DNA of 62,861 bases, from contig CANPVU010000003.1 in assembly GCA_947581765.1 (NCBI GenBank), positions 1-62,861 on the forward strand, in the 5' to 3' direction. Under the pieces are notes generated by a model. It ran no database searches and was not told where the DNA came from. It saw only the letters and a program-made list of their open reading frames with translations. The position numbers and the translations under genes are program-made. This document shows, one piece after another, positions 1 through 62,861 of the stretch (its first letter is position 1; the number at the start of each line of letters is the position of its first letter). This stretch comes from an uncultured Bacilli bacterium. Lineage in GTDB: Bacteria > Bacillota_I > Bacilli_A > RF39 > UBA660.

Positions 1-92
1 GTAAAATTATTATACTAATAAATCAATGATTTGCAACTTCACCAATTTACTAATCAGTATTATACGTGTTATAATTAAGTGGGAGTGATATT

Positions 93-701
93 ATGAAGTT
101 AACTAATACTGATTTAGTAGCATTAGAAAATAATGATAGTGAATATATATTAAATAGTGGGATTTTTGAAGAATTAGAAAATAATATAGAAGATTCAAAA
201 GAATACTATATATTAGCAGCTTGTATGGGTAATGCAAGCGCTATAAACAAATTAGGAAAATGTTATTTAGAAGAAGATAGTGATTTAGCTTTAGCATATT
301 TTAAATTAGCTGCTAGAAAAAATGATCCATCTGCACTTTATAATTTAGGACATATTTATAACTACGGTAAATGTGTAAAAAAGGATATTGAACTTGCTAA
401 CTACTATTATAAGAAAGCTATGCAAATAGTAGATAGTGATGATAATTTAAGATATGATTATCCAAATTTATATTATGAAGTAGCACAAACATTAATAGAT
501 AGTAAAGATGATGAAAATTTAGATTTAGCATTTGATTTTCTTACAACTGCAAAAATAGGTTTTGCAGCACAATTACCAGAATCTGAAAAAGAATTAATAG
601 AAGTAACTGACTTATTAAATGATAGTATGTTTGATGAGATAAGAAATTTATATGAAACTGATGAAGAAGATGATGATTGTTGTTGTGGACATTGTCATTA
701 G
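93..701 (+). CDS. Sel1-like (TPR-family) repeat protein with acidic Cys/His-rich C-terminal tail
   Basis: Repeats of the Sel1 type (LALAYFKLAARKNDPSALYNLGHIYNYGKCVKKDIELANYYYKKA). GGGAG RBS lies 7 nt before the ATG. The protein ends DEEDDDCCCGHCH. Confidence 0.7.
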   Translation: MKLTNTDLVALENNDSEYILNSGIFEELENNIEDSKEYYILAACMGNASAINKLGKCYLEEDSDLALAYFKLAARKNDPSALYNLGHIYNYGKCVKKDIELANYYYKKAMQIVDSDDNLRYDYPNLYYEVAQTLIDSKDDENLDLAFDFLTTAKIGFAAQLPESEKELIEVTDLLNDSMFDEIRNLYETDEEDDDCCCGHCH

Positions 702-707
702 ATAGAT

Positions 708-1079
708 ATGAATGATATAGAAAAATTACTTGATAGTTTATCTAAATCTAAGTTTAGGGGAAGTTTTCATCTAAATAAAAAGATGAAGGAATATGTTAAT
801 ACTAAAGGATTAGATATAGTAAGAAATCATGCATATGATTTTGTATTACAAAGACTATCTATGGCATATATACCTAATGATGGTAAACAAACTCCAACAA
901 GACAAGTACATCCAGTATTTATTGCGCAACATGCTTGTGGATGTTGTTGTAGGGGATGTCTAGAACGTATTCATCATATACCTAAAGGAAGAAAATTAAC
1001 TGATGAAGAAATAAAGTATATAGTTGATGTTATAATGACATGGATTAAAAGAGAAGTAGAATTTGATAAAGAAGGTTAA
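708..1079 (+). CDS. DUF4186-family protein
   Basis: The motif HPVFIAQHACGCCCRGCLERIHHIPKGRKLTDEE is characteristic of DUF4186. An intrinsic terminator follows directly. Confidence 0.6.
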   Translation: MNDIEKLLDSLSKSKFRGSFHLNKKMKEYVNTKGLDIVRNHAYDFVLQRLSMAYIPNDGKQTPTRQVHPVFIAQHACGCCCRGCLERIHHIPKGRKLTDEEIKYIVDVIMTWIKREVEFDKEG

Positions 1080-1098
1080 GCAATTTGCTTAACTTTTT
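1075..1098 (+). terminator. Rho-independent terminator
   Basis: Stem gttaagca (1075-1082) pairs with tgcttaac (1086-1093) around a 3-nt loop, followed by TTTTT. Confidence 0.6.
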
Positions 1099-1164
1099 GT
1101 TTAATATAAATAGTGATATAATTTTAATAGTTTATGTATTAATATATAAATAAGTAGTAAAGGA

Positions 1165-2013
1165 ATGTATTATATGAAGGAAGAATATATTAAATATGCT
1201 TTAGAAACATTTAAGGGTAGGGCATTAGAGTTAGTATTAAATCAAATAGAATTATATTATGATAATGAATCTATTATAACTAAAAATAGATATTTTAAGG
1301 GAGATAGTGTATTACTTAAAAAAGGAACATTTATACATGGAATAAGAGGTAGATTAGATAACTTTGATTGGACACTTAAAAATGGATTTGTATCTACTAA
1401 TTTTACTGGTGTTAAAAATAATAATAAGTATTTTAATAATATAGGTATGTGGAATATACAAGAAGATATATTATTAAAAGACTATGTATATTTATATAGT
1501 GGTGTAACATTAGGATATACAATAGGAAGAGGTTATGGTTCTATACTTAAAACTAAATTAATACCATATCATGAATTTGAAAGTACTATTGAAAAAATAA
1601 GTGATGATGAATCTATTTGGATGTGGAATGCAGAACAAACAAAAGAAATTAGATTTTTACCATCTTTAGCATCTAATAAAATACAAATAGCATTCATATT
1701 AAATATGGAAAGTGAGTATGCTAAAAAATTAAAGAAGGCTGACATATTTAATAAAGATATGGATTATGATGTATTAAAATATTTTATTGCTGATAGAATA
1801 TTAGATAATTTTATTAATGATGAGAGAAATTCTTTTACTACTGATAGGGAAAGTGCTATTATGTTTGGATTACCTCCAAAATTAATAGAAGGAGTAATAT
1901 TAGGTAGATTATTAGAAAATGATAATGATGCTATAAATTATATTAATAGTAAGTTACCAGATTGTTATATATGTAATATAGATGGATTGGTATTATTAGG
2001 AAATAAGAAATAA
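1165..2013 (+). CDS. Hypothetical protein (no family recognised)
   Basis: Long ORF in the same orientation as its neighbours. The ATG at 1174 has better RBS spacing (AAAGGA at 1159-1164) than the ATG at 1165. Confidence 0.5.
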   Translation: MYYMKEEYIKYALETFKGRALELVLNQIELYYDNESIITKNRYFKGDSVLLKKGTFIHGIRGRLDNFDWTLKNGFVSTNFTGVKNNNKYFNNIGMWNIQEDILLKDYVYLYSGVTLGYTIGRGYGSILKTKLIPYHEFESTIEKISDDESIWMWNAEQTKEIRFLPSLASNKIQIAFILNMESEYAKKLKKADIFNKDMDYDVLKYFIADRILDNFINDERNSFTTDRESAIMFGLPPKLIEGVILGRLLENDNDAINYINSKLPDCYICNIDGLVLLGNKK

Positions 2014-2067
2014 AACTTTAAATGCAAACATTTGTATGATATAATACTATTTGATGGAAGTGTTATT

Positions 2068-3546
2068 ATGAAAAGAGTATATGTTTGTATAGATTTAAAA
2101 AGTTTTTATGCTTCTGTAGAATGTGTAGAAAGAGGCCTAGATCCTATTACAACTAATTTAGTAGTTGCTGATATATCAAGGACAGAAAAAACTATATGTT
2201 TAGCCGTTAGTCCATCTTTAAAATCTTATGGATTACCTGGAAGAGCTAGATTATTTGAAGTAAATGAAAAGATAAAAAATATAAATATAGAAAGACAAAG
2301 AAGAGCATATAAACATAAATTTAGTGGTAAATCTTATAATATTGAACAGTTAAATAAGAATAATAATTTAAAACTAGATTATATAGTAGCACCTCCTAGA
2401 ATGGCTTATTATCTAGATTATAGTACTAAAATATATAATGTATATCTTAAGTATTTAGCACCTGAGGATATATATGTATACTCAATAGATGAAGTATTTT
2501 GTGATATAACTAATTATTTAAAATATTATAATATGGGACCTAATAAGTTAGTTACTAATATAATAAAAGATATATATAATACAACAGGTATTACTGCTAC
2601 TGCAGGTATAGGGGATAATCTTTATTTAGCTAAAGTAGCTATGGATATAGTATCTAAACATACTAAACCTAATAAATTAGGTGTTAGAGTAGCATACTTA
2701 GATGAGATGAGTTATAGAAAATTACTTTGGAGTCACAAACCAATTACTGATTTTTGGAGAGTAGGAACTGGGTATGCTAAAAGATTAGAAAAATATAATA
2801 TATATACTATGGGTGATATAGCTAGAACATCTATAGATAATGAAGATCTATTATATAAATTATTTGGTGTAAATGCAGAAATTTTAATAGATCATGCGTG
2901 GGGATATGAACCCTGTACTATTAGTGATATTAAAAATTATAAACCTATTAATAATAGTCTTACACAAGGGCAAGTATTAAGTTGTCCATATGACTTTAAA
3001 AAGGCTAGATTAGTAGTAAGTGAGATGATGGATTTATTATCATTAGAATTAGTAAGTAAGAACTTAATTACAGATAGGGTAACATTAACAATAGGATATG
3101 ATATATGTAATGATATAGATGATATTGAAACTGATATAGATAGATATGGAAGAGTAATACCTAAATCTTCACATGGTACAATTAGTTTAGAATATAAAAC
3201 ATCTAGTACTAATAATTTAACTTTAGCTATATTAAAATTATATGATAGTATAGTTAAACCATCTCTTAAAATAAAAAGAATTAATATGTGTGTATCTAAT
3301 TTAGATAGTAGTATAAATTCTAATCAAAAGATAATAAAACAATTAGATTTATTTACTGATAGTGTTACTGAAGATAATAAGATAAAAAATAAAATATTAT
3401 CTGATGAAAATGAGAGAAAAATACAAAATACAGTTTTAAATATAAAACAAAAATATGGTAAAAATTCTATAATAAAGGGTATGGATTTACAAGATGGCGC
3501 TACTACAATTGAAAGAAATGGATTAATAGGAGGACATAAGGCATAA
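2068..3546 (+). CDS. Y-family DNA polymerase (ImpB/MucB/SamB, UvrX/YqjW-like translesion polymerase)
   Basis: N-terminus VYVCIDLKSFYASVECVERGLDP, plus SIDEVFCD and GIGDNLYLAKVAMD motifs. The start is moved to the ATG at 2068: GGAAG RBS at 2055-2059, and the extended -10 TGATATAAT at 2036-2044 lies downstream of the track start at 2032. Confidence 0.85.
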   Translation: MKRVYVCIDLKSFYASVECVERGLDPITTNLVVADISRTEKTICLAVSPSLKSYGLPGRARLFEVNEKIKNINIERQRRAYKHKFSGKSYNIEQLNKNNNLKLDYIVAPPRMAYYLDYSTKIYNVYLKYLAPEDIYVYSIDEVFCDITNYLKYYNMGPNKLVTNIIKDIYNTTGITATAGIGDNLYLAKVAMDIVSKHTKPNKLGVRVAYLDEMSYRKLLWSHKPITDFWRVGTGYAKRLEKYNIYTMGDIARTSIDNEDLLYKLFGVNAEILIDHAWGYEPCTISDIKNYKPINNSLTQGQVLSCPYDFKKARLVVSEMMDLLSLELVSKNLITDRVTLTIGYDICNDIDDIETDIDRYGRVIPKSSHGTISLEYKTSSTNNLTLAILKLYDSIVKPSLKIKRINMCVSNLDSSINSNQKIIKQLDLFTDSVTEDNKIKNKILSDENERKIQNTVLNIKQKYGKNSIIKGMDLQDGATTIERNGLIGGHKA

Positions 3547-3968
3547 TGGATAAGTATAGTGATATAATTAATTTACCTCATCATACTTCAAGAACTAGAA
3601 ATAAAATGAGTATAGATAAAAGAGCAGCACAATTTGCACCCTTTGCAGCACTTAAAGGACATAAAGAAGCTATAATTGAAACAGAAAGATTAACTGATAA
3701 AAAAATAGAACTTGATGAAAGTGAAAAAATAATACTTAATAATAAATTATTAATAATTAAAAATAATTTATCTAAAAATCCTAATGTTACTATTACATAC
3801 TTTATAAAAGATAATAAAAAAAGTGGAGGTAGATATGTATCTATAACTGATAGTATAAAGAAAATAGATATATATAATAAATTAATTATTACAAGTAATA
3901 ATACAAAAATAAATATATATGATATTATTAATATAACAAGTATGGATATAAATTTAGAAGAGGAATGA
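3546..3968 (+). CDS. YolD-like protein
   Basis: The motif RAAQFAPFAALKGH matches YolD-like proteins. The start overlaps the polymerase stop (TAATG). The pairing with a Y-family polymerase matches the Bacillus uvrX-yolD arrangement. Confidence 0.6.
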   Translation: MDKYSDIINLPHHTSRTRNKMSIDKRAAQFAPFAALKGHKEAIIETERLTDKKIELDESEKIILNNKLLIIKNNLSKNPNVTITYFIKDNKKSGGRYVSITDSIKKIDIYNKLIITSNNTKINIYDIINITSMDINLEEE

Positions 3969-3972
3969 TAAT

Positions 3973-4653
3973 ATGAAATTAATATTAAATGGTGGAGGAG
4001 AGGGAGATATTGTAAAAAGTGCTAGAGCAAAATTAAATGAAGTAATAGATCATAATAAAAGAGCATTATATATTCCTTTTGCATGGCCAGATTCAACATA
4101 TACTGGATGTTTAGAATTTATGAAAAATGAACTAAGTGATGTAGATTTTAAAGGAATTGATATGGTAATTAGTACTGATGAGTTATTGAAGGTGAATTTA
4201 AGTGATTATTCATTTATATATATAGGTGGTGGAAATACTTATAAACTTTTATATCAATTAAAAGTATCTGGATGTTTTAATAAAATAAAAGACTATTTAA
4301 CAAATGAAGATGGTATAGTATATGGTGGATCAGCTGGAGCAATCATATTTGGATTATGCCTTGATTCATGTAATTTAGATGATGAAAATGAAGTAGGACT
4401 AACTGATAATACTGGATTTAATATGATTGATGGATACTCACTACTTTGTCATTTTACAAATAGAGATATAAATAAAACATTGGAAAGTGAAAAGTATTTA
4501 CTTGAATTATCTAAGAAAATACCTGTTTTAGCTATTCCTGAAGAGGATACTATATATGTAGATAATAAACAAATAGAATTAATAGGAAGTAAAGATTACT
4601 ATATATTTAAAGATGGTATTAAGTATACTAAAAAAATAAGTGACGTGTTATAA
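3973..4653 (+). CDS. Peptidase S51 / type 1 glutamine amidotransferase-like protein (dipeptidase E-like)
   Basis: Motifs IGGGNTYKLLYQLK and YGGSAGAIIFG match the S51 nucleophile region. Confidence 0.65.
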   Translation: MKLILNGGGEGDIVKSARAKLNEVIDHNKRALYIPFAWPDSTYTGCLEFMKNELSDVDFKGIDMVISTDELLKVNLSDYSFIYIGGGNTYKLLYQLKVSGCFNKIKDYLTNEDGIVYGGSAGAIIFGLCLDSCNLDDENEVGLTDNTGFNMIDGYSLLCHFTNRDINKTLESEKYLLELSKKIPVLAIPEEDTIYVDNKQIELIGSKDYYIFKDGIKYTKKISDVL

Positions 4654-4673
4654 TATATATAGGAGGAGTAAGC

Positions 4674-4979
4674 ATGGTAGTTAATTCGTATTTTGATGGA
4701 GGATTATTACAATTAATTGGTTATAAAATACTAGGTGTAATAGTAACAGTATTAACATTTGGTATATGTTATCCATGGGCATTTTGTATGGTATATAATT
4801 GGGAGATAAAACATACAGTTGTAGATGGTAGAAGACTTAGATTTGATGGTACAGCATTACAATTATTTGGTAATTGGATCAAGTGGTTTTTATTAACAAT
4901 TATTACATTTGGTATATATGGATTTTGGGTTTCAATATCCTTAAAAAAATGGAAAACAAAACATACACATTTTGTATAA
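4674..4979 (+). CDS. DUF898/YjgN-like small membrane protein
   Basis: Two hydrophobic hairpins carry TFGICYPWA and TFGIYGFW motifs flanking RLRFDG. AGGAGG RBS. Confidence 0.55.
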   Translation: MVVNSYFDGGLLQLIGYKILGVIVTVLTFGICYPWAFCMVYNWEIKHTVVDGRRLRFDGTALQLFGNWIKWFLLTIITFGIYGFWVSISLKKWKTKHTHFV

Positions 4980-4981
4980 AG

Positions 4982-5005
4982 ATAAGTAGCAATACTTATT
5001 TTTTA
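4982..5005 (+). terminator. Rho-independent terminator
   Basis: Stem ataagta (4982-4988) pairs with tacttat (4993-4999) around loop gcaa, followed by a T-run. Confidence 0.55.
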
Positions 5006-5066
5006 TTGTCTATAAGTGGTAGATATGTTTAGTATTTTTTGATATAATTTTACTTGAGGTGATAGT

Positions 5067-6284
5067 GTGGATATAGCAATAATAGGAGCAGGTGCATCAG
5101 GACTTATGTGCGCTATAGCTATTAAGAATAAAAATAAAAATAACACTGTTACTATATATGAAAGAAATAATAAGTGTGGTAAGAAAATATTAATAACTGG
5201 TAATGGAAGATGTAACTATTTTAATGAAGATTTTAATATTAAACATTATAATAGTAGTAATATAGATATATTAAAAAATATAATAAATGAAGATAATAAA
5301 AATAAATTATTAGAAGTATTTGATTCATTAGGAATAATACCTAAAATACAAAATGGATATTATTACCCTGTATCTAATCAAGCAAGTACTATAGTAAATG
5401 CTTTAACTATACAAGCTAAACTTATGGGAATAAACTTTGTACTTGATACTAAAATAGAAGATATAAAGTATGATAATAAATATATTTTATTAACACAAGA
5501 TAAAAAATATTATGCTGATAAAGTTGTTTTAGCACTTGGTTCTAAATCAGCACCTAATACAGGATCTGACGGGCTAGGATATAAACTTGCATCATCACTA
5601 GGACATAGTATTATTCATCCATTACCTAGTTTAGTACAACTAATTAGTGATAGTAAATACTTAAAAGATTGGGCTGGAGTTAGAAGTGAAGTTAGAGTAT
5701 CATTAATTGAAGATAATATAAAAATAAAAGAAGAATATGGAGAAATACAACTTACTGATTATGGAGTAAGTGGTATATGTATATTTAATTTAAGTGGTAT
5801 ATGTAATAGGGGATTATATAATAATAAAAGTGAAAAAATAACAATAGATTTTATGCCTAATGTAGATAATATAGAAAAATATATAATAGATAGAAATAAT
5901 AAATTAAAAAATAGAACTATTACAGAACTATTAGATGGATTATTAAATTATAAATTAGTAAACTTAATACTTAAGAAAAATAATATAAATCCTAAATTAA
6001 ATTATGATGAATTAACTATTAAAGATAAAAATAATATATTTAGTGATTTGAAACAATATACAATTAATATTATTGGATATAATGATTTTGATAAATCTCA
6101 AGTTACTAGTGGTGGTATACCACTTAATGAGATTAATATTAATACATTTGAATCTATATATAGTAAGGGATTATATATAATAGGAGAATTACTTGATGTA
6201 GATGGAGAGTGTGGAGGATATAATTTATCTTTTGCATTCTTATCAGGTATATTAGCTGGTATATCTATAGGAGATAACATATGA
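5067..6284 (+). CDS. HI0933/BaiN-like flavoprotein (NAD(P)/FAD-dependent oxidoreductase)
   Basis: Dinucleotide fold IAIIGAGASGLMCAI, TGNGRCN motif, and C-terminal GELLDVDGECGGYNL. GTG start with a GAGGTGA RBS. Confidence 0.8.
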   Translation: MDIAIIGAGASGLMCAIAIKNKNKNNTVTIYERNNKCGKKILITGNGRCNYFNEDFNIKHYNSSNIDILKNIINEDNKNKLLEVFDSLGIIPKIQNGYYYPVSNQASTIVNALTIQAKLMGINFVLDTKIEDIKYDNKYILLTQDKKYYADKVVLALGSKSAPNTGSDGLGYKLASSLGHSIIHPLPSLVQLISDSKYLKDWAGVRSEVRVSLIEDNIKIKEEYGEIQLTDYGVSGICIFNLSGICNRGLYNNKSEKITIDFMPNVDNIEKYIIDRNNKLKNRTITELLDGLLNYKLVNLILKKNNINPKLNYDELTIKDKNNIFSDLKQYTINIIGYNDFDKSQVTSGGIPLNEININTFESIYSKGLYIIGELLDVDGECGGYNLSFAFLSGILAGISIGDNI

Positions 6285-7870
6285 TAAGATTAAAACAAAT
6301 AAAGATTAATATAAATGAAGATAGTATAGATAATTTAAAAATAAAGTGTAGTAAGAAATTACATATTAAACCTAGTGATATAAATGATTTAATTATACAT
6401 GAAATGTCTTTAGATGCTAGAAGAAAACCAGAATTATATTTTGTATATACTATAGATATAAAAGTTAATAATGAAGATAATTTATTAAAAAAATATGGGT
6501 GTAATGAGATATATAAAACACCAAAAGAAGAGTATGTATTTAATGTAACTGGTAATAAAAAATTAGAACATAGACCAATAATAGTAGGTTCAGGACCTGC
6601 TGGACTTTTTTGTGCATATCAACTTGCAGAATATGGGTATAAACCAATAATAATAGAACGTGGAGAAGATGTTGATAATAGAGTTAAAACAGTAGAAGAA
6701 TTTTTTAAAACTGGTAATTTAAAAACAAATAGTAATGTACAATTTGGAGAAGGTGGAGCTGGTACATTCTCTGATGGAAAGTTAGTATCACAAGTTAAAG
6801 ATAGTAGTTTTAGAAGAAAAAGAGTTTTTGATATATTTATTGAGTGTGGTGCTGATAAGAAGATAAGTTATGAAAATAAACCTCATATAGGTACAGATTT
6901 ACTTCGTAATATAATTAAAAATATGAGAAATAAAATAATTAGTATGGGAGGAGAATTTCATTATAATACTTGTCTTACTGATATTAAAGTAGATAATAAT
7001 CATGTAACTAGTATACAAGTTAATAATGATACATGGATAGATACACAAGTACTAATAATTGCTATAGGACATAGTGCTAGAGATACTTTTAAAATGTTAT
7101 ATGATAAAAAAATAAGTATGCAACCAAAACCTTTTGCAGTAGGAGTACGTATATTACATCCACAAGAGATGATAAATAAAAATCAGTATGGATTATCTTC
7201 TCATGATAAATTAGGTGCTGCAAGTTATAAACTTACTTTTAAATCATCAAATGGTAGAGGAGTATATAGTTTTTGTATGTGTCCTGGTGGATATGTAGTT
7301 AATGCATCATCAGAGATAGGTAGACTTGCTATTAATGGAATGAGTAATAATGCTCGTGATACTAAGTGTGCTAATAGCGCCTTAATAGTTACTATTACAC
7401 CAGATGATTATGGTACTAATCCATTAGATGGTATTAATTATCAAAAAAAATTAGAAGAAAGTGCATATAATATAGGAAATGGTATGATACCTATACAATT
7501 ATATAAAGATTATAAAAAAAATATAGTATCTACTAAATTAGGTAGTGTAGAGGCTATATTTAAAGGTAAATATACTTTTTCAAATGTAAATGATATATTC
7601 CCAGAATATATAAATACTTCTTTAAAAGAAGCAATAGAATATTTTGATACAAAGATAAAAGGTTATTCTAGAGATGATGCTATAGTAGCAGGTGTTGAAA
7701 GTCGTACTTCATCACCAGTTAGAATAATTCGTGATGAAAACTTTGAAAGTAATATATTAGGACTTTATCCTTGTGGTGAAGGAGCAGGATATGCAGGAGG
7801 AATAACTAGTGCTGCTATAGACGGAATAAAAATAGCAGAGCAGGTAGCACGTATTTATACTAATAGATAG
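6281..7870 (+). CDS. FAD-dependent protein (COG2509-like uncharacterised dehydrogenase)
   Basis: Motifs IIVGSGPAGLFCAYQLA and GEGGAGTFSDGKL, plus C-terminal GEGAGYAGGITSAAIDG. The ATGA overlap with the upstream flavoprotein suggests translational coupling. Confidence 0.7.
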   Translation: MIRLKQIKININEDSIDNLKIKCSKKLHIKPSDINDLIIHEMSLDARRKPELYFVYTIDIKVNNEDNLLKKYGCNEIYKTPKEEYVFNVTGNKKLEHRPIIVGSGPAGLFCAYQLAEYGYKPIIIERGEDVDNRVKTVEEFFKTGNLKTNSNVQFGEGGAGTFSDGKLVSQVKDSSFRRKRVFDIFIECGADKKISYENKPHIGTDLLRNIIKNMRNKIISMGGEFHYNTCLTDIKVDNNHVTSIQVNNDTWIDTQVLIIAIGHSARDTFKMLYDKKISMQPKPFAVGVRILHPQEMINKNQYGLSSHDKLGAASYKLTFKSSNGRGVYSFCMCPGGYVVNASSEIGRLAINGMSNNARDTKCANSALIVTITPDDYGTNPLDGINYQKKLEESAYNIGNGMIPIQLYKDYKKNIVSTKLGSVEAIFKGKYTFSNVNDIFPEYINTSLKEAIEYFDTKIKGYSRDDAIVAGVESRTSSPVRIIRDENFESNILGLYPCGEGAGYAGGITSAAIDGIKIAEQVARIYTNR

Positions 7871-7878
7871 GAGATCTT

Positions 7879-9084
7879 ATGAAAAAGAAGTTTTTAATAA
7901 TATCAATTATAATTATTTCTTTGCCTATTTTATGTGTTGTTGGATATAAATATTATCAATATTTAAGAGTTAAAAATGCAAAAATAGAAGTTGTATTAAA
8001 TGAAGATATGAAAATAGAATTCAATGATTCTAAAAAAATATCTGATTATATAGACAGTATTAATGGAGATATAATAGATGATGTATTAATAGATACTTCT
8101 AAAGTAGGTACACAAGTAGTAGAATTTGATTTTATAAATGATGATGGAATTAAAGTTAACTATAGCTATGAAATAGAAGTTACTGATACAGTAGAACCTG
8201 TTATTTGGTTAGGGAGTACCTATAGAATAAAAAAGGGTGAAAAATTTAATGTAGATAGTATACTATGTGGAGATAATTATGATAGTAATCCAAATTGCTT
8301 TGTAGAGGGAAATTACGATGAAAATAAAGTAGGAAGTTACCCTTTAGTATTTAAAGCTATAGATAAAAGTGGTAATGAAGCTAAACAAAATTTTGTATTA
8401 ACTGTATATGAACCTAAAAAGACTACTACTAATAATAATGAAACTACAAATAAAGCAAGAACAAATTTTAATGATGTATATAAGAAATATAAAACTAATA
8501 CTACTAGTATAGGTATAGATGTTTCAAAATGGCAGGGAGATATAGATTTTTCTAAATTAAAAGAAGCAGGAGTAGAATTTATTATAATTCGTGTTGGTGG
8601 AACAAGAGGAACTAACGGAGAATATTTTTTAGATGAAAAATTTATTCAAAATATAAAGAGTGCTAATGAATATGAAATACCAGTAGGTCTATATTTTTAT
8701 TCATATGCTAACTCAAACAACCATGCATATCGTGATGCTAACTGGGTACTTGAACAAATTAAAGATTATAAAGTAGAACTTCCAATAGCATTCGATTGGG
8801 AAGAATGGTCTAGTTTTAACGAATATAATTTAAGTTTTTTTGAGTTAACTAATATAGGTGAAACTTTTTTAGATACATTATCTAAAGCTGGTTATGAAGG
8901 AATGTTATATAGTAGTAAATCATATTTAGATTATATATGGTATCCTACTAAACATTATGTATGGCTTGCACATTATACTGATAAATCTACATATAAAGGA
9001 AAATATAAATTTTGGCAAATGTGTAGTAATGGAGAAGTACCAGGAATTAATGGTGATGTAGATATAGATATTATGTATAATTAA
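7879..9084 (+). CDS. Membrane-anchored GH25 muramidase (lysozyme) with Ig-like (DUF5011-type) module
   Basis: N-terminal TM helix. GIDVSKWQGDIDF and FIIIRVG match the GH25 signature. The preceding VEPVIW...SYPLVFKAIDKSGNEA module is Ig-like. Confidence 0.8.
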   Translation: MKKKFLIISIIIISLPILCVVGYKYYQYLRVKNAKIEVVLNEDMKIEFNDSKKISDYIDSINGDIIDDVLIDTSKVGTQVVEFDFINDDGIKVNYSYEIEVTDTVEPVIWLGSTYRIKKGEKFNVDSILCGDNYDSNPNCFVEGNYDENKVGSYPLVFKAIDKSGNEAKQNFVLTVYEPKKTTTNNNETTNKARTNFNDVYKKYKTNTTSIGIDVSKWQGDIDFSKLKEAGVEFIIIRVGGTRGTNGEYFLDEKFIQNIKSANEYEIPVGLYFYSYANSNNHAYRDANWVLEQIKDYKVELPIAFDWEEWSSFNEYNLSFFELTNIGETFLDTLSKAGYEGMLYSSKSYLDYIWYPTKHYVWLAHYTDKSTYKGKYKFWQMCSNGEVPGINGDVDIDIMYN

Positions 9085-9130
9085 AAGTAAAAAAATTTTT
9101 TATTAGTCATATAATTATATAGGTGATGAC

Positions 9131-9469
9131 ATGGCTAAAGAGGAATTTAAAAGTTTTGTAAAAAAAAATCCTAGATTAATTAAATATATAAAAAATAAGG
9201 AAATGACGTGGCAATCGTTTTATGAGATATATGATATGTATGGAGAAGATGAAAATGCATGGAAACCATATTTAGCTGATGAACAGAAAATAGAATCAAA
9301 AAATATGGATTTTATGAAATATATAAAAAATATAGATTTAGATGCAGTACAAGAATCTATAAATAGTATACAAAGAGTATTAGGAGTTGTTAGTGATTTA
9401 TCAATAAAGAGTAATACTCAAGATACTACATCACAAGTAAAACCTCTATATCAACATTTGGATGATTAA
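9131..9469 (+). CDS. ylbD: YlbD-like protein
   Basis: FKSFVKKNPRLIKYIKNKEMTWQSFYEIY...WKPY resembles Bacillus YlbD. Synteny with ylbE and rsmD supports the call. Confidence 0.55.
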   Translation: MAKEEFKSFVKKNPRLIKYIKNKEMTWQSFYEIYDMYGEDENAWKPYLADEQKIESKNMDFMKYIKNIDLDAVQESINSIQRVLGVVSDLSIKSNTQDTTSQVKPLYQHLDD

Positions 9470-9690
9470 TGCCATTAGAAATTCAATTTAAACTAAGAGA
9501 AAATCCTTTGTATATTAAATTTCTTCGCGAAAATAATATCTGGTATAAAAGATTAATGAGAGACCCATCCTTATTTAATCAGTTTGTTTATGAAATGAAG
9601 ACAAAGTATAAACTTAGAACAAGTGATAAGATAAATAAAGTAGTAGATACTTTAGATGTTGTTAGTAATTTATTTAATAACATGTTATAA
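9469..9690 (+). CDS. ylbE: YlbE-like protein
   Basis: NPLYIKFLRENNIWYKRLMRDP resembles YlbE. TAATG overlap with the ylbD-like gene. Confidence 0.55.
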   Translation: MPLEIQFKLRENPLYIKFLRENNIWYKRLMRDPSLFNQFVYEMKTKYKLRTSDKINKVVDTLDVVSNLFNNML

Positions 9691-9707
9691 TATATTTTGG
9701 TGATATT

Positions 9708-10244
9708 ATGCGAGTTATAAGTGGCAAGTATAAGGGAAAAGTTTTAAATGGATTTGATATAGATGGTACAAGACCAACTATGGATAGAGTAAAGGAATCT
9801 ATGTTTGCCAGTATACAGACATATGTAAAAAATAGTAAAGTGTTAGATTTGTTTGCAGGAAGTGGTTCACTTGGTATTGAAGCATTATCTATGGGAGCTA
9901 GTGAATGTATTTTTGTAGATAAACAACCAAAAGTAATAGATGTACTAAAAGAAAATCTTAATGGAATAACTGGTGCTAGTATAGTAAAAAGTGATTATAA
10001 AGATGCACTAAATTCGTTTAAAAATAAAGGATTATCATTTGATTTGATATTACTTGATCCACCATATAAATATAATTTAATAAATGATTGTTTAGAAAAA
10101 ATATATGAATATGATTTATTATCTTTAAATGGAATTATAGTTTGTGAATATGAAACAGAAGAAATATTAACTGATAAATTTGAACTTATAAAAGAGAAAA
10201 AATATGGTACAAAATATGTAAGATTGTATAGAAGAGTAAAATAG
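9708..10244 (+). CDS. rsmD: 16S rRNA (guanine966-N2)-methyltransferase RsmD
   Basis: Motifs RVISGKYKG, RPTMDRVKESMF, LDLFAGSGSLGIEALS and DPPY. Confidence 0.85.
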   Translation: MRVISGKYKGKVLNGFDIDGTRPTMDRVKESMFASIQTYVKNSKVLDLFAGSGSLGIEALSMGASECIFVDKQPKVIDVLKENLNGITGASIVKSDYKDALNSFKNKGLSFDLILLDPPYKYNLINDCLEKIYEYDLLSLNGIIVCEYETEEILTDKFELIKEKKYGTKYVRLYRRVK

Positions 10245-10267
10245 TCTTTAAGTTTTTACTCTTTTTT
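10233..10267 (+). terminator. Rho-independent terminator after rsmD
   Basis: Stem agagtaaaa (10233-10241) pairs with ttttactct (10254-10262), followed by TTTTT. Confidence 0.55.
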
Positions 10268-10290
10268 GATATAATAAGGTAGTAAGGATA

Positions 10291-12411
10291 GTGATAGTCG
10301 TGAAGAAAAAAATAATATTTTTATTTTGTTTTACTTTAATATTGTTTGTTTCATTGATGAATCACGTGTATGCTGATTACGATGCCAAAGTTATAAATGC
10401 ATCACCTTGTAAGCTATATAGTGCTCAAAATAAAGGTAAAACAGCAACTGGTAGTTGTATGTATGCAGATACTAAATTTAATTCATTAACACCAGTTACT
10501 TTTTGGGTTGATTCAGGGGATAATATTAAAGTAATTACATCTAAAGGTAGTGTAAAGCCACCAACAAGTGGATATGGTAGTGAATGTAAATCTTCATTTT
10601 CATACATAAGTATTCAGTATAAGGGTACTCATTATGGATATGTTTGTAATGATAATATATGGGATGGTAAAGTACCAAATGATTATGCAGAAGAATTTAG
10701 GAAGGCAGGATTTCCTGAATCATACTATGAATCACTTACTGTTATGAAAAAATCTCATCCTACATGGAAATTTGTTGCTATGAATACTGAGTTAAACTTT
10801 GATGATGCTGTTAATTCAGAAAATTATAGTGGAAAAAGTTTAATACAAGTAACATCTACTGTAAATGATTATGGATATTTGTCTGTAGATGAAGCAGATT
10901 TTAAATGGCAAACTGATAAATTTATACCTAAGGATTCTACGACTTGGTATTCAGCAAATAGACCTACAATAGCATATTATATGGATCCTAGAAACTTTTT
11001 ATCTGATATGTATATATTTCAGTATGAACCATTAACATATACTGAGAATTCAACTAACTTAAAAGTAGTTCAAACTATGTTAAATGGTCATTATATATCT
11101 AGATATGCAGATAAATATGTTAAAGCTGGTAAAGAAGCAAATGTAAGTGCTGTATATTTAGCATCTTTATCAAAACAAGAAATAGGGGGTCCTAATGCAA
11201 ATTTAACTATTACAGGAAACTCATTTAATTATAATGGAAAAACGTATAAAGGATTTTATAATTTTTATAATATAGGTGCAACTAGTGGTTCTAATCCTGC
11301 TTTAAATGGTTTATACTATGCAGCAGGAAAACCAAATTCTAGTGGTAATGCTACAGAAACATCGTATAATAGACCATGGAATAGTATTGATAAAGCTATT
11401 AATGGAGGAGCTAAATTTATATATGAATCATATGTTGAACCAGGACAAATAACAAGTTATTTAAAAAAATGGAGTGTTGGATATTATTATGCATTAAAAC
11501 AAGGTATTAAAAAACCTACTGCTTTATATACTCATCAGTATATGACTAATATACAAGCTCCATCACAAGAGGCATTAAGTACATATAAGTCATATAATTC
11601 ATTGGATTTACTTGATTCTGCATTTACATTTTATATACCTGTATATAATAATATGCCAGCATCTACTAGTCTTCCTAGTAAAGGTAATCCAAATAATTAT
11701 TTAAAAAATTTAACTATATCTAAAAACTCTGGTTCAGCTTTAAACTTTAGTGGCTTTACTGGAGATAAGATATCTTATGAAATGCATGTTGACTCAACAA
11801 TTAGTAAAGTTACATTAAATGCAACACCAGTAAATAGTAATGCTAAAGTAACTGGTACAGGAGCTAAAACACTAGTTAATGGTAGCAATATCTGGACTAT
11901 AAAGGTAACGGCTCAAAATGGTTCGGTTAAAACATATACTATAAATATAGTTAAAGATTCAGGTGTAACTACTAATAAATCTGTATCAGAAATAGTAGAT
12001 TCATCGGGATTAAATATAGATGGAAATTATTTAACTGGACTTACATTCTCAACTGATGTATCAAGTATAGTAAATAAGGTAAATAAGGTAGCACCTAATG
12101 CATCAGTAGTAGTAAAAAGTGATAATAAACAAGTAACAAAAGGAAATGTATCAACAGGAGATGTAGTAACAATAAATTCTAATAATGAATCTAGATCATA
12201 TACTGTAGTTTTATATGGTGATATAAATGGAGATGGAAAAGTAAATGCCCTAGATTTACTTAAGGTACAAAAAAATATATTGAAAGCAAGTAAATTAAAT
12301 GGTGCTAGCTTAAAAGCAGCAGATCCTAGTAAAGATGGAAAAGTAAATGCCCTAGATTTACTAAAAGTGCAGAAACATATATTAGGAGTATCATTTATTG
12401 ATCAAGGATAG
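10291..12411 (+). CDS. Secreted GH73-like N-acetylglucosaminidase with cadherin-like beta-sandwich module and C-terminal dockerin
   Basis: Signal peptide. GFPESYYESL...HPTWKF and YNFYNIGA...AINGGAKFI match glucosaminidase-domain proteins. A TYTINIVK cadherin-like module follows. Two dockerin segments are present: GDINGDGKVNALDLLKVQKNIL and DPSKDGKVNALDLLKVQKHILG. Confidence 0.7.
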   Translation: MIVVKKKIIFLFCFTLILFVSLMNHVYADYDAKVINASPCKLYSAQNKGKTATGSCMYADTKFNSLTPVTFWVDSGDNIKVITSKGSVKPPTSGYGSECKSSFSYISIQYKGTHYGYVCNDNIWDGKVPNDYAEEFRKAGFPESYYESLTVMKKSHPTWKFVAMNTELNFDDAVNSENYSGKSLIQVTSTVNDYGYLSVDEADFKWQTDKFIPKDSTTWYSANRPTIAYYMDPRNFLSDMYIFQYEPLTYTENSTNLKVVQTMLNGHYISRYADKYVKAGKEANVSAVYLASLSKQEIGGPNANLTITGNSFNYNGKTYKGFYNFYNIGATSGSNPALNGLYYAAGKPNSSGNATETSYNRPWNSIDKAINGGAKFIYESYVEPGQITSYLKKWSVGYYYALKQGIKKPTALYTHQYMTNIQAPSQEALSTYKSYNSLDLLDSAFTFYIPVYNNMPASTSLPSKGNPNNYLKNLTISKNSGSALNFSGFTGDKISYEMHVDSTISKVTLNATPVNSNAKVTGTGAKTLVNGSNIWTIKVTAQNGSVKTYTINIVKDSGVTTNKSVSEIVDSSGLNIDGNYLTGLTFSTDVSSIVNKVNKVAPNASVVVKSDNKQVTKGNVSTGDVVTINSNNESRSYTVVLYGDINGDGKVNALDLLKVQKNILKASKLNGASLKAADPSKDGKVNALDLLKVQKHILGVSFIDQG
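12217..12387 (+). repeat. Duplicated 22-residue dockerin calcium-binding segments (coding repeat)
   Basis: Positions 12217-12282 and 12322-12387 share gatggaaaagtaaatgccctagatttact... and encode DGKVNALDLLKVQK twice. Confidence 0.75.
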
Positions 12412-12419
12412 GAGGACAT

Positions 12420-13787
12420 ATGAAGAAGAAAATTAAATATTTATTGTTTATTGTATTATGTAATTTCTTTGCTGTAAATGTATATGCTTCAAGTGCAAGT
12501 ATCACTGCACATTCATCTTCAAGTAAAGTACAAGTAGGACAAACAGTAAAAGTTACTGTAACAGTATCTAGTTCTGCACCTTTAGGTAGTTGGGAATTTA
12601 ATGTAGGTTATGATAGTAAAGTACTTTCATATGTAAGTTCTAATTTAGAGGGTGGATTAAGTTCTGCTAATTATGTATTAAATTCAAATACAAAAAATAA
12701 GACATATACTTTGACATTTAAAGCTAAAGCAGAAGGAGTAGGAAAAGTAACTATAAATAATGCAGCAGTATGGGGATATGATGAGAATTCAATGTCAACA
12801 AGTGTTTCAAATGCTAGTATAACAGTTGAAACTGCACGTAAGACAAGTTCTAATAATAACAGTAATACAACAACTCCTAAGTCATCAAATAATTACTTAT
12901 CTACTCTTACAGTAGGGGATAAACAATTATCTCCAAAGTTTGATAAAAACACTACTAATTATAGTTTATCTTTAGAAAACAGTGAAAGAAATATAACTGT
13001 ATCAGCAACTGCAGAAGATAAAAAATCAACTGTTACAGGAACAGGAACTAAGACATTACAAGAGGGTAACAATAAGATAGAAATTACAGTTACTGCTGAA
13101 AATGGAAGTAAAAAAACATATACTATAAATGTAAATGTTAAAGAAAAAGACCCAGTAATTGTCAATGTAGATGGACAAGAGTATACTGTAGTACAAAAGC
13201 TCGATGAAGTAGAACCACCAACAACATATACTCCAACTACTACAGTAATTAATAATACAGAGGTACCAGCATTAAAAAGTAGTATAACAGACTATACTTT
13301 AGTAGCGCTTACATCACCAACTGGAAACACTAATTTATATATATATAGTGATGATACATATACGTTATATAAAGAATATAAATTTAGTGGTGTACTTTTA
13401 TATATAAAAGAACCTACTAAAGAGCAAATGATAAAAAAGACAAAGGAAACTACAATAACTGTAGATGGAGAAGAAGTAAAGGCATATAAGTTAAATAAGA
13501 ATACGTATCCTTTAGTATTTGGTTTAAATATTGAAACAGGAGAAGAAAACTGGTATACATATGATGAATCAGAAAAAACATTACAGAAATTTGTTTCTGG
13601 AAATGTAAATAGTGTATCTGATAGTATAGATGTATCAGCAAGTGATTCAATAAAAAATATATCTGTTGATAGTAAGTATAAAACATTATCTTACTTATTA
13701 TGTGGTATTGTATCAGTTTTATTTATATTCTTACTTGCATCTGCAATTAAATTATCAACTGTTAATAATTTTGTAAAGAAGAAATAA
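12420..13787 (+). CDS. Membrane-anchored cohesin-domain protein with cadherin-like module
   Basis: Signal peptide. Cohesin-like segment VGQTVKVTVTVSSSAPLGSWEFNVGYDSKVLSYVSS...TLTFKAKAEGVGKVTI. Cadherin-like LSTLTVGDKQLSPKF...TYTINVNVK. C-terminal TM helix LLCGIVSVLFIFLLASAI. Confidence 0.65.
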   Translation: MKKKIKYLLFIVLCNFFAVNVYASSASITAHSSSSKVQVGQTVKVTVTVSSSAPLGSWEFNVGYDSKVLSYVSSNLEGGLSSANYVLNSNTKNKTYTLTFKAKAEGVGKVTINNAAVWGYDENSMSTSVSNASITVETARKTSSNNNSNTTTPKSSNNYLSTLTVGDKQLSPKFDKNTTNYSLSLENSERNITVSATAEDKKSTVTGTGTKTLQEGNNKIEITVTAENGSKKTYTINVNVKEKDPVIVNVDGQEYTVVQKLDEVEPPTTYTPTTTVINNTEVPALKSSITDYTLVALTSPTGNTNLYIYSDDTYTLYKEYKFSGVLLYIKEPTKEQMIKKTKETTITVDGEEVKAYKLNKNTYPLVFGLNIETGEENWYTYDESEKTLQKFVSGNVNSVSDSIDVSASDSIKNISVDSKYKTLSYLLCGIVSVLFIFLLASAIKLSTVNNFVKKK

Positions 13788-13877
13788 TTATAATATCTCT
13801 TAATAATATTCATATTCTTGAATATCTATAAGAGATATTTTTTTTATAAAAAAAATCAAGATGAACTTGATTATATT

Positions 13878-14534
13878 TTACTTACTTGTTTTACAAGTTA
13901 AATTATTTAATTGTTTATTTTTAAAATCTTTATATGATGTAGTAATTGTATCATCTATTTCCTTTAATTTATTTAAATCAATATTTTTCATATTATATGT
14001 GAAAGTAACTACTACATTATTACTAATTGTTATTTCACTATATATATTGTTAATATCGGTATATTGTTTATCAAATCTATTAATTACATTTTCAGCTTCA
14101 GCTTTATCATTAATATCAAATGTATATATATATACTATTTTCTCTATATCGTTTCCTTTTTTAGTAATTTCTATTTTAGAGTTATTACTTATATCAGTAG
14201 AACCACTACATACAATATTATCTATTTTATTACTATTTTCATAATCACTAGGTTTTGGCATGACACTAATTATGGATGGTATAATTAGTATAAATATTAC
14301 TATGTAATTGCCAATAGCAAATATTATTGATTTTCTTCCCATTGTTATAGTTGAAAGACCTAGTAATATTATACCTACAAATATTAGTATAACTTTTAAT
14401 ATATTATTAAAAGTATCAAATTCATATCCATTCTTTATAAAGTTATATATAAATACAGTTAAATACACAATAGTTAAAATAAACATAGGAATTTTAAATA
14501 CTAATAAAAACTTATTATTTACAGCGCGCTTCAT
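13878..14534 (-). CDS. Membrane protein (three predicted TM helices plus extracytoplasmic domain), unknown function
   Basis: It is the longest ORF in this interval. The hydrophobic N-terminal half is plausible, whereas the overlapping + strand ORFs are low-complexity. Confidence 0.5.
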   Translation of the reverse strand: MKRAVNNKFLLVFKIPMFILTIVYLTVFIYNFIKNGYEFDTFNNILKVILIFVGIILLGLSTITMGRKSIIFAIGNYIVIFILIIPSIISVMPKPSDYENSNKIDNIVCSGSTDISNNSKIEITKKGNDIEKIVYIYTFDINDKAEAENVINRFDKQYTDINNIYSEITISNNVVVTFTYNMKNIDLNKLKEIDDTITTSYKDFKNKQLNNLTCKTSK

Positions 14535-14633
14535 ATTATCACCACCTCTATTATACTATATTTTGAATTATAAATAAATAAATCTTAGTAGTAAACATGT
14601 AAAAAATATGCTATTATATATATGGTGATTTGT

Positions 14634-15704
14634 ATGGAAAAGGAAATACTATCTAAAGTAATAGAACTTATTACTATTCCTTTTTTAGTAGTTGTTATAA
14701 TTACACCTTTGATAAAAAAAGTTGCGTATCATGTAAATGCGTTAGACATTCCAAATGAGCGTAAAGTTCATAAAGTACCAATTCCTAGATTAGGTGGATT
14801 AGGAATATTTATGGGGTTTTTAGTGGGATATATGATTTTTGGTGAACATACTGCACTTATGAATTCTATTTTAATAGGTAGTTTTATACTTATTATTACT
14901 GGAATGATTGATGATATAAATCCTCTAAAACCATTACCTAAATTTTTGGGTCAGTTTATATCGGCACTAGTTGTTTGCTTTTATGGTGGAATGTTAATTA
15001 AAGATATAGATGCATTTGGCATATATATAAATTTTGGATTTTTCGCTTATCCACTTACTATATTCTTTATATTAGGTTGTATTAATTGTATGAATTTTGT
15101 AGATGGATTAGATGGATTAGCTAGTGGAATATCATCAATTTTCTTTTTAACAATTGGTATAGTTGCTGCATGTAAGTGTCAACTTGATTTAGCTTTTATA
15201 CTTACATTTATAATGCTTGGATGTTGTTTAGGCTTTTTACTATATAATTTTCATCCGGCTAGTATATTTATGGGAGATAGTGGATCTATGTTTTTAGGAT
15301 TTATTATGTCTATTATAACTATGCTAGGATATAAGAATGTAATGACTTCATCTATGATTATTCCACTTTTATTACTTAGTGTTCCAATACTAGATACAAT
15401 ATTTGCTATATTAAGAAGAAAATTAAAGGGAGAAAGCATATCTAAACCAGATAAGTCACATATTCATCATCAATTTTTAAGAAGAGGTTTTTCCCAAATA
15501 GGTACAGTAATTACTATATATATTATTACAGGTTTGTTTGCAACTGCATCACTAATATATGTATTAGTTAATAATATTCTTGGATATATTATATATGGTA
15601 TATTATTAATTGGATTTATTGTATTTGCTTTAAAAACAGATATATTATTTAGTAAAGATAAGGATAAGGATAAAGATAAAAAAAAGAAAAAGATAGCTAA
15701 TTAA
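14634..15704 (+). CDS. tagO: Undecaprenyl-phosphate GlcNAc-1-phosphate transferase (MraY/WecA/TagO family, GT4)
   Basis: Motifs NERKVHKVPIPRLGG, IDDINPL, NFVDGLDGLA and FMGDSGSMFLGF. The start is moved to 14634 because the extended -10 at 14609-14617 places the transcription start after the track ATG at 14622. Confidence 0.85.
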   Translation: MEKEILSKVIELITIPFLVVVIITPLIKKVAYHVNALDIPNERKVHKVPIPRLGGLGIFMGFLVGYMIFGEHTALMNSILIGSFILIITGMIDDINPLKPLPKFLGQFISALVVCFYGGMLIKDIDAFGIYINFGFFAYPLTIFFILGCINCMNFVDGLDGLASGISSIFFLTIGIVAACKCQLDLAFILTFIMLGCCLGFLLYNFHPASIFMGDSGSMFLGFIMSIITMLGYKNVMTSSMIIPLLLLSVPILDTIFAILRRKLKGESISKPDKSHIHHQFLRRGFSQIGTVITIYIITGLFATASLIYVLVNNILGYIIYGILLIGFIVFALKTDILFSKDKDKDKDKKKKKIAN

Positions 15705-15732
15705 AATATAATAAAGAAGTAAGAGGTGTTTT

Positions 15733-18402
15733 ATGAAAGAAAAAATATTTTCGGTTATTATTCCTGTATACAATGTTGAAGAGTATTTAGAACAAACTGT
15801 AGAAAGTATTATTAATCAAACTGTTGGTTTTGAGAATATAGAGTTAATTTTAATAAATGATGGTTCTACTGATAATAGTGAAAAGATTTGCTTAGAGTAT
15901 AAGGATAAATATCCAGATAATGTTGTATATATTAAACAGGAAAATAAAGGAGTATCAGCAGCTAGAAATAATGCTTTAAAATATGTTAGTGGTAAATATG
16001 TAAATTTTTTAGATAGTGATGATATTTGGGATAATGATGCATTTGAAAAAGGATTAAAATTATTTGAACAAAATACTCAAATATGTGCAGTTATTTATCC
16101 ATTAAAATTTTTTGAAGCTTCAAATAAATATCATCCACTTCATTTTATGTTTAAAAATAAGAAAAATACCACTGTTAATATATTAGAAGATTATCAATAT
16201 ATTAAACTTTCATCATGTTCTACTATTTTTAAATCAGAAGTATTAAAGGGTAGAGAATTTAATACTAAATTAAAAATATCAGAAGATTGTAGACTCGTTA
16301 CCGAAATATTTTTAGATAATCCAAATATTGGAGTTGTATGTGATAGTAATTACAATTATAGAAAAAGACTTTCAAATTCTTCAACTATTCAAACATCATC
16401 TAGTAAAAGAACATGGTATATAGATACACCTGTACTTTGTCATAAATATATAGCAGATTTATCAAAAGAAAAATATGGAAAAGTAATAGATTATGTACAA
16501 TTTTTACTTGCATATGACCTTCATTGGAGAATGAATGAAAAAATAATAGATGATTTAACAGAAAAAGAGAAAAAAGATTATTTAGATATTATGCACTCTT
16601 TAGTAAGGGAAATAGATGATAAAATAATTATTGACTTTCCTGGTATGAATTTAATGCAAAAAATGTATATGTTAGCATTTAAATATGAAAATAAAAACAT
16701 ATTTGAAATAAAAGATGATTATTTTTATTGTAATGACAATGAATTTTATATGATTAATAATCTTTATTTAACTGTAGATAATATTGTATTAAATAATGAT
16801 TTTATAGATATATATGGTAGACAAATAGTTATTAATAATATACTTGATAAAGTATATGTAAAAACAGATTATGCAAATGTTAATTTTGAATATTATGAAT
16901 TGGATAAAAAACATGCAGATAAAGAAACTATTGATAATAAATATCGATATAGTATAAAAGGTATACATGCTAAAATAGATTTAAGTAAAACTAAAACATT
17001 TAATTTTATGTCTAAGACTAGCGATAAAGAATTTTTAATTAAAGCAATCTTCTCTTATAATTCAATATTAAATGATCATTTTTTCTCACTATATTTAAGA
17101 ACTGATAATTATTATTTAAAATATATAAAATCAAAACAAAGTTTTTATGTATATAAAAAAGGATTTAAAAATAGGGCATTATTAGAGTTAAAATGTGATT
17201 TTAATTTAATAAAGCGCTTTAAAATAAATAGTTTAATATATAGAATATGCGGTTATATATCTAAACTTATTCATAGAAAACCTATATGGTTAATTTCAGA
17301 TAGAATTCAAATTGCAAGGGATAATGGACAAGCTTTTTTTGAGTATTTAATAAATCAAAAAGATTTACCTGTAAAACCATATTTCATATTATCTAAGAAT
17401 GCTAATGATTATAAAGCATTAAAAGCAAAGTATAAAAGAAAATTATTATGTCATAATAGCTTTAGACATAAAATGTTACATTTAGCAGCATCAAAAATAA
17501 TATCTGCTCAAGCAGATAATTATGTTACAAATTTATTTGGAAATGGAAAGTATTATCTTGGTGATTTATATAATTTTGAATTTGTTTTTTTACAACATGG
17601 TATAACTAAGGATGATTTATCACCTTGGCTTAATATTAATAATAGAACTATAGATATGTTTGTTACAGCATCTTCATATGAATATAACTCATTTACATCA
17701 GGTGAATATAAATATAATTTTCCAAAAGAATGGATAAAATTAACTGGCTTTGCTAGATTTGATAAATTAATAGATGATAATGTAAAGAAAGAAAAAACAA
17801 TACTAATTATGCCTACTTGGCGAAATAATCTAGTTAGTTTACTAGATAAAAAAACTGGTGAAAGATTGTATGATTTAGCATTCAAAGAAACAGATTATTT
17901 TAAATATTATAATGAGTTAATAAATAATGAAAGATTATTAAAATATATTAGTAAAAAAGGGTATAAGATAAGATTTATACCACATGTTAATATGATGCAA
18001 CAAATTAGGGATTTTAAAACAAATGAATATGTTGAAATTGTTAGTACTTCAGTTAATTATACAGAAGAATTTCAAAAAAATAGTTTATTAATAACTGATT
18101 ATTCAAGTGTATTTTTTGATTTTTGTTATTTAAATAAACCAGTTATTTATTCACAATTTGATTCTGATACATTTTTTACAGGACAAGTTTATGATAAAGG
18201 ATATTTTTCATATGAAAAACATGGATTTGGTCCTATATGTAAAACGATTAATGAGACTGTAGATAATATTATTGAAATTATAGATAACGATTGCAAGTTG
18301 AATAAAAAATATAAAAATAAAATAGATAAATTTTACAAATATCATGATAAAAATAATTGTAAAAGAATATATGATGAAATAATAAATCTAGATAAAAAAT
18401 AG
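15733..18402 (+). CDS. Bifunctional GT2 glycosyltransferase / CDP-glycerol glycerophosphotransferase (TagF-like)
   Basis: N-terminal FSVIIPVYNVEEYL, INDGSTDNS, NKGVSAARN and LDSDD match GT2. C-terminal LQHGITKDD, PTWR and ITDYSSVFFDF match the TagB/TagF family. Confidence 0.85.
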   Translation: MKEKIFSVIIPVYNVEEYLEQTVESIINQTVGFENIELILINDGSTDNSEKICLEYKDKYPDNVVYIKQENKGVSAARNNALKYVSGKYVNFLDSDDIWDNDAFEKGLKLFEQNTQICAVIYPLKFFEASNKYHPLHFMFKNKKNTTVNILEDYQYIKLSSCSTIFKSEVLKGREFNTKLKISEDCRLVTEIFLDNPNIGVVCDSNYNYRKRLSNSSTIQTSSSKRTWYIDTPVLCHKYIADLSKEKYGKVIDYVQFLLAYDLHWRMNEKIIDDLTEKEKKDYLDIMHSLVREIDDKIIIDFPGMNLMQKMYMLAFKYENKNIFEIKDDYFYCNDNEFYMINNLYLTVDNIVLNNDFIDIYGRQIVINNILDKVYVKTDYANVNFEYYELDKKHADKETIDNKYRYSIKGIHAKIDLSKTKTFNFMSKTSDKEFLIKAIFSYNSILNDHFFSLYLRTDNYYLKYIKSKQSFYVYKKGFKNRALLELKCDFNLIKRFKINSLIYRICGYISKLIHRKPIWLISDRIQIARDNGQAFFEYLINQKDLPVKPYFILSKNANDYKALKAKYKRKLLCHNSFRHKMLHLAASKIISAQADNYVTNLFGNGKYYLGDLYNFEFVFLQHGITKDDLSPWLNINNRTIDMFVTASSYEYNSFTSGEYKYNFPKEWIKLTGFARFDKLIDDNVKKEKTILIMPTWRNNLVSLLDKKTGERLYDLAFKETDYFKYYNELINNERLLKYISKKGYKIRFIPHVNMMQQIRDFKTNEYVEIVSTSVNYTEEFQKNSLLITDYSSVFFDFCYLNKPVIYSQFDSDTFFTGQVYDKGYFSYEKHGFGPICKTINETVDNIIEIIDNDCKLNKKYKNKIDKFYKYHDKNNCKRIYDEIINLDKK

Positions 18403-18476
18403 TTAGTTATTGTAAAAGATTATTCGGTTTGATATACTTAAGATAAAGTTTACAGTATAGAAAAGAGTGTGTTATT

Positions 18477-19472
18477 GTGAAAAAAAATATTATTGATATT
18501 GAAACTGCCAAAGATTTATTAAAAATAAAAAAAACTATTCTTTATTTAGTTATTCCTTGCTACAATGAAGAAGATGTTCTACCTATAACTACTAAGGCTT
18601 TAGATGAGAAGATGAATGATTTAATAAAAAATAAGAAAATATCTTCTAAAAGTAAAGTTTTATATGTAGATGATGGTTCTAAAGATAATACATGGAATTT
18701 GATAGAAAAGATACATAGTGAAAACGAGTTGTTTTGTGGTGTAAAGTTATCAAGAAATAAAGGACATCAAAATGCACTATTAGCTGGTTTAATGAGTGCT
18801 AAAGGACATAGTGATATAACTATAAGTATGGATGCTGATTTACAAGACGATATTGGTGTTATTGATAAAATGTTAGAAGAATATGAAAACGGCTCTAAGA
18901 TTGTATATGGGGTTAGAAGTTCAAGAAAAAAAGATACATTTTTTAAAAAATTTACTGCAGAAGGCTTTTATAAATTTATGCATTTAATGGGAGTAGAAAT
19001 AGTGTTTAATCATGCTGATTGTAGACTTATGAGTAAAGAAGCTCTTGATGCTTTAGAGAAGTTTAATGAAGTTAATTTATTCTTAAGAGGTATTGTTCCT
19101 CAAATAGGTTATAAAACTTCTATAGTTTATTATGAAAGAAATGAACGTGCTGCTGGAAAATCAAAATATCCATTAAAGAAAATGTTAAAATTTGCTATAG
19201 AAGGAATAACATCATTTAGTGTTGTACCACTTAAAATGATTACATCTATAGGATTTATTATGTTTTTAATTAGTTTTTTAGTAATTATATATTCAATAAT
19301 TGTAAAAATTTTAGGACAAACTGTATCAGGGTGGACATTTATTGTTTCATCAATTTGGTTAGTATCAAGTATTCAGATGTTGTCCTTAGGAATAATTGGT
19401 GAGTATATTGGAAAAATATATCAAGAAACAAAAAGAAGACCAAAATATATAATTGAGAAGGAATTAATGTAA
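18477..19472 (+). CDS. Polyisoprenyl-phosphate glycosyltransferase (GT2, CsbB/GtrB-like)
   Basis: VIPCYNEE, VDDGSKDNT, RNKGHQNAL and DADLQD motifs plus two C-terminal TM helices. Confidence 0.85.
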   Translation: MKKNIIDIETAKDLLKIKKTILYLVIPCYNEEDVLPITTKALDEKMNDLIKNKKISSKSKVLYVDDGSKDNTWNLIEKIHSENELFCGVKLSRNKGHQNALLAGLMSAKGHSDITISMDADLQDDIGVIDKMLEEYENGSKIVYGVRSSRKKDTFFKKFTAEGFYKFMHLMGVEIVFNHADCRLMSKEALDALEKFNEVNLFLRGIVPQIGYKTSIVYYERNERAAGKSKYPLKKMLKFAIEGITSFSVVPLKMITSIGFIMFLISFLVIIYSIIVKILGQTVSGWTFIVSSIWLVSSIQMLSLGIIGEYIGKIYQETKRRPKYIIEKELM

Positions 19473-19891
19473 TGAGATTTTTTGAAATATATAAAAAATA
19501 TAAAGAAGGTATCAATTATTTAATATTTGGAGGATTAACTACTTTATTATCTTTAGCAACATATTACATTTTAACATTAACATTCTTAAATCCTAAACAT
19601 GCTATTGAACTTCAAATAGCAAACATACTATCTTGGATTGTTGGTTTTCTTTTTGCATATTTTACAAATAGAAAATATGTATTTGAAAGTAAAAATACTA
19701 AATCAAAAGAAGAATTTTTTAAATTTTTTTTATCTAGAATATTTACATTAATATTAGATATGTTAATAATGTTTATATTTGTTACATTACTTCATTTAAA
19801 TAATAAATTAATGAAAATTATATCTCAAGTTATGGTTATTGTATTCAACTATATACTTAGTAAATTTGTTGTATTTAAAAATAATAATTAG
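19472..19891 (+). CDS. GtrA-family membrane protein
   Basis: Four TM helices with NYLIFGGLTTL...FAYFTNRKYVF...NYILSKFVVF, typical of GtrA. TAATG overlap with the csbB-like gene. Confidence 0.85.
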   Translation: MRFFEIYKKYKEGINYLIFGGLTTLLSLATYYILTLTFLNPKHAIELQIANILSWIVGFLFAYFTNRKYVFESKNTKSKEEFFKFFLSRIFTLILDMLIMFIFVTLLHLNNKLMKIISQVMVIVFNYILSKFVVFKNNN

Positions 19892-19940
19892 ATAATTAAT
19901 ATAAAATATAAGAATAAATTTATGATTGGGGCGATTAATA

Positions 19941-21641
19941 ATGAAATATTTATACAACTTGACAGTAATAGTACCATGTTATAATTGCTGTAAATATGTA
20001 AAAAAAACAATTAATTCATTATTAGAACAAGATTATGATTTACAAAAAATTGAAATTTTATTAATCAATGATGGTTCAACAGATAATACACTAAAAATAA
20101 TAAAAAAATATGAATCTAAAAATATAAAAGTTGTAGATAAGAAAAACGAAGGGGTAAGTGCTACTAGAAATCTTGGAATGAAAATGTCAAAAGGAAAGTA
20201 TATTTTATTTTTAGATTCAGATGATTATTTATCTCGTAATACTATACGAGATATAATCAATTTTTTTGATGCTCATTATGATGAAATAGATTTATTAACA
20301 TACCCAATGTTATATTTTTATCCAAGCGGAAGAACGATGAGGCATTCTAGATATAAGAAACTTTATATAAATGGAACGAATGTTTATGATTTAGATGAAT
20401 TTTATTATCTTATTCAACCAACACTTAATGTTTGTATTAAAAATGGATTAGGATATGAATTTGATGTTAACCAGTATTATGCTGAAGATGAAATGTTTAA
20501 TATAAAAATTTTAATGAATAAAAAGAAAATAGGGTTTGTTAAGGAAGGATTATATTATTATAGAAGACATAATGAAAGTACCACTGCAAATCGTTATCAT
20601 ATGAATTTAGAAAATATATATAGTTTTTATGAAAAATATCAACAAATATATAAAAATGATAAATATATACAAGCAACAATAATGAATAATCTAAATTGGC
20701 GTATACGTGAGGATTGCTTAATTCCTCCTGATAAAGAAAGTATTAATTCATGTATAGAAAGTATAAGAAGAAAACTAAGTATTATAGATTTTAGTTTGTT
20801 TAAAGACCATGTACTAGATAACAAGAAAGTTTTATTAGAATTACTTTCTTTAAGTCAAAAAAAATGTATAATGGAAAAATATGATGATAAGTATTCATTA
20901 ATAAGTGATGGTAAAGTTTTAATAAATAATATAGATACTACGAATATAAATATTCGTTTAAATAGAATTTGTAAAGAAAAGGATAATATTACTTTATATG
21001 GATACCTTATTACTCCTTTATTTTATACAGGAAAAATAAAATTATTTTCAAAAATAGAATATAGAAATGGTAAATGTGAAACAAAAAAAATAGATTTATA
21101 CAATATACTAGATTATCAAGAAAACTATAAAAAAGAGTATAAATTATGTTTAAAATGCGATAAAATAAGTGAAATATCATTTTATTGTGAATTAGAAAAA
21201 GAAAAAATATTATTGGATATAAAACCAATTGATTGGTGTAGTAAAGTCAAAATTTATGATGATTCTATAGTAGAAATTAATAATAATATTAAAATTTATA
21301 AGAAAAAATTGTTTGATAAATTTAAAACTAGATTTTTTTACTCCTCAAATAAATTTAAATTTAAATTGATTAACCTTGTATCCTTTATAACTAGAAAAGG
21401 TTCAAAATATCATGTGTACTTTGGTGATAAAAATTCTTTAATTTATCAAGAATATATAGACGATAAAAATCATAAGAAGTTATTTTATGATAGGGCATTT
21501 GGAACAAATTATAAATTTGTAATATTAAATTGTGATAAGATAATCACTAATAAAAGTATTAAATTAGTTTTACCTTTTGGTAAAATGAGAAAAAATTATG
21601 TACAAGCAAGTCATTTTGAAATAATATTAAAAGATAATTAA
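19941..21641 (+). CDS. GT2 glycosyltransferase with uncharacterised C-terminal domain
   Basis: LTVIVPCYNC, INDGSTDNT, NEGVSATRN and LDSDD motifs. The ATG at 19941 is preferred over the TTG at 19926. Confidence 0.8.
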   Translation: MKYLYNLTVIVPCYNCCKYVKKTINSLLEQDYDLQKIEILLINDGSTDNTLKIIKKYESKNIKVVDKKNEGVSATRNLGMKMSKGKYILFLDSDDYLSRNTIRDIINFFDAHYDEIDLLTYPMLYFYPSGRTMRHSRYKKLYINGTNVYDLDEFYYLIQPTLNVCIKNGLGYEFDVNQYYAEDEMFNIKILMNKKKIGFVKEGLYYYRRHNESTTANRYHMNLENIYSFYEKYQQIYKNDKYIQATIMNNLNWRIREDCLIPPDKESINSCIESIRRKLSIIDFSLFKDHVLDNKKVLLELLSLSQKKCIMEKYDDKYSLISDGKVLINNIDTTNINIRLNRICKEKDNITLYGYLITPLFYTGKIKLFSKIEYRNGKCETKKIDLYNILDYQENYKKEYKLCLKCDKISEISFYCELEKEKILLDIKPIDWCSKVKIYDDSIVEINNNIKIYKKKLFDKFKTRFFYSSNKFKFKLINLVSFITRKGSKYHVYFGDKNSLIYQEYIDDKNHKKLFYDRAFGTNYKFVILNCDKIITNKSIKLVLPFGKMRKNYVQASHFEIILKDN

Positions 21642-21655
21642 TAGGTGGAGAAAAT

Positions 21656-23218
21656 ATGAATGAGTTAAAGATAATAAAATTAACGTGGGATAAAATATAT
21701 TTAAAATTAGAATTTGATGGTGAATTAACTGATAAATTATACTTAGTATGTGGGAAAGAAAAGTATCAAATATGTGATGAATATATAGAAAAAAATAGTG
21801 TTTGTATGCCAATTACTTGTGCATATGATGATACTATGATAAAAGAGGGTAAGTGGAATTTTTTATATAAAGATAATATTGTACAAATTGATATAGAAGA
21901 ATCAAAAACACTTGAAAATAAGGAAAAAGTATATTTTTATAAAAAAAGAGATTATGCATATATAGTTAGTTTTGCTATAGGGGAAGAATTTGAATTAATT
22001 ATGTATGTAAGTTATATGAAGAAAAATCTTAATCCATATCGTAATGATAGGGTTACTACTAAAAGAGTATTTTTACATTCTCTTACTACAACTTTTATAC
22101 ATACTGTATTACTACTTGCTAAATTTGAGTATAATTTCTTCTGTTTATTTAAAAGTAAGAAGAAAAAGAAAATATTATTTATGTCAGAAACAAGAGATGA
22201 AATGCAGGGAAATCTTCTTGCATTAAATAAGAGAATGATTGAAAAAAATTTAGATAAAGAATATAAATTTTATTATTCCTTTAAAAAAGTATTAAGTGAT
22301 AAAAAAAGTATAATTTATTACTTAAAAACCATTGCTTTATTAGCAAAAGTTCACTACATATTTATAGATGATTATGCTCCAATATTTAATCTAGTTAAAT
22401 TAAAAGATACTAAATTAATTCAATTGTGGCATGCAGGTGTAGGATTTAAAAGTGTTGGATATTCTAGATTTGGTAAAAGTGGTTCTCCACATCCACTTGT
22501 ATCACCACATAGAGCATATGATTATGCTGTAGTAGCATCTCCAAATTTAATTAAGACATACCAAGAAGTATTTGGACTTACAAAAAAACATTTCTTAGCA
22601 CCTGGTATGCTTAGATTAGATGGCTATTTAGATGAAGATACAATAAAAAATGCTAAAGAAAAAATATATGATAAATACCCAATGTTAAAAGATAAACAAG
22701 TAATACTATTTGCACCTACTTACAGAGGGGCAGATCAACCTTCTGCATATTATGATTTTAGTAAAATAGATATGGAAAAGTTATATGATACATGCAAGAA
22801 GAATAAGTATATTACAATATTTAAATTTCATCCATTTATAAAAGAAAAAATAAAAATAGATGAGAAATATAAAGACTACTTAATTGATGTATCAGATTAT
22901 CCAGATATAAATGAATTATTTTATATAACAGATATATTAATAACAGATTATTCTTCAAATATATATGAATTTTCATTATTTTCAAAACCAATAATATTTT
23001 TTGACTATGATTTAGAAAAATATGCTATACTAAGAGGAGTGCATTCGAATTTAGAAAATTCTCCAGGAAATGTTGTAAGAACATTTGATGAAGTAATAAT
23101 GCTACTAAAGAATAAAAAGTTTGATATTGATAAAGTAAAGAAATTTAAGGAAGAAAATATTTTAATACAAGATTCAAAAGCCTGTGATAGACTTCTAAAA
23201 TATTTATTTAATAAGTAG
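21656..23218 (+). CDS. CDP-glycerol glycerophosphotransferase (TagB/TagF family)
   Basis: Motifs LWHAGVGFKSVGYSRFG, APTYRG and ITDYSSNIYEFSLF. Confidence 0.85.
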   Translation: MNELKIIKLTWDKIYLKLEFDGELTDKLYLVCGKEKYQICDEYIEKNSVCMPITCAYDDTMIKEGKWNFLYKDNIVQIDIEESKTLENKEKVYFYKKRDYAYIVSFAIGEEFELIMYVSYMKKNLNPYRNDRVTTKRVFLHSLTTTFIHTVLLLAKFEYNFFCLFKSKKKKKILFMSETRDEMQGNLLALNKRMIEKNLDKEYKFYYSFKKVLSDKKSIIYYLKTIALLAKVHYIFIDDYAPIFNLVKLKDTKLIQLWHAGVGFKSVGYSRFGKSGSPHPLVSPHRAYDYAVVASPNLIKTYQEVFGLTKKHFLAPGMLRLDGYLDEDTIKNAKEKIYDKYPMLKDKQVILFAPTYRGADQPSAYYDFSKIDMEKLYDTCKKNKYITIFKFHPFIKEKIKIDEKYKDYLIDVSDYPDINELFYITDILITDYSSNIYEFSLFSKPIIFFDYDLEKYAILRGVHSNLENSPGNVVRTFDEVIMLLKNKKFDIDKVKKFKEENILIQDSKACDRLLKYLFNK

Positions 23219-23236
23219 TGGGGGTAAGGTATCAAT

Positions 23237-25933
23237 ATGAAAACACTAGAGTATTCTGTTATTATCAAAGTAGATAATTTAAGTAATTTAGAACATACCT
23301 TAAATAGTATAAAAATTCAAAAATATAACTTAAATAATATTGAAATATTAATTATTGATTTATCTGATAGTAAAAATGAAATATTTAAAAATATAAAATT
23401 TAATAAATTAAATATAAAATATTTTGATTGTAAAGAAAATAATTATATTTCTACATTAAATAATGTAATTAGCTTATGTAATGGTAATTATATAAATATT
23501 ATAGACAACAATAATTACTATAATGATAATGACGTGTTTTCTAAATTAGATAATATTAAAAATAAAAGTAAAAGTAAAATAATAGCTATACACTCATTAT
23601 ATTTTGATATTGATGAGCAAAAAAGTTCATCTTACAAAATGCAACCTAAAGATACAAATGAAATATCATTATTGGAAAATCCATTTGATATATGTTTAAA
23701 TTTAAATAGTTATTTTATATCAAAAGATATATATAATGAAGTATTATATGATAGTAGTTTTGATTGTGAATATAAATATAAATTTATAATCGATTTATTT
23801 AGAAAATATACTAAATATTATTATTTACATGATATTTCAATTTCAACATATACACCTTTTGAAACTAATACATCAAAAAATTCTATTCAGTATGAAAAAT
23901 CATGGTATATAAAGTCATTAGATAATTTTTTAAATTATTTAAAAAATGAAGTAACACTTCCTTTATATATTCAAAATATATTACTTTATACAGTTTACTC
24001 TAAAATTAATTGTAATGTATACGATAGAAATAAAAGAGTTTTAACTAAAGATGAAGCAATAATTTTCTTCGATAGAGCAGTAAAGTTATCTAAATATATA
24101 GATAATGAGATTTTAATTAGATACTTACCGGATGAAGAGGGTTTTAACTATAATTATAATTTTAAAATGCAAAGATGGATTAGATATTATTTGTTTAAGA
24201 AAAAAATGTCTTTACCTGAAACTGTATATATTGAAGATAATAAAATTGTGCTTGAATATATAAAAGATGGAAAAAAATTAAAATATTATAATAATGATAT
24301 TAAATCTGAAGTTGTTAATGTGTATGCTATAAACTATAAAGATGGAAAACTAGTTTTTGATTGTTCTACATCTTTAGGTGATATTTTAGATGATAATCAA
24401 TTTGAAATAATTATTAAACATAATAATAAGATAATAAAAGCAACAAGAAGTTACTTTTATCCATTATTGAAAGTATTTGGAAAAACAATAAAGGAAAAAT
24501 ATTGTTTCAATTTTAGTATAGATATTACTAATCCAAATGGAAAAATAGAAGCATTAGCACTTATAAATAATCAAGAACTAACACTTAATTTTTCATATGC
24601 TAAAGTAGCAGCAAGACTTTGTAATTCACAATATTCTTTTTGGCACTATAAAAACTTTGTTTTATATAACAAAATAAACTATATAGAAATAAAAAAAGCT
24701 AAAAAATTAAATTTAGTTTTATCAGAAATTAAATTCGACTCATCTCTTTTTAAAAATGAGAAAAATAAAAAACGAGTAGTTAAACTCGTTGGACTTAGAA
24801 TGTTATATTATATGACTAAACCATTTTATAAGAATGTTTGGTTAACATGGGATAAGTTATATAAAGCAGGTGATAATGGAGAATATATGTATCAATATCT
24901 TTTAAATAAAAATAAGAATATATATTACTTCATAAAAAAAGATTCACCTGATTATAAAAGATTAAAGTCACAAAATAAAAAAAGATGTGTTGTATTTAAT
25001 TCTTTAAAAGCTAAATTACTTAGCCTACATTCACAGGTAATATTAGATACACATGCTAATGTAATATCTTATTGTGGTTTTGATGGTATATCAAGAAATT
25101 TTGCTTGTGGATTGTTTAATCCCGAAATAATTTGTATTCAACATGGATTAACTATACAAAAAATAGCGCAATATCAAAATAGATTATTTGATAATATTAA
25201 ACATTATTGTTGTGCATCACAATTTGAAATAGATAATATGAGTCATCCATTTTATGACTATGATAAATCTCAAATGACTATAACTGGTCTTGCACGTTAT
25301 GATGGACTTAAATCTAGACAAGAAAAAATTATATTGATTACACCAACATGGAGGAGAAATGTTGTTAATTCATCAGTAGCATACATAAAGAAAAAACATA
25401 ATAATAACTTTAAAAATAGTGATTACTTTACTATTTATAATAGTTTAATTAATAATAAAGAATTAATAGAGTGTGCTAAAAAAGAAGGATATAAAATTAT
25501 ATATCTTTTACATCCTGCAATGAGTGGTCAATTTCAAGATTTTACAAGAAATGATTATGTAGAAATAGTAGCAGCTACAAGTAATATGAATTATGAGGAT
25601 ATTCTAACTCGTTCATCACTTATGGTTACAGATTATTCTGGTGTACAATTTGACTTTGCATATCAAAGAAAAGCTTTAATTTACTATCATCCAGATAAAC
25701 TTCCACCACATTATGATGATGGAGGATTAGAATATGAAACTATGGGTTTTGGTCCTATATGTAAAACTGAACAACAAGTGGTTAAAGAACTTTGCGAAAA
25801 TATGAAAAATGGTTGCATAATAAAAGATAAGTATAGACAAAGAGCTAATCAATTTTTTAAATTTAGTGATTTTAATAATTGTGAGAGAATATTAAATGTA
25901 GTAGATAATTATTTACATGATATACACTCTTAA
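23237..25933 (+). CDS. TagF-like glycerophosphotransferase with degenerate GT2-like N-terminal domain
   Basis: C-terminal IQHGLTIQK, PTWRRN and VTDYSGVQFDF match TagF. The N-terminal domain aligns with the 889-aa paralogue but has IIDLSDSKN and IIDNNNYY where that paralogue has INDGSTDNS and LDSDD. Confidence 0.8.
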   Translation: MKTLEYSVIIKVDNLSNLEHTLNSIKIQKYNLNNIEILIIDLSDSKNEIFKNIKFNKLNIKYFDCKENNYISTLNNVISLCNGNYINIIDNNNYYNDNDVFSKLDNIKNKSKSKIIAIHSLYFDIDEQKSSSYKMQPKDTNEISLLENPFDICLNLNSYFISKDIYNEVLYDSSFDCEYKYKFIIDLFRKYTKYYYLHDISISTYTPFETNTSKNSIQYEKSWYIKSLDNFLNYLKNEVTLPLYIQNILLYTVYSKINCNVYDRNKRVLTKDEAIIFFDRAVKLSKYIDNEILIRYLPDEEGFNYNYNFKMQRWIRYYLFKKKMSLPETVYIEDNKIVLEYIKDGKKLKYYNNDIKSEVVNVYAINYKDGKLVFDCSTSLGDILDDNQFEIIIKHNNKIIKATRSYFYPLLKVFGKTIKEKYCFNFSIDITNPNGKIEALALINNQELTLNFSYAKVAARLCNSQYSFWHYKNFVLYNKINYIEIKKAKKLNLVLSEIKFDSSLFKNEKNKKRVVKLVGLRMLYYMTKPFYKNVWLTWDKLYKAGDNGEYMYQYLLNKNKNIYYFIKKDSPDYKRLKSQNKKRCVVFNSLKAKLLSLHSQVILDTHANVISYCGFDGISRNFACGLFNPEIICIQHGLTIQKIAQYQNRLFDNIKHYCCASQFEIDNMSHPFYDYDKSQMTITGLARYDGLKSRQEKIILITPTWRRNVVNSSVAYIKKKHNNNFKNSDYFTIYNSLINNKELIECAKKEGYKIIYLLHPAMSGQFQDFTRNDYVEIVAATSNMNYEDILTRSSLMVTDYSGVQFDFAYQRKALIYYHPDKLPPHYDDGGLEYETMGFGPICKTEQQVVKELCENMKNGCIIKDKYRQRANQFFKFSDFNNCERILNVVDNYLHDIHS

Positions 25934-25953
25934 AATTAAATATTAATAAAAAA

Positions 25954-25983
25954 TTGTTCTACTTTAAAATAAATTGGTATAAT
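25954..25983 (+). promoter_or_regulatory. Sigma-A type promoter of eno
   Basis: TTGTTC (25954-25959), 18-nt spacer, then TGgTATAAT with the -10 hexamer at 25978-25983. Confidence 0.5.
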
Positions 25984-26031
25984 AATATTAGTTCTTTAAA
26001 ATAGAACACACAAATTGAAAGGAGCATATAA

Positions 26032-27252
<1,221 letters not shown>

Positions 27253-27261
27253 CAGTAGAGT

Positions 27262-27286
27262 AAAGTATGATAATTCATACTTTTTC
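27262..27286 (+). terminator. Rho-independent terminator after eno
   Basis: Stem aaagtatga (27262-27270) pairs with tcatacttt (27275-27283) around loop taat, followed by a short T-run. Confidence 0.6.
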
Positions 27287-27348
27287 TATTTAAAAAAAAA
27301 TACTTTTGTTGTATAATATATACGTTATATATAGTAGGTTGGTGTGTT

Positions 27349-29070
27349 GTGAAGAAGAAGTCTTTTTGTATTGTATTAGCAATTATTTTTATTATAATTG
27401 TCTTTACTGTTTTTATAAATCAAATATCTAAAAATAAAAAAGATGGAATAAATGGTAAAATTATTAAAGAACAAATAGAATTAGAAAATAATGATATTGT
27501 ACTTAAAGAAGGAGAAAGTAAATATTTAAAAATAATTCAAAATGATAAGAATTATACATATGAAAGTAGTAACCCTAATGTAGTTAGCGTAAGTAAAGAT
27601 GGCAAAATATATGGTGTGTCAAATGGCTTTGCAACCGTAACTATAAAAAATAGTAATGGTTCTAAAACTAAATGTAACGTAACTGTTCAAAGTAAAATAT
27701 ATGAATTAAAATTAAATAAAGATAGTATTTCGTTATATGAGGGAGAAACTTTTGATATAGAATACTCTATAACACCAGAATTTACAGAAATATCCGATGT
27801 TGAATTTAACAGTGATGATCCTAAAGTAGCAACTTTTTCATCAGGACGTATAACAGCAATAAGTAAAGGAGAAACAAAATTAACTGTTAAAATAAATGAT
27901 TGTGTTGAAAAAGATATAGATGTTGTAGTAAAGAAAAGATTAAAAAAAGTTAATATAGACAACAAAAAAATAACTTTACACAAAGGTGATGAACAAAATT
28001 TACAATATACAATAACTCCATTAGATGCAACAGTTGAAAAGAAAGAATTTAAAAGTAGTAATAGTGATATAGTATCAGTTTCATCAGATGGAAAATTAAC
28101 TGCTAAAAAGTATGGTAGTGTATCAATACAGGTAATATTAAATGGAAATATAACTGATATATGTGAAGTTGTTGTAGAAAGAAGAAAACCAGCTTCTATA
28201 AAGCTAGATAAATCATCTTATGAACTAAAAGTAGGAGATACTATTAAACTTAGTGCAACTATTTCTCCAGAAGAAGCGTCAGAAGATAAAGTAAAATGGT
28301 CAACTAGTGATAAAAAAATAGTAACTGTTTCATCAAATGGAAAAATTGAAGGTAAAGTTGGTGGAAGTGCATATGTTAGTGTAACAACATCAAATGGACA
28401 TGTAGCACGCGCTAAAGTAACGGTAAAATCAAATACTCAAAATAAAACAGCAATATTCTTTGGAGATTCTATTACTCAAGGAGTAAAAACAAATAATTAT
28501 TCATGGGCAAATTATATTGGAGATAATTATGATTTAAAAAAGACAGTAAACTCTGGAAGATCAGGATGGAGAATAAGTAATGTAACAAATTCTCATTGGA
28601 TAGTATCACTTATGGATAATTATAAATCACAAAAGTTTGATTATGTTATACTACATGGTGGTACAAATGATATATATAAAAGTGTAGATATTGGAACATT
28701 TGATAAAAATGATTTTTCTGGAAAATACGATACAAAAACTTTTGTTGGTGGATTAGAAACTTATATTTATACTGCAAAAAAATATTGGCCTAATGCTAAA
28801 ATAGGATATTTAATAAATTATCCGACACCAAATAGTGATGAATTTAGAAGAAATTTATCAAGTAGTTATTATACAGTTATGAAACAAGTATTAAATAAAT
28901 GGAATATTAAATATTTAGACATGTTTTTTGGTAGTACTCCAAATGGTATAAAATATAGTGACCTTTTAAAGGTAACAACTACAAAATATTTAGTTGATAA
29001 CTTACATTTAAATTCAGATGGATATAAATTAATTTCACCATATATATATAATTGGATGAATACTTTGTAA
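27349..29070 (+). CDS. Surface protein with four Big_2 (bacterial Ig-like) domains and C-terminal SGNH/GDSL hydrolase
   Basis: N-terminal TM/signal helix. Four repeats of the type SSN..VVSVSSDGK..A...G. SGNH blocks FFGDSITQG, GGTNDI and DNLHLNSDGY. Confidence 0.8.
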   Translation: MKKKSFCIVLAIIFIIIVFTVFINQISKNKKDGINGKIIKEQIELENNDIVLKEGESKYLKIIQNDKNYTYESSNPNVVSVSKDGKIYGVSNGFATVTIKNSNGSKTKCNVTVQSKIYELKLNKDSISLYEGETFDIEYSITPEFTEISDVEFNSDDPKVATFSSGRITAISKGETKLTVKINDCVEKDIDVVVKKRLKKVNIDNKKITLHKGDEQNLQYTITPLDATVEKKEFKSSNSDIVSVSSDGKLTAKKYGSVSIQVILNGNITDICEVVVERRKPASIKLDKSSYELKVGDTIKLSATISPEEASEDKVKWSTSDKKIVTVSSNGKIEGKVGGSAYVSVTTSNGHVARAKVTVKSNTQNKTAIFFGDSITQGVKTNNYSWANYIGDNYDLKKTVNSGRSGWRISNVTNSHWIVSLMDNYKSQKFDYVILHGGTNDIYKSVDIGTFDKNDFSGKYDTKTFVGGLETYIYTAKKYWPNAKIGYLINYPTPNSDEFRRNLSSSYYTVMKQVLNKWNIKYLDMFFGSTPNGIKYSDLLKVTTTKYLVDNLHLNSDGYKLISPYIYNWMNTL

Positions 29071-29077
29071 ATTATTC

Positions 29078-29106
29078 TTGACAATTTATTTAATAACTAG
29101 TAATAT
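29078..29106 (+). promoter_or_regulatory. Near-consensus sigma-A promoter
   Basis: TTGACA (29078-29083), 17-nt spacer, TAATAT (29101-29106). Confidence 0.55.
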
Positions 29107-29140
29107 ATATATCGCATTGGAAGTTTGCAAAATTTTATAG

Positions 29141-29175
29141 AAGAGAGACTATAAGCCATACGTAGTCTCTTTTTG
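29141..29175 (+). terminator. Terminator-like hairpin between the promoter and the 29192 start codon
   Basis: Stem agagacta (29144-29151) pairs with tagtctct (29163-29170) around an 11-nt loop. It is extendable by A-U/G-U pairs and followed by TTTT. Confidence 0.5.
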
Positions 29176-29191
29176 TTAACAGGGGTGAATT

Positions 29192-30067
29192 ATGCAAAAA
29201 GATATAATTGAGGACTTATTACAAGGAACAACAATAAGTAGTTTATCTAATAAGTATGGATATAGTTATAGTAAAATAGAAAATATATTAAAAGAACTTC
29301 AGAATAATGGAATTCAAATTGATAGAAATATCATATCAGATGGTACAATTATATATAGTATATGTAAAGAATTAAAACAAAATTCAATAAGGATAAATTG
29401 TGAAAATAATATTAGAATAATTATTATTTCTGATTTGCATATAGGAGCCGGTAAATCTAAAGATGGTTTAATATATATGAAAGATATATATTCATATGCT
29501 AAGAAAAATAATATACACTTTATATTTTGTTTGGGTGATTTATTTAATGGAATACCAAATGAAAGTTTTAGACTAGTTGAAAGCCAATTAAAATCATTTT
29601 TTAATGACTATCCATATGATTCTAGTATTACTAACATTATGTTATTTGGAAACCATGACTATACATTTATGAAAAATATGGGAATAGATGTTAGTCAAAC
29701 ATTACATAGAAGACCTGATGTAATTAGTTTAGGATATGGTATAGGAAATGTTTATTTTAATGATGAAATAATTGGTTTTAAGCATGATTTAGTATATACA
29801 AAACCAATTAATTCTTTAAATAGCTGTAAAATTTTATTTAAAGGGCATAGTCATAGATTTGAGATTGTAAACAATTCCTGTGTAATTGTTCCAGCTTTAT
29901 TAAATGAGGATTTTAATCCTCAAATATTAAGCACTGGATTTTTAGATGTAAATTTTGATATTAATAAGACTGGTAAAATTGATCAAATAAAATTAAGACA
30001 CTTAGTATTTTTACCTGAAATTACCCCTGTAAATGATATATATATACCAAAGGTGATGGTAAAATAA
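29192..30067 (+). CDS. Metallophosphoesterase (calcineurin-like) with N-terminal winged-helix-like domain
   Basis: Motifs ISDLHIG, GDLFNG, GNHD and GHSH. The N-terminal 60 aa resemble a BirA-type HTH (ISSLSNKYGYSYSKIENILKELQNNGIQI). Confidence 0.7.
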   Translation: MQKDIIEDLLQGTTISSLSNKYGYSYSKIENILKELQNNGIQIDRNIISDGTIIYSICKELKQNSIRINCENNIRIIIISDLHIGAGKSKDGLIYMKDIYSYAKKNNIHFIFCLGDLFNGIPNESFRLVESQLKSFFNDYPYDSSITNIMLFGNHDYTFMKNMGIDVSQTLHRRPDVISLGYGIGNVYFNDEIIGFKHDLVYTKPINSLNSCKILFKGHSHRFEIVNNSCVIVPALLNEDFNPQILSTGFLDVNFDINKTGKIDQIKLRHLVFLPEITPVNDIYIPKVMVK

Positions 30068-30161
30068 AATAAAAAAATATAATTATGTATATTTTTTTAT
30101 TTTATTTTGATATAATGTTATTAGATAGATAAGATATGTACATTAGAAAGAGGGCACGTAT

Positions 30162-31487
30162 ATGAAATATTATTTAATAGGTATAAAAGGAGCTGGAATG
30201 AGTGCTTTAGCACTTATACTTGATGATTTGGGTTATGAAGTTGTTGGATACGATGATGCAAAAGACCATAGATTTACTGAAGATAAATTAAAAGAAAGAA
30301 ATATTGAAATATATACAGGACCTAATGATGCATTAGATAAAGATACTATAGTTGTCTTTTCATCTGCAATTACTAAAGAACATCCTGAAATGATAAAAGC
30401 AGCACAATTAGATTTAAGAATATATGAGTATCATGAAATGTTAGGAAAACTAACAAGAAAATTTGAAACAATAAGTATTTCTGGTTGCCATGGTAAGACA
30501 ACAACAACAGCAATGTTAAGCCATATTATAGATAATATTGATGGATGTAATTATTTAATTGGTGATGGTAGAGGACATGCAAATAGAGAAAATAAACTGT
30601 TTGTACTAGAATCATGTGAATATCGTAGACATTTTTTAGAGTATGAACCAACATATATAATTATTACTAATATTGAACTTGACCATATGGATTATTTTAA
30701 AAATATAGATGATATTATATTAGCATACCAAGAATTTGGAAATAAAGCAGAAAAGATGGTTATTATATGTGGGGATAATCCATATACACATGTATTAGAT
30801 TTAAATAAGCCTGTTTATTATTATGGACTTTCTGATGACAATGATATTCAAGCAAGAAATGTTGAATATAGAAATGATGGAACTAGTTTTGATGTCTTCA
30901 TCGAAGATGAATATTATGGACATTTTGATTTACCATTATTTGGTAAACATATGCTACTAAATGCATTAGCTGCAATAGGTGTTTGCCACTATAAAAGATA
31001 TGATGCTAAAGAAGTATCTAAATTATTAAAAGGATTTAAAGGAGCAGAAAGAAGATTTAAGGAAACTTTCATTGGAAATAATGTAATAATTGATGATTAT
31101 GCTCACCATCCAACAGAGGTAGCAGTTACAATAAAATCTGCACGACAAAAATATCCAGATAAAAAACTTATAGCAGTTTTTAAAGCACATACATTCTCTA
31201 GAGTAAAAGACTTTAAAGATGAATTTGTAAGATCACTTAATTTAGCTGATAAAGCATATGTTATGGATATAAATTATGATAGAGAAAAACCAGAAGACTA
31301 TCCTGGAATAGATGCATATACAATAATAAATGAATTAGATAATGGGGAATATATTGAACAAGGAATGTCTGATAAATTAATGGAATATGATAATGCAGTC
31401 ATATTATTTATGAGTAGTAAAGAGATATATCTTTTAGAAGAGGAATACATGGATAAGCTAAAGAAAAAACTAAATTTAGATAAATAA
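30162..31487 (+). CDS. murC: UDP-N-acetylmuramate--L-alanine ligase
   Basis: Motifs YLIGIKGAGMSALA, ISGCHGKTTTTAM, DDYAHHPTE, and NIELDHMDYF. Confidence 0.95.
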   Translation: MKYYLIGIKGAGMSALALILDDLGYEVVGYDDAKDHRFTEDKLKERNIEIYTGPNDALDKDTIVVFSSAITKEHPEMIKAAQLDLRIYEYHEMLGKLTRKFETISISGCHGKTTTTAMLSHIIDNIDGCNYLIGDGRGHANRENKLFVLESCEYRRHFLEYEPTYIIITNIELDHMDYFKNIDDIILAYQEFGNKAEKMVIICGDNPYTHVLDLNKPVYYYGLSDDNDIQARNVEYRNDGTSFDVFIEDEYYGHFDLPLFGKHMLLNALAAIGVCHYKRYDAKEVSKLLKGFKGAERRFKETFIGNNVIIDDYAHHPTEVAVTIKSARQKYPDKKLIAVFKAHTFSRVKDFKDEFVRSLNLADKAYVMDINYDREKPEDYPGIDAYTIINELDNGEYIEQGMSDKLMEYDNAVILFMSSKEIYLLEEEYMDKLKKKLNLDK

Positions 31488-31547
31488 TACTATTTATCTT
31501 TTTTTTATGATAAATTTCTGATATAATGTAATATAGTAGGTGGTAGA

Positions 31548-33323
31548 ATGAACAAGAAGTATGATGATGAATTTTTTGATGAGTTAGATAAAACAACAGA
31601 TTTATTAAAAGCTTTTAAGCCACATGTTTCAACTACCGATAGTTTAAATGAGCTTGATGATATATCTGATTTATATAGTTCTTTTTCTAAAAAAACAGTG
31701 GAACAAAATAGATATGAGACTGTCAAAAAAGAAGAACCAAAATACGAAACTGTTAAACAAGAACCAAAAAAATATGAAAATATTAAACAAGAACCAAAAA
31801 GTTTTGAGTACATAGATAAGAAAGATTATAATACAGTAGATAATAAAGCAAGTAAGTTAAATACTAAACAAGCTTCAAAAATAGAAAATATAGAAAAACA
31901 AAAAGCTAAAATTAATAAAAAGAAAACACAAGATAAAACAGATATAAATGAAATAATAGATAAAATAAGTGTTACTGTAGAAGAAACAAAGAATAAACAA
32001 AAAACTGCAAAGATAAAAAAAGAGAAAAAAGAAAAAAAGAAGCATGAAAGTGAAAAAGTTAAATTTAGTCCTTTTGAACTTGCATTTTGTGCGTTTAGTG
32101 TACTATTTATAATAGGTTGTTTTGCTGTTTATGGTAGCAGATTTATGAAATATTATCGTGTTTATAATCCAAAAAGTCAAAGTGGTAAGTCATTACAATT
32201 ATTAACAACAGCAGTTGCTAAAAATTCACCTCTTGTTTATGAAAATGATGGATTATACATGGTTAATGGAGAATATGTATTTAAAGGAAAAAATGTAAAT
32301 AATTATTTAAGATTTTCTAATTTTACATGGCGTATAATTAAAACTAATTCAGATGGTACAATAGACATAGTATTAGATGATTATATAAATACATTAAGTT
32401 GGGCAAATAGAAATAAAACTTATTTAGAATCAGACATTCATAAATATTTGAATGAATATTTTATAAATTATTTGGATAAGAGTTATTTAACTCAAACAGT
32501 TATTTGTAAAGATGAAGTAAATGATTTAAAAAGCTTTTCTTGTGAAAGTAAAAATACAGAAAATTATGTAAGATTATTATCAGTTAGTGACTTTTTAAAT
32601 AGTAAAACAACAACTACATATATTTCTGATGAAAAATCAACATTATGGTTAAATACTGTATCAAGTGATAAAGTTTGGCATATAAATGGAATTAACTTAT
32701 CTTTAGCACAGCCAACTCGTTTATTAGGTATAAAACCAGTTGTTAGATTAAAAAGTGGTATTGCCTTAGTAAGTGGTAGTGGTACTGTTGATGATCCTTT
32801 TATGATATCTGAGGAAAGTAATAAGATATCAGTAGGTGATTATGTAAAGATTAGAACAGATACATATATTGTATACGATATAAATGATAATAAATTAAAC
32901 TTAGTATTAAATAAATCTTTACCTTTGAAACAACGCTTTGGTGCTACATTTGAACCTACTAATAATACATCATTAGCATTTATTTTAAACACTACATTAT
33001 ATAATTCAATTGCTTATAGAGATATATTATTAGATAAAGAATGGAATGTTGGAGCATATAATACAACATATGAAGACATTACAAGTAAAAAGGTAGTAGC
33101 AAAAATTGGACTATATGATTTAAGAGATTTAAAATTTAATAACAAATTACAAGATTACTATTTAATTAATAGTTTTAACTCAAAACCATTCTTATATGGA
33201 GCTGAAACTGTTACTGTAAATCCAAATATGGTTCAAAATGTAAGACCTGCTATTTGTATAAGTAATAGAGCAATTTTATCAGGTGAAGGAACAGAAGATA
33301 ATCCTTATGTTTTGGAGGCGTAG
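31548..33323 (+). CDS. Single-pass membrane protein with Lys/Glu-rich cytoplasmic repeats and large extracytoplasmic domain
   Basis: One TM helix (FELAFCAFSVLFIIGCFAVYG). The external part has two segments ending in (V/I)(K/R)P(V/A)... (GIKPVVRLKSG, NVRPAICISN), which may be DUF6273-like. Confidence 0.5.
   Translation: MNKKYDDEFFDELDKTTDLLKAFKPHVSTTDSLNELDDISDLYSSFSKKTVEQNRYETVKKEEPKYETVKQEPKKYENIKQEPKSFEYIDKKDYNTVDNKASKLNTKQASKIENIEKQKAKINKKKTQDKTDINEIIDKISVTVEETKNKQKTAKIKKEKKEKKKHESEKVKFSPFELAFCAFSVLFIIGCFAVYGSRFMKYYRVYNPKSQSGKSLQLLTTAVAKNSPLVYENDGLYMVNGEYVFKGKNVNNYLRFSNFTWRIIKTNSDGTIDIVLDDYINTLSWANRNKTYLESDIHKYLNEYFINYLDKSYLTQTVICKDEVNDLKSFSCESKNTENYVRLLSVSDFLNSKTTTTYISDEKSTLWLNTVSSDKVWHINGINLSLAQPTRLLGIKPVVRLKSGIALVSGSGTVDDPFMISEESNKISVGDYVKIRTDTYIVYDINDNKLNLVLNKSLPLKQRFGATFEPTNNTSLAFILNTTLYNSIAYRDILLDKEWNVGAYNTTYEDITSKKVVAKIGLYDLRDLKFNNKLQDYYLINSFNSKPFLYGAETVTVNPNMVQNVRPAICISNRAILSGEGTEDNPYVLEA
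31713..31810 (+). repeat. Imperfect tandem coding repeat (about 30 nt x 3)
   Basis: Encodes YETVKKEEPK / YETVKQEPKK / YENIKQEPKS / FEY. Confidence 0.7.
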
Positions 33324-33324
33324 T

Positions 33325-34332
33325 ATGAAGCATAAAAAGATAATGATTCCTATGATTTGTTTAGATATACTAGTAGCAATTTGTTTTGTAGTAGTATATG
33401 GTGTTGATAAATTTAAACAAACTATAATATCAACTGCTCTAGCTACAAAGACGCATCAATATATAGCATATACATTTTATAGTGAAGACACTGTAAAAAA
33501 TATTGCTAATCAAAATAGTTATGAAGAAATAACAGATACTGTAAACTTAGATGATATTGTAATAGATACATCGCCTAAAACTACATATGAAAATGAATAT
33601 GATGAAAAAGTATTGGTACGTGATCCTGGTAATAATGATTACAAGTATATACCTGTTAAAGTTGGAGGATACGATGCTCATTTAGTAGTTATATATGATC
33701 CTAGTAAAGTAAAATTAATTTCTTCTAAAACATTTAATACAGGAACAGGTATGGAATCAATACAAGACATGTGTAAAAGAGAAAATGGAAAAGTATGTAT
33801 TAATGGTGGTAGATTTAAAGATACTACAGGATGGGGTAGTGATATACCTAAAGGTACACTAATTAAAGATGGAAAAATAATCTGGTCAGATAGTTCTGCA
33901 AGAAGAAGTTTAATTGGTTTTACAAATGATAATAAATTGTTATTGATAAATGCTACTGCTGAGGAGGCATTAGCTAAAGGAATGCGTGATGCACTTGAAT
34001 TTGGACCATTTTTAATGGTAAATGGAAATAGTATTAAATTTAATTCAGAATCTGGTGGATATGAAAGAGCAGCTAGAGTTGCAATAGCACAAAGAAAAGA
34101 TGGAATAGTACTATTCTTAGTTACTGAAGGAGTACATACAAATGGACCAAATTTAAAAGAAGTAATAGATTTATTAAAATTATATGGAGCATATAATATT
34201 GCAAATCTAGATGGTGGAACATCAGCACAATTAGTTATAAATAACAAATTAATTAATAATCCAAAAAATATATACGGACAACCAGTTGAAGGTGGAAGAA
34301 AAGTAGTAAGTGGATTTGGATTATTAAATTAG
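33325..34332 (+). CDS. Phosphodiester glycosidase family protein (NAGPA/DUF2233-like), paralogue 1
   Basis: CINGGRFKDTTGWGSDIPKG, EFGPFLMVNG, RVAIAQRKDGIVLFLV and NLDGGTSAQL match the family. The ATG at 33325 follows a GGAGG RBS (33314-33318), so the track N-terminal extension is unlikely. One TM helix. Confidence 0.75.
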   Translation: MKHKKIMIPMICLDILVAICFVVVYGVDKFKQTIISTALATKTHQYIAYTFYSEDTVKNIANQNSYEEITDTVNLDDIVIDTSPKTTYENEYDEKVLVRDPGNNDYKYIPVKVGGYDAHLVVIYDPSKVKLISSKTFNTGTGMESIQDMCKRENGKVCINGGRFKDTTGWGSDIPKGTLIKDGKIIWSDSSARRSLIGFTNDNKLLLINATAEEALAKGMRDALEFGPFLMVNGNSIKFNSESGGYERAARVAIAQRKDGIVLFLVTEGVHTNGPNLKEVIDLLKLYGAYNIANLDGGTSAQLVINNKLINNPKNIYGQPVEGGRKVVSGFGLLN

Positions 34333-34372
34333 GTATAGCAAAGCTATACCTTTATTTTAAGGAGTAATAATA

Positions 34373-35659
34373 ATGAATAATGAAGTAAAAGATAAAGTAG
34401 AAGAAGAGTTAGAAAAATCGACAATTAAAAGGAAAAAAACAAAAAAAGATGGTATATTTTTAATGGGAATTAGTTATGTAGTTATACCTATATTAGTATC
34501 TATGATTATAATAAGTATGCATAGTAAAAAGCTAATTACAGATAATATTTTAGATATATCATACATAATATTAGTAGCGGCTTTAATATTATTTGTATTT
34601 GGATTAGGAATGTTCTTATGTAATATAAAAATTAAAACAGAGAAAAAAGTTCATAAATTTTTTAAATATTTATATATTTTTTCTATGACTATATATACAG
34701 TATTTTGTGCTACAATACTAATAATGTTATATGGACCTATAGATTCATTTAAGGAAATGATAATTACAAATTCAAAAAATGGAAGTACGGAAGATAAGAT
34801 TTGCAGATGGTTATATAGTGAAGAAGAAATAAATGAGTATTTACCAAAAGAAAAAGAAGATGAAGAGGAAAACAAGGAAGAAAAAGAACCAGAAGAACCA
34901 AAAAAAGTTGAATATGCTAATGAATATGAAAAAGCTGTATTAACTAAAAACGAGGGAAATGAAGATTACAAATATATTCCAGTTAAAGTAGGTGGATATG
35001 ATGCACATTTAGTTGTAATATATGATCCTAGTAAAATACATTTAATTACATCTAAAGCATTTAATACAGGTAGTGGAATGGAAACTATCCAATCAATGTG
35101 TAAAAGAAATAAAGGAAAAGTATGTATTAATGGTGGTAGATTTAAAGATACTACAGGATGGGGTAGTGATATTCCTAAAGGTGTACTAATAAAGGATAGT
35201 AAGATTATATGGAAAGATAATAGTGGAAAAAGAGAAATTATTGGATTTACTAAAGACAATAAACTACTACTTACAAAAGCTACAGCAGAAGAAGCAGTAG
35301 CACAAGGAATAAGAGATGGATTAGAATTTGGACCATTCTTAATGGTAAATGGAAAAGCAACTACATTTAACTCAGCATCAGGAGGATATGAAAGAGCAGC
35401 TAGAGTTGCAATGGCTCAAAGAAAAGATGGAATAGTTTTATTCCTTGTAACTGAAGGAAAACATACAAAAGGACCAAACCTTGTAGAAGTAATAGATTTA
35501 TTAAAATTATATGGAGCATATAATATTGCAAATCTAGATGGTGGTGCTTCTTCACAATTAGTTATTGAAAATAAATTAATTAATAAACCATTAAATGTAT
35601 ATGGCGAATTAGTAAAAGGTGGAAGAAAAGTAGTAAGTGGATTTGGTTTATTAAATTAG
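34373..35659 (+). CDS. Phosphodiester glycosidase family protein, paralogue 2 (polytopic N-terminus)
   Basis: The catalytic half is nearly identical in long stretches to paralogue 1 (YKYIPVKVGGYDAHLVVIYDPSK, KVCINGGRFKDTTGWGSDIPKG). The N-terminal half has 3-4 TM helices. Confidence 0.75.
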   Translation: MNNEVKDKVEEELEKSTIKRKKTKKDGIFLMGISYVVIPILVSMIIISMHSKKLITDNILDISYIILVAALILFVFGLGMFLCNIKIKTEKKVHKFFKYLYIFSMTIYTVFCATILIMLYGPIDSFKEMIITNSKNGSTEDKICRWLYSEEEINEYLPKEKEDEEENKEEKEPEEPKKVEYANEYEKAVLTKNEGNEDYKYIPVKVGGYDAHLVVIYDPSKIHLITSKAFNTGSGMETIQSMCKRNKGKVCINGGRFKDTTGWGSDIPKGVLIKDSKIIWKDNSGKREIIGFTKDNKLLLTKATAEEAVAQGIRDGLEFGPFLMVNGKATTFNSASGGYERAARVAMAQRKDGIVLFLVTEGKHTKGPNLVEVIDLLKLYGAYNIANLDGGASSQLVIENKLINKPLNVYGELVKGGRKVVSGFGLLN

Positions 35660-35678
35660 TATAAAGGATGTATGATGT

Positions 35679-36971
35679 ATGCAAAAAGATATTAGCAAAA
35701 AAGAAAAGAAAAATATAAAAAAAGAGGTAAAAATTAAAAAGAGATCTATTCTATGTATTAGAGTTAGTTTATTATTTATACCTCTTTTGATTTCTTTATT
35801 AATAATAAGTACACATAGTAAAGAATTAATCAATTCTATTGCTCAAATTATTATTTTTATATTACTACTAATATCTATTATAATATTAATATCAAGTATT
35901 ATAATTTACTCTAAAAGACGTAGAATACATTTAAAAAAAGGTAAAATATTTAAATATATATTTATAGTTATTTATATTATATATGTTTTTATTCATATTA
36001 CTTTTATTACATTATTATATGGTCCAATAAATACATTTAAAGATTGGTTAGTAACTACTGCTATGAATACTAAAGATCATAAATATTTTTGTACTTGGCT
36101 ATATAGTAATGAAGAAATAGATGAGGTAAAAAATAGAAATTATATAAAAGAACCAAGTGGTTCTACGGATGAAAGATTAGTTAATACTGAACCAAAGGAA
36201 GAAGAAAAACAGATTGAATATGCTAATGAATATGAAAGGCAAGTACTTACTAAAGACGAAGGTAATGATCTATATAAGATTATCAATTTAGAAGTAAACG
36301 GTTGTAAAGCGTATTTAGCAGTAATATATGACCCATCAAAAGTAGGTATTACTACTACTGATAAAGTAGGAGTAAGAGGACAATATGTAACTACTATGGC
36401 AAAAAGAGAAAATGCATTAGTAGCAATTAATGGCGCAGGTTTTTATGATCCTGGCTATACAAGTTCAGGTGGTTGTCCTAAGGGAATTACCATAGTTGAT
36501 GGTAAAATAATTACTAATAATGAATATGGAAGAGTAACAACTGGAGGATTAATTGGTCTAACAAAAGATAATAAATTAGTTTTATTAAGAGGAGTAAGTG
36601 CTAAAGAAGCAATTAACCAAGGTGTAAGAGATGCTGTTAGTTGGGGACCATTTTTAGTAGTAAACGGAAAAGCTGCATATACCAAAGGTAATGGTGGTTG
36701 GGGATATGCTGCACGTACTGCTATTGGTCAAAGAAAAGATGGAATAATTTTATTTTTAGTAGTTGATAGTAATTATAATCGTACAAAGGGTGCAGATATG
36801 TCCGATTTAACAGAGATAATGGTAAATTATGGTGCTGTTAATGCAACTAATTTGGATGGAGGAACATCTAGTGTTATGGTAGTTAATGGAGAGATGATAA
36901 GTCATCCAATAGATTCTTCATTACAAAATGAAACTAGACCTATAGCAACTTCTTTCATAGTAACAAAGTAA
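35679..36971 (+). CDS. Phosphodiester glycosidase family protein, paralogue 3 (polytopic N-terminus, more divergent)
   Basis: AINGAGFYDPGYTSSGGCPKG, SWGPFLVVNG, RTAIGQRKDGIILFLVVD and NLDGGTSS. The architecture matches paralogue 2. Confidence 0.75.
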   Translation: MQKDISKKEKKNIKKEVKIKKRSILCIRVSLLFIPLLISLLIISTHSKELINSIAQIIIFILLLISIIILISSIIIYSKRRRIHLKKGKIFKYIFIVIYIIYVFIHITFITLLYGPINTFKDWLVTTAMNTKDHKYFCTWLYSNEEIDEVKNRNYIKEPSGSTDERLVNTEPKEEEKQIEYANEYERQVLTKDEGNDLYKIINLEVNGCKAYLAVIYDPSKVGITTTDKVGVRGQYVTTMAKRENALVAINGAGFYDPGYTSSGGCPKGITIVDGKIITNNEYGRVTTGGLIGLTKDNKLVLLRGVSAKEAINQGVRDAVSWGPFLVVNGKAAYTKGNGGWGYAARTAIGQRKDGIILFLVVDSNYNRTKGADMSDLTEIMVNYGAVNATNLDGGTSSVMVVNGEMISHPIDSSLQNETRPIATSFIVTK

Positions 36972-36972
36972 A

Positions 36973-37007
36973 GAACCTACACAATTTTGTGTAGATTCTT
37001 TTTTTTT
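36973..37007 (+). terminator. Rho-independent terminator closing the glycosidase triplet
   Basis: Stem gaacctacaca pairs with tgtgtagattc (one mismatch) around loop attt, followed by a 9-T run. Confidence 0.7.
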
Positions 37008-37163
37008 GCCTTTTTAGTATTTATAACTACAAATTGATATGAACTCCATTTCTTGTATAAAGAAATTGGATCCATATTAAATAAGGTAGTTTTTTTTATA
37101 TGAATTGTTCATATAAGGGTTCACTTTGTGACTAATTTTTGTAAATAAATGGGGTGAGTAATA

Positions 37164-38276
37164 ATGAAATATGACTATGTAGTAGTTGGGGCAGGTTTAT
37201 TTGGTGCTACTTTTGCTAATTTAGCAAATAAAGATGGGAAAAAAGTATTAGTTGTAGATAAGAGAAATCATATAGGAGGCAATGTTTATACTGAAAATAT
37301 TGAAGGTATAAATGTTCATAAATACGGTGCTCATATATTTCATACAGATTATAAAGATGTGTGGGATTATGTAAATTCATTTGTAGAATTTAATAGGTAT
37401 ACAAATAGTCCAGTAGCAAGAATTAAAAATGAAGTTTATAATATGCCTTTCAATATGAATACATTCTCAAAAATATGGAATGATGTTTTTACACCTGAAG
37501 ATGCATTAAGACATATTAATGAAGAAAGAAAGGAAATGGAAGGAAAAGAACCCAAAAATTTAGAAGAACAAGCAATAAGTTTAGTTGGTAGAACAATTTA
37601 TGAAAAGTTAGTAAAGGGTTATACAGAAAAACAATGGAATCGAGATTGTAAAGACTTACCACCATTCATTATAAAAAGATTGCCAGTTAGATTTGTATAT
37701 GACAATAATTATTTCAATGATAAATATCAAGGCATTCCAATTGGCGGTTATACAAAATTAGTTGAAAACATGCTTAAAGGAATAGAAGTTAAATTAAATA
37801 CAAATTTCTTTGACAATGTTAATTATTATAAATCACTTGCAAAAAAAATTGTTTATACTGGCCCTATTGATGAATATTTTAATTATTCACTAGGCAAACT
37901 TGAATGGAGGTCATTAAAATTTGATACAAAATTGTTTAATGAAGTAAATTATCAAGGAAATGCAGTAGTTAATTATACTGGCCATGAAGTTGATTATACT
38001 AGAGTTATAGAACATAAACATTTTGAATTTGATTTAACAAATCCTAAAACTATTGTTACTTTTGAATATCCTGCCGATTATGAAGAAGGAATGGAAAAAT
38101 ATTATACAGTTAATGATGATAAAAATAATGAATTAGCAGAAGAATATAAAAAATTAGCACAAAATGAAGAAAATGTTATTTTTGGTGGCAGATTGGCTGA
38201 ATATAAATATTACGATATGGATGATGTAATAAAATCTGCTTTTGATTACTATAAAAAAAGAAAAAGGGAGAACTAA
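37164..38276 (+). CDS. glf: UDP-galactopyranose mutase
   Basis: YDYVVVGAGLFGATFA, GGNVYTE, HKYGAHIFHT, GYTEKQW and GRLAEYKYYDMD match the family. Confidence 0.95.
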   Translation: MKYDYVVVGAGLFGATFANLANKDGKKVLVVDKRNHIGGNVYTENIEGINVHKYGAHIFHTDYKDVWDYVNSFVEFNRYTNSPVARIKNEVYNMPFNMNTFSKIWNDVFTPEDALRHINEERKEMEGKEPKNLEEQAISLVGRTIYEKLVKGYTEKQWNRDCKDLPPFIIKRLPVRFVYDNNYFNDKYQGIPIGGYTKLVENMLKGIEVKLNTNFFDNVNYYKSLAKKIVYTGPIDEYFNYSLGKLEWRSLKFDTKLFNEVNYQGNAVVNYTGHEVDYTRVIEHKHFEFDLTNPKTIVTFEYPADYEEGMEKYYTVNDDKNNELAEEYKKLAQNEENVIFGGRLAEYKYYDMDDVIKSAFDYYKKRKREN

Positions 38277-38277
38277 G

Positions 38278-39057
38278 ATGAAAAGTAAAATTGTAGTTAT
38301 TATTGCTGCACATAAAAAATATGAAATGCCAATTGACAAAATGTATTTACCTTTACATGTTGGAGCTGAAGGAAAAAATGATTTAGGCTATATTAAAGAC
38401 AATACGGGTCAAAATATATCAATTAAAAATCCATATTTTTGTGAACTAACTGGAATATACTGGGCATGGAAAAATTTAGATGCTGATTATATAGGTTTAT
38501 CTCATTATAGACGGCATTTTTCATATAAAAAGAAGTCTAAAAATAAATTTAAAAATATATTAACATTAAGAGAAGCAAAAAAAATATTAGAAACAACAGA
38601 TGTCATTTTGCCAAAAAAAAGAAAATATTATATAGAAAATTTGTATAGTCATTACGATCATACTATGTATGTAGAACCATTAGACGAAACAGGCAGAATT
38701 ATAAAAGAAAAATATCCAGATTATTTTGAATATTTTCAAAGATTGCATCATAGAACAAGTGCGCACATGTTTAATATGTTTATAATGAAAAAAGAAATAT
38801 TTAATGGATATTGTGAATGGTTATTTGATATTTTATTTGAGTTAGAAAAAAGGATAGATAATACAAACTATGATAATTTTCATGCAAGATTTTATGGAAG
38901 AATATCTGAATTATTATTAGATGTTTATTTACAAAAAAATAATGTTTCATATAAAGAAGTTAAATTTATTTATATGGAAAAAATAAATAAAATTAAAAAA
39001 ATAACTAGTTTTTTAAAAGCTAAATTTATTGGTGAAAAGTATGGAAAAAGTTTTTGA
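38278..39057 (+). CDS. DUF4422-family glycosyltransferase (WbbI-like, probable galactofuranosyltransferase)
   Basis: VVIIAAHKKYEMP, LHVGAEGK, ELTGIYWAWKN and GLSHYRRHF match the family. It lies directly after glf. The ATG at 38278 follows an AGGGAG RBS. Confidence 0.7.
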   Translation: MKSKIVVIIAAHKKYEMPIDKMYLPLHVGAEGKNDLGYIKDNTGQNISIKNPYFCELTGIYWAWKNLDADYIGLSHYRRHFSYKKKSKNKFKNILTLREAKKILETTDVILPKKRKYYIENLYSHYDHTMYVEPLDETGRIIKEKYPDYFEYFQRLHHRTSAHMFNMFIMKKEIFNGYCEWLFDILFELEKRIDNTNYDNFHARFYGRISELLLDVYLQKNNVSYKEVKFIYMEKINKIKKITSFLKAKFIGEKYGKSF

Positions 39058-40066
39058 TATAGATTTGTTTGTTTCATCTACTCCATATCACGTTATTGTT
39101 TCATGTGCATTTATGAAAGAAGGGGATTATTTAATTATTGAAAATAATGAATCAATAGATGATTATATAATAAATAATTATGTTAAAAAAAAATTTAAAA
39201 ATAGAATTATTAGTGTTGATTATTATAGAAATTTATTTAAAAAAGATGTTTTTAGAGCAAAAAGAAATTTTAGTAAAATTAAAAAAGTGTTAAAAAATAT
39301 AAAAATAAATAATATTTATATTTTCAATGATGCAGAACCATATGGACAGTATTTATTTAAACATTATAAACAAAGTAAACATTGCATATTAGAAGAGGGT
39401 ATAGGTTTATATAATGATATGTATCATAGAAAATGGCTAATAAAATTAATATATGGTAAATTTTTTTTTGGATATTGGTATACTGTTATTAAAAGAATAG
39501 GCGAATATAAATATTCAGAATTTATTTTTTCAAAAGACAATAAATTATTATCTAATAAACAACTTTCAAAGAAAATAATTTACGAAAATTATAAAAAAAT
39601 TGATGATTTGCTAATAGAAAGTAACGAAAAAATAAAAAGAAAAATATGGTTTATTTCGCAACCTTTAGTTGAAGATGAAATATGTGAAAGTAATTTATAT
39701 GATGCATTTTTTTCATCACTTGTTAAAATTGCTTCTGAAAATAATATAGTAATATCACTAAAACCTCATCCAAGAGAAAACATAAAAAAATATTCAAAAT
39801 TTAGTAAAGATATTGAAATAGTAAATAAAAAAAATATTCCTTTTGAATTATTATTAGATACAAGTGAAAAAGTATATTTATTTACAATTTCATCTTCAGC
39901 AGTTTTTAAATTTTCTGAAATAAACAATGTAGAGATTTGTTTTTTACACAAATTAATAAAAACAAAAATAGACTATTCGAATATTACGTGTAATGAATAT
40001 AAAAAGGATGTTATAAAAACTTATGATGATTTGAACAAAATAATAAGGAGAATTAATAATGTATAA
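39041..40066 (+). CDS. Candidate sialyl/nonulosonate transferase-like protein
   Basis: No family recognised outright. It carries EEG (nt 39392-39400) and HP (nt 39767-39772) in the order and spacing of the bacterial sialyltransferase D/E-D/E-G and HP motifs. It sits in a locus with NeuA/NeuB-family genes. Confidence 0.4.
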   Translation: MEKVFDIDLFVSSTPYHVIVSCAFMKEGDYLIIENNESIDDYIINNYVKKKFKNRIISVDYYRNLFKKDVFRAKRNFSKIKKVLKNIKINNIYIFNDAEPYGQYLFKHYKQSKHCILEEGIGLYNDMYHRKWLIKLIYGKFFFGYWYTVIKRIGEYKYSEFIFSKDNKLLSNKQLSKKIIYENYKKIDDLLIESNEKIKRKIWFISQPLVEDEICESNLYDAFFSSLVKIASENNIVISLKPHPRENIKKYSKFSKDIEIVNKKNIPFELLLDTSEKVYLFTISSSAVFKFSEINNVEICFLHKLIKTKIDYSNITCNEYKKDVIKTYDDLNKIIRRINNV

Positions 40067-41486
40067 AAACTATTTTATATTATATATTGGAATGTATGCT
40101 TCTTTGTTCTTATGTTCCATTTTATCCAATATTATTAATACAGATTTTATAGTATTATTTCTTTTCATTCTTTTCATAATAGTTTTTTTAAAAAAAAATT
40201 TTTACACTATTCCAAAATATATATCAATTTACGTATATACTTTTATTTTTTTGGTTGGAGTATTTATCTGTGAAAATTTTAATTTTTACTTAAGAGAATT
40301 GAATGTTATATCGAAACATTATGGATCATTTCCAATGGCAGTTTTATACAGTATGATACTTATAAGTAGCCTGTTATATTTTGATAAAAAATATTCTAGA
40401 CGAATGTTTTATAATTTTCAAAATTTAAAATCAAATCTTTCAGTTTTTATATCTAATTATATATATATTTTTATTTTTTTTGGAGGAATCGTATTGTTTC
40501 TTTCAGTTATAACAGTGCCCAGCTTTAAAATGGGAATAGACAGATTTCAGTACGAGCAAATATATTTAAACAAATATGTAAAATTATTTGCTTCATATTA
40601 TAAATATTTATTACCATTTACGATCCTACCTATGATCTTAAAAAATGGAAATATAAAGAAAAAAATTTCAAAAATTTTAATTTCACTTACGCCATATATT
40701 TTATATAAGGTTTGGGTTGGAAATAAATTTGGAGCAATTTTTGATATTTTAATTTTATTCTTTCCAATTATTATTTTTTATGTTGGTAATATAAAAAATA
40801 ATTTTAACTTGGATAAAAAACAAAATTTGATAATTGTTACAAAAGCATCTGACAATATAAAAATTTTTAAATCACTTGGAATTATTTTTATTTTTTTAGT
40901 ATTTATTTTAAGTATTTTCTACATTTCGAGAGGAAAAGATGCAAAATCAAGTATAATTGATAGAGTGTCTCAGCAAGGACAATTATGGTGGAAAATATAT
41001 GGTACATATGAGATTGGTGAATTACATATTTCAGAAATCAATGATGAATTAATACCGTTATTCAATTATAATGATATGAGTATATACGATTATAAGTTCG
41101 GAGTATATAAAATGATGCAATTAACTACTCCTAATAATATTTATAAGGCAAAAATTGCTACAGGTGCTAGATATAGTTCCCAAGGCATTGAAATTGCTTA
41201 CTATTATTTTAATATTGTTGGCCTTGTTGTTCATGCTATTTTGAGAGGCTTTTTTATCGTGATAATAATAAATTTATATATTAAATATTTTTTTTCAGGA
41301 CGATTTCTTGAGTCAATAATCATGGCTAGAATATTAATAATTAATAATTCTATATTTACACAAGGTGATTTATATAATTTAACGAAACCTGAATTTATTA
41401 TAATGTTAATCATTCTTATCGTTATGAATATGGTTTATAAAAAAAATTCTCATAAAAATCTAAGTGGGGTAAAGTCTTATGAATAA
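40059..41486 (+). CDS. Polytopic membrane protein, candidate Wzy-type polymerase
   Basis: About 10-12 hydrophobic helices with one larger loop, no family motif recognised. Its position beside the Wzx flippase suggests a polymerase. Confidence 0.45.
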   Translation: MYKNYFILYIGMYASLFLCSILSNIINTDFIVLFLFILFIIVFLKKNFYTIPKYISIYVYTFIFLVGVFICENFNFYLRELNVISKHYGSFPMAVLYSMILISSLLYFDKKYSRRMFYNFQNLKSNLSVFISNYIYIFIFFGGIVLFLSVITVPSFKMGIDRFQYEQIYLNKYVKLFASYYKYLLPFTILPMILKNGNIKKKISKILISLTPYILYKVWVGNKFGAIFDILILFFPIIIFYVGNIKNNFNLDKKQNLIIVTKASDNIKIFKSLGIIFIFLVFILSIFYISRGKDAKSSIIDRVSQQGQLWWKIYGTYEIGELHISEINDELIPLFNYNDMSIYDYKFGVYKMMQLTTPNNIYKAKIATGARYSSQGIEIAYYYFNIVGLVVHAILRGFFIVIIINLYIKYFFSGRFLESIIMARILIINNSIFTQGDLYNLTKPEFIIMLIILIVMNMVYKKNSHKNLSGVKSYE

Positions 41487-42936
41487 TAATTTTAAATCAA
41501 ATAATAAAGTTATTAAAGCAGGAATATGGTATACAATATGTAATTTTGTTGTTAAAGGATTAGTATTTCTTACTATGCCTATATTTACACGAATAATGAC
41601 GAGTAGTGATATTGGAATGTTTTCTAATGTTACATCTTGGGTAAGTATTTTAGCGATAGTTACAACATTTGAAATATATTCATCTGTTTCATTAGCACAA
41701 TTTGATTATAAAAAAGATCTAGATTCGTACATTTCTTCATCATTGTTTTTAGGAACATTAATAACTTTATTTTTTTACATTATAGTATTAATATTTCATA
41801 ATTTTTTTCAAAGTTTATTTTTAGTTGATTTTTTTACATTAAATTTAATATTTATTTATTTGCTAGTATATCCTTCAATCCAAATGTACCAAATAAGATG
41901 TAGAATTAGATATGAATATATTCCAATAATTGTAACATCATTACTTAATGCAGTTTTATCTACAGGTGCTTCTATTATTTTGGTATTATTTATGAAAAAT
42001 AAATTACAAGGAAGAATAATAGGTTATTTTACTCCATTAATAGTTATATCATTTGTCGTATATATATTGTTAATAGCTAGAGGTAAGTCAATATCGAAAA
42101 AATATTGGAAATATGCTTTGAAAATTTCGTTTCCATTAATTTGGCATTTACTTGCTGGTTATATTTTAGGTTCATCAGATAGAATAATGATTACAAAATT
42201 GATATCAGCTGATGCAAATGCATTATATAGCGTTTCATATACTGTTTCAATGGTTGTTTCTATATTATGGAGTTCAATGAATAATGCATGGAGCCCCTGG
42301 GCATATGAAAAAATGGATGAAAAAGATTTTGGCAGTTTAAAGAAAAATTCAAAACCATATACTATTTTCTTTTTGGCTGTTGTGTATTTATTTATGTTTA
42401 TTACTCCAGAATTATTATTAATAATGGGTGGAAAATATTATTTACAAGCTAAATATGTTATGCCACCAGTTATGGTTGGATATATATTTCAATTTGTATA
42501 TTCTTTATATGTTAATATTGAATTTTATCATAAAAAGCAAAAAAAAATTGCTTTTGGAACAATTATTGCAGCATTCATTAACATTGTACTTAATTTTATT
42601 TTTATACCAATATTTGGCTATATTGCAGCTGCTTATACAACATTAATAGGTTACATTTGTTTATTTATTATACATTATATATTTGTAAAAAAACTTGGAT
42701 GTACATACTGGTATGATACAAAATTTTTTGCAAAGATATTATTGGTATCTCTAATGTCAATATTATTATTTAATTTACTTTATACATTTAATATCATTAG
42801 ATATTCATTAATAGTTATTTCATTTTTATATATTATAATTTTTTCTATAAAAAATAGAAAAATAATAATTAGTATTTTTAAAACTAGAAAATTTAGTTTA
42901 ATGATTGATTTATTTAAAAGAAAGAAGGAAGCTTAG
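41479..42936 (+). CDS. Wzx-type polysaccharide flippase (MOP superfamily)
   Basis: About 12-14 TM helices. The N-terminus AGIWYTICNFVVKGLVFLTMPIFTRIM and overall layout are typical of polysaccharide biosynthesis (PST) proteins. Confidence 0.75.
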   Translation: MNNNFKSNNKVIKAGIWYTICNFVVKGLVFLTMPIFTRIMTSSDIGMFSNVTSWVSILAIVTTFEIYSSVSLAQFDYKKDLDSYISSSLFLGTLITLFFYIIVLIFHNFFQSLFLVDFFTLNLIFIYLLVYPSIQMYQIRCRIRYEYIPIIVTSLLNAVLSTGASIILVLFMKNKLQGRIIGYFTPLIVISFVVYILLIARGKSISKKYWKYALKISFPLIWHLLAGYILGSSDRIMITKLISADANALYSVSYTVSMVVSILWSSMNNAWSPWAYEKMDEKDFGSLKKNSKPYTIFFLAVVYLFMFITPELLLIMGGKYYLQAKYVMPPVMVGYIFQFVYSLYVNIEFYHKKQKKIAFGTIIAAFINIVLNFIFIPIFGYIAAAYTTLIGYICLFIIHYIFVKKLGCTYWYDTKFFAKILLVSLMSILLFNLLYTFNIIRYSLIVISFLYIIIFSIKNRKIIISIFKTRKFSLMIDLFKRKKEA

Positions 42937-44540
42937 TGAAAATATTAGCAGTAATTCCAGCAAGAGCTGGATCAAAAGGAATACCAAATAAAAATATTAG
43001 AATTATTAATGGAAAACCTTTGATATATTATTCTATTAATAATGCATTAAATTCAAAATATATTACAGATATTATAGTTACTACAGATTCAGAAGCCGTA
43101 CGATTAATTGCAAATCAAATGAAAGTTCGATGTAAACAAAGAGATACAAAACTATGTGGTGATAATATCACATTAGATTCTGTTATTTATGATGCAATTC
43201 CTAAAAATAAAACTTGGGATTATATTGTTACTATGCAGCCTACTTCACCTACATTAAAAGTTGAAACGCTTGATTCAGCAATAAAATACTCAATTGATAA
43301 TAATTTGGATACAGTTATATCGGTAATAAATTCACCACATTTATCTTGGAGCGAAAAAAATGGGGTTAAGTTTCCAAATTATGTTGAGAGATTAAATAGA
43401 CAGTATTTGCCACCATGTTATATGGAAACTGGTGCATTTGTTATTTCAAAATATAGTATTGTAACAAACGATACAAGAATAGGAAAAAAAGTGGATGTAT
43501 ATGAAGTTTCAGAAAATGAATCACAAGATATTGACAATTTTTCAGATTTACAAAATGTTTCATTAACATTAAGTATGAAAAAAGTAGCTATATATGTAAA
43601 TGGTAATAACAAAAGAGGTACTGGACATATTTATCGTGCATTAGAATTGGCCGATGAATTTTATACAAAACCTGATATATTCTATGACATTAATCAAACT
43701 GATAGAAATATTTTTGGATTTACAACACATAATTTAATTCCAATTAATGGTATTGCAGAATTATTTGAAAAGTGTAAAGAAAATAAATATACTATTTTTA
43801 TCAATGATATATTAACCACTTCGGTTGACTACATGATTGGTTTAAAATCTGTTCTTCCTCCAGATTCAAAGATTATAAACTTTGAAGATGATGGTGAAGG
43901 TATAACAAAAGCTGATGCAGTTTTTAATGCGTTATATAATAGCAATGACTTGGACAATGTATATTCAGGAGAAAAATACTATATTTGTCCAAAAACATTT
44001 TTATTTTTTAAACCTATAGAAATAAAAGAACATGTTAAAAATATTCTTGTTACATTTGGAGGTTCAGATCCACAAAACTATACTGACCGTATACTAGAAA
44101 TGATAAAAAAAAGTGAATACAATAATTATAATTTTACAATTGTATTGGGAAAATCAAAAAGTAATATAAGTGAATTAATGAAATACAATAAATATCCAAA
44201 TATTAATATGTTGTATGACGTTAAAAATATGCCAGAACTAATGTCGAATACAGATATAGCAATAACATCTAGAGGAAGAACTGGTTATGAATTAGCAATA
44301 CTTGGAATTCCATCTATAGCAATGTCTCAGAACGAAAGAGAAGAGAAACATGTATTTGTAAGTAATGAAAACGGATTTTCATATATTGGTTTAAATCCAA
44401 CAGATGAAATAATAGAAGGAACATTAAAATTATACTTAAATTTGTCTAAAGAGAGTAGAAAAGAATTACAAGACAAATTATTAGCTCACAATTTAAAAGA
44501 TGGTAGAAATAGAATTATTAATATTATTAATAGCTTGTAA
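42936..44540 (+). CDS. Fusion protein: acylneuraminate (nonulosonate) cytidylyltransferase + PseG/SpsG-like UDP-sugar hydrolase domain
   Basis: N-terminal ILAVIPARAGSKGIPNKN...QPTSP matches CTP_transf_3 (NeuA/SpsF). C-terminal VAIYVNGNNKRGTGHIYRALELA...FGGSDPQN...SRGRTGYELAILGIP resembles PseG/SpsG. GTG start overlaps the wzx stop. Confidence 0.7.
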   Translation: MKILAVIPARAGSKGIPNKNIRIINGKPLIYYSINNALNSKYITDIIVTTDSEAVRLIANQMKVRCKQRDTKLCGDNITLDSVIYDAIPKNKTWDYIVTMQPTSPTLKVETLDSAIKYSIDNNLDTVISVINSPHLSWSEKNGVKFPNYVERLNRQYLPPCYMETGAFVISKYSIVTNDTRIGKKVDVYEVSENESQDIDNFSDLQNVSLTLSMKKVAIYVNGNNKRGTGHIYRALELADEFYTKPDIFYDINQTDRNIFGFTTHNLIPINGIAELFEKCKENKYTIFINDILTTSVDYMIGLKSVLPPDSKIINFEDDGEGITKADAVFNALYNSNDLDNVYSGEKYYICPKTFLFFKPIEIKEHVKNILVTFGGSDPQNYTDRILEMIKKSEYNNYNFTIVLGKSKSNISELMKYNKYPNINMLYDVKNMPELMSNTDIAITSRGRTGYELAILGIPSIAMSQNEREEKHVFVSNENGFSYIGLNPTDEIIEGTLKLYLNLSKESRKELQDKLLAHNLKDGRNRIINIINSL

Positions 44541-44555
44541 GAAAGAAGGAAAAAA

Positions 44556-45599
44556 ATGAGAAAGACTAAACCATATTTAATAGCAGAGATAGGAGTAAAT
44601 TATTATGATACAGCAAAAGTAATGAATATTACCCCATTAGAAGCTGCAAAATTATATATTAAAGAAGTTGCAAATTCAGGGATTGATTGCGCTAAGTTCC
44701 AAACTTATAAAGCTGAGACAATAGTTTCTAAAAACTCCCCAGCATATTGGGATACATCAAAAGAAACAACTAAAACTCAATATGAACTATTTAAAAAATT
44801 TGATAGTTTTGGAAAAGAAGAATATAAAATTTTAAGTGACTATGCACATAGTTTAGGAATAGATTTTACATCAACACCATTTGATTATGAATCAGCAGAT
44901 TATTTATATGACATGGTTGATTTTTATAAAATTTCATCATCAGATTTTTCAAATTTACCTTTTATAAAACATATAGGTTCAAAAGGAAAACCAGTAGTAA
45001 TTTCAGTTGGTGCTTCATACTTATCTGAAGTTGACGAAGGTATCAGAGCACTTAAAGAATCTGGTTGTACAGATATCACAATTTTACACTGTGTATTATC
45101 ATATCCTACAAAACCTCAAGATGCTAATTTAAATATCATAAAAACTTTAAAAAAAGTTTTTCCAGATGTAAAGGTTGGATTTAGTGATCATGTAGCACCA
45201 GATGAAACTATGATGACACTCGCTACAGCTTATTTATTAGGAGCAGAAGTTATTGAAAAACATTTTACATTAGATAAAACATTGCCCGGAAATGATCATT
45301 ATCATGCTGGGAATCCAGATGATTTTAAAAAAGCGATAAAAAATTTTAAATTTATCGATAATATTTTAGGTTCAGCAGAAAAGACTGTTTTAGAATGTGA
45401 AAAGATTCCTAGAAGAGAAGCAAGAAGATCATTAGTGTTAACAAGAAATATGAAAGTTGGAGAAGTAATAGAAGAAAAAGATTTAATGCCAAAACGACCA
45501 GGAACAGGTATATCACCAAAATATATTGATATTGTAATTGGTAGAGCAATAAAAAAAGATTTGCCAGAAGATACAATTTTAACTTGGGATATGATTTAA
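44556..45599 (+). CDS. N-acetylneuraminate synthase family enzyme (NeuB/PseI/SpsE-like) with C-terminal SAF domain
   Basis: Motifs YLIAEIGVNY, DCAKFQTYK, YKISSSD and EKHFTLDK. The C-terminal RRSLVLTRNMKVGEVI matches a SAF domain. Confidence 0.9.
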   Translation: MRKTKPYLIAEIGVNYYDTAKVMNITPLEAAKLYIKEVANSGIDCAKFQTYKAETIVSKNSPAYWDTSKETTKTQYELFKKFDSFGKEEYKILSDYAHSLGIDFTSTPFDYESADYLYDMVDFYKISSSDFSNLPFIKHIGSKGKPVVISVGASYLSEVDEGIRALKESGCTDITILHCVLSYPTKPQDANLNIIKTLKKVFPDVKVGFSDHVAPDETMMTLATAYLLGAEVIEKHFTLDKTLPGNDHYHAGNPDDFKKAIKNFKFIDNILGSAEKTVLECEKIPRREARRSLVLTRNMKVGEVIEEKDLMPKRPGTGISPKYIDIVIGRAIKKDLPEDTILTWDMI

Positions 45600-45793
45600 A
45601 CTAAAAAGTTATTCAGTTTTATATTGTATAATTAATTATTTACAGTACTTACTCGTAGTCTTACTTTTATTTGATATAACACTATTAAATGGCATTATAC
45701 CATTTTTTGAAATTACATGACAATAATACTGTGTAGTAGATAAAACCTATTTAGAACAATTATTCAAAATTAGTAATATGATAACAATCAATG

Positions 45794-45823
45794 AAAAAGA
45801 GAAAAAAATTTTTTTCTCTTTTT
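45794..45823. terminator. Bidirectional terminator between convergent neuB-like gene and rnhC
   Basis: Perfect 15+15 nt palindrome: aaaaagagaaaaaaa / tttttttctcttttt. Confidence 0.6.
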
Positions 45824-45888
45824 ATGTACTACTTTTTATTGTCTACTTTTACTTAATTAATTCATTACGATTCCCATAAAACCAATAA

Positions 45889-46833
45889 TTATTGTTTATC
45901 AAGTATTTTTAAAGTATTCTTAAAATTTAATTTAGCTACTTCTTTTAATATATCTTTACCAAATTTATTAACTAATTTTATACCCATATCTGTTACTTTA
46001 TCACTAGCACCTTTAGGTAAAAATTCATCAACTTTATCACTTAATTTATCAAATTCTTTTATAAATATATATCTACTTATTAAAGAAGCACAAGCAACAG
46101 CTAGACATTTATCTTCACCCTTAGTCATGAATGTTATATTTCTAACTACATTAGGAGATTCTTTTAAATAATTATAATATACATATTTTTGTGCAAATTC
46201 ATCAACTACTATATATTCATAATCTTTTATTTCATTTGATAGTTTTAATAATACATTATTATGAAGTATTGCTTTTAATTTATTCATATTTGTTGTTTCA
46301 TTATATCTTTCATTATATTCTTTATTAGTTAGTATAGTACTTTTATATGGTATTTTTTTTATTATTTGAGGTACTATTTCCATAATTTTATCATCTGTTA
46401 ATTTTTTAGAATCTTTAACACCTAATTCTTCTAACCATTTAATATTATCTTTATTTACATAAGCACTAGTTACAACAATTGGACCAAAATAATCTCCAGT
46501 ACCAACTTCATCAGAACCAATACAATTTGCATTATATATTTTTGGATCTATTATAATTTCTTTTTTTTCTTTCTTTTCTTTTTGTTCACTATTTTTTACA
46601 TCTACTTTTTTATTAGGATTAAGCTTTCTTTCTCTTTCAATCCACATATTAGCTGATATATCAGCACTAATTCCTTGAAATACAGCTTTACCAGATTCAT
46701 ATAATGTTACAACACAGTCTGCATCATCTGCCTGAAATACAGCATATGCAGGTGTTTTAGGACGTTTAAAGTCTTCAAAAAATTCATTCATTTCATTCAT
46801 TGTGTTTTCACTAACTTTTACAGTAATTGTCAT
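45889..46833 (-). CDS. rnhC: Ribonuclease HIII
   Basis: About 310 aa with IGSDEVGTGDYFGPIVV and VDEFA motifs plus an N-terminal DUF3378-like domain. The ATG at 46833 follows an AGGAAG RBS. Confidence 0.9.
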   Translation of the reverse strand: MTITVKVSENTMNEMNEFFEDFKRPKTPAYAVFQADDADCVVTLYESGKAVFQGISADISANMWIERERKLNPNKKVDVKNSEQKEKKEKKEIIIDPKIYNANCIGSDEVGTGDYFGPIVVTSAYVNKDNIKWLEELGVKDSKKLTDDKIMEIVPQIIKKIPYKSTILTNKEYNERYNETTNMNKLKAILHNNVLLKLSNEIKDYEYIVVDEFAQKYVYYNYLKESPNVVRNITFMTKGEDKCLAVACASLISRYIFIKEFDKLSDKVDEFLPKGASDKVTDMGIKLVNKFGKDILKEVAKLNFKNTLKILDKQ

Positions 46834-46906
46834 CAAATCACTTCCTACTTATATTTTAGCACATTTTTATAAAATATGTTATAATATTGAATGCAGAGGT
46901 GTATGT

Positions 46907-47581
46907 ATGAATATAGTTGATATATTAATATTACTTTTTTTAATATATGGATTTATTATTGGTTGGAAAAATGGATTTGTAAAGCAATTAGTTTTTACTG
47001 TTGGATTAGTTTTATTATTTGCTTTTTCATATTCTTTAAAAGATCCTATTTCAACTTTTTTTTATAAGCATATACCGTTTTTATCATTTAATGGTATTGA
47101 AACACTAAATATTGTAGTTTTTGAATTTCTATCTTTCATTATTGTTTTTTTAGTACTATTTATTATATTTAGAATATTACTTAAGATTAGTAGTTTTGCA
47201 GAAAAAATATTAAAATTATCAGCATTTGTTGTTTCTAAAATATTAGGTAGTATATTAGGTGTTATTGAGTGCTTTGTAATAACATTTGCTATATTATTTT
47301 TCTTAAGTTTACCTATTTTTGAAATTAATAGTGTAAAAACTTCTAATTTAGCAAATAAAATATTGACTAAGACATTTATATTGTCTGATATGTGTAATAA
47401 TTCATTAGTTGTTTATGGACAAATAAATGAGTTGAAAAATGAATATAAAAATAATATAAATAAAGATGAATTAAATAATAAAATAGTTGATTTAATAGTA
47501 GATAAAAATCTTATTAGTAAAGATAATCTTAATTATTTGATTGAACATGATAAAATACAAAATATTAATATAGAAAAATAG
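46907..47581 (+). CDS. cvpA: CvpA-family membrane protein
   Basis: MNIVDILILLFLIYGFIIGWKNGFVKQL is a typical CvpA N-terminus. The extended -10 TGtTATAAT (46877-46885) and an AGAGGTG RBS precede the ATG at 46907, so the track start at 46802 overlaps rnhC and is rejected. Confidence 0.75.
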   Translation: MNIVDILILLFLIYGFIIGWKNGFVKQLVFTVGLVLLFAFSYSLKDPISTFFYKHIPFLSFNGIETLNIVVFEFLSFIIVFLVLFIIFRILLKISSFAEKILKLSAFVVSKILGSILGVIECFVITFAILFFLSLPIFEINSVKTSNLANKILTKTFILSDMCNNSLVVYGQINELKNEYKNNINKDELNNKIVDLIVDKNLISKDNLNYLIEHDKIQNINIEK

Positions 47582-47582
47582 G

Positions 47583-48302
47583 GTGATAAGAGTGCAACGA
47601 TATTTTGCTATAGATAAGAATGATAAAAATATAATATTATCTGATAACGATTATTATCATATAAAAAAGGTTATGAGAATGAAGAATAAAGATAATATTC
47701 AAGTAGTTTATAACAATACACTTTTTTTAGCAACTATAGATGATATAGATAATAATAAAATTTCTATAGTTAATGAGTTAGAACATAAAAAAGATAATTA
47801 TCCTTATACTAGATTAATAATACCTATGTTAAAAGAGCAAAAAATAGACTTAATACTTCAAAAGAGTACAGAGATAGGTGTAAATGAAATAATAATAGTA
47901 CCTTTTAATAGGTCTGTAGTTAAATTTCAGGGTAATAAAGAAAAATCAAAATTAGAACGTTGGGGAAAAATTTTAAAAGAAGCAAGTGAACAATCTATGA
48001 GAATTGATGTTCCTTTGATTGATATAAAACAGAATATGGATTTTATTAAAGATATCGATGGATATAAGTTTGTTTGTAGTACAAATGAAAAAGAAAAAAA
48101 CATTAAGAATGTTTTGAAAAATATTAATCAGTATGATAAAATAACTTTAGTAATAGGGCCAGAAGGTGGAATAACTGATAATGAAGAAGCATATTTTTTA
48201 AAGAATGGTTTTGAAAAAATTACATTAGGTAATCAAATACTTAGAGTAGAAACTGTTCCAATGTTTTTAATGAGTGTAATAAAATATGAATATATGGAGT
48301 GA
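47583..48302 (+). CDS. rsmE: 16S rRNA (uracil1498-N3)-methyltransferase RsmE
   Basis: The family pattern is HIKKVMRM, QKSTEIGV, EQSMR and LVIGPEGGITDNE. Confidence 0.85.
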   Translation: MIRVQRYFAIDKNDKNIILSDNDYYHIKKVMRMKNKDNIQVVYNNTLFLATIDDIDNNKISIVNELEHKKDNYPYTRLIIPMLKEQKIDLILQKSTEIGVNEIIIVPFNRSVVKFQGNKEKSKLERWGKILKEASEQSMRIDVPLIDIKQNMDFIKDIDGYKFVCSTNEKEKNIKNVLKNINQYDKITLVIGPEGGITDNEEAYFLKNGFEKITLGNQILRVETVPMFLMSVIKYEYME

Positions 48303-48308
48303 AAAAGT

Positions 48309-49283
48309 ATGGGAAATTTATTAAATAAAATAGTTGATAATAATGCATTATTTATAGGTGTTGTTGTTGGCTTATGTATTATATTAGTTATATTAATTAT
48401 ATTGATAGTTCGTTCATTTAAAAATAATAAAAAAATAAATATATATGAAGAAGAACTAGAAGATGAAGATATTAAAAAAGTAAAAAATGTAAAAAAGGAA
48501 GATATAATTGAAAGTCCAACTACTAGGAAGAAAAAAGAAAAAGTTGAACCTATAAAAGTAGAAGATGACTATGAAGAAGAGGTAAATGATAATACTGATT
48601 ATATTGATGACTTAGAAAGTGAATTAAAAGAAAAATATTCTGATGAATATCAAAAAGAAATAGAAGAAGTAAAAGAAGAGACTACTAATTCTAAATTAGC
48701 TTCTATAATATCTAAGATGGAAGAAGATAGTAAATTAAAACCTGAAGATGTAGTTGCTAATTTTGAAAAAGAACAAGAAGCACAATCTATAATTAGTTAT
48801 AAAGAACTTGTGAATGCTGTTAAGAATAGACAAGAAGATTATGAAGATGAACTTGAATCAAAACCTTTAAAGACAGTATCTGATTTAATGGAAGAATTAG
48901 AAAATAGTCAAATGGAAGAAGCACAAAAAGAAGAAAAAGTAGAAGAACCAAAAATAGAAGAAACAAAAACTAAATTTAGAAATACTGATGTTATATCACC
49001 AGTATATGGTAGGGTAGAACAACCTAGCACAAAAGATGATTTATCTAGTACTGCAACAATTGACTTATCAAACATAGAACTTTCTGATATGGATTTTATG
49101 CCTAAGAAGAAACCAAATGTTAATAATGATGAATTAGCAATGTCAGAACTTGATAAAATATATAGTAAGATGGCTGATGATTTAAAGAAAAATGAAGGAT
49201 TAGAAGATTCTAAAGAAGTAGAAAAATTAACTAGAAATGAAGAATTTTTACAATCTTTAAAAGATTTTAGAAATAAACTATAA
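48309..49283 (+). CDS. Membrane-anchored, Glu/Lys-rich protein of unknown function
   Basis: N-terminal TM helix (FIGVVVGLCIILVILIILIV) followed by a highly charged low-complexity region. GGAG RBS. Confidence 0.5.
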   Translation: MGNLLNKIVDNNALFIGVVVGLCIILVILIILIVRSFKNNKKINIYEEELEDEDIKKVKNVKKEDIIESPTTRKKKEKVEPIKVEDDYEEEVNDNTDYIDDLESELKEKYSDEYQKEIEEVKEETTNSKLASIISKMEEDSKLKPEDVVANFEKEQEAQSIISYKELVNAVKNRQEDYEDELESKPLKTVSDLMEELENSQMEEAQKEEKVEEPKIEETKTKFRNTDVISPVYGRVEQPSTKDDLSSTATIDLSNIELSDMDFMPKKKPNVNNDELAMSELDKIYSKMADDLKKNEGLEDSKEVEKLTRNEEFLQSLKDFRNKL

Positions 49284-49321
49284 GCATATGGTATAATATG
49301 CTTGTTTTTGTAGGTGATAGT

Positions 49322-50584
49322 ATGAAGTTTAAAATAATAACTTTAGGTTGTAAAGTTAATACTTATGAATCAAATGTAATAAGAGATAAACTATTAAATA
49401 GTGGATATATAGAATCTGATGAAGCTGATATTTATATAATAAATACATGTACTGTAACTAATACTAGTGATAATAAATCTTTAAAAGAAATAAGAAAAGT
49501 TAGAAGAGAAACTCCAGATGCTATTATAGTAGTATGTGGTTGTATGATTCAAGTTACAGATAAAATCGATGAAATAGATGCGGATATAATTATAGGTAAT
49601 ACTAATAAAAGTAATATTGTATCTTTAATAGAAGAATATTTAGATAAACATGAAAAAATAGTACGTATTAATGATATTATGAATTCTAGCTTTGAAAAAA
49701 TGAAACTTAATAATTTTAATAGAACAAGAGCATTTGTTAAAATAGAAGATGGATGTGAAAACTATTGTACTTATTGTATAATACCATATGCTAGAGGAAA
49801 AGTTAGAAGTAAGTTACCACAAGATGTAATGGAAGAAGTTAGTTTATTAGTAAAAGAAGGACATAAAGAAATTGTTCTTACTGGAATACATACTGGTCAT
49901 TACGGGGCAGATTTAGATAATTATACATTTGCTATGTTATTAAATGAACTTGTTAAAATAAAAGGACTTGAAAGAATTAGAATATCATCAATAGAAATGA
50001 ATGAAATAAATGATGAAGTATTAAAAATAATTAAAGATAATCCTAAGATAGTATCTCATTTACATATACCTATACAATCTGGTAGTAATGAAATATTAAA
50101 ATTAATGAATAGAAAATATCAAAAAGAAGAATTTATAGAAAAGATTAATCAAATAAGAAGTATAAGACCAGATATTAGTATTACAACAGATATAATAGTA
50201 GGTTTTCCAGGTGAAACAGAAGAATTATTTAATGAAACAATATCTACAGTAGATAAAATTAAATTTAGTAAGATACATGTTTTTCCATTTTCATTAAGAA
50301 AAGGAACTAAAGCAGAAGAATTACCAAATCATATAGATAATTCTATAAAGAAACAAAGAGTAAAAATATTAATGGAAAAAAGTAAAGAATTAGAAATAGA
50401 ATACATGAATAAATTTATAGGAAAAGATATTAAATTTATTCCAGAAGTATATAAAGAAGGGTATTTAATTGGTCATACAGGAAATTATTTATTAATTAAA
50501 TATAAGGGTAGTGAAGACTTATTACATAAAGATGTAGATGTTAAAGCTATAAAAGTAGAATATCCATATATAATATGTGAATAA
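49322..50584 (+). CDS. mtaB: tRNA (t6A37) methylthiotransferase MtaB (radical SAM)
   Basis: TLGCKVNTYES, the radical-SAM motif CENYCTYCIIP, and a TRAM-like C-terminus. It lies next to rsmE, as in Bacillus yqeU-yqeV. The extended -10 at 49289-49297 supports the ATG at 49322. Confidence 0.9.
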   Translation: MKFKIITLGCKVNTYESNVIRDKLLNSGYIESDEADIYIINTCTVTNTSDNKSLKEIRKVRRETPDAIIVVCGCMIQVTDKIDEIDADIIIGNTNKSNIVSLIEEYLDKHEKIVRINDIMNSSFEKMKLNNFNRTRAFVKIEDGCENYCTYCIIPYARGKVRSKLPQDVMEEVSLLVKEGHKEIVLTGIHTGHYGADLDNYTFAMLLNELVKIKGLERIRISSIEMNEINDEVLKIIKDNPKIVSHLHIPIQSGSNEILKLMNRKYQKEEFIEKINQIRSIRPDISITTDIIVGFPGETEELFNETISTVDKIKFSKIHVFPFSLRKGTKAEELPNHIDNSIKKQRVKILMEKSKELEIEYMNKFIGKDIKFIPEVYKEGYLIGHTGNYLLIKYKGSEDLLHKDVDVKAIKVEYPYIICE

Positions 50585-50621
50585 TTAAGCCACAATTGTT
50601 TAAATAATTAATAATTTGATT

Positions 50622-50651
50622 TGATATAATTTATTTGAAATTTAAATTTCA
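50622..50651 (+). promoter_or_regulatory. Extended -10 promoter element followed by perfect 16-bp palindrome (candidate operator)
   Basis: TGATATAAT at 50622-50630. TGAAATTTAAATTTCA at 50636-50651 lies between the -10 and the GGGAGG RBS of the 50673 gene. Confidence 0.4.
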
Positions 50652-50672
50652 GATTTTATTGGGAGGAAAAAA

Positions 50673-52034
50673 ATGAATAATTTAGAAAATAATTATTATG
50701 CAAAATGGATTACTACAGAAGAATTAGTAAAAAATAAAAAAATATTAGAGATAGGACTTCAAGATACTATACAAACAATGGGATTACCTATTGGAAGTAA
50801 TAAAGATAAAATAGTAGTTGATACATCATTAGATAGTACACTTGTTATAGCAGGTGCAGGAAGTGGAAAAACACAATGTTCAATATTACCTATGCTATAT
50901 CAAGCTGCAAATAGTGGTGAATCTGTATTAATAACAGATAAGACAAAAGAATTATATCAAACAACAGCATCATTATATAAAAATAATGGATATAATGTAA
51001 TTAATATAAATCTTAATAACACTAATATAGGTAATTGTATAAATATATTTGAATTACCAAAAAAATTATATGATAATAAGAAATATGATGAAGCATATTA
51101 TATTACTAAAAAAATATTTTCATATATATTAAAAGAAGAAAATAAAAATGTAGATCCTTTTTGGTCTAATACTGCATCTGATTATATTACTGGTGTAACA
51201 ATGAGTTTATATGATAAAAATATACCATTAAGCCAAATTAACTTTAAAACAATATCTAAATTCTCATCAGAATATAATAGTGAAGAAGTTATAAACTATT
51301 TAGAATCTATAGAAAAAGATAGTATTGCATATAAAAATATTTGTGGTACTTTTCTAGCACCATCAGAAACTAAAGCATCTATAATATCAGTATTAAATGA
51401 AAAATTATCTACTATATATAGTAAAGAAAATTTAGTAGCACTTTTAAGTAAAAGTGATTTTAATATAGAAAATATAAGAGATGAAAAAACTATATTATAT
51501 ATTTCATATGATGAATCTGATTTATTACAATCTGCATTATTTGATATTATATTTGAAGAAGTATATTTTATTGTAAATAGTAAAAAGGGTGAAAAAGCAT
51601 TTAATTTTATTATAGATAATATGGATTATAATGTTAAACCAATTGATAATTTAACTAGTATAATAAATAATTGTAGAAATAATTATATTAGATTTATTAT
51701 GTATATAAGTGGTTTTGATACATTATCTAAAATATATGGGGAAAGTAATGTAGGAACATTAAAGTATGAATTTTCTAATATATTATATTATATATCTAAT
51801 GAATTAAATACTATAAATTTTATATCTGAATATTGTGGTAAAAAGAGTGATACTTCATATTTAGTTAGTCCAGAAATGTTAAGAAGGATGCCAATGTTTA
51901 GTAGTATTTTACTAAAATCTAGAGTAATGCCATATTATTGTGTGCAAGTTCCTTTTTATGAAATGAATATTAATATAGAAAAAACAAATTTAAATGAAAA
52001 TAATTTACCTAATGTAGATGTAATTAATTTATAA
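50673..52034 (+). CDS. Soluble VirD4/TraG-like (type IV coupling protein family) P-loop protein, orphan
   Basis: Walker A LVIAGAGSGKTQCSILPML, VLITDKTKELY, DPFWSNTASDY, and R..YIRFIMYISGFDTLSKIYGE parallel T4CP blocks. There is no N-terminal TM helix. The Walker B position reads FIIDNMDY. Confidence 0.55.
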   Translation: MNNLENNYYAKWITTEELVKNKKILEIGLQDTIQTMGLPIGSNKDKIVVDTSLDSTLVIAGAGSGKTQCSILPMLYQAANSGESVLITDKTKELYQTTASLYKNNGYNVININLNNTNIGNCINIFELPKKLYDNKKYDEAYYITKKIFSYILKEENKNVDPFWSNTASDYITGVTMSLYDKNIPLSQINFKTISKFSSEYNSEEVINYLESIEKDSIAYKNICGTFLAPSETKASIISVLNEKLSTIYSKENLVALLSKSDFNIENIRDEKTILYISYDESDLLQSALFDIIFEEVYFIVNSKKGEKAFNFIIDNMDYNVKPIDNLTSIINNCRNNYIRFIMYISGFDTLSKIYGESNVGTLKYEFSNILYYISNELNTINFISEYCGKKSDTSYLVSPEMLRRMPMFSSILLKSRVMPYYCVQVPFYEMNINIEKTNLNENNLPNVDVINL

Positions 52035-52046
52035 AGAGGGGATATT

Positions 52047-52496
52047 TTGAATGAAAATGTAGTTCTAGATTTAATAAAATATATTGAAGATAATTTACAT
52101 GAAAATTTGAAAGTAGATAGTTTATCCAAAATATTTCATTATGATAGGGTATATTTAAGTAAATCATTTAAAAAAATAACAGGTATATCAATAAATGAAT
52201 ATATTAATGAAAGAAAAATAATAAAAAGTATACCAAGTGTTGTAAATACTGATGAAAAGATACTTAAAATTGCTTTAGAATCAGGATATAATTCATTAGA
52301 ATATTTTTCTGAAACATTTTATAGAGTAACTAGTTTTAGTCCAGTATCTTTAAGAACAAATGAAAAAATAAAAGAAATATTACCATTTGATATTTATAAT
52401 AATTGGATTGAAAATTTAAAAAATAATCATGAAAAAATATTAAAAATTAGAACTTTAGAAAGACCAAAAGTAAAAACAATTGGTAGATATAAATAA
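52047..52496 (+). CDS. Small AraC/XylS-family transcriptional regulator (DNA-binding domain only)
   Basis: Two HTH units (LSKIFHYDRVYLSKSFKKITGISINEYINERKI and ALESGYNSLEYFSETFYRVTSFSP). It starts 12 nt after the upstream gene. Confidence 0.75.
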   Translation: MNENVVLDLIKYIEDNLHENLKVDSLSKIFHYDRVYLSKSFKKITGISINEYINERKIIKSIPSVVNTDEKILKIALESGYNSLEYFSETFYRVTSFSPVSLRTNEKIKEILPFDIYNNWIENLKNNHEKILKIRTLERPKVKTIGRYK

Positions 52497-52518
52497 AACT
52501 TCACAAAATGTGAAGTTT
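52496..52518. terminator. Bidirectional terminator between the AraC-like gene and pyrG
   Basis: Stem aaacttcaca (52496-52505) pairs with tgtgaagttt (52509-52518) around loop aaa. T-rich sequence on both sides. Confidence 0.65.
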
Positions 52519-52521
52519 CTT

Positions 52522-54165
<1,644 letters not shown>

Positions 54166-54183
54166 TCATCTAGGCTCTCTTTC

Positions 54184-54213
54184 ATTATAGCATTATTAAA
54201 ATATTGATGTAAA
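54184..54213 (-). promoter_or_regulatory. pyrG promoter
   Basis: On the minus strand: TTTACA (54208-54213), 18-nt spacer, TATAAT (54184-54189). Confidence 0.5.
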
Positions 54214-54273
54214 TATTTTTATGTATAAATTTAAATTTTTAATTTTTTATGGTAAAATATTATTGGTGAAGTT

Positions 54274-54948
54274 ATGAGAAAGTATTATAGGTTTAAGATG
54301 AATTTGGTAACTGCTAATGTTTTAGCTACTGTAATTTTAATTTTATTTTGTATACCTGTATATAATTATATTATAGATTTAATTACAGATACTAAGTTAT
54401 TTGTTTTAACTTTTATATTATATATGGTATGGATGTTATTACATGAAATATTACATGGTATAGGTCATATGTTATGTGGAGTTAAACCAAAAGATTTAAG
54501 TTATGGTGCAGATATAAAAAAAGGAATATTGTTTTGTTTAGTTAGAAAAGAAGTAAGTAAGAAGGACATATTAATATCTTTACTATTTCCATTTTTCTTT
54601 ATAGGTGTAGTAACTTATATTTTAGGTATTGTTATAAATAATCCTGTTTTAATAGCATTATCTATATTTAATATATCTGGTGCATGTGTAGATTTACTTA
54701 TGTTTTTTGATTTTATAAAATTAGGAAATGATATAACTTATATAGAACCTGGTGAAGGGGATACATTTTATATTATGAGTAATAAGGATATAAAAAAGTT
54801 ATTTGGTTTAAAACTATTAGAAGAGGGAATATATAAAGAAGATATGTTTAGTAATATTAGTTATAAAAGATTTGATATATCAAAATTTAGTATTGTATTT
54901 TTTATATTATGTGTTATTTCTACTATAGCAATGTTACTAGTTTTTTAA
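54274..54948 (+). CDS. DUF3267-family membrane protein (putative zincin-like peptidase)
   Basis: HEILHG motif within a polytopic membrane protein. GGTGA RBS. Confidence 0.6.
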   Translation: MRKYYRFKMNLVTANVLATVILILFCIPVYNYIIDLITDTKLFVLTFILYMVWMLLHEILHGIGHMLCGVKPKDLSYGADIKKGILFCLVRKEVSKKDILISLLFPFFFIGVVTYILGIVINNPVLIALSIFNISGACVDLLMFFDFIKLGNDITYIEPGEGDTFYIMSNKDIKKLFGLKLLEEGIYKEDMFSNISYKRFDISKFSIVFFILCVISTIAMLLVF

Positions 54949-54965
54949 AATTTTAAAAAAATGTG

Positions 54966-54994
54966 TTGACAAGGAGAGTAGTTTAAAGTATAAT
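54966..54994 (+). promoter_or_regulatory. Consensus sigma-A promoter of the tRNA-Gly gene
   Basis: TTGACA (54966-54971), exactly 17 nt, TATAAT (54989-54994). Confidence 0.7.
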
Positions 54995-55032
54995 GTTAAT
55001 TGTCAGTTGGTTTTATATTAACCGACATTGAT

Positions 55033-55106
55033 GCGGGTGTAGTTCAATGGTAGAACTCCAGCCTTCCAAGCTGATAACGTGGGTCCGATTCCCATCACCC
55101 GCTCCA
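55033..55106 (+). tRNA. tRNA-Gly (anticodon UCC), encoded CCA, with non-canonical T-loop
   Basis: Hand-folded cloverleaf: acceptor GCGGGTG/CACCCGC, D arm GTTC-AATGGTA-GAAC, anticodon arm CCAGC-CTTCCAA-GCTGA, T arm GTGGG-TCCGATT-CCCAT, then T-CCA. There is a C27-A43 mismatch, and C replaces the near-universal U55. Confidence 0.8.
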
Positions 55107-55116
55107 TTTAAAGATT

Positions 55117-55147
55117 AAATCAGTCTTAATTTGACTGATTTTTTTTT
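55117..55147 (+). terminator. Rho-independent terminator of tRNA-Gly (inside direct repeat copy 1)
   Basis: Stem aaatcagtc (55117-55125) pairs with gactgattt (55133-55141) around loop ttaattt. The T-run extends to 55147. Confidence 0.7.
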
Positions 55148-55156
55148 GTGCTAAAA

Positions 55157-55181
55157 CGGACCCACGTTATCAGTTTGGAAG
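55157..55181 (-). other. Inverted 25-nt copy of the tRNA-Gly anticodon-loop to T-loop segment
   Basis: cggacccacgttatcagtttggaag is the reverse complement of tRNA positions 55063-55087, matching 24 of 25 nt. Confidence 0.9.
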
Positions 55182-55251
55182 TGATAAAGTATATCCATTT
55201 TGACTCTTCTTTTTTAATACTAATTTCTTTAATCTTATTATTAATTTTTAT
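55170..55251 (-). pseudogene. Remnant of a second copy of the 259-aa nuclease gene (3-prime end joined out of frame to an internal fragment)
   Basis: Positions 55170-55215 equal the last codons of the intact gene (KKKSQNGYTLSLPN*). Positions 55221-55251 encode IKINNKIKEISIKK, against IKINNKIKGISIKK in the intact gene (57341-57385), matching 26 of 31 nt. The junction falls at a shared c-tttttt-aatac microhomology. Confidence 0.45.
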
Positions 55252-55268
55252 CCTCCACTCTTCTTCTT

Positions 55269-56552
55269 TTATTTATTATCTTCATTGTTCTCATCATCAT
55301 TAATATCATTATTAAAATAATTAGGAAAATCAAACTTTGGTAATTCTATTTCTGGTAAAACTATATTGGGTAAATCAAAGTTTGGCATTTTAACCTTCGG
55401 AATCATATTAGCTATGTTTGGTATCATTTTAGAAACAGGATTTACAATTTCATTTAATTTTTCACTAAATTCTTTTAATGGTTGAGTAACTAAATTTATG
55501 TTTTCTAAAATTGGTTTAACTGTTTCTCTCATTGTCTTTGCAAGTCGTTCAAAAGATTCCTGTTGTAATTCAATATTTTTGTATACAAAATCTTTTTCTT
55601 CAGTAATTTTAATTGCTATATCTAATGATTTATTTGTTTTCTTTAAAATCTCCAAACAATTTTTGTATTGAGTTTCACTTATAAATTTGCAATGTGCTAT
55701 ATTATTTCTGAAAACTCTAATGTCATTAAAAATTATTTGAAAATCGTCTGCAATTTTTTTATCACCAAAAAATCGCTCCCAATCAGATTTATAATTACAT
55801 AATTCAAAAGCTTTTCTTATTTCAGAATCACTCAACTTACTCAAATCTTTGTTTTCCTTTAGAAAATTTTGCAACTTTATCGTTTCTTGTGGAGTTATTG
55901 ACTTAGAAAACAATAATGTTTCAATATCATGATAATCAAGTGAATAAAATCCTAACTTTATATAGCAATCTTTTTTAGAAATTGTTTGATTCTTTTGACT
56001 ACTGGCTTTTTGTTTTAGATTTGCTTGAAAATCTTCACTGGTAGTTGCAGAATAATATTCTAAATTAAAATTTAAAGTATATACAACAAAAAGTATTTTT
56101 CTTAACTTTCTTTCAAATTCATTAAGATATGGAAATAATTTATTGCAGTAATATTCAGAAACATAATCATAAGATAATATAGATATAAAATCTTGTTCAA
56201 AAACACTTTTACTATTTATTAATTTAGAATTTACTAAATTCAAAATATTAACAGCATCTTGCTTATTTTTGGTTTTAACTATTATATCTAAATAATAATT
56301 AGACCATACATTATGATATTTAAAAAAAACTTCTTTTTGCGTATTATTGTAATCAATTTTAAATGCTCCTGTTTTAATAAAGATAAATTCCTCATCTCTA
56401 TTATCAAAATTAATTTCGTGAAAACATTTTTTTAATAATTGCTCAAATGATGGAGGCAAAGATACGACAATTCGATTTTCTTTTGAATTTTTCTTGAATT
56501 TATTTTTTTCTTTTTCTCTTTTAAGAAATATATAACTGTTTTTAAATTTCAT
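55269..56552 (-). CDS. HEPN-domain protein (Swt1-like/Abi-type), candidate abortive-infection RNase
   Basis: NEFERKLRKIL helix, followed about 140 aa later by FRNNIAHCKF (the R-x4-H HEPN signature). It has its own AGGAGG RBS and promoter. The C-terminal tail carries short P(N/K)(I/F) repeats. Confidence 0.6.
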   Translation of the reverse strand: MKFKNSYIFLKREKEKNKFKKNSKENRIVVSLPPSFEQLLKKCFHEINFDNRDEEFIFIKTGAFKIDYNNTQKEVFFKYHNVWSNYYLDIIVKTKNKQDAVNILNLVNSKLINSKSVFEQDFISILSYDYVSEYYCNKLFPYLNEFERKLRKILFVVYTLNFNLEYYSATTSEDFQANLKQKASSQKNQTISKKDCYIKLGFYSLDYHDIETLLFSKSITPQETIKLQNFLKENKDLSKLSDSEIRKAFELCNYKSDWERFFGDKKIADDFQIIFNDIRVFRNNIAHCKFISETQYKNCLEILKKTNKSLDIAIKITEEKDFVYKNIELQQESFERLAKTMRETVKPILENINLVTQPLKEFSEKLNEIVNPVSKMIPNIANMIPKVKMPNFDLPNIVLPEIELPKFDFPNYFNNDINDDENNEDNK

Positions 56553-56578
56553 TATTACCTCCTAATTCTCTTGGTATA

Positions 56579-56607
56579 ATTATATCATTTCGTAAGAAAT
56601 GTCACAA
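56579..56607 (-). promoter_or_regulatory. Promoter of the HEPN gene
   Basis: On the minus strand: TTGTGA (56602-56607), 17 nt, TATAAT (56579-56584), preceded by TGA (extended -10). Confidence 0.5.
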
Positions 56608-56711
56608 GAAATTTAAAAAATATTGTGTTTAAGTTAAAAATCGGTTATATATGATTTATCAGGCGGTTATGAATTTTATGTTTGCTAAGTGTTTATAACT
56701 TAACAAGCAAT

Positions 56712-56832
56712 CGCTCCATTTAAAGATTAAATCAGTCTTAATTTGACTGATTTTTTTTGTGCTAAAACGGACCCACGTTATCAGTTTGGAAGTGATAAAG
56801 TATATCCATTTTGACTCTTCTTTTTTAAATAC
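56712..56832. repeat. Direct repeat copy 2 (121 bp)
   Basis: See copy 1. It includes cgctcca, the terminator hairpin (56729-56758), the inverted tRNA fragment (56768-56792) and the last 17 codons of the nuclease gene. Confidence 0.9.
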
Positions 56833-57560
56833 ATATTTTCTATAATATCATCAAAGAGATTATACCACTTTACTTGTATGCAAAATCGATCTTTTTCATA
56901 TTTACTATTATAATTTAAACATCTGTTTTTAGGTTGAATAGTAAGTACACTAAAATGAACAGTTGATGAATAGTTATCTTTTTTACTTAAGATAATATTA
57001 ATAATATCTTCTTTTGTTATAAAAACAAAATCATTTACTTCTCCATAAACTAAAGCAGAAATAGAAAAAACCGAATTATTACCTCGAAGGATAAATCTAT
57101 CAATAGCTTTTATTAATAATTTTTGATTATTTATTTCACTATTAATCTTATCAATTTTATCTTGATTTTTAACTTTATATTCCTCAGTTGATACTCTTTT
57201 TAAACCTTTGCCGTTAGTAGTACCATCTGCATAGTGAAACTTTAAATACTCTATTATATTATCACGTGATATATTATTAGTTATTAAAAAATTAATAAAT
57301 TCCGTAATTGGTTCAACATGTACAGAGTTCCTAATTCCTTTTTTAATACTAATCCCTTTAATTTTATTATTTATTTTAATTAAAATATCAGTTTTTTGTT
57401 TTAAGTGATTACGCCAACACTTAATTATTGAATTTTCATTTTCATTTGGAAAAATTGTTTCTATTAAATCTCTGCATAGAGGAGTCAATTCCTTAATAAC
57501 TTTATTATTTAATTCTAAAACGAAAGCAAATTCATTATCAAATCCGTTTATTTCACTCAT
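56781..57560 (-). CDS. PD-(D/E)xK-type endonuclease, MspI/HinP1I-like restriction-enzyme candidate
   Basis: KTDILIKINNKIKGISIKKG fits a D-x13-S-x-K catalytic core. C-terminal LTIQPKNR...FCIQVKWYNLFD recalls the HinP1I/MspI family blocks (from memory, not aligned). AGGAGGTGA RBS. Confidence 0.5.
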   Translation of the reverse strand: MSEINGFDNEFAFVLELNNKVIKELTPLCRDLIETIFPNENENSIIKCWRNHLKQKTDILIKINNKIKGISIKKGIRNSVHVEPITEFINFLITNNISRDNIIEYLKFHYADGTTNGKGLKRVSTEEYKVKNQDKIDKINSEINNQKLLIKAIDRFILRGNNSVFSISALVYGEVNDFVFITKEDIINIILSKKDNYSSTVHFSVLTIQPKNRCLNYNSKYEKDRFCIQVKWYNLFDDIIENMYLKKKSQNGYTLSLPN

Positions 57561-58053
57561 TTTATCACCTCCTACTATTATTATTATATATAAGTCTTTA
57601 ATTTCCTTTTTTTATAAATAATAATTTAGAATTATTAAAATTAGAAATAGAACTTAGAAATGAAAAAGTTATTTATGAATGTGTTAGAACTGCAGTTTTT
57701 TTGCGTGTTGATGAAAAGTTTCCAAATAAACTTAAAAAATATAGTTAACGAAAGCATTGATAATATTTTTAAAATTTTATATGATATTATCAGGTGATAA
57801 ATAGGAAACAAAATATTAAGATTATTATATTATGTTTTAATTTTATCTATTGTTTTGTTTCATAATAGGTTTATTTTGTAAATCAAGCATCTCATTTTTT
57901 GAACTAAATTTAGGCTTTGCAGTTTTGATTGCATTTACTAAAATTGGAATTTTTACTTGTATTTTAGCTTTATATATACAAACACTGATTATATTGATTC
58001 TTAGACAGTTAATAGGATTATAAAATACAAAATAACGGAAGGGTATAATAGTA

Positions 58054-58653
58054 ATGATAAAAAGATATACAGAAAATGAAATTGATAAGCTAGTTAAAAT
58101 ATTAAAAAATGATGGAGTAATAAGTGTACCAACTGATACTGTTTTTGGAATATGTGCTAGAATTAATTCTTTAGTAGCACACGATAAATTAATTAAAGTA
58201 AAAAGTCGTCCTATAAATAAATCGTTTCCTGTTATGTGTGCAAATGAAAAACAGATAGAAACTATTGCAATCGTTAATGAAGTGGCAAAAAAATTAATTA
58301 AAGCTTTTATGCCTGGACCAATTACTTTAGTTTTAAAAAAGAATAATAACTTGCCAGAATATGTTACTAATGGTAAAGAAACAATAGCTATTAGGATGGC
58401 TCCTACAGTTTTTATTGAAGAATTAATTTCAAAAACAGGATGTCCAATATTTATGACTAGTGCCAATCAAAATGGAGAAATAGAATGTACGAGTTTGGAT
58501 GAAATAGAAAATAAATGTCCAATGCTTGATGGAATGCTAGAAGGGGAAGTATCTTATTCTATGGCAAGTACAATTGTAGATTGTACTTCTAATAAGGTTG
58601 AAATTTTAAGAGAAGGTCCAGTTACATTAGAACAAATTAAAAAAGTTTTATAA
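58054..58653 (+). CDS. tsaC: L-threonylcarbamoyladenylate synthase (YrdC/TsaC family)
   Basis: Family motifs VISVPTDTVFGICA, KSRPINKSFPVM, PGPITLVL, IRM and TSAN. Confidence 0.85.
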   Translation: MIKRYTENEIDKLVKILKNDGVISVPTDTVFGICARINSLVAHDKLIKVKSRPINKSFPVMCANEKQIETIAIVNEVAKKLIKAFMPGPITLVLKKNNNLPEYVTNGKETIAIRMAPTVFIEELISKTGCPIFMTSANQNGEIECTSLDEIENKCPMLDGMLEGEVSYSMASTIVDCTSNKVEILREGPVTLEQIKKVL

Positions 58654-58739
58654 TCTTTAAAAAGAATGATTATTTTATATAACGTTTAAAAAGTAATAGA
58701 GGGTGTTATAATAATATTTATTAATTGGAGGTATAAATA

Positions 58740-59381
58740 ATGGAAAATGAAGTAAATCAATCTTTAAAATATTGGAATAATTTACATTCAAATTATGATA
58801 GAAGTGATATAAAATATGATGATTGGTTAGAAAAATTTCAAGAAATAATTGATGCATGTAAAACACCAATTTTAGATTTAGGGTGTGGAAGTGGTAATGA
58901 TACATTATATTTAATAAACAAAGGAAAAAAAGTTATACCTTGTGATCAATCAGAGAATGCTATAAAAAATATAAAGAAAAATTTTCCTGAAATTTTCGAT
59001 TGTAAATGCTTCAATATGTTAGAAGGGTTCCCATTTCCTGATAATTATTGTGATTTAATAATCTCAGATTTATGTTTACACTATTTTAGAGAAAAAGATA
59101 CATTTAAAATAATAAATGAAATTAGAAGAATACTTAAAGATAATGGACACTTAATTTTTAGATTGAATTCTATAAATGATATTAACCATGGCGCAGGTTC
59201 TGGTAGTGAGATTGAACATCACTTATATACTACACAAGATAATAGACTTAAAAGATTTTTTGATGAGAAGGATATATTATATTTCTTTAAAGATTTTCAA
59301 ATTGAATATTTAAAGGAAGAAACAATGTCAAGATATAAGTTAGAAAAAAGATTATATTTAGGATGCATAAAAAAATATTGA
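58740..59381 (+). CDS. Class I SAM-dependent methyltransferase (small-molecule type)
   Basis: Motif I ILDLGCGSGNDTLYL, an acidic residue after beta-2 (IPCDQS), and DLIISDLCLHY. At 213 aa it has none of the DNA-methyltransferase motifs. Confidence 0.75.
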   Translation: MENEVNQSLKYWNNLHSNYDRSDIKYDDWLEKFQEIIDACKTPILDLGCGSGNDTLYLINKGKKVIPCDQSENAIKNIKKNFPEIFDCKCFNMLEGFPFPDNYCDLIISDLCLHYFREKDTFKIINEIRRILKDNGHLIFRLNSINDINHGAGSGSEIEHHLYTTQDNRLKRFFDEKDILYFFKDFQIEYLKEETMSRYKLEKRLYLGCIKKY

Positions 59382-59408
59382 TACTTTTACAATCAATATT
59401 TTTTATTA

Positions 59409-60065
59409 TTATTTTAATTTCAATTTTTTATTTTTTTCACCAATATTATTCATAATTGCATAATTTGAAACAGCCTTAAAATTATCATCATAAGGATATG
59501 TTTGTTGTCCAAACAAAAGCCACATAGTAGACCAAGAAACACCAGGTTTAAGTAATTCTTGAACTTTTTTATTTTGCATAGTTTTATTTTCTTCTTGATT
59601 ATTTAAATCTACACAACCTTCTTCATCATACAATTTACATTGTAAATCACATTCTAATTTATCACATTGGTATGCAAACATTGCTTCTTTAGTACTATGA
59701 GAATCAAATTCTAAAAATAATTGTTCTATTTCTTTACCATCTAGTAATCCATCTAATATTTTACTAACTGCTTCATGTTCTATTTTTTCTTTTTCTTCTT
59801 TAGATATATCAAATTGTGTTAAATCTCCAATAACAGTCTCTCCAAGTTCATGAACAGCTATCATAAATAATACTTTCATAATATCTACATCATATTGATA
59901 TTCTGATTTCATAGCAATAGCTAACATTTGAACTCCAAAGATATGTTCAGCAACACTTTCAATTCTTTCTCTTTGTACGTTCCAATTTTTCCAACCTGTT
60001 CTGATAATATTTTTTAATCTATTACATACAACATAGTATTTTATTACATTTTGTTCTTTAGACAT
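59409..60065 (-). CDS. HD-domain phosphohydrolase (YfbR-like 5-prime-deoxynucleotidase family)
   Basis: RTGW, ESVAEHIFGVQMLA and VHELGETVIGD motifs. The ATG at 60065 follows an AAGGAAGTGA RBS. Confidence 0.75.
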   Translation of the reverse strand: MSKEQNVIKYYVVCNRLKNIIRTGWKNWNVQRERIESVAEHIFGVQMLAIAMKSEYQYDVDIMKVLFMIAVHELGETVIGDLTQFDISKEEKEKIEHEAVSKILDGLLDGKEIEQLFLEFDSHSTKEAMFAYQCDKLECDLQCKLYDEEGCVDLNNQEENKTMQNKKVQELLKPGVSWSTMWLLFGQQTYPYDDNFKAVSNYAIMNNIGEKNKKLKLK

Positions 60066-60141
60066 AAAATTCACTTCCTTCTTATTAGGGTAGTATACCA
60101 TTTTAGATAGTTTAAAAACAAGTAATAAAAATATATTTCAG

Positions 60142-60170
60142 TTGAAAATGATAGTTGTATAGGGTATAAT
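60142..60170 (+). promoter_or_regulatory. Near-consensus sigma-A promoter with long downstream leader
   Basis: TTGAAA (60142-60147), 17 nt, TATAAT (60165-60170). The next RBS-preceded start codon on this strand is at 60403. Confidence 0.5.
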
Positions 60171-60380
60171 AAAGATAAAATTTAGGTAGGTATAAATCTT
60201 CTGTTTTATTTAATAAATGTTACTGAAGATGTACACTATTGTGCTTATAAAAAATGTTTCTAAAAATATATTGATTGTAGATTATAATATTGATTTAGTG
60301 ATGGTACATATATTTATGACTTTAATATACTTGATAATAAAAGTAATATTTTTGGAATAACAAAGGTTTGAACTGTTAAA

Positions 60381-60810
60381 GAAATAAGTGAGGAGGGTTG
60401 TGATGAAACCAATATTGCAGGAAATAGTGAAGATATTGAAGACTTTGCCAAAAATGAATAGAGATTATGGAATTGGAATAATAAACCCTCTAGATACAGA
60501 GGAACAAGCATTGAAAATGCTAAACTACTTGAAAGAGAACAGAGACAATCCAGAATTAATGAGAATAGACAGATTAATGAAAAAGGCATTCGAAATAAGT
60601 GAGGAGGGTTGTGATGAAACCAATATTGCAGGAAATAGTGAAGATATTGAAGACTTTGCCAAAAATGAATAGAGATTATGGAATTGGAATAATAAACCCT
60701 TTAGAAACAGAGGAACAAGCATTGAAAATGCTAAACTACTTGAAATAGAACAGAGACAATCCAGAATTAATGAGAATAGACAGATTAATGAAAAAGGCAT
60801 TCGAAATAAG
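60381..60810 (+). repeat. Tandem duplication, 2 x 211 bp plus 8-bp third copy of the junction (gaaataag)
   Basis: Unit 1 is 60381-60591 and unit 2 is 60592-60802, with three mismatches. gaaataag recurs at 60381, 60592 and 60803. Confidence 0.9.
60403..60672 (+). CDS. Small protein (89 aa) whose C-terminus is a frameshifted read into the duplicated unit
   Basis: AGGAGGG RBS at 60391-60397. MKPILQEIVKILKTLPKMNRDYGIGIINPLDTEEQALKMLNYLKENRDNPELMRIDRLMKKAFEI, then 25 residues from reading unit 2 out of frame (211 is not a multiple of 3). Confidence 0.55.
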   Translation: MKPILQEIVKILKTLPKMNRDYGIGIINPLDTEEQALKMLNYLKENRDNPELMRIDRLMKKAFEISEEGCDETNIAGNSEDIEDFAKNE

Positions 60811-60823
60811 AAAAGAGAACTAG
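60614..60823 (+). pseudogene. Second copy of the small gene, interrupted by a TAG at codon 45
   Basis: Same RBS and ATG as copy 1. GAG in copy 1 is TAG at 60746-60748. The ancestral 69-codon frame would end ...KKAFEIRKEN at 60821-60823. Confidence 0.6.
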
Positions 60824-60838
60824 GCAATAGTTCTTTTT
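60814..60838 (+). terminator. Rho-independent terminator after the duplicated small gene
   Basis: Stem gaacta (60817-60822) pairs with tagttc (60828-60833) around loop ggcaa. It is extendable by 3 pairs and followed by a T-run. Confidence 0.55.
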
Positions 60839-60937
60839 ATTTTGATGAGAATGCAAAAAGCTATGAAGACTAAAAAAATAAATAAAATTGAATTTTCATG
60901 TTTTTTAATTGCATGTTATTAATTTTTCTTTTATTTA

Positions 60938-61504
60938 CTAATTTTTTTCATTAATATAATACTCTTCTAATGTAATATTTTCTTCATATAATTTTCTTGC
61001 TAAAGGAAGACCTACAAATCTATAATGCCATGGTTCAAATTTATAACCAGTAATATCTTCTTTATTCTTAGGATATCTTAGTATAAATCCATACTTATAT
61101 GAATTATTAAATAACCATTTAATAGCATCATAACTATCGTCTATTTGTGTTATATAACATCCATTTATAATGAGCGCTACATCAATAGCAAGACCTGTTT
61201 GATGTTCACTATATCCAGGTAATGCTACTATATCTTGTGTTTCTTCTATACCTTTTTCTTTTACATATAAATCCCATATATCTTGTTGCATTTTATAACT
61301 TCTATATCCACTATCAATTAATATATCATATCCTTCTTCTTTAGCAGATTTTTTCATCATAATAAAGTAAGGAACTATATCTTGATTTATTTTAGGATTA
61401 TCATTTAAATATATATTATTTATTGTAACTAGATTATTTGGAATATAATTTTTATTTAGAGGATGGTGTTTGTTTATGAGTATATCGTAATTCATATTTA
61501 ACAC
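60938..61504 (-). CDS. M15-family D-alanyl-D-alanine carboxypeptidase (VanY-like)
   Basis: Zinc/active-site motifs SGYRSYKMQ, SEHQTGLAIDV and EPWHYRFVG. Confidence 0.85.
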   Translation of the reverse strand: MLNMNYDILINKHHPLNKNYIPNNLVTINNIYLNDNPKINQDIVPYFIMMKKSAKEEGYDILIDSGYRSYKMQQDIWDLYVKEKGIEETQDIVALPGYSEHQTGLAIDVALIINGCYITQIDDSYDAIKWLFNNSYKYGFILRYPKNKEDITGYKFEPWHYRFVGLPLARKLYEENITLEEYYINEKN

Positions 61505-61606
61505 CTCTTTTATATAATACTCATAAAAATATTTATTAATCTATTATTATTTGATTATATAAATATCTATTTGTTACAATAAAAATTAATAAAATTTCAT
61601 TTTTAT

Positions 61607-61635
61607 TTGAAGTTATGTTTTTATTAGGGTATAAT
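61607..61635 (+). promoter_or_regulatory. Sigma-A promoter of the dehydrogenase gene
   Basis: TTGAAG (61607-61612), 17 nt, TATAAT (61630-61635). Confidence 0.5.
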
Positions 61636-61652
61636 AAATATGGAGGTAGAAT

Positions 61653-62678
61653 ATGAAATGTGTTGCGATTAAAGATGTAAAACAATTTGAAATTACAGAT
61701 ATAAATGAACCAGTACCTAATGGTAAAGATGTTATTATTGATGTAAAAAAAACAGGTATATGTGGATCTGATATACATTATTGGGTAGGTGGAAATCCTA
61801 AAGGATTAGTTATGGGACATGAGTTTTGTGGAGTAGTAACTGATCCAGGAGCTAGAAGTGATTTAAAAGTAGGAGATAGAATAACAGCTCTTCCAATTTC
61901 TCCATGCGGTAAATGTCAAGCATGTTTAACTGGAAATCCACAATATTGTGCTAATACATGGAGTGAGGCAGTAGGTTTATCTATAAATAATCCTGGTGGT
62001 TTAGCACCTAAATTAGCTGTTAGACCAGATATGGTATTTAAAGTACCTGATACTATGTCAGATGAAGAGGGTGCTATGGTAGAACCAACTGCAGTAGGAT
62101 TACATGCTATTCATTTAGCTGATATAAAAGTAGGAGATAAAGTATTAGTTGTAGGTGGGGGAATAATTGGATTAGTATCTGCAATGTTTGCTAAAAAAGA
62201 AGGTGCTAGTTTAGTTGTTGTATCAGAAACTAATGAGTCAAGAGGAAAAAAAGCTGTTAGCTTAGGTGTAGCTGATGAGTGGTATGATGCAAAGTCTAAA
62301 GATATGGTAAATGACTTAATGCAAAAAACTAATGGTGGATTTGATATTGTTATTGAGTGTGTAGGAAATGCACCAGCAGTAAATAGTTCTATTTCATTAG
62401 TAAAACAAGGTGGAGAAGTTGTATTAGTTGGTGTATCAATGGAACCAGTTTCTACATATACTGTAATGGCAGTAATGAAAGAACTTGTTATAAAAGGTGC
62501 TATTGGTTATACTAAAACTGAATTTGAAACTTGTATAAATTTAATGGCTAATAAACAAATAGATATGATGAAATTTGTAGATGATATAGTACCATTTGAA
62601 AAAGTACAAGAATCTTATGAAAGGTTAACATCTGGTACAGATTCAGCAGTTAAAATATTAGTTGATCCAAATATGTAA
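61653..62678 (+). CDS. Zinc-dependent medium-chain alcohol/polyol dehydrogenase (sorbitol/threonine/butanediol dehydrogenase family)
   Basis: GICGSDIHYW, GHEFCGVV, the structural-zinc motif CGKCQACLTGNPQYC, and the Rossmann motif VVGGGIIGL. Confidence 0.85.
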   Translation: MKCVAIKDVKQFEITDINEPVPNGKDVIIDVKKTGICGSDIHYWVGGNPKGLVMGHEFCGVVTDPGARSDLKVGDRITALPISPCGKCQACLTGNPQYCANTWSEAVGLSINNPGGLAPKLAVRPDMVFKVPDTMSDEEGAMVEPTAVGLHAIHLADIKVGDKVLVVGGGIIGLVSAMFAKKEGASLVVVSETNESRGKKAVSLGVADEWYDAKSKDMVNDLMQKTNGGFDIVIECVGNAPAVNSSISLVKQGGEVVLVGVSMEPVSTYTVMAVMKELVIKGAIGYTKTEFETCINLMANKQIDMMKFVDDIVPFEKVQESYERLTSGTDSAVKILVDPNM

Positions 62679-62702
62679 AATTATAAAGAAAAGTTTAAAA
62701 AT

Positions 62703-62731
62703 CTACGCAAAATAAATTGTGTAGTTTTTTT
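62703..62731 (+). terminator. Rho-independent terminator
   Basis: Stem ctacgca (62703-62709) pairs with tgtgtag (62718-62724), including one G-U pair, followed by a 7-T run. Confidence 0.6.
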
Positions 62732-62861
62732 ATCATTTATATTATTACTATTGATTTTAAATAGTTATAATTATATATTATATACTTAAGTTTGACAGTT
62801 GTAGAATGCAAAAAATCTCATTAGCCCTTATAAATAAAGGGAGAAATGAGACTTTTTTTGT

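Follow-up and report, generated by a model that had tools for sequence, protein, structure and literature searches.

A HEPN gene between long direct repeats beside tRNA-Gly in an uncultured Bacilli bacterium: a probable remnant of a serine-recombinase mobilizable element

Architecture of the locus

In the 62,861-nt contig of an uncultured Bacilli bacterium analysed here (GenBank assembly GCA_947581765.1, contig CANPVU010000003.1; referred to as the window), two copies of a 121-bp direct repeat, R1 and R2, enclose a single gene coding for a HEPN protein, with a tRNA-Gly(TCC) gene on one side and a gene for a restriction endonuclease-like (REase-like) protein on the other (Table 1). An earlier note on this DNA described the repeats as differing only by two single-base changes in homopolymer length, and a block comparison agreed with this. 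A 47-nt block (55100-55146 and 56712-56758) and a 78-nt block (55140-55217 and 56751-56828) are shared exactly, and the start-to-start spacing changes from 1612 to 1611 between them, as the T9 run of the first copy corresponds to T8 in the second. The other difference, AA (55216-55217) versus AAA (56827-56829), falls in the outer boundary zone. Each copy begins with CGCTCCA, the last 7 nt of the tRNA gene as delimited by ARAGORN, and runs through the tRNA terminator hairpin (55117-55141 and 56729-56753), again as had been noted. We also accept the view that such near-identity reflects either a recent event or homogenisation. One feature had been overlooked: each repeat contains a 28-nt inverted copy of a part of tRNA-Gly, spanning the anticodon loop through the T stem and complementary at 26 of 28 positions.

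Table 1. Features of the tRNA-Gly locus and their positions in the window
Feature	Position	Strand	Remarks
tRNA-Gly(TCC) gene, CCA encoded	55033..55106	+	ARAGORN; last bases form one half of attB
GCTCCAT core of unoccupied attB, at the tRNA/R1 junction	55101..55107	+	7.9-kb element of L003 flanked by the same 7-nt core, exactly here
R1, repeat copy 1; native tRNA/REase-like spacer, here detached from the REase-like gene	55100..55220	+	same architecture, single copy, in L113
Intrinsic-terminator-like hairpin and T9 run in R1 (tRNA terminator)	55117..55147	+	
Inverted partial tRNA-Gly copy (anticodon loop to T stem) in R1	55154..55181	-	26/28; counterpart after the REase stop in L111 and L113
Stump of gene 2 of the lost element: RBS GGAGGA, start codon mutated to ATT, ~13 codons	55209..55268	-	aligns with L114
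Swt1-like HEPN family protein, 427 aa; predicted RNase motif R282-N-N-I-A-H287	55269..56552	-	
Putative outer end of former element (attL-type arm), with HEPN promoter and RBS	56553..56711	-	junction position as in L003, L115 and L175
HEPN promoter-like site TTGTGA-17-TG-TATAAT	56607-56579	-	
R2, repeat copy 2, still joined to the REase-like gene; core 56713-56719 is the putative orphan attL junction	56712..56832	+	
Inverted partial tRNA-Gly copy in R2; provides the REase-like stop codon, then in-frame second stop TAA	56765..56792	-	
REase-like gene, 259 aa, full length; variable C-terminal tail encoded by R2	56781..57560	-	PADLOC REase_II, E = 4e-14

Each half of the repeat unit occurs exactly twice in the 62.9-kb window and was matched by none of 100 dinucleotide-preserving shuffles; no further copy is present there. 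The presence of only two copies in the window, devoid of terminal inverted repeats and of any transposase, excludes a transposon or a MITE. An assembly artefact, against which a check had been proposed, is likewise excluded by the concordance of independent assemblies. A SPAdes contig of a sister strain (L003), obtained from a different sample, crosses both repeat copies with a layout identical to that of the window. Two more SPAdes contigs end within repeat copy 1, and Logan contigs of other runs are broken at the edges of the repeats. Thus, the repeat-HEPN-repeat structure is present in several independent samples, and the arrangement is identical in all five contigs of the species (L001-L005) that extend to the HEPN gene.

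The interior of the unit was correctly described as one gene with its own promoter, since the HEPN reading frame is the only long one between the repeats and is preceded by a promoter-like site. The reported absence of a visible integrase or recombinase holds for the whole window, where four serine recombinases and two relaxases, used as tblastn queries, gave no match.

The native spacer and the integration site at the tRNA-Gly end

Comparison with related genomes indicates that the repeat unit, R, is a native sequence, the spacer that separates tRNA-Gly(TCC) from the convergent REase-like gene. In a related species (L113), whose REase-like protein is 83% identical to that of the window, an R-type spacer occurs once and carries no insert; the order there is the REase stop codon, an inverted tRNA-like fragment, an A-run, a hairpin and the convergent tRNA-Gly(TCC) gene. 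The combination of a REase-like gene and an R-type spacer facing tRNA-Gly was found in two other species, L111 and L113, with different genes upstream of the REase-like gene. The REase-like proteins form a family of about 250 aa with 670 homologs, in which homology stops at ENMYLK.

The comparison of related tRNA-Gly loci, proposed previously as a way to find empty sites, was successful in another species, L113, but not in the same one: a single-R allele was searched for in the species of the window and none was found. When synteny was followed through pyrG in 80 species genomes, tRNA-Gly was near this gene only in L045 and L070, both devoid of R, the HEPN gene and the REase-like gene. An exact look-up of the DUF3267 neighbour gave no match, and that of Sua5 returned short contigs only. 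The region downstream of tRNA-Gly differs between species. In another strain (L006), a third sequence follows the REase-like gene, R and TGGAGCG, the 20 nt available beyond this junction being AGTGTCGTAGTTATCTACAA, which shows that this site has undergone turnover. Between the window and L003, divergence amounts to 4 mismatches in 2460 positions from the REase-like gene through R1 (99.76% identity) versus 43 in 5225 in the flank.

The sequence GCTCCAT, including the last bases of the tRNA, is where mobilizable elements coding for a large serine recombinase integrate. In L003, R1 and the tRNA gene are separated by a 7.9-kb element inserted precisely at their junction. This element carries genes for a serine recombinase (611 aa), a relaxase (Mob_Pre) and a C5 methylase, and its junctions are AAATGGAGC-AATTG and CATATGGAGCG-GGTG (dashes mark junctions). 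The attB that is unoccupied in the window is therefore occupied in a sister strain. Related elements with the same junction were found in L115 and L175. The recombinase of L115 is 53% identical to that of L003, and the small protein encoded next to it (90-97 aa) is 42-48% identical. The elements of L003 and L115 are both joined to a tRNA-Gly gene at ATGGAGC (reverse-strand reading); in L115 it is a tRNA-Gly(CCC) gene, and the inner arm of that element is homologous to the inner arm of L003. Tandem arrangements of elements of this family exist in L175 and L003.

In all these cases the junction falls directly after TGGAGC(G/A), as it does at R2: AAATGGAGCG-ATTGC in the window, AAATGGAGC-AATTG in L003, TTTTGGAGCG-ATAAC in L115 and CTATGGAGCG-ATAAC in L175. 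Only the first 7-8 nt of the repeat (GCTCCAT) behave as a core in the three elements, the other 114 nt being host spacer, and the inner arms of the intact elements read ..CGACGATTTT..ATGGAGC and contain nothing similar to R. The 121-bp repeats are therefore not the att core of an attL/attR pair. Resemblance of the outer arm of the window (56660-56711) to that of L003 is marginal, as 89 of 2000 shuffles scored equally well, and its similarity to the L115 arm is no better than that of shuffled sequences.

The HEPN gene and the adjoining gene-2 stump

Homologs of the HEPN protein, 64-65% identical, are encoded by the intact elements of L115 and L175, in both cases by the first gene inside the outer end. 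The distance from the start codon to the TGGAGCG junction at R2 is 159 nt in the window; the corresponding distance is 107 nt, as called, in L115, and about 160 nt in L175. The HEPN gene is followed in L115 by a gene for a 365-aa protein with a weak HD match, in L175 by genes for a 366-aa protein and an HD_3 protein, and in L114 by the start of an HD_3-like gene. Downstream of the HEPN stop codon the window agrees with L114 up to and including the RBS and initial codons of this next gene, and then switches to R. The order of a HEPN gene followed by HD-type gene(s), characteristic of the element family, is thus retained in the window as the HEPN gene with a stump. These alignments identify the HEPN gene as the end gene of a serine-recombinase element, to which a stump of the element's next gene is still attached.

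The junction of the stump to R1 lies within 55209-55251 and has the appearance of a novel joint at a short shared sequence, as expected for a microhomology-mediated tandem duplication: the joint GTATTAAAAAAG matches the REase tail (GTATTTAAAAAAG) as well as L114 gene 2 (GTATTACAAA). The last 16 nt of the stump are also found inside the REase-like gene (57338-57353), which leaves either one junction or two. A relic of the REase-like gene was considered for the whole segment 55209-55251 (38/43 identity to 57338-57380) and then downgraded, as the adjacent 25 nt correspond to the RBS and start of L114 gene 2; a short REase-derived piece of 16 nt in this segment is possible.

As to the function of the protein, R282, N283 and H287 are invariant across 34 homologs, down to 32% identity, and the Rx4-6H motif of HEPN_Swt1 is present. 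Of these homologs, 27 match PF18731 (HEPN_Swt1; best E-value 1e-6), and one carries the NCBI name 'Swt1 family HEPN'. In the Swt1-like/Abi2 clade of HEPN proteins the Rx4H motif is invariant, and bacterial members are predicted to be active RNases found in restriction-modification and abortive-infection contexts (Anantharaman et al. 2013, PMC3710099). The window protein shares this motif (R282/H287) but differs from the clade in having no Pfam match at E <= 0.01, including PF18731, and in possessing an additional N-terminal alpha/beta domain and a disordered tail. In an AlphaFold model (pLDDT 72), residues 141-345 are helical. A Foldseek search of the PDB with this model gave nothing with E below 0.05, RnlA appearing only at a probability of 0.08, and a search of the PDB by sequence was uninformative. 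No relatives were found in viral contigs and plasmids, and one group of homologs is located between a FokI-type restriction-modification pair and GmrSD. Most probably, the HEPN protein is an RNase that serves in defence or in maintenance of the element. With the partner gene gone, constraint on the protein is relaxed in some strains.

Origin of the unit

The most likely explanation, to which we assign a probability of roughly 0.55, is that the unit is a stranded fragment of a serine-recombinase integrative mobilizable element (IME) that inserted at tRNA-Gly, and that it arose by duplication followed by excision. The ancestral locus would have consisted of tRNA-Gly, one 121-bp spacer R and the convergent REase-like gene. 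An IME, comprising its outer end, the HEPN gene, an HD-type gene, further genes including those for relaxase and serine recombinase, and its inner end, would have integrated between the tRNA gene and R. A microhomology-mediated tandem duplication, with breakpoints in the 3' region of the REase-like gene and in the first codons of gene 2, would then have copied R, the outer end of the element, the HEPN gene and the first gene-2 codons, the duplicated block being about 1.6 kb, or about 2.1 kb if a 0.5-kb deletion came afterwards. Finally, the recombinase would have excised the intact element copy, regenerating a clean attB with R1 beside the tRNA gene and leaving behind R2, an orphan attL junction, the HEPN gene and the gene-2 stump. 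As no intact parental copy of the element was found in this species, the duplication and the excision are reconstructions, and we infer their order in the same way.

The recombinase would thus be absent from the window because the rest of the element is gone, and as neither a serine recombinase nor a relaxase is present we call the unit a remnant and not a member of the family. The earlier proposal of a one-gene cassette gained or lost at a tRNA-proximal site was right as to the tRNA-proximal recombination site and the foreign interior with one HEPN gene. Self-movement by means of the 121-bp repeats finds no support: R is native and single in L113, the true site is GCTCCAT only, no recombinase is encoded between the boundaries, and the HEPN gene comes from the end of an element and has a stump of gene 2 attached. 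The unit should be regarded as a relic and not as a self-mobile cassette, although homologous recombination between the repeats may still remove it.

Movement of the unit by homologous recombination, close to the original view, appears rather unlikely. A 1.6-kb circle of R and the HEPN gene, formed by aberrant or RecA-mediated excision (a pop-out between the 121-bp repeats being possible), would have re-inserted at a single R; alternatively, the whole R-HEPN-R allele would have been imported by transformation or conjugation with allelic replacement. Repeats of 121 bp are long enough for RecA, the end product would be the same as in the duplication-excision pathway, and the lower divergence between the window and L003 from the REase-like gene through R1 would be in line with the allele having swept recently. 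The Logan contig L001 (1641 bp) closes on itself, both ends being the same 30-mer (1611 + 30 nt), which could represent a circle or a tandem amplification and not a simple two-copy state; however, such a cyclic contig may simply result from the repeats having been collapsed in the assembly graph. A 1.6-kb circle would also have no replication or transfer function, neither a single-R allele of the species nor a circle-specific junction is distinguishable in the data, and a serine-recombinase element would still be required for the TGGAGCG junction and the gene-2 stump.

Classical accretion is improbable. Here, R1 and R2 would be the tRNA-proximal arms of two related elements, the older of which would have carried the REase-like gene as cargo. 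Decayed elements are well known to accumulate at tRNA sites (PMC5704250), and both the tandem elements of this family and the variability downstream of tRNA-Gly would suit such a scheme. The inner arms of L003, L115 and L175 are quite different from R, however, with nothing resembling it, the REase-like gene, with its 670 homologs, recurs with the R-type spacer in L111 and L113 despite different genes upstream, and there is no third GCTCCAT core to the right of the REase-like gene.

It is very doubtful that R-HEPN-R is a functional module and not a scar, either as a defence gene whose copy number is varied by RecA or through the 28-nt tRNA-Gly look-alike acting as an RNA element. Under the former version the self-closing 1611-bp contig would represent a circle or a tandem array; under the latter, the look-alike would pair with tRNA read-through transcripts, or a HEPN RNase directed at tRNA would have it as decoy or target. 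A local duplication that is old and fixed, has no connection with mobile elements and owes its identical repeats to gene conversion would agree with the uniform arrangement in L001-L005, but it is the least credible proposal given the element-derived interior, the coincidence of the R2 boundary with a recombinase junction to the base, the single R of L113 and the different sequence after R in L006.

Relation to known elements

The fragment-and-excision origin that we favour places the unit near, but not within, the CIME concept, which covers decayed integrated elements and their tandem accretion at att sites in tRNA genes (Pavlovic et al. 2004; review PMC5704250). As in a CIME, an element at a tRNA 3' end has lost its recombination and transfer genes, and a second, related element has integrated alongside (in L003 the order is remnant, IME, tRNA). 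A CIME retains both attL and attR, whereas only an attL-type junction (56711/56712) exists here, and the tRNA side is formed by a duplicated host spacer and an intact attB instead of the inner arm of an element; therefore, a duplication or a homologous insertion is needed in addition to decay. Genomic islands with tyrosine integrases resemble the locus in that direct repeats including the tRNA 3' end flank foreign DNA beside a tRNA gene. Their repeat, however, is the 3' part of the tRNA copied from attP, unlike the 7 nt of tRNA and 114 nt of downstream host spacer repeated here, and no tyrosine integrase accompanies the latter.

The unit is probably an instance of a common kind of genomic scar and not a new type of gene cassette, for which layouts like R-HEPN-R are easily mistaken. 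Such an origin would account for a lone defence-type gene, with no recombinase, between long repeats beside a tRNA gene. It would also provide one route by which cargo of a mobile element becomes fixed in the chromosome: after a small duplication across the att junction and clean excision, the cargo stays and the integration site is re-opened.

A by-product of this analysis is the documentation, in uncultured gut Bacilli, of a family of serine-recombinase mobilizable elements using the CCA end of tRNA-Gly. The elements of L003, L115 and L175 fit the description of Firmicutes serine-recombinase IMEs (e.g. Tn4451/TnpX and relatives), none of whose machinery is present in the window itself. According to a 2017 review of IMEs, the site-specific serine-recombinase IMEs it lists disrupt dispensable protein genes, and every listed IME at a tRNA 3' end encodes a tyrosine recombinase; the present family differs in targeting the tRNA-Gly CCA end and leaving the tRNA intact.

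The repeated unit and its assembly

A repeat search of the window returned one exact block, 55100-55146 matching 56712-56758 at a spacing of 1612 nt, and a second, 55140-55217 matching 56751-56828 at 1611 nt; a single T9/T8 difference therefore separates the copies, and a second one (AA/AAA) is located at their outer edge. The near-identity of the two 121-bp copies (together, sequence R), broken by two homopolymer differences as the earlier note had it, is thus borne out. The position of the tRNA-Gly(TCC) gene also agrees with its claim that both copies begin with the final 7 nt of the tRNA, a terminator-like hairpin is present in each copy, and the segment between them holds one long ORF with a good promoter-like site. 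For either repeat half, the window contains exactly two occurrences, and its dinucleotide shuffles gave 0 matches. Further copies of the unit, for which the note had suggested searching the rest of the genome, were not met in the window, and among 175 fetched loci R was absent from all except those of the window's species.

An assembly artefact is ruled out. The SPAdes contig L003, from another sample and 99.76% identical over this part, spans both copies in the identical order, and contigs of other samples also encode proteins identical to HEPN and to the 259-aa protein encoded right of copy 2. Contigs L004 and L005 end 55 nt inside copy 1, and the ends of two Logan contigs from one run (L002 and L026) fall exactly on repeat edges.

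Coordinates of the features discussed (R, repeat sequence)
Feature	Sequence	Coordinates	Strand	Remarks
tRNA-Gly(TCC) gene	window	55033-55106
Copy 1 of R	window	55100-55220
HEPN gene	window	55269-56552	-	427 aa; sole long interior ORF; good promoter-like site
Copy 2 of R	window	56712-56832
REase-like gene	window	56781-57560	-	259 aa; 3' end inside copy 2
HEPN poly-A frameshift	L003; window	11008-11130; 56505-56515
Inverted partial tRNA-Gly copy	window	55154-55181 and 56765-56792
Inverted partial tRNA-Gly copy	L113; L111	6765-6795; 6765-6790
Coupling-protein gene	window	50673-52034		453 aa; VirD4/TraG-type
HD_3/YfbR-like gene	window	59409-60101	-
Two small ORFs	window	60388-60748
Element	L003	12470-20345		7.9 kb; 509-aa unknown-function protein, ASCH protein, C5 DNA methylase, 278-aa protein, Mob_Pre relaxase, 611-aa large serine recombinase, 93-aa protein
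Element	L115	67-6665
Element	L175	1311-7991
Element	L111	6835-12765		Rep_trans gene
Sequence after R	L006	1068-1087		20 nt

The tRNA-Gly gene as an integration site

In L003, copy 1 is adjoined by an element instead of the tRNA, and an intact tRNA-Gly gene comes after this element. Its junctions, AAATGGAGC|AATTG and CATATGGAGCG|GGTG, have ATGGAGC in common, which reads GCTCCAT on the plus strand of the window; copy 2 starts exactly at this core. An element of the same design was found in another organism (L115), where the tRNA trailer and TGGAGCG|ATAAC on the outer side are followed by a HEPN homolog, a 365-aa protein with a weak HD match, a relaxase, TnpV, a 606-aa serine recombinase and a 90-aa protein, and where the inner junction, ..CGACGATTTTATCTT|ATGGAGC, is joined to tRNA-Gly(CCC). 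The recombinases of the two elements are 53% and their small proteins 48% identical, and their inner arms show clear homology. The L175 element has the outer junction CTATGGAGCG|ATAAC, as in L115, then HEPN, a 366-aa protein, HD_3, a relaxase, TnpV and, at the contig end where L115 has its recombinase, a truncated 491-aa ORF; it abuts the inner end of a second element, forming a tandem pair. Together, these junctions indicate that a family of serine-recombinase mobilizable elements uses the extreme 3' terminus of tRNA-Gly as its attB (empty target site).

These elements, with a serine recombinase of ~610 aa, target the CCA end of tRNA-Gly without disrupting it, and each brings a new terminator hairpin. 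A 2017 review of integrative mobilizable elements (IMEs) lists, for tRNA 3' ends, tyrosine recombinases and no others (PMC5704250). A different element, bearing a Rep_trans gene, occupies the same tRNA-Gly in another species (L111); its junction comes after 17 nt of the tRNA 3' end, at a T-loop type site, so that this gene is used by at least two integration systems.

Origin of the repeated spacer and of the interior

In PADLOC, the 259-aa protein hits a type II restriction-enzyme model (E = 4e-14). Its family (670 homologs) consists of ~250-aa proteins whose homology stops at ENMYLK, the final 8-20 residues being variable; the REase-like gene is therefore full length, and the repeat encodes only its tail. 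In a rabbit-gut MAG (L113), where the REase-like protein is 83% identical to that of the window, the gene is followed by an inverted tRNA-like fragment, an A-run, a hairpin and a convergent tRNA-Gly(TCC), with the spacer single-copy and free of any insert. L111 has a spacer of the same type before its tRNA end and element. These layouts identify the 121-bp unit as the spacer that natively separates the REase-like gene from tRNA-Gly, and a single R copy as the ancestral state. Of the empty and occupied alleles that the earlier note proposed to compare, a single R was found in a related species, but no single-R allele was found in the window's own species.

The interior has another source. Read inward from the outer end, the elements of both L115 and L175 start with the HEPN gene, and the distance from junction to called HEPN start is 107 nt, ~160 nt and, in the window, 159 nt, respectively. 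In L114, an intact relative whose HEPN is 91% identical, the gene is followed by an RBS and the beginning of an HD_3-like gene; past HEPN, the window matches it over GTGGAGGATAAAAAT and the initial codons, where ATT stands in place of ATG, and then enters copy 1. The interior is thus the outer end of an element with a stump of its second gene. Owing to 38/43 identity to 57338-57380, the stump was first taken for a REase-like fragment, a reading downgraded in view of the L114 match, the resemblance being fortuitous. The stump shares its last 16 nt exactly with the REase-like gene, so the number of microhomology junctions may be one or two.

Plain integration duplicates the core only; for 114 nt of host spacer to be present a second time, on the side of the tRNA, a further event is required. 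The most economical route would start from the order REase-like gene, R, attL, HEPN, gene 2, the element remainder with its recombinase, attR, tRNA (attL and attR being the junctions of the integrated element). Tandem duplication with one end point in the REase 3' region and the other in the initial codons of gene 2, joined at GTATT(T)AAAAAAG, would give two attL and one attR; excision via the inner attL would then release the intact element, restore attB and leave exactly the window layout. In L003, the restored attB would have been re-used by a different element. We consider it somewhat better than even (probability about 0.55) that the unit combines the relic of a serine-recombinase IME with a local duplication. 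The same product would arise if an R + HEPN circle were inserted through homologous recombination or if the entire allele were imported; we regard such an origin as unlikely. The 1641-bp Logan contig L001, carrying R and the HEPN gene with its first 30 nt identical to its last 30 nt (1611 + 30 nt), is compatible with a circle, as it is with an assembly-graph loop or collapse or a tandem array. Of the cassette proposed earlier, the tRNA-proximal recombination site and the foreign cargo stand, but not self-mobility, the unit being read here as an IME relic. The R-HEPN-R unit is a structure of an already known kind. The window and L003 match the IME accretion pattern (PMC5704250), but the remnant here retains one att junction only.

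The HEPN gene and variation around the site

Among 361 homologs of the HEPN protein, 27 of the 34 sampled match Pfam PF18731 (Swt1-like HEPN), which the window protein itself does not match; R282, N283 and H287 are invariant in these 34. An AlphaFold model (pLDDT 72) predicts an N-terminal alpha/beta domain, helices over residues 141-345 and then a disordered tail, and a Foldseek search with it against PDB gave nothing significant. Homologs with 47-66% identity repeatedly adjoin large serine recombinase genes, and one group sits between a FokI-type R-M pair and GmrSD. The dN/dS of 0.21 between the window and L114 points to purifying selection on the family. In L003-L005, from three samples, codon 16 carries an A7 to A6 change that leads to a stop after 39 codons and takes away the conserved N-terminal strand; either decay or phase variation could account for this, and within the species the stranded copy appears to be dispensable, or variable.

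L006 (run DRR855153), with the REase-like gene, R and then TGGAGCG|AGTGTCGTAGTTATCTACAA, is a third kind of junction at the site; the sequence after R, 20 nt only, differs from the HEPN unit, from the tRNA and from the L003 element. Divergence between the window and L003 is 0.16% from the REase-like gene through copy 1 (55100-57560) and 0.82% in the right flank (57561-62861), which, small as the numbers are, may reflect a recent sweep or allele transfer.

The genome has a G+C content of ~24%, and uncultured gut Bacilli/'Tenericutes' MAGs provide its best pyrG matches (85%). Located 2.6 kb to the right, the HD_3/YfbR-like gene encodes a protein 81% identical to L175 element cargo, the HEPN proteins of the same two sources being only 65% identical; this may reflect an exchange of genes between this part of the chromosome and elements. 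The two near-identical small ORFs (MRRVVMKPILQEIVKILKTLPKMNRDYGIGIINPL...), ~211 nt apart, form a local tandem duplication, present in L003 too. The coupling-protein gene (PF02534, E = 1e-31), which adjoins an AraC-type regulator and has no further transfer genes in its vicinity, may be another mobile-element remnant.

Both copies of R contain a 28-nt inverted copy of the tRNA from anticodon loop through T stem (pairs I1 and I2), a feature absent from the earlier note. This fragment sits at the REase-like stop codon in three species, and the tails of two REase-like homologs (P0134 and P0135) look like read-through of it. A tRNA read-through transcript is predicted to form a ~26-bp duplex (-67 kcal/mol, z = -8).

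Follow-up and report, generated by a model that had tools for sequence, protein, structure and literature searches.

The 427-aa HEPN protein and the 259-aa nuclease that are encoded side by side in the window, a 62,861-nucleotide (62.9-kb) stretch of DNA from an uncultured Bacilli bacterium, are very probably two unrelated single-gene units, a resident orphan nuclease and a stranded HEPN cargo gene, which adjoin because a mobile element integrates at this site. An earlier note, made from the sequence alone, had taken the pair for one defence system, and both open reading frames on which it relied have been confirmed (Table 1). The proposed system itself has found no counterpart in other genomes, as no HEPN relative has been detected within 10 kb of the nuclease at the loci of 80 other species (0/80), and no nuclease relative at the loci of HEPN homologues (0/66). 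The co-occurrence check suggested in the note, by which the system would be refuted if the two genes were never together elsewhere, has thus gone against it.

Table 1. Positions of the features at the nuclease-tRNA-Gly locus, in the numbering of the window.
Feature	Position	Strand	Basis
tRNA-Gly promoter, perfect sigma-70	54966-54994		promoter scan
tRNA-Gly (anticodon UCC), CCA encoded; integration target	55033-55106	+	ARAGORN
Direct repeat copy 1, 118 nt, tRNA-proximal	55100-55217		repeat search
tRNA-Gly intrinsic terminator hairpin (duplicated at 56729-56753)	55117-55141	+	terminator scan
Inverted copy of tRNA-Gly positions ∼32-59 (anticodon loop to T-loop)	55154-55181		inverted-repeat search, 93% complementary
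Nuclease-family gene relic (catalytic-core region), reads IKINNKIKEISIKK	55209-55251	-	similarity
Inserted cassette, 1494 nt: HEPN promoter, HEPN gene, nuclease relic	55218-56711	-	repeat boundaries
Candidate Swt1/Abi2-type HEPN gene, 427 aa	55269-56552	-	ORF call, homologue searches
HEPN R282-x4-H287 (RNNIAH, residues 282-287)	55692-55709	-	motif within protein
HEPN E147-x2-L-R151 (within NEFERKLRKIL, residues 144-154)	56100-56114	-	motif within protein
A7 homopolymer, HEPN codons 15-17 (A6 in three sister-strain assemblies, giving a frameshift)	56503-56509	-	alignment
HEPN gene promoter: TTGTGA, 17-nt spacer, TATAAT, upstream TG (extended -10); inside cassette	56579-56607	-	promoter scan, 10/12 matches
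Direct repeat copy 2, 117 nt; supplies 3' end of intact nuclease ORF	56712-56828		repeat search
Second inverted tRNA-like segment, overlapping nuclease stop codon	56765-56792		inverted-repeat search
Orphan nuclease gene, predicted HinP1I-fold PD-(D/E)xK, 259 aa	56781-57560	-	ORF call, PADLOC, Foldseek
Nuclease putative active site: E10; D58; S71-x-K73	D58, 57387-57389; S71-x-K73, 57342-57350	-	residue conservation

The nuclease-tRNA junction and its inserted cassette

Between the nuclease gene and the tRNA-Gly, the HEPN gene forms an insert of ∼1.5 kb with a direct repeat on either side. The two repeat copies differ by a single T within a T-run and open with the last 7 nt of the tRNA (CGCTCCA). 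Besides this tRNA 3' end, copy 1 holds the terminator hairpin and an inverted tRNA-like segment, and it also duplicates the last 16 codons and the stop of the nuclease ORF. The inverted segment is conserved in other species, where it co-varies with each species' own tRNA. The terminator scan has returned two sites against 0.3 expected, the second of which lies between the nuclease and HEPN genes; the hairpin has been called on the + strand only, and a read-through transcript from nuclease to HEPN is possible. The 118/117-nt direct repeat bracketing the HEPN gene had been missed in the earlier note.

Between the HEPN stop codon and repeat copy 1, the cassette carries a relic of a nuclease-family gene, which is 88% identical to the window's nuclease gene at 57338-57380 and reaches 92.5% over 40 nt with the homologue of locus L043, so that it resembles the nuclease genes of other species more than the window's own. 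A chance similarity of this 40-mer has been rejected, since scores of this height are reached by just 0.1% of background 34-mers. The left end of the cassette abuts TGGAGCG, the tRNA 3' end sequence, and no recombinase is encoded inside; the same kind of junction, TGGAGC(G) to element, has been found in L092 and in the element of L097.

The junction is unoccupied in 47 of the 80 species. At occupied sites of eight other species, a backbone of serine recombinase, relaxase and TnpV-like protein has been observed, and CBASS, PDC-S47 or an HhaI restriction-modification (R-M) pair is carried as cargo in the same slot. HEPN homologues elsewhere are carried as cargo at the distal end of Tn4451-like elements, which encode a large serine recombinase, TnpV and a relaxase. 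Just two neighbours recur across the 66 HEPN loci: the large serine recombinase, which is the commonest (12 loci), and an HTH protein. The elements at L063, L071, L092 and L097 retain this backbone and resemble Tn4451/Tn4453 (TnpX, TnpV, Mob): each encodes a serine recombinase of 500-640 aa, a relaxase and a TnpV-like protein of 117 aa (matching PF14198 in L092), with accessory cargo placed distally (PMC3158075). They differ in being targeted to the tRNA-Gly 3' end and in carrying defence instead of resistance genes.

The window holds an element remnant and not a complete Tn4451-like element: serine recombinase, TnpV and relaxase are absent from the cassette, and the HEPN gene is its sole gene. 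This gene would have come first within the left end of a mobilisable element of this type aimed at the tRNA-Gly 3' end. Only the cargo end would be left of that element in this strain, flanked by a duplication of the interval between the 3' ends of the nuclease gene and the tRNA. The length of the 118-nt repeat is atypical in comparison with Tn4451/Tn4453. The repeats left by serine-recombinase elements are usually 2-15 bp long (PMC3158075), so that this repeat and the missing backbone would require an extra step.

The resident nuclease and its missing methylase

The nuclease gene has been found among uncultured gut Bacilli of low GC content, in no fewer than 127 species, and in 47 of 80 loci tRNA-Gly(UCC) lies ≤300 nt downstream, in agreement with the tRNA hotspot of the earlier note. 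It is a resident chromosomal gene of this clade, convergent with tRNA-Gly(UCC) and vertically inherited at a fixed locus. With a median dN/dS of 0.22, it is under purifying selection.

The predicted structure of the nuclease (AF2 model, pLDDT 86.6) has placed it in the MspI/HinP1I-type fold that had been proposed. The best two Foldseek matches are both HinP1I (2fkc_A first, E 1.6e-9 and 9e-7), aligned with probability 1.0 and a TM of 0.58-0.61 over 259 columns, which corresponds to the full length, whereas Hjc and RecU come next at E > 0.04. The generic PADLOC model REase_II (PDLC03402) is matched at E 4e-14. The catalytic core that had been read as D-x13-S-x-K is present and conserved, with a spacing of x12 instead of x13: D58-x12-S71-x-K73 is joined by E10, and the model puts these residues on strands beta2 and beta3. 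Among 187 distinct sequences, K73 is found in every one, and 186 keep E10, D58 and S71; the putative recognition residues are invariant in the family. An inactive enzyme, one of the options that had been considered, is unlikely. In our reading, the protein is a monomeric HinP1I/MspI-fold PD-(D/E)xK endonuclease whose active site, (S/T)D-x12-S-x-K together with a Glu, is predicted to be intact.

The active-site motif of HinP1I is SD-x18-QxK. The nuclease pattern is of the same type as SD-x11-EAK of HhaI (PMC7026639), and the protein shares its full-length fold (2fkc_A, TM ∼0.6) and its size (∼250 aa) with HinP1I, MspI and HhaI. It differs from these enzymes in that phmmer and profile searches connect its sequence with no PDB chain and Pfam offers no family even at E ≤ 1, in lacking an adjacent C5 methylase, and in being inherited vertically at one locus instead of sporadically, in a host that does not avoid GCGC. 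The NCBIfam search has yielded noise only, the PHROGs nothing meaningful for either of the two proteins, and Pfam no match for distant or long relatives of the nuclease. Two-domain relatives match PDLC03402 from end to end and adjoin C5 methylases in all three contexts examined (3/3), forming R-M operons; MhoVII (PMC12898733) has been rejected as their characterised counterpart, as it has 6mA and not C5 methylases. The nuclease probably descends from genuine type II restriction enzymes paired with C5 methylases, any linked methylase having since been lost.

The claim that a DNA methyltransferase is missing nearby extends to the whole window. No C5 methyltransferase has been found by tblastn across the 62.9 kb, and the (D/N/S)PP(Y/F/W) motif occurs in the window only in an RsmD-like rRNA methylase at ∼10056. 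Within 10 kb of the nuclease, DNA methyltransferases are absent in 78 of 80 species and a C5 enzyme is present in the other two (2/80), and an amino-methyltransferase motif within 6 kb is found at none of the 80 loci. The nuclease is a true orphan without a linked methylase. Two candidate partners have been rejected. The SAM methyltransferase at 58740-59381, 1.2 kb from the nuclease, is of the small-molecule type (TehB/Methyltransf_11) and lacks DNA-methyltransferase motifs. The C5 methylase of sister strains is orthologous to M.HhaI and already has a partner, an R.HhaI homologue; the two ride a separate mobile element that is absent from the window.

Depletion of the clade in GATC and CATG is common in Firmicutes, and site avoidance as self-protection has been rejected, since only these two sites are depleted (GATC, O/E 0.37-0.48; CATG, O/E 0.64-0.68) and this is not attributable to the nuclease. 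The anticipated under-representation of short GC-rich palindromes has not been observed for GCGC, CCGG, CGCG or GGCC. GCGC, the HinP1I site, occurs 17 times in the window against 6.8 expected (O/E 2.5; pooled 0.93), and CCGG has an O/E of 0.94 in the window and 0.96 pooled.

We infer that the nuclease is probably still an active DNA endonuclease which spares the host chromosome. We give about an even chance to the reading that it depends on modification, as a type IIM or IV-like enzyme would, or has been domesticated for repair, recombination or nucleic-acid turnover, so that no methylase is needed; host sparing would then come about through a modification or substrate absent from the host, or through a non-classical role, and this is the favoured route. 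It is consistent with a solitary, syntenic and vertically conserved gene under purifying selection, with the unavoided GCGC sites, and with the tolerance of the nuclease towards the M.HhaI-type methylase acquired by sister strains. A precedent exists in the conserved solitary HpaII-like enzymes of Bacteroides, for which a changed function has been proposed (PMC3488263). Against it, the methyl-directed enzymes so far known share no detected sequence similarity with the nuclease, no Pfam, NCBIfam or PHROG family is matched, and the closest solved structure cleaves unmodified DNA.

A less favoured route to host sparing would be an unlinked methylase. It is possible, if rather doubtful, that the nuclease is the classical type II enzyme of a separated R-M system whose cognate, probably C5, methylase is located elsewhere in the genome. 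Such systems are documented, 57 having been predicted by Ershova et al. (PMC3488263), and the C5 methylases beside the two-domain relatives, the intact catalytic residues and the GATC and CATG depletion, which would fit long-term restriction pressure, all agree with it. The absence of any methyltransferase inside 10 kb in 78 of 80 species argues against it, as does the mode of conservation of the gene, vertical and in synteny throughout the clade and with its putative recognition residues unchanged, which is rare for restriction enzymes.

The same candidate explanations (separated R-M, changed function, absent sites) have been discussed for solitary restriction endonucleases, such as PacI and the conserved HpaII-like orphans of Bacteroides (Ershova et al., 2012; PMC3488263), and the last of them is not supported for GCGC in the nuclease host. 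These orphans resemble the nuclease as full-length and, judged by sequence, apparently active type II-like genes without linked methylase that are conserved among related species. The nuclease belongs to a different fold family, is much more broadly distributed, and is syntenic at tRNA-Gly(UCC).

The 427-aa HEPN protein

The two HEPN motifs described in the earlier note, NEFERKLRKIL and RNNIAH, are both present, and they are not chance strings, because their key residues are conserved among 41 family members of 31-91% identity: R151, N283 and H287 never vary, and at least 90% of the members keep E147, R148 and R282. Over the wider range of 25-91% identity, the family likewise conserves its catalytic residues without exception. 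PF18731 is matched by 32 of the 41 members at E up to 0.01 (best 1e-6), and many homologues have a precomputed PF18731 annotation, while the window's protein scores E 0.049 and 14.3 bits, under the Pfam cutoff of 27.5 bits. It matches P0174, a relative named 'Swt1 family HEPN' by NCBI, at E 1.4e-64; the names given to other relatives in their source records say nothing useful. These sequence comparisons support the assignment of the 427-aa protein to a Swt1/Abi2-type HEPN family, and the HEPN claim holds at family level.

In the predicted model, an alpha/beta domain (1-129) precedes the helical HEPN region (130-350), a long coiled-coil helix is present, and the Pro-rich, acidic tail (352-427) is predicted to be disordered (pLDDT < 50 from residue 352). 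Among the checks suggested in the note, Foldseek and PADLOC have each placed the nuclease and left the HEPN protein without a convincing match. Foldseek with the full-length model against PDB and BFVD has returned no significant HEPN structure, RnlA being ranked 35th at E 0.45, and the best hit in PADLOC-DB 2.0 is a 2TM effector model at E 0.034; distant relatives give weak partial PADLOC matches to PDC-M34B (2e-6) and CARF-HEPN (1.5e-4). Sequence and profile searches of the PDB have produced coiled-coil noise only and NCBIfam noise only, while Abi_2 (PF07751) is not matched and no family relatives have been found in IMG/VR.

With the Abi2/Swt1-clade HEPN proteins (AbiD/AbiF-like; Anantharaman et al., 2013), the protein shares a predicted all-alpha domain with R-x4-H and an upstream Glu/Arg helix, PF18731 across the family, and the mobile-element or defence-island context. 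It is distinguished from them by the novel N-terminal alpha/beta domain of ∼130 aa, the coiled-coil helix and the disordered tail, by the lack of a PF07751 match and of an MNT antitoxin, ATPase or R-M partner, and by its absence from PADLOC 2.0. Active bacterial HEPN RNases of the Abi2/Swt1 clade have been described in defence contexts (PMC3710099). We infer that the 427-aa protein would act as a stand-alone HEPN RNase, with the R-x4-H site formed at a dimer interface. The N-terminal domain or the tail would hold the RNase off until a trigger such as phage infection, and its release would lead to growth arrest of the abortive-infection type.

A less likely alternative to an anti-phage effector is that the HEPN gene serves the mobile element as a toxin for addiction or stabilisation, or persists in this strain as a decaying remnant without current function. 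In its favour, the relatives of the gene sit at mobile-element ends beside recombinases, the element backbone is gone from the window, the poly-A tract is frameshifted in the three sister assemblies, and PADLOC, IMG/VR and PHROGs have offered no phage-side or defence-model support. Against it, no antitoxin or nucleotidyltransferase partner is conserved at the 66 HEPN loci, and no plausible small ORF has been found in the cassette. The window copy is intact and has a strong promoter, the catalytic residues of the family are invariant, and bona fide defence systems occupy the same cargo slot elsewhere.

Adjacency and its meaning

A single two-gene defence system, in which the HEPN protein would regulate or complement the methylase-less nuclease, is highly improbable despite the co-oriented genes only 228 nt apart, their joint presence in every informative contig of the window's species and the frequent embedding of HEPN domains in R-M operons generally (PMC3710099), as the pair does not recur outside this species and the HEPN gene is an insertion in an otherwise empty junction. 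It has its own promoter, a terminator copy separates it from the nuclease gene, and sister strains keep an identical nuclease beside a frameshifted HEPN gene (called as 396 aa in L008, L009, L097 and L098). Together with the missing co-occurrence, these observations exclude that the nuclease is tolerated because its neighbour regulates it.

Taking the two units separately, we tentatively propose a domesticated, self-sparing nuclease (modification- or structure-dependent) of gut Bacilli with reduced genomes, whose expression or termination may be coupled to the convergent tRNA-Gly via the co-varying complementary segment at its stop codon, next to a HEPN gene that may constitute a new single-gene abortive-infection system. 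The removal of a false candidate illustrates that adjacency at a tRNA hotspot is by itself no proof of a defence system. A clade-wide orphan nuclease that is, by its sequence, catalytically intact offers a clean case for the domestication or self-sparing of restriction enzymes. The HEPN family, with its new N-terminal domain, shares a cargo slot with CBASS, PDC-S47 and R-M and is thus a reasonable candidate for a single-gene defence effector. The nuclease-tRNA-Gly(UCC) junction of uncultured gut Bacilli is a defined integration hotspot that can be mined for further defence cargo.

The nuclease and its relatives

Regarding the nuclease, nothing has been found in Pfam, NCBIfam or PDB sequence searches, and the PADLOC type II REase model PDLC03402 has matched it at E 4e-14. 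An AF2 model derived from 36 homologues is confident (pLDDT 86.6, pTM 0.82), and its top Foldseek matches in the PDB are two HinP1I entries (E 1.6e-9 and 9e-7, probability 1.0; TM ~0.6, full length), followed far more weakly by Holliday-junction resolvases; the predicted fold thus supports the HinP1I/MspI-type assignment ventured in the earlier note. HinP1I, MspI and HhaI constitute a structural group of monomeric enzymes, in which HhaI has an SD-x11-EAK active site (PMC7026639), whereas the present family carries (S/T)D-x12-S-x-K and an N-terminal Glu. The core motif had been recognised at first reading, but its spacing is D58-x12-S71-x-K73 and not x13. Among 187 distinct sequences, E10, D58 and S71 are retained in 186 and K73 in all, a C-terminal polar block (H202, Q209, R213, R225, Q229, K231, W232) is likewise invariant, and pairwise dN/dS ranges from 0.08 to 0.36 around a median of 0.22. 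Judged from these sequences, the gene appears functional rather than a decaying relic.

When each GTDB species was scanned through one genome, relatives of 47-86% identity were detected in at least 127 species, all of them uncultured low-GC gut Bacilli (labelled Bacilli, Tenericutes, Mollicutes or Clostridium sp. CAG:451). Neighbourhoods were counted in 80 of these loci: 47 have a tRNA-Gly(tcc) no more than 300 nt downstream of the nuclease gene, convergent with it in 41, and recurrent neighbours are housekeeping genes only, with clusters of 86, 146 and 438 aa (21, 19 and 13 loci) matching annotated SpoVS, NifU and SufB genes. None of the 80 loci has an ORF with an amino-methylase motif within 6 kb, and just two have a C5 methylase within 10 kb. 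The absence of a DNA methyltransferase, which had been claimed for the vicinity, extends to the whole window, where tblastn with a C5 methyltransferase has given no match and the sole (D/N/S)PP(Y/F/W) motif belongs to an RsmD-type rRNA methylase. A SAM methylase beyond the nuclease gene has been rejected as a candidate, being of TehB/Methyltransf_11 type.

An exhaustive profile search has returned 750 representative clusters, including proteins of 500-820 aa in which the domain forms a tandem array of two or three copies. These long relatives match PDLC03402 over their entire length and occur, in all three contexts examined, in classical R-M operons with adjoining C5 methylases. At the loci L162, L163 and L164, the R-M operon of each two-domain relative (516-545 aa, all annotated 'hypothetical') also encodes two C5 methylase units, either joined in a fused 668-679-aa double methylase or as separate 318-aa and 361-aa proteins; such pairs are typical of asymmetric-site systems and suggest asymmetric sites here. 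Because the long relatives match the REase model and sit in C5 R-M operons, the 259-aa clade is a derived branch of a genuine restriction-enzyme family, methylase-less and transmitted vertically.

The HEPN protein beside the nuclease

Both ORFs have been confirmed where they were first read, in a region of ~23% GC without a compositional break. The strings originally quoted as HEPN hallmarks are real and conserved: in an alignment of 41 members of the family with 31-91% identity, R151, N283 and H287 never vary, and conservation reaches 90% or more at E147, R148 and R282. With E 0.049, the window protein itself stays under the threshold for PF18731 (Swt1-like HEPN); 361 homologues have been found, and 32 of the 41 sampled match this family (best 1e-6), one relative bearing the NCBI name 'Swt1 family HEPN domain-containing protein'. 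The AF2 model of the window protein (pLDDT 74.6) begins with an alpha/beta domain (1-129) and continues into an all-helical region (130-350), which holds both motifs and ends in a 58-residue helix; the C-terminal tail is Pro-rich, acidic and disordered. Foldseek with the whole model has yielded nothing significant in the PDB and BFVD, so the HEPN assignment rests on profile and motif evidence, by which it appears right. RNase activity in defence contexts has been described for bacterial HEPN domains of the Abi2/Swt1 clade (PMC3710099); the gene would be an uncharacterised stand-alone cargo, plausibly encoding an abortive-infection RNase.

The proposal that the two genes form a defence islet does not survive the wider comparison, as HEPN relatives lie within 10 kb of the nuclease in 0 of 80 other species. 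Conversely, the 66 HEPN loci (39 of them at least 6 kb long) contain neither a nuclease relative nor any conserved partner gene. A near-perfect direct repeat flanks the HEPN gene on both sides (see table); its copies differ by one homopolymer T, and it runs from the final 7 nt of the tRNA through the tRNA terminator hairpin to the last 16 nuclease codons. Removal of one copy and the cassette restores an empty nuclease/tRNA junction, as seen in 47 other species. A terminator copy separates the two genes, and the cassette contains a strong promoter of HEPN's own (TTGTGA-17-TATAAT with an upstream TG). The adjacency is an accident of integration; the earlier note was sound in its observation and fold assignments, but not in postulating a two-gene system.

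In four other assemblies of the same species (~99% identical DNA), the nuclease is identical and the HEPN protein has been called at just 396 aa. The A7 tract of the intact gene is A6 in the three aligned sister strains L008, L097 and L098, with a frameshift near codon 16; these three assemblies are independent and of ~5x coverage, and the difference could reflect phase variation, decay or a sequencing artefact.

Just beyond the terminator, an inverted copy of the anticodon loop, variable region and T-stem of tRNA-Gly(UCC) has been observed, overlapping the nuclease stop codon. Most species have such a copy (including those of loci L013, L017-L020, L022 and L039), ~36-42 nt past the tRNA-Gly, and it co-varies with the tRNA of the respective species (median 11/14 matches vs 7/14 to the tRNAs of other species; observed mean reached in 0/5000 permutations). 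The segment might be an extended bidirectional terminator, an insulator or an attachment-site feature.

Features of the window and of related loci in other genomes
Feature	Sequence	Position (strand)	Remarks
RsmD-type methylase motif	window	near 10056	
Coupling protein gene	window	50673-52496	PF02534, E 1e-31
tRNA-Gly(tcc)	window	55033-55106	
Direct repeat	window	55100-55217 / 56712-56828	
Inverted tRNA-like segment	window	55154-55181 / 56765-56792	
Nuclease catalytic-core relic	window	55209-55251	40 nt; between HEPN stop and tRNA-proximal repeat
HEPN cassette	window	55218-56711	1494 nt
HEPN gene	window	55269-56552 (-)	427 aa
A7 tract	window	56503-56509	
Nuclease gene	window	56781-57560 (-)	259 aa
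SAM methylase	window	58740-59381	
Tandem duplication	window	60381-60810	~219 nt
Flank repeats	L031	1874-1985 / 2736-2847	112 nt, 98%; cargo 127-aa ORF
Flank repeats	L083	10484-10889 / 11855-12262	~405 nt, 83-94%; cargo 212-aa ORF
Second element	L097 (sister strain)	12459-20340	
Distal cargo	L063		CBASS cyclase E 5e-92, 4TM effector E 2e-55
Distal cargo	L071		PDC-S47 E 3e-60
Distal cargo	L097 (sister strain)		M.HhaI orthologue E 4e-113, R.HhaI homologue E 2e-35

Mobile elements at the tRNA-Gly junction

HEPN homologues lie directly downstream of large serine recombinases in L005 and L096, and their commonest neighbour is a ~535-aa serine recombinase (12 of 66 loci). Past a TGGAGCG junction in L092, the genes begin with a 64%-identical homologue and continue with those for a 365-aa protein, a relaxase, TnpV and a 606-aa serine recombinase. 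The nuclease/tRNA-Gly junction itself is occupied in eight other species, five of which have a serine recombinase, a relaxase and a ~90-117-aa protein adjoining the tRNA; the inserts of L063 and L071 also encode 365/366-aa and TnpV-like proteins. This architecture (serine recombinase, relaxase, TnpV-like protein, distal cargo) matches that of the described Tn4451/Tn4453-type mobilisable transposons (PMC3158075). Since the window cassette likewise begins directly after TGGAGCG, it probably represents the stranded cargo end of such an element. In the sister strain L097, a second, complete mobilisable element without counterpart in the window (509-aa protein, ASCH, M.HhaI orthologue, R.HhaI homologue, Mob_Pre, 611-aa serine recombinase, 93-aa protein) is inserted exactly between the inner repeat copy, on the side of the HEPN cassette, and tRNA-Gly, which shows tandem accretion at this site.

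Serine-recombinase elements normally leave short repeats (PMC3158075). Long flank-derived repeats surround small recombinase-less cargo in the window (118 nt), in L083 and in L031, where they have the same topology and consist of nuclease-3'-end, spacer and tRNA-3'-end sequence, L083 retaining a 103-aa partial nuclease duplicate. The relic in the window is nearer to the L043 homologue (92.5%) than to the resident gene (88%), and would imply that a second, foreign nuclease-gene copy was once at the site. From the long repeats and this relic we infer that cargo and flank may have been transferred through homologous recombination of the Campbell type, or that a deletion may have removed the backbone.

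Elsewhere in the window, a lone VirD4/TraG-type type IV coupling protein gene adjoins an AraC-family regulator, with no further conjugation genes visible nearby. A tandem duplication within overlapping small ORFs has two copies in the window and L097 and apparently one in L008 and L098; a weak tblastn match of the HEPN protein there (E 0.003) is probably spurious.

Sparing of the host

REases without a linked methylase have been documented before, for example the HpaII-like orphans that Bacteroides species conserve, and such solitary enzymes have been explained by separated R-M systems, changed function or a lack of host sites (PMC3488263). Within the window, GCGC is enriched, not depleted (17 observed vs 6.8 expected), and no depletion of CCGG, CGCG or GGCC has been found. 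The most depleted 4-mer palindromes of the window and the pooled clade loci (L012-L091) are GATC, with O/E values of 0.37 (window) and 0.48 (1.1 Mb of clade loci), and CATG (0.64-0.68); among 6-mers, GAATTC (0.56) and GGGCCC (0.16) are depleted. A shortage of GATC and CATG is widespread among Firmicutes and does not point to this enzyme. Possibly, the host is protected by an unlinked methylase elsewhere in its genome. The locus is of interest for a clade-wide orphan nuclease of HinP1I fold that would spare its host, for a tRNA-Gly junction serving as a reusable integration hotspot, and for a stand-alone, uncharacterised HEPN cargo gene.
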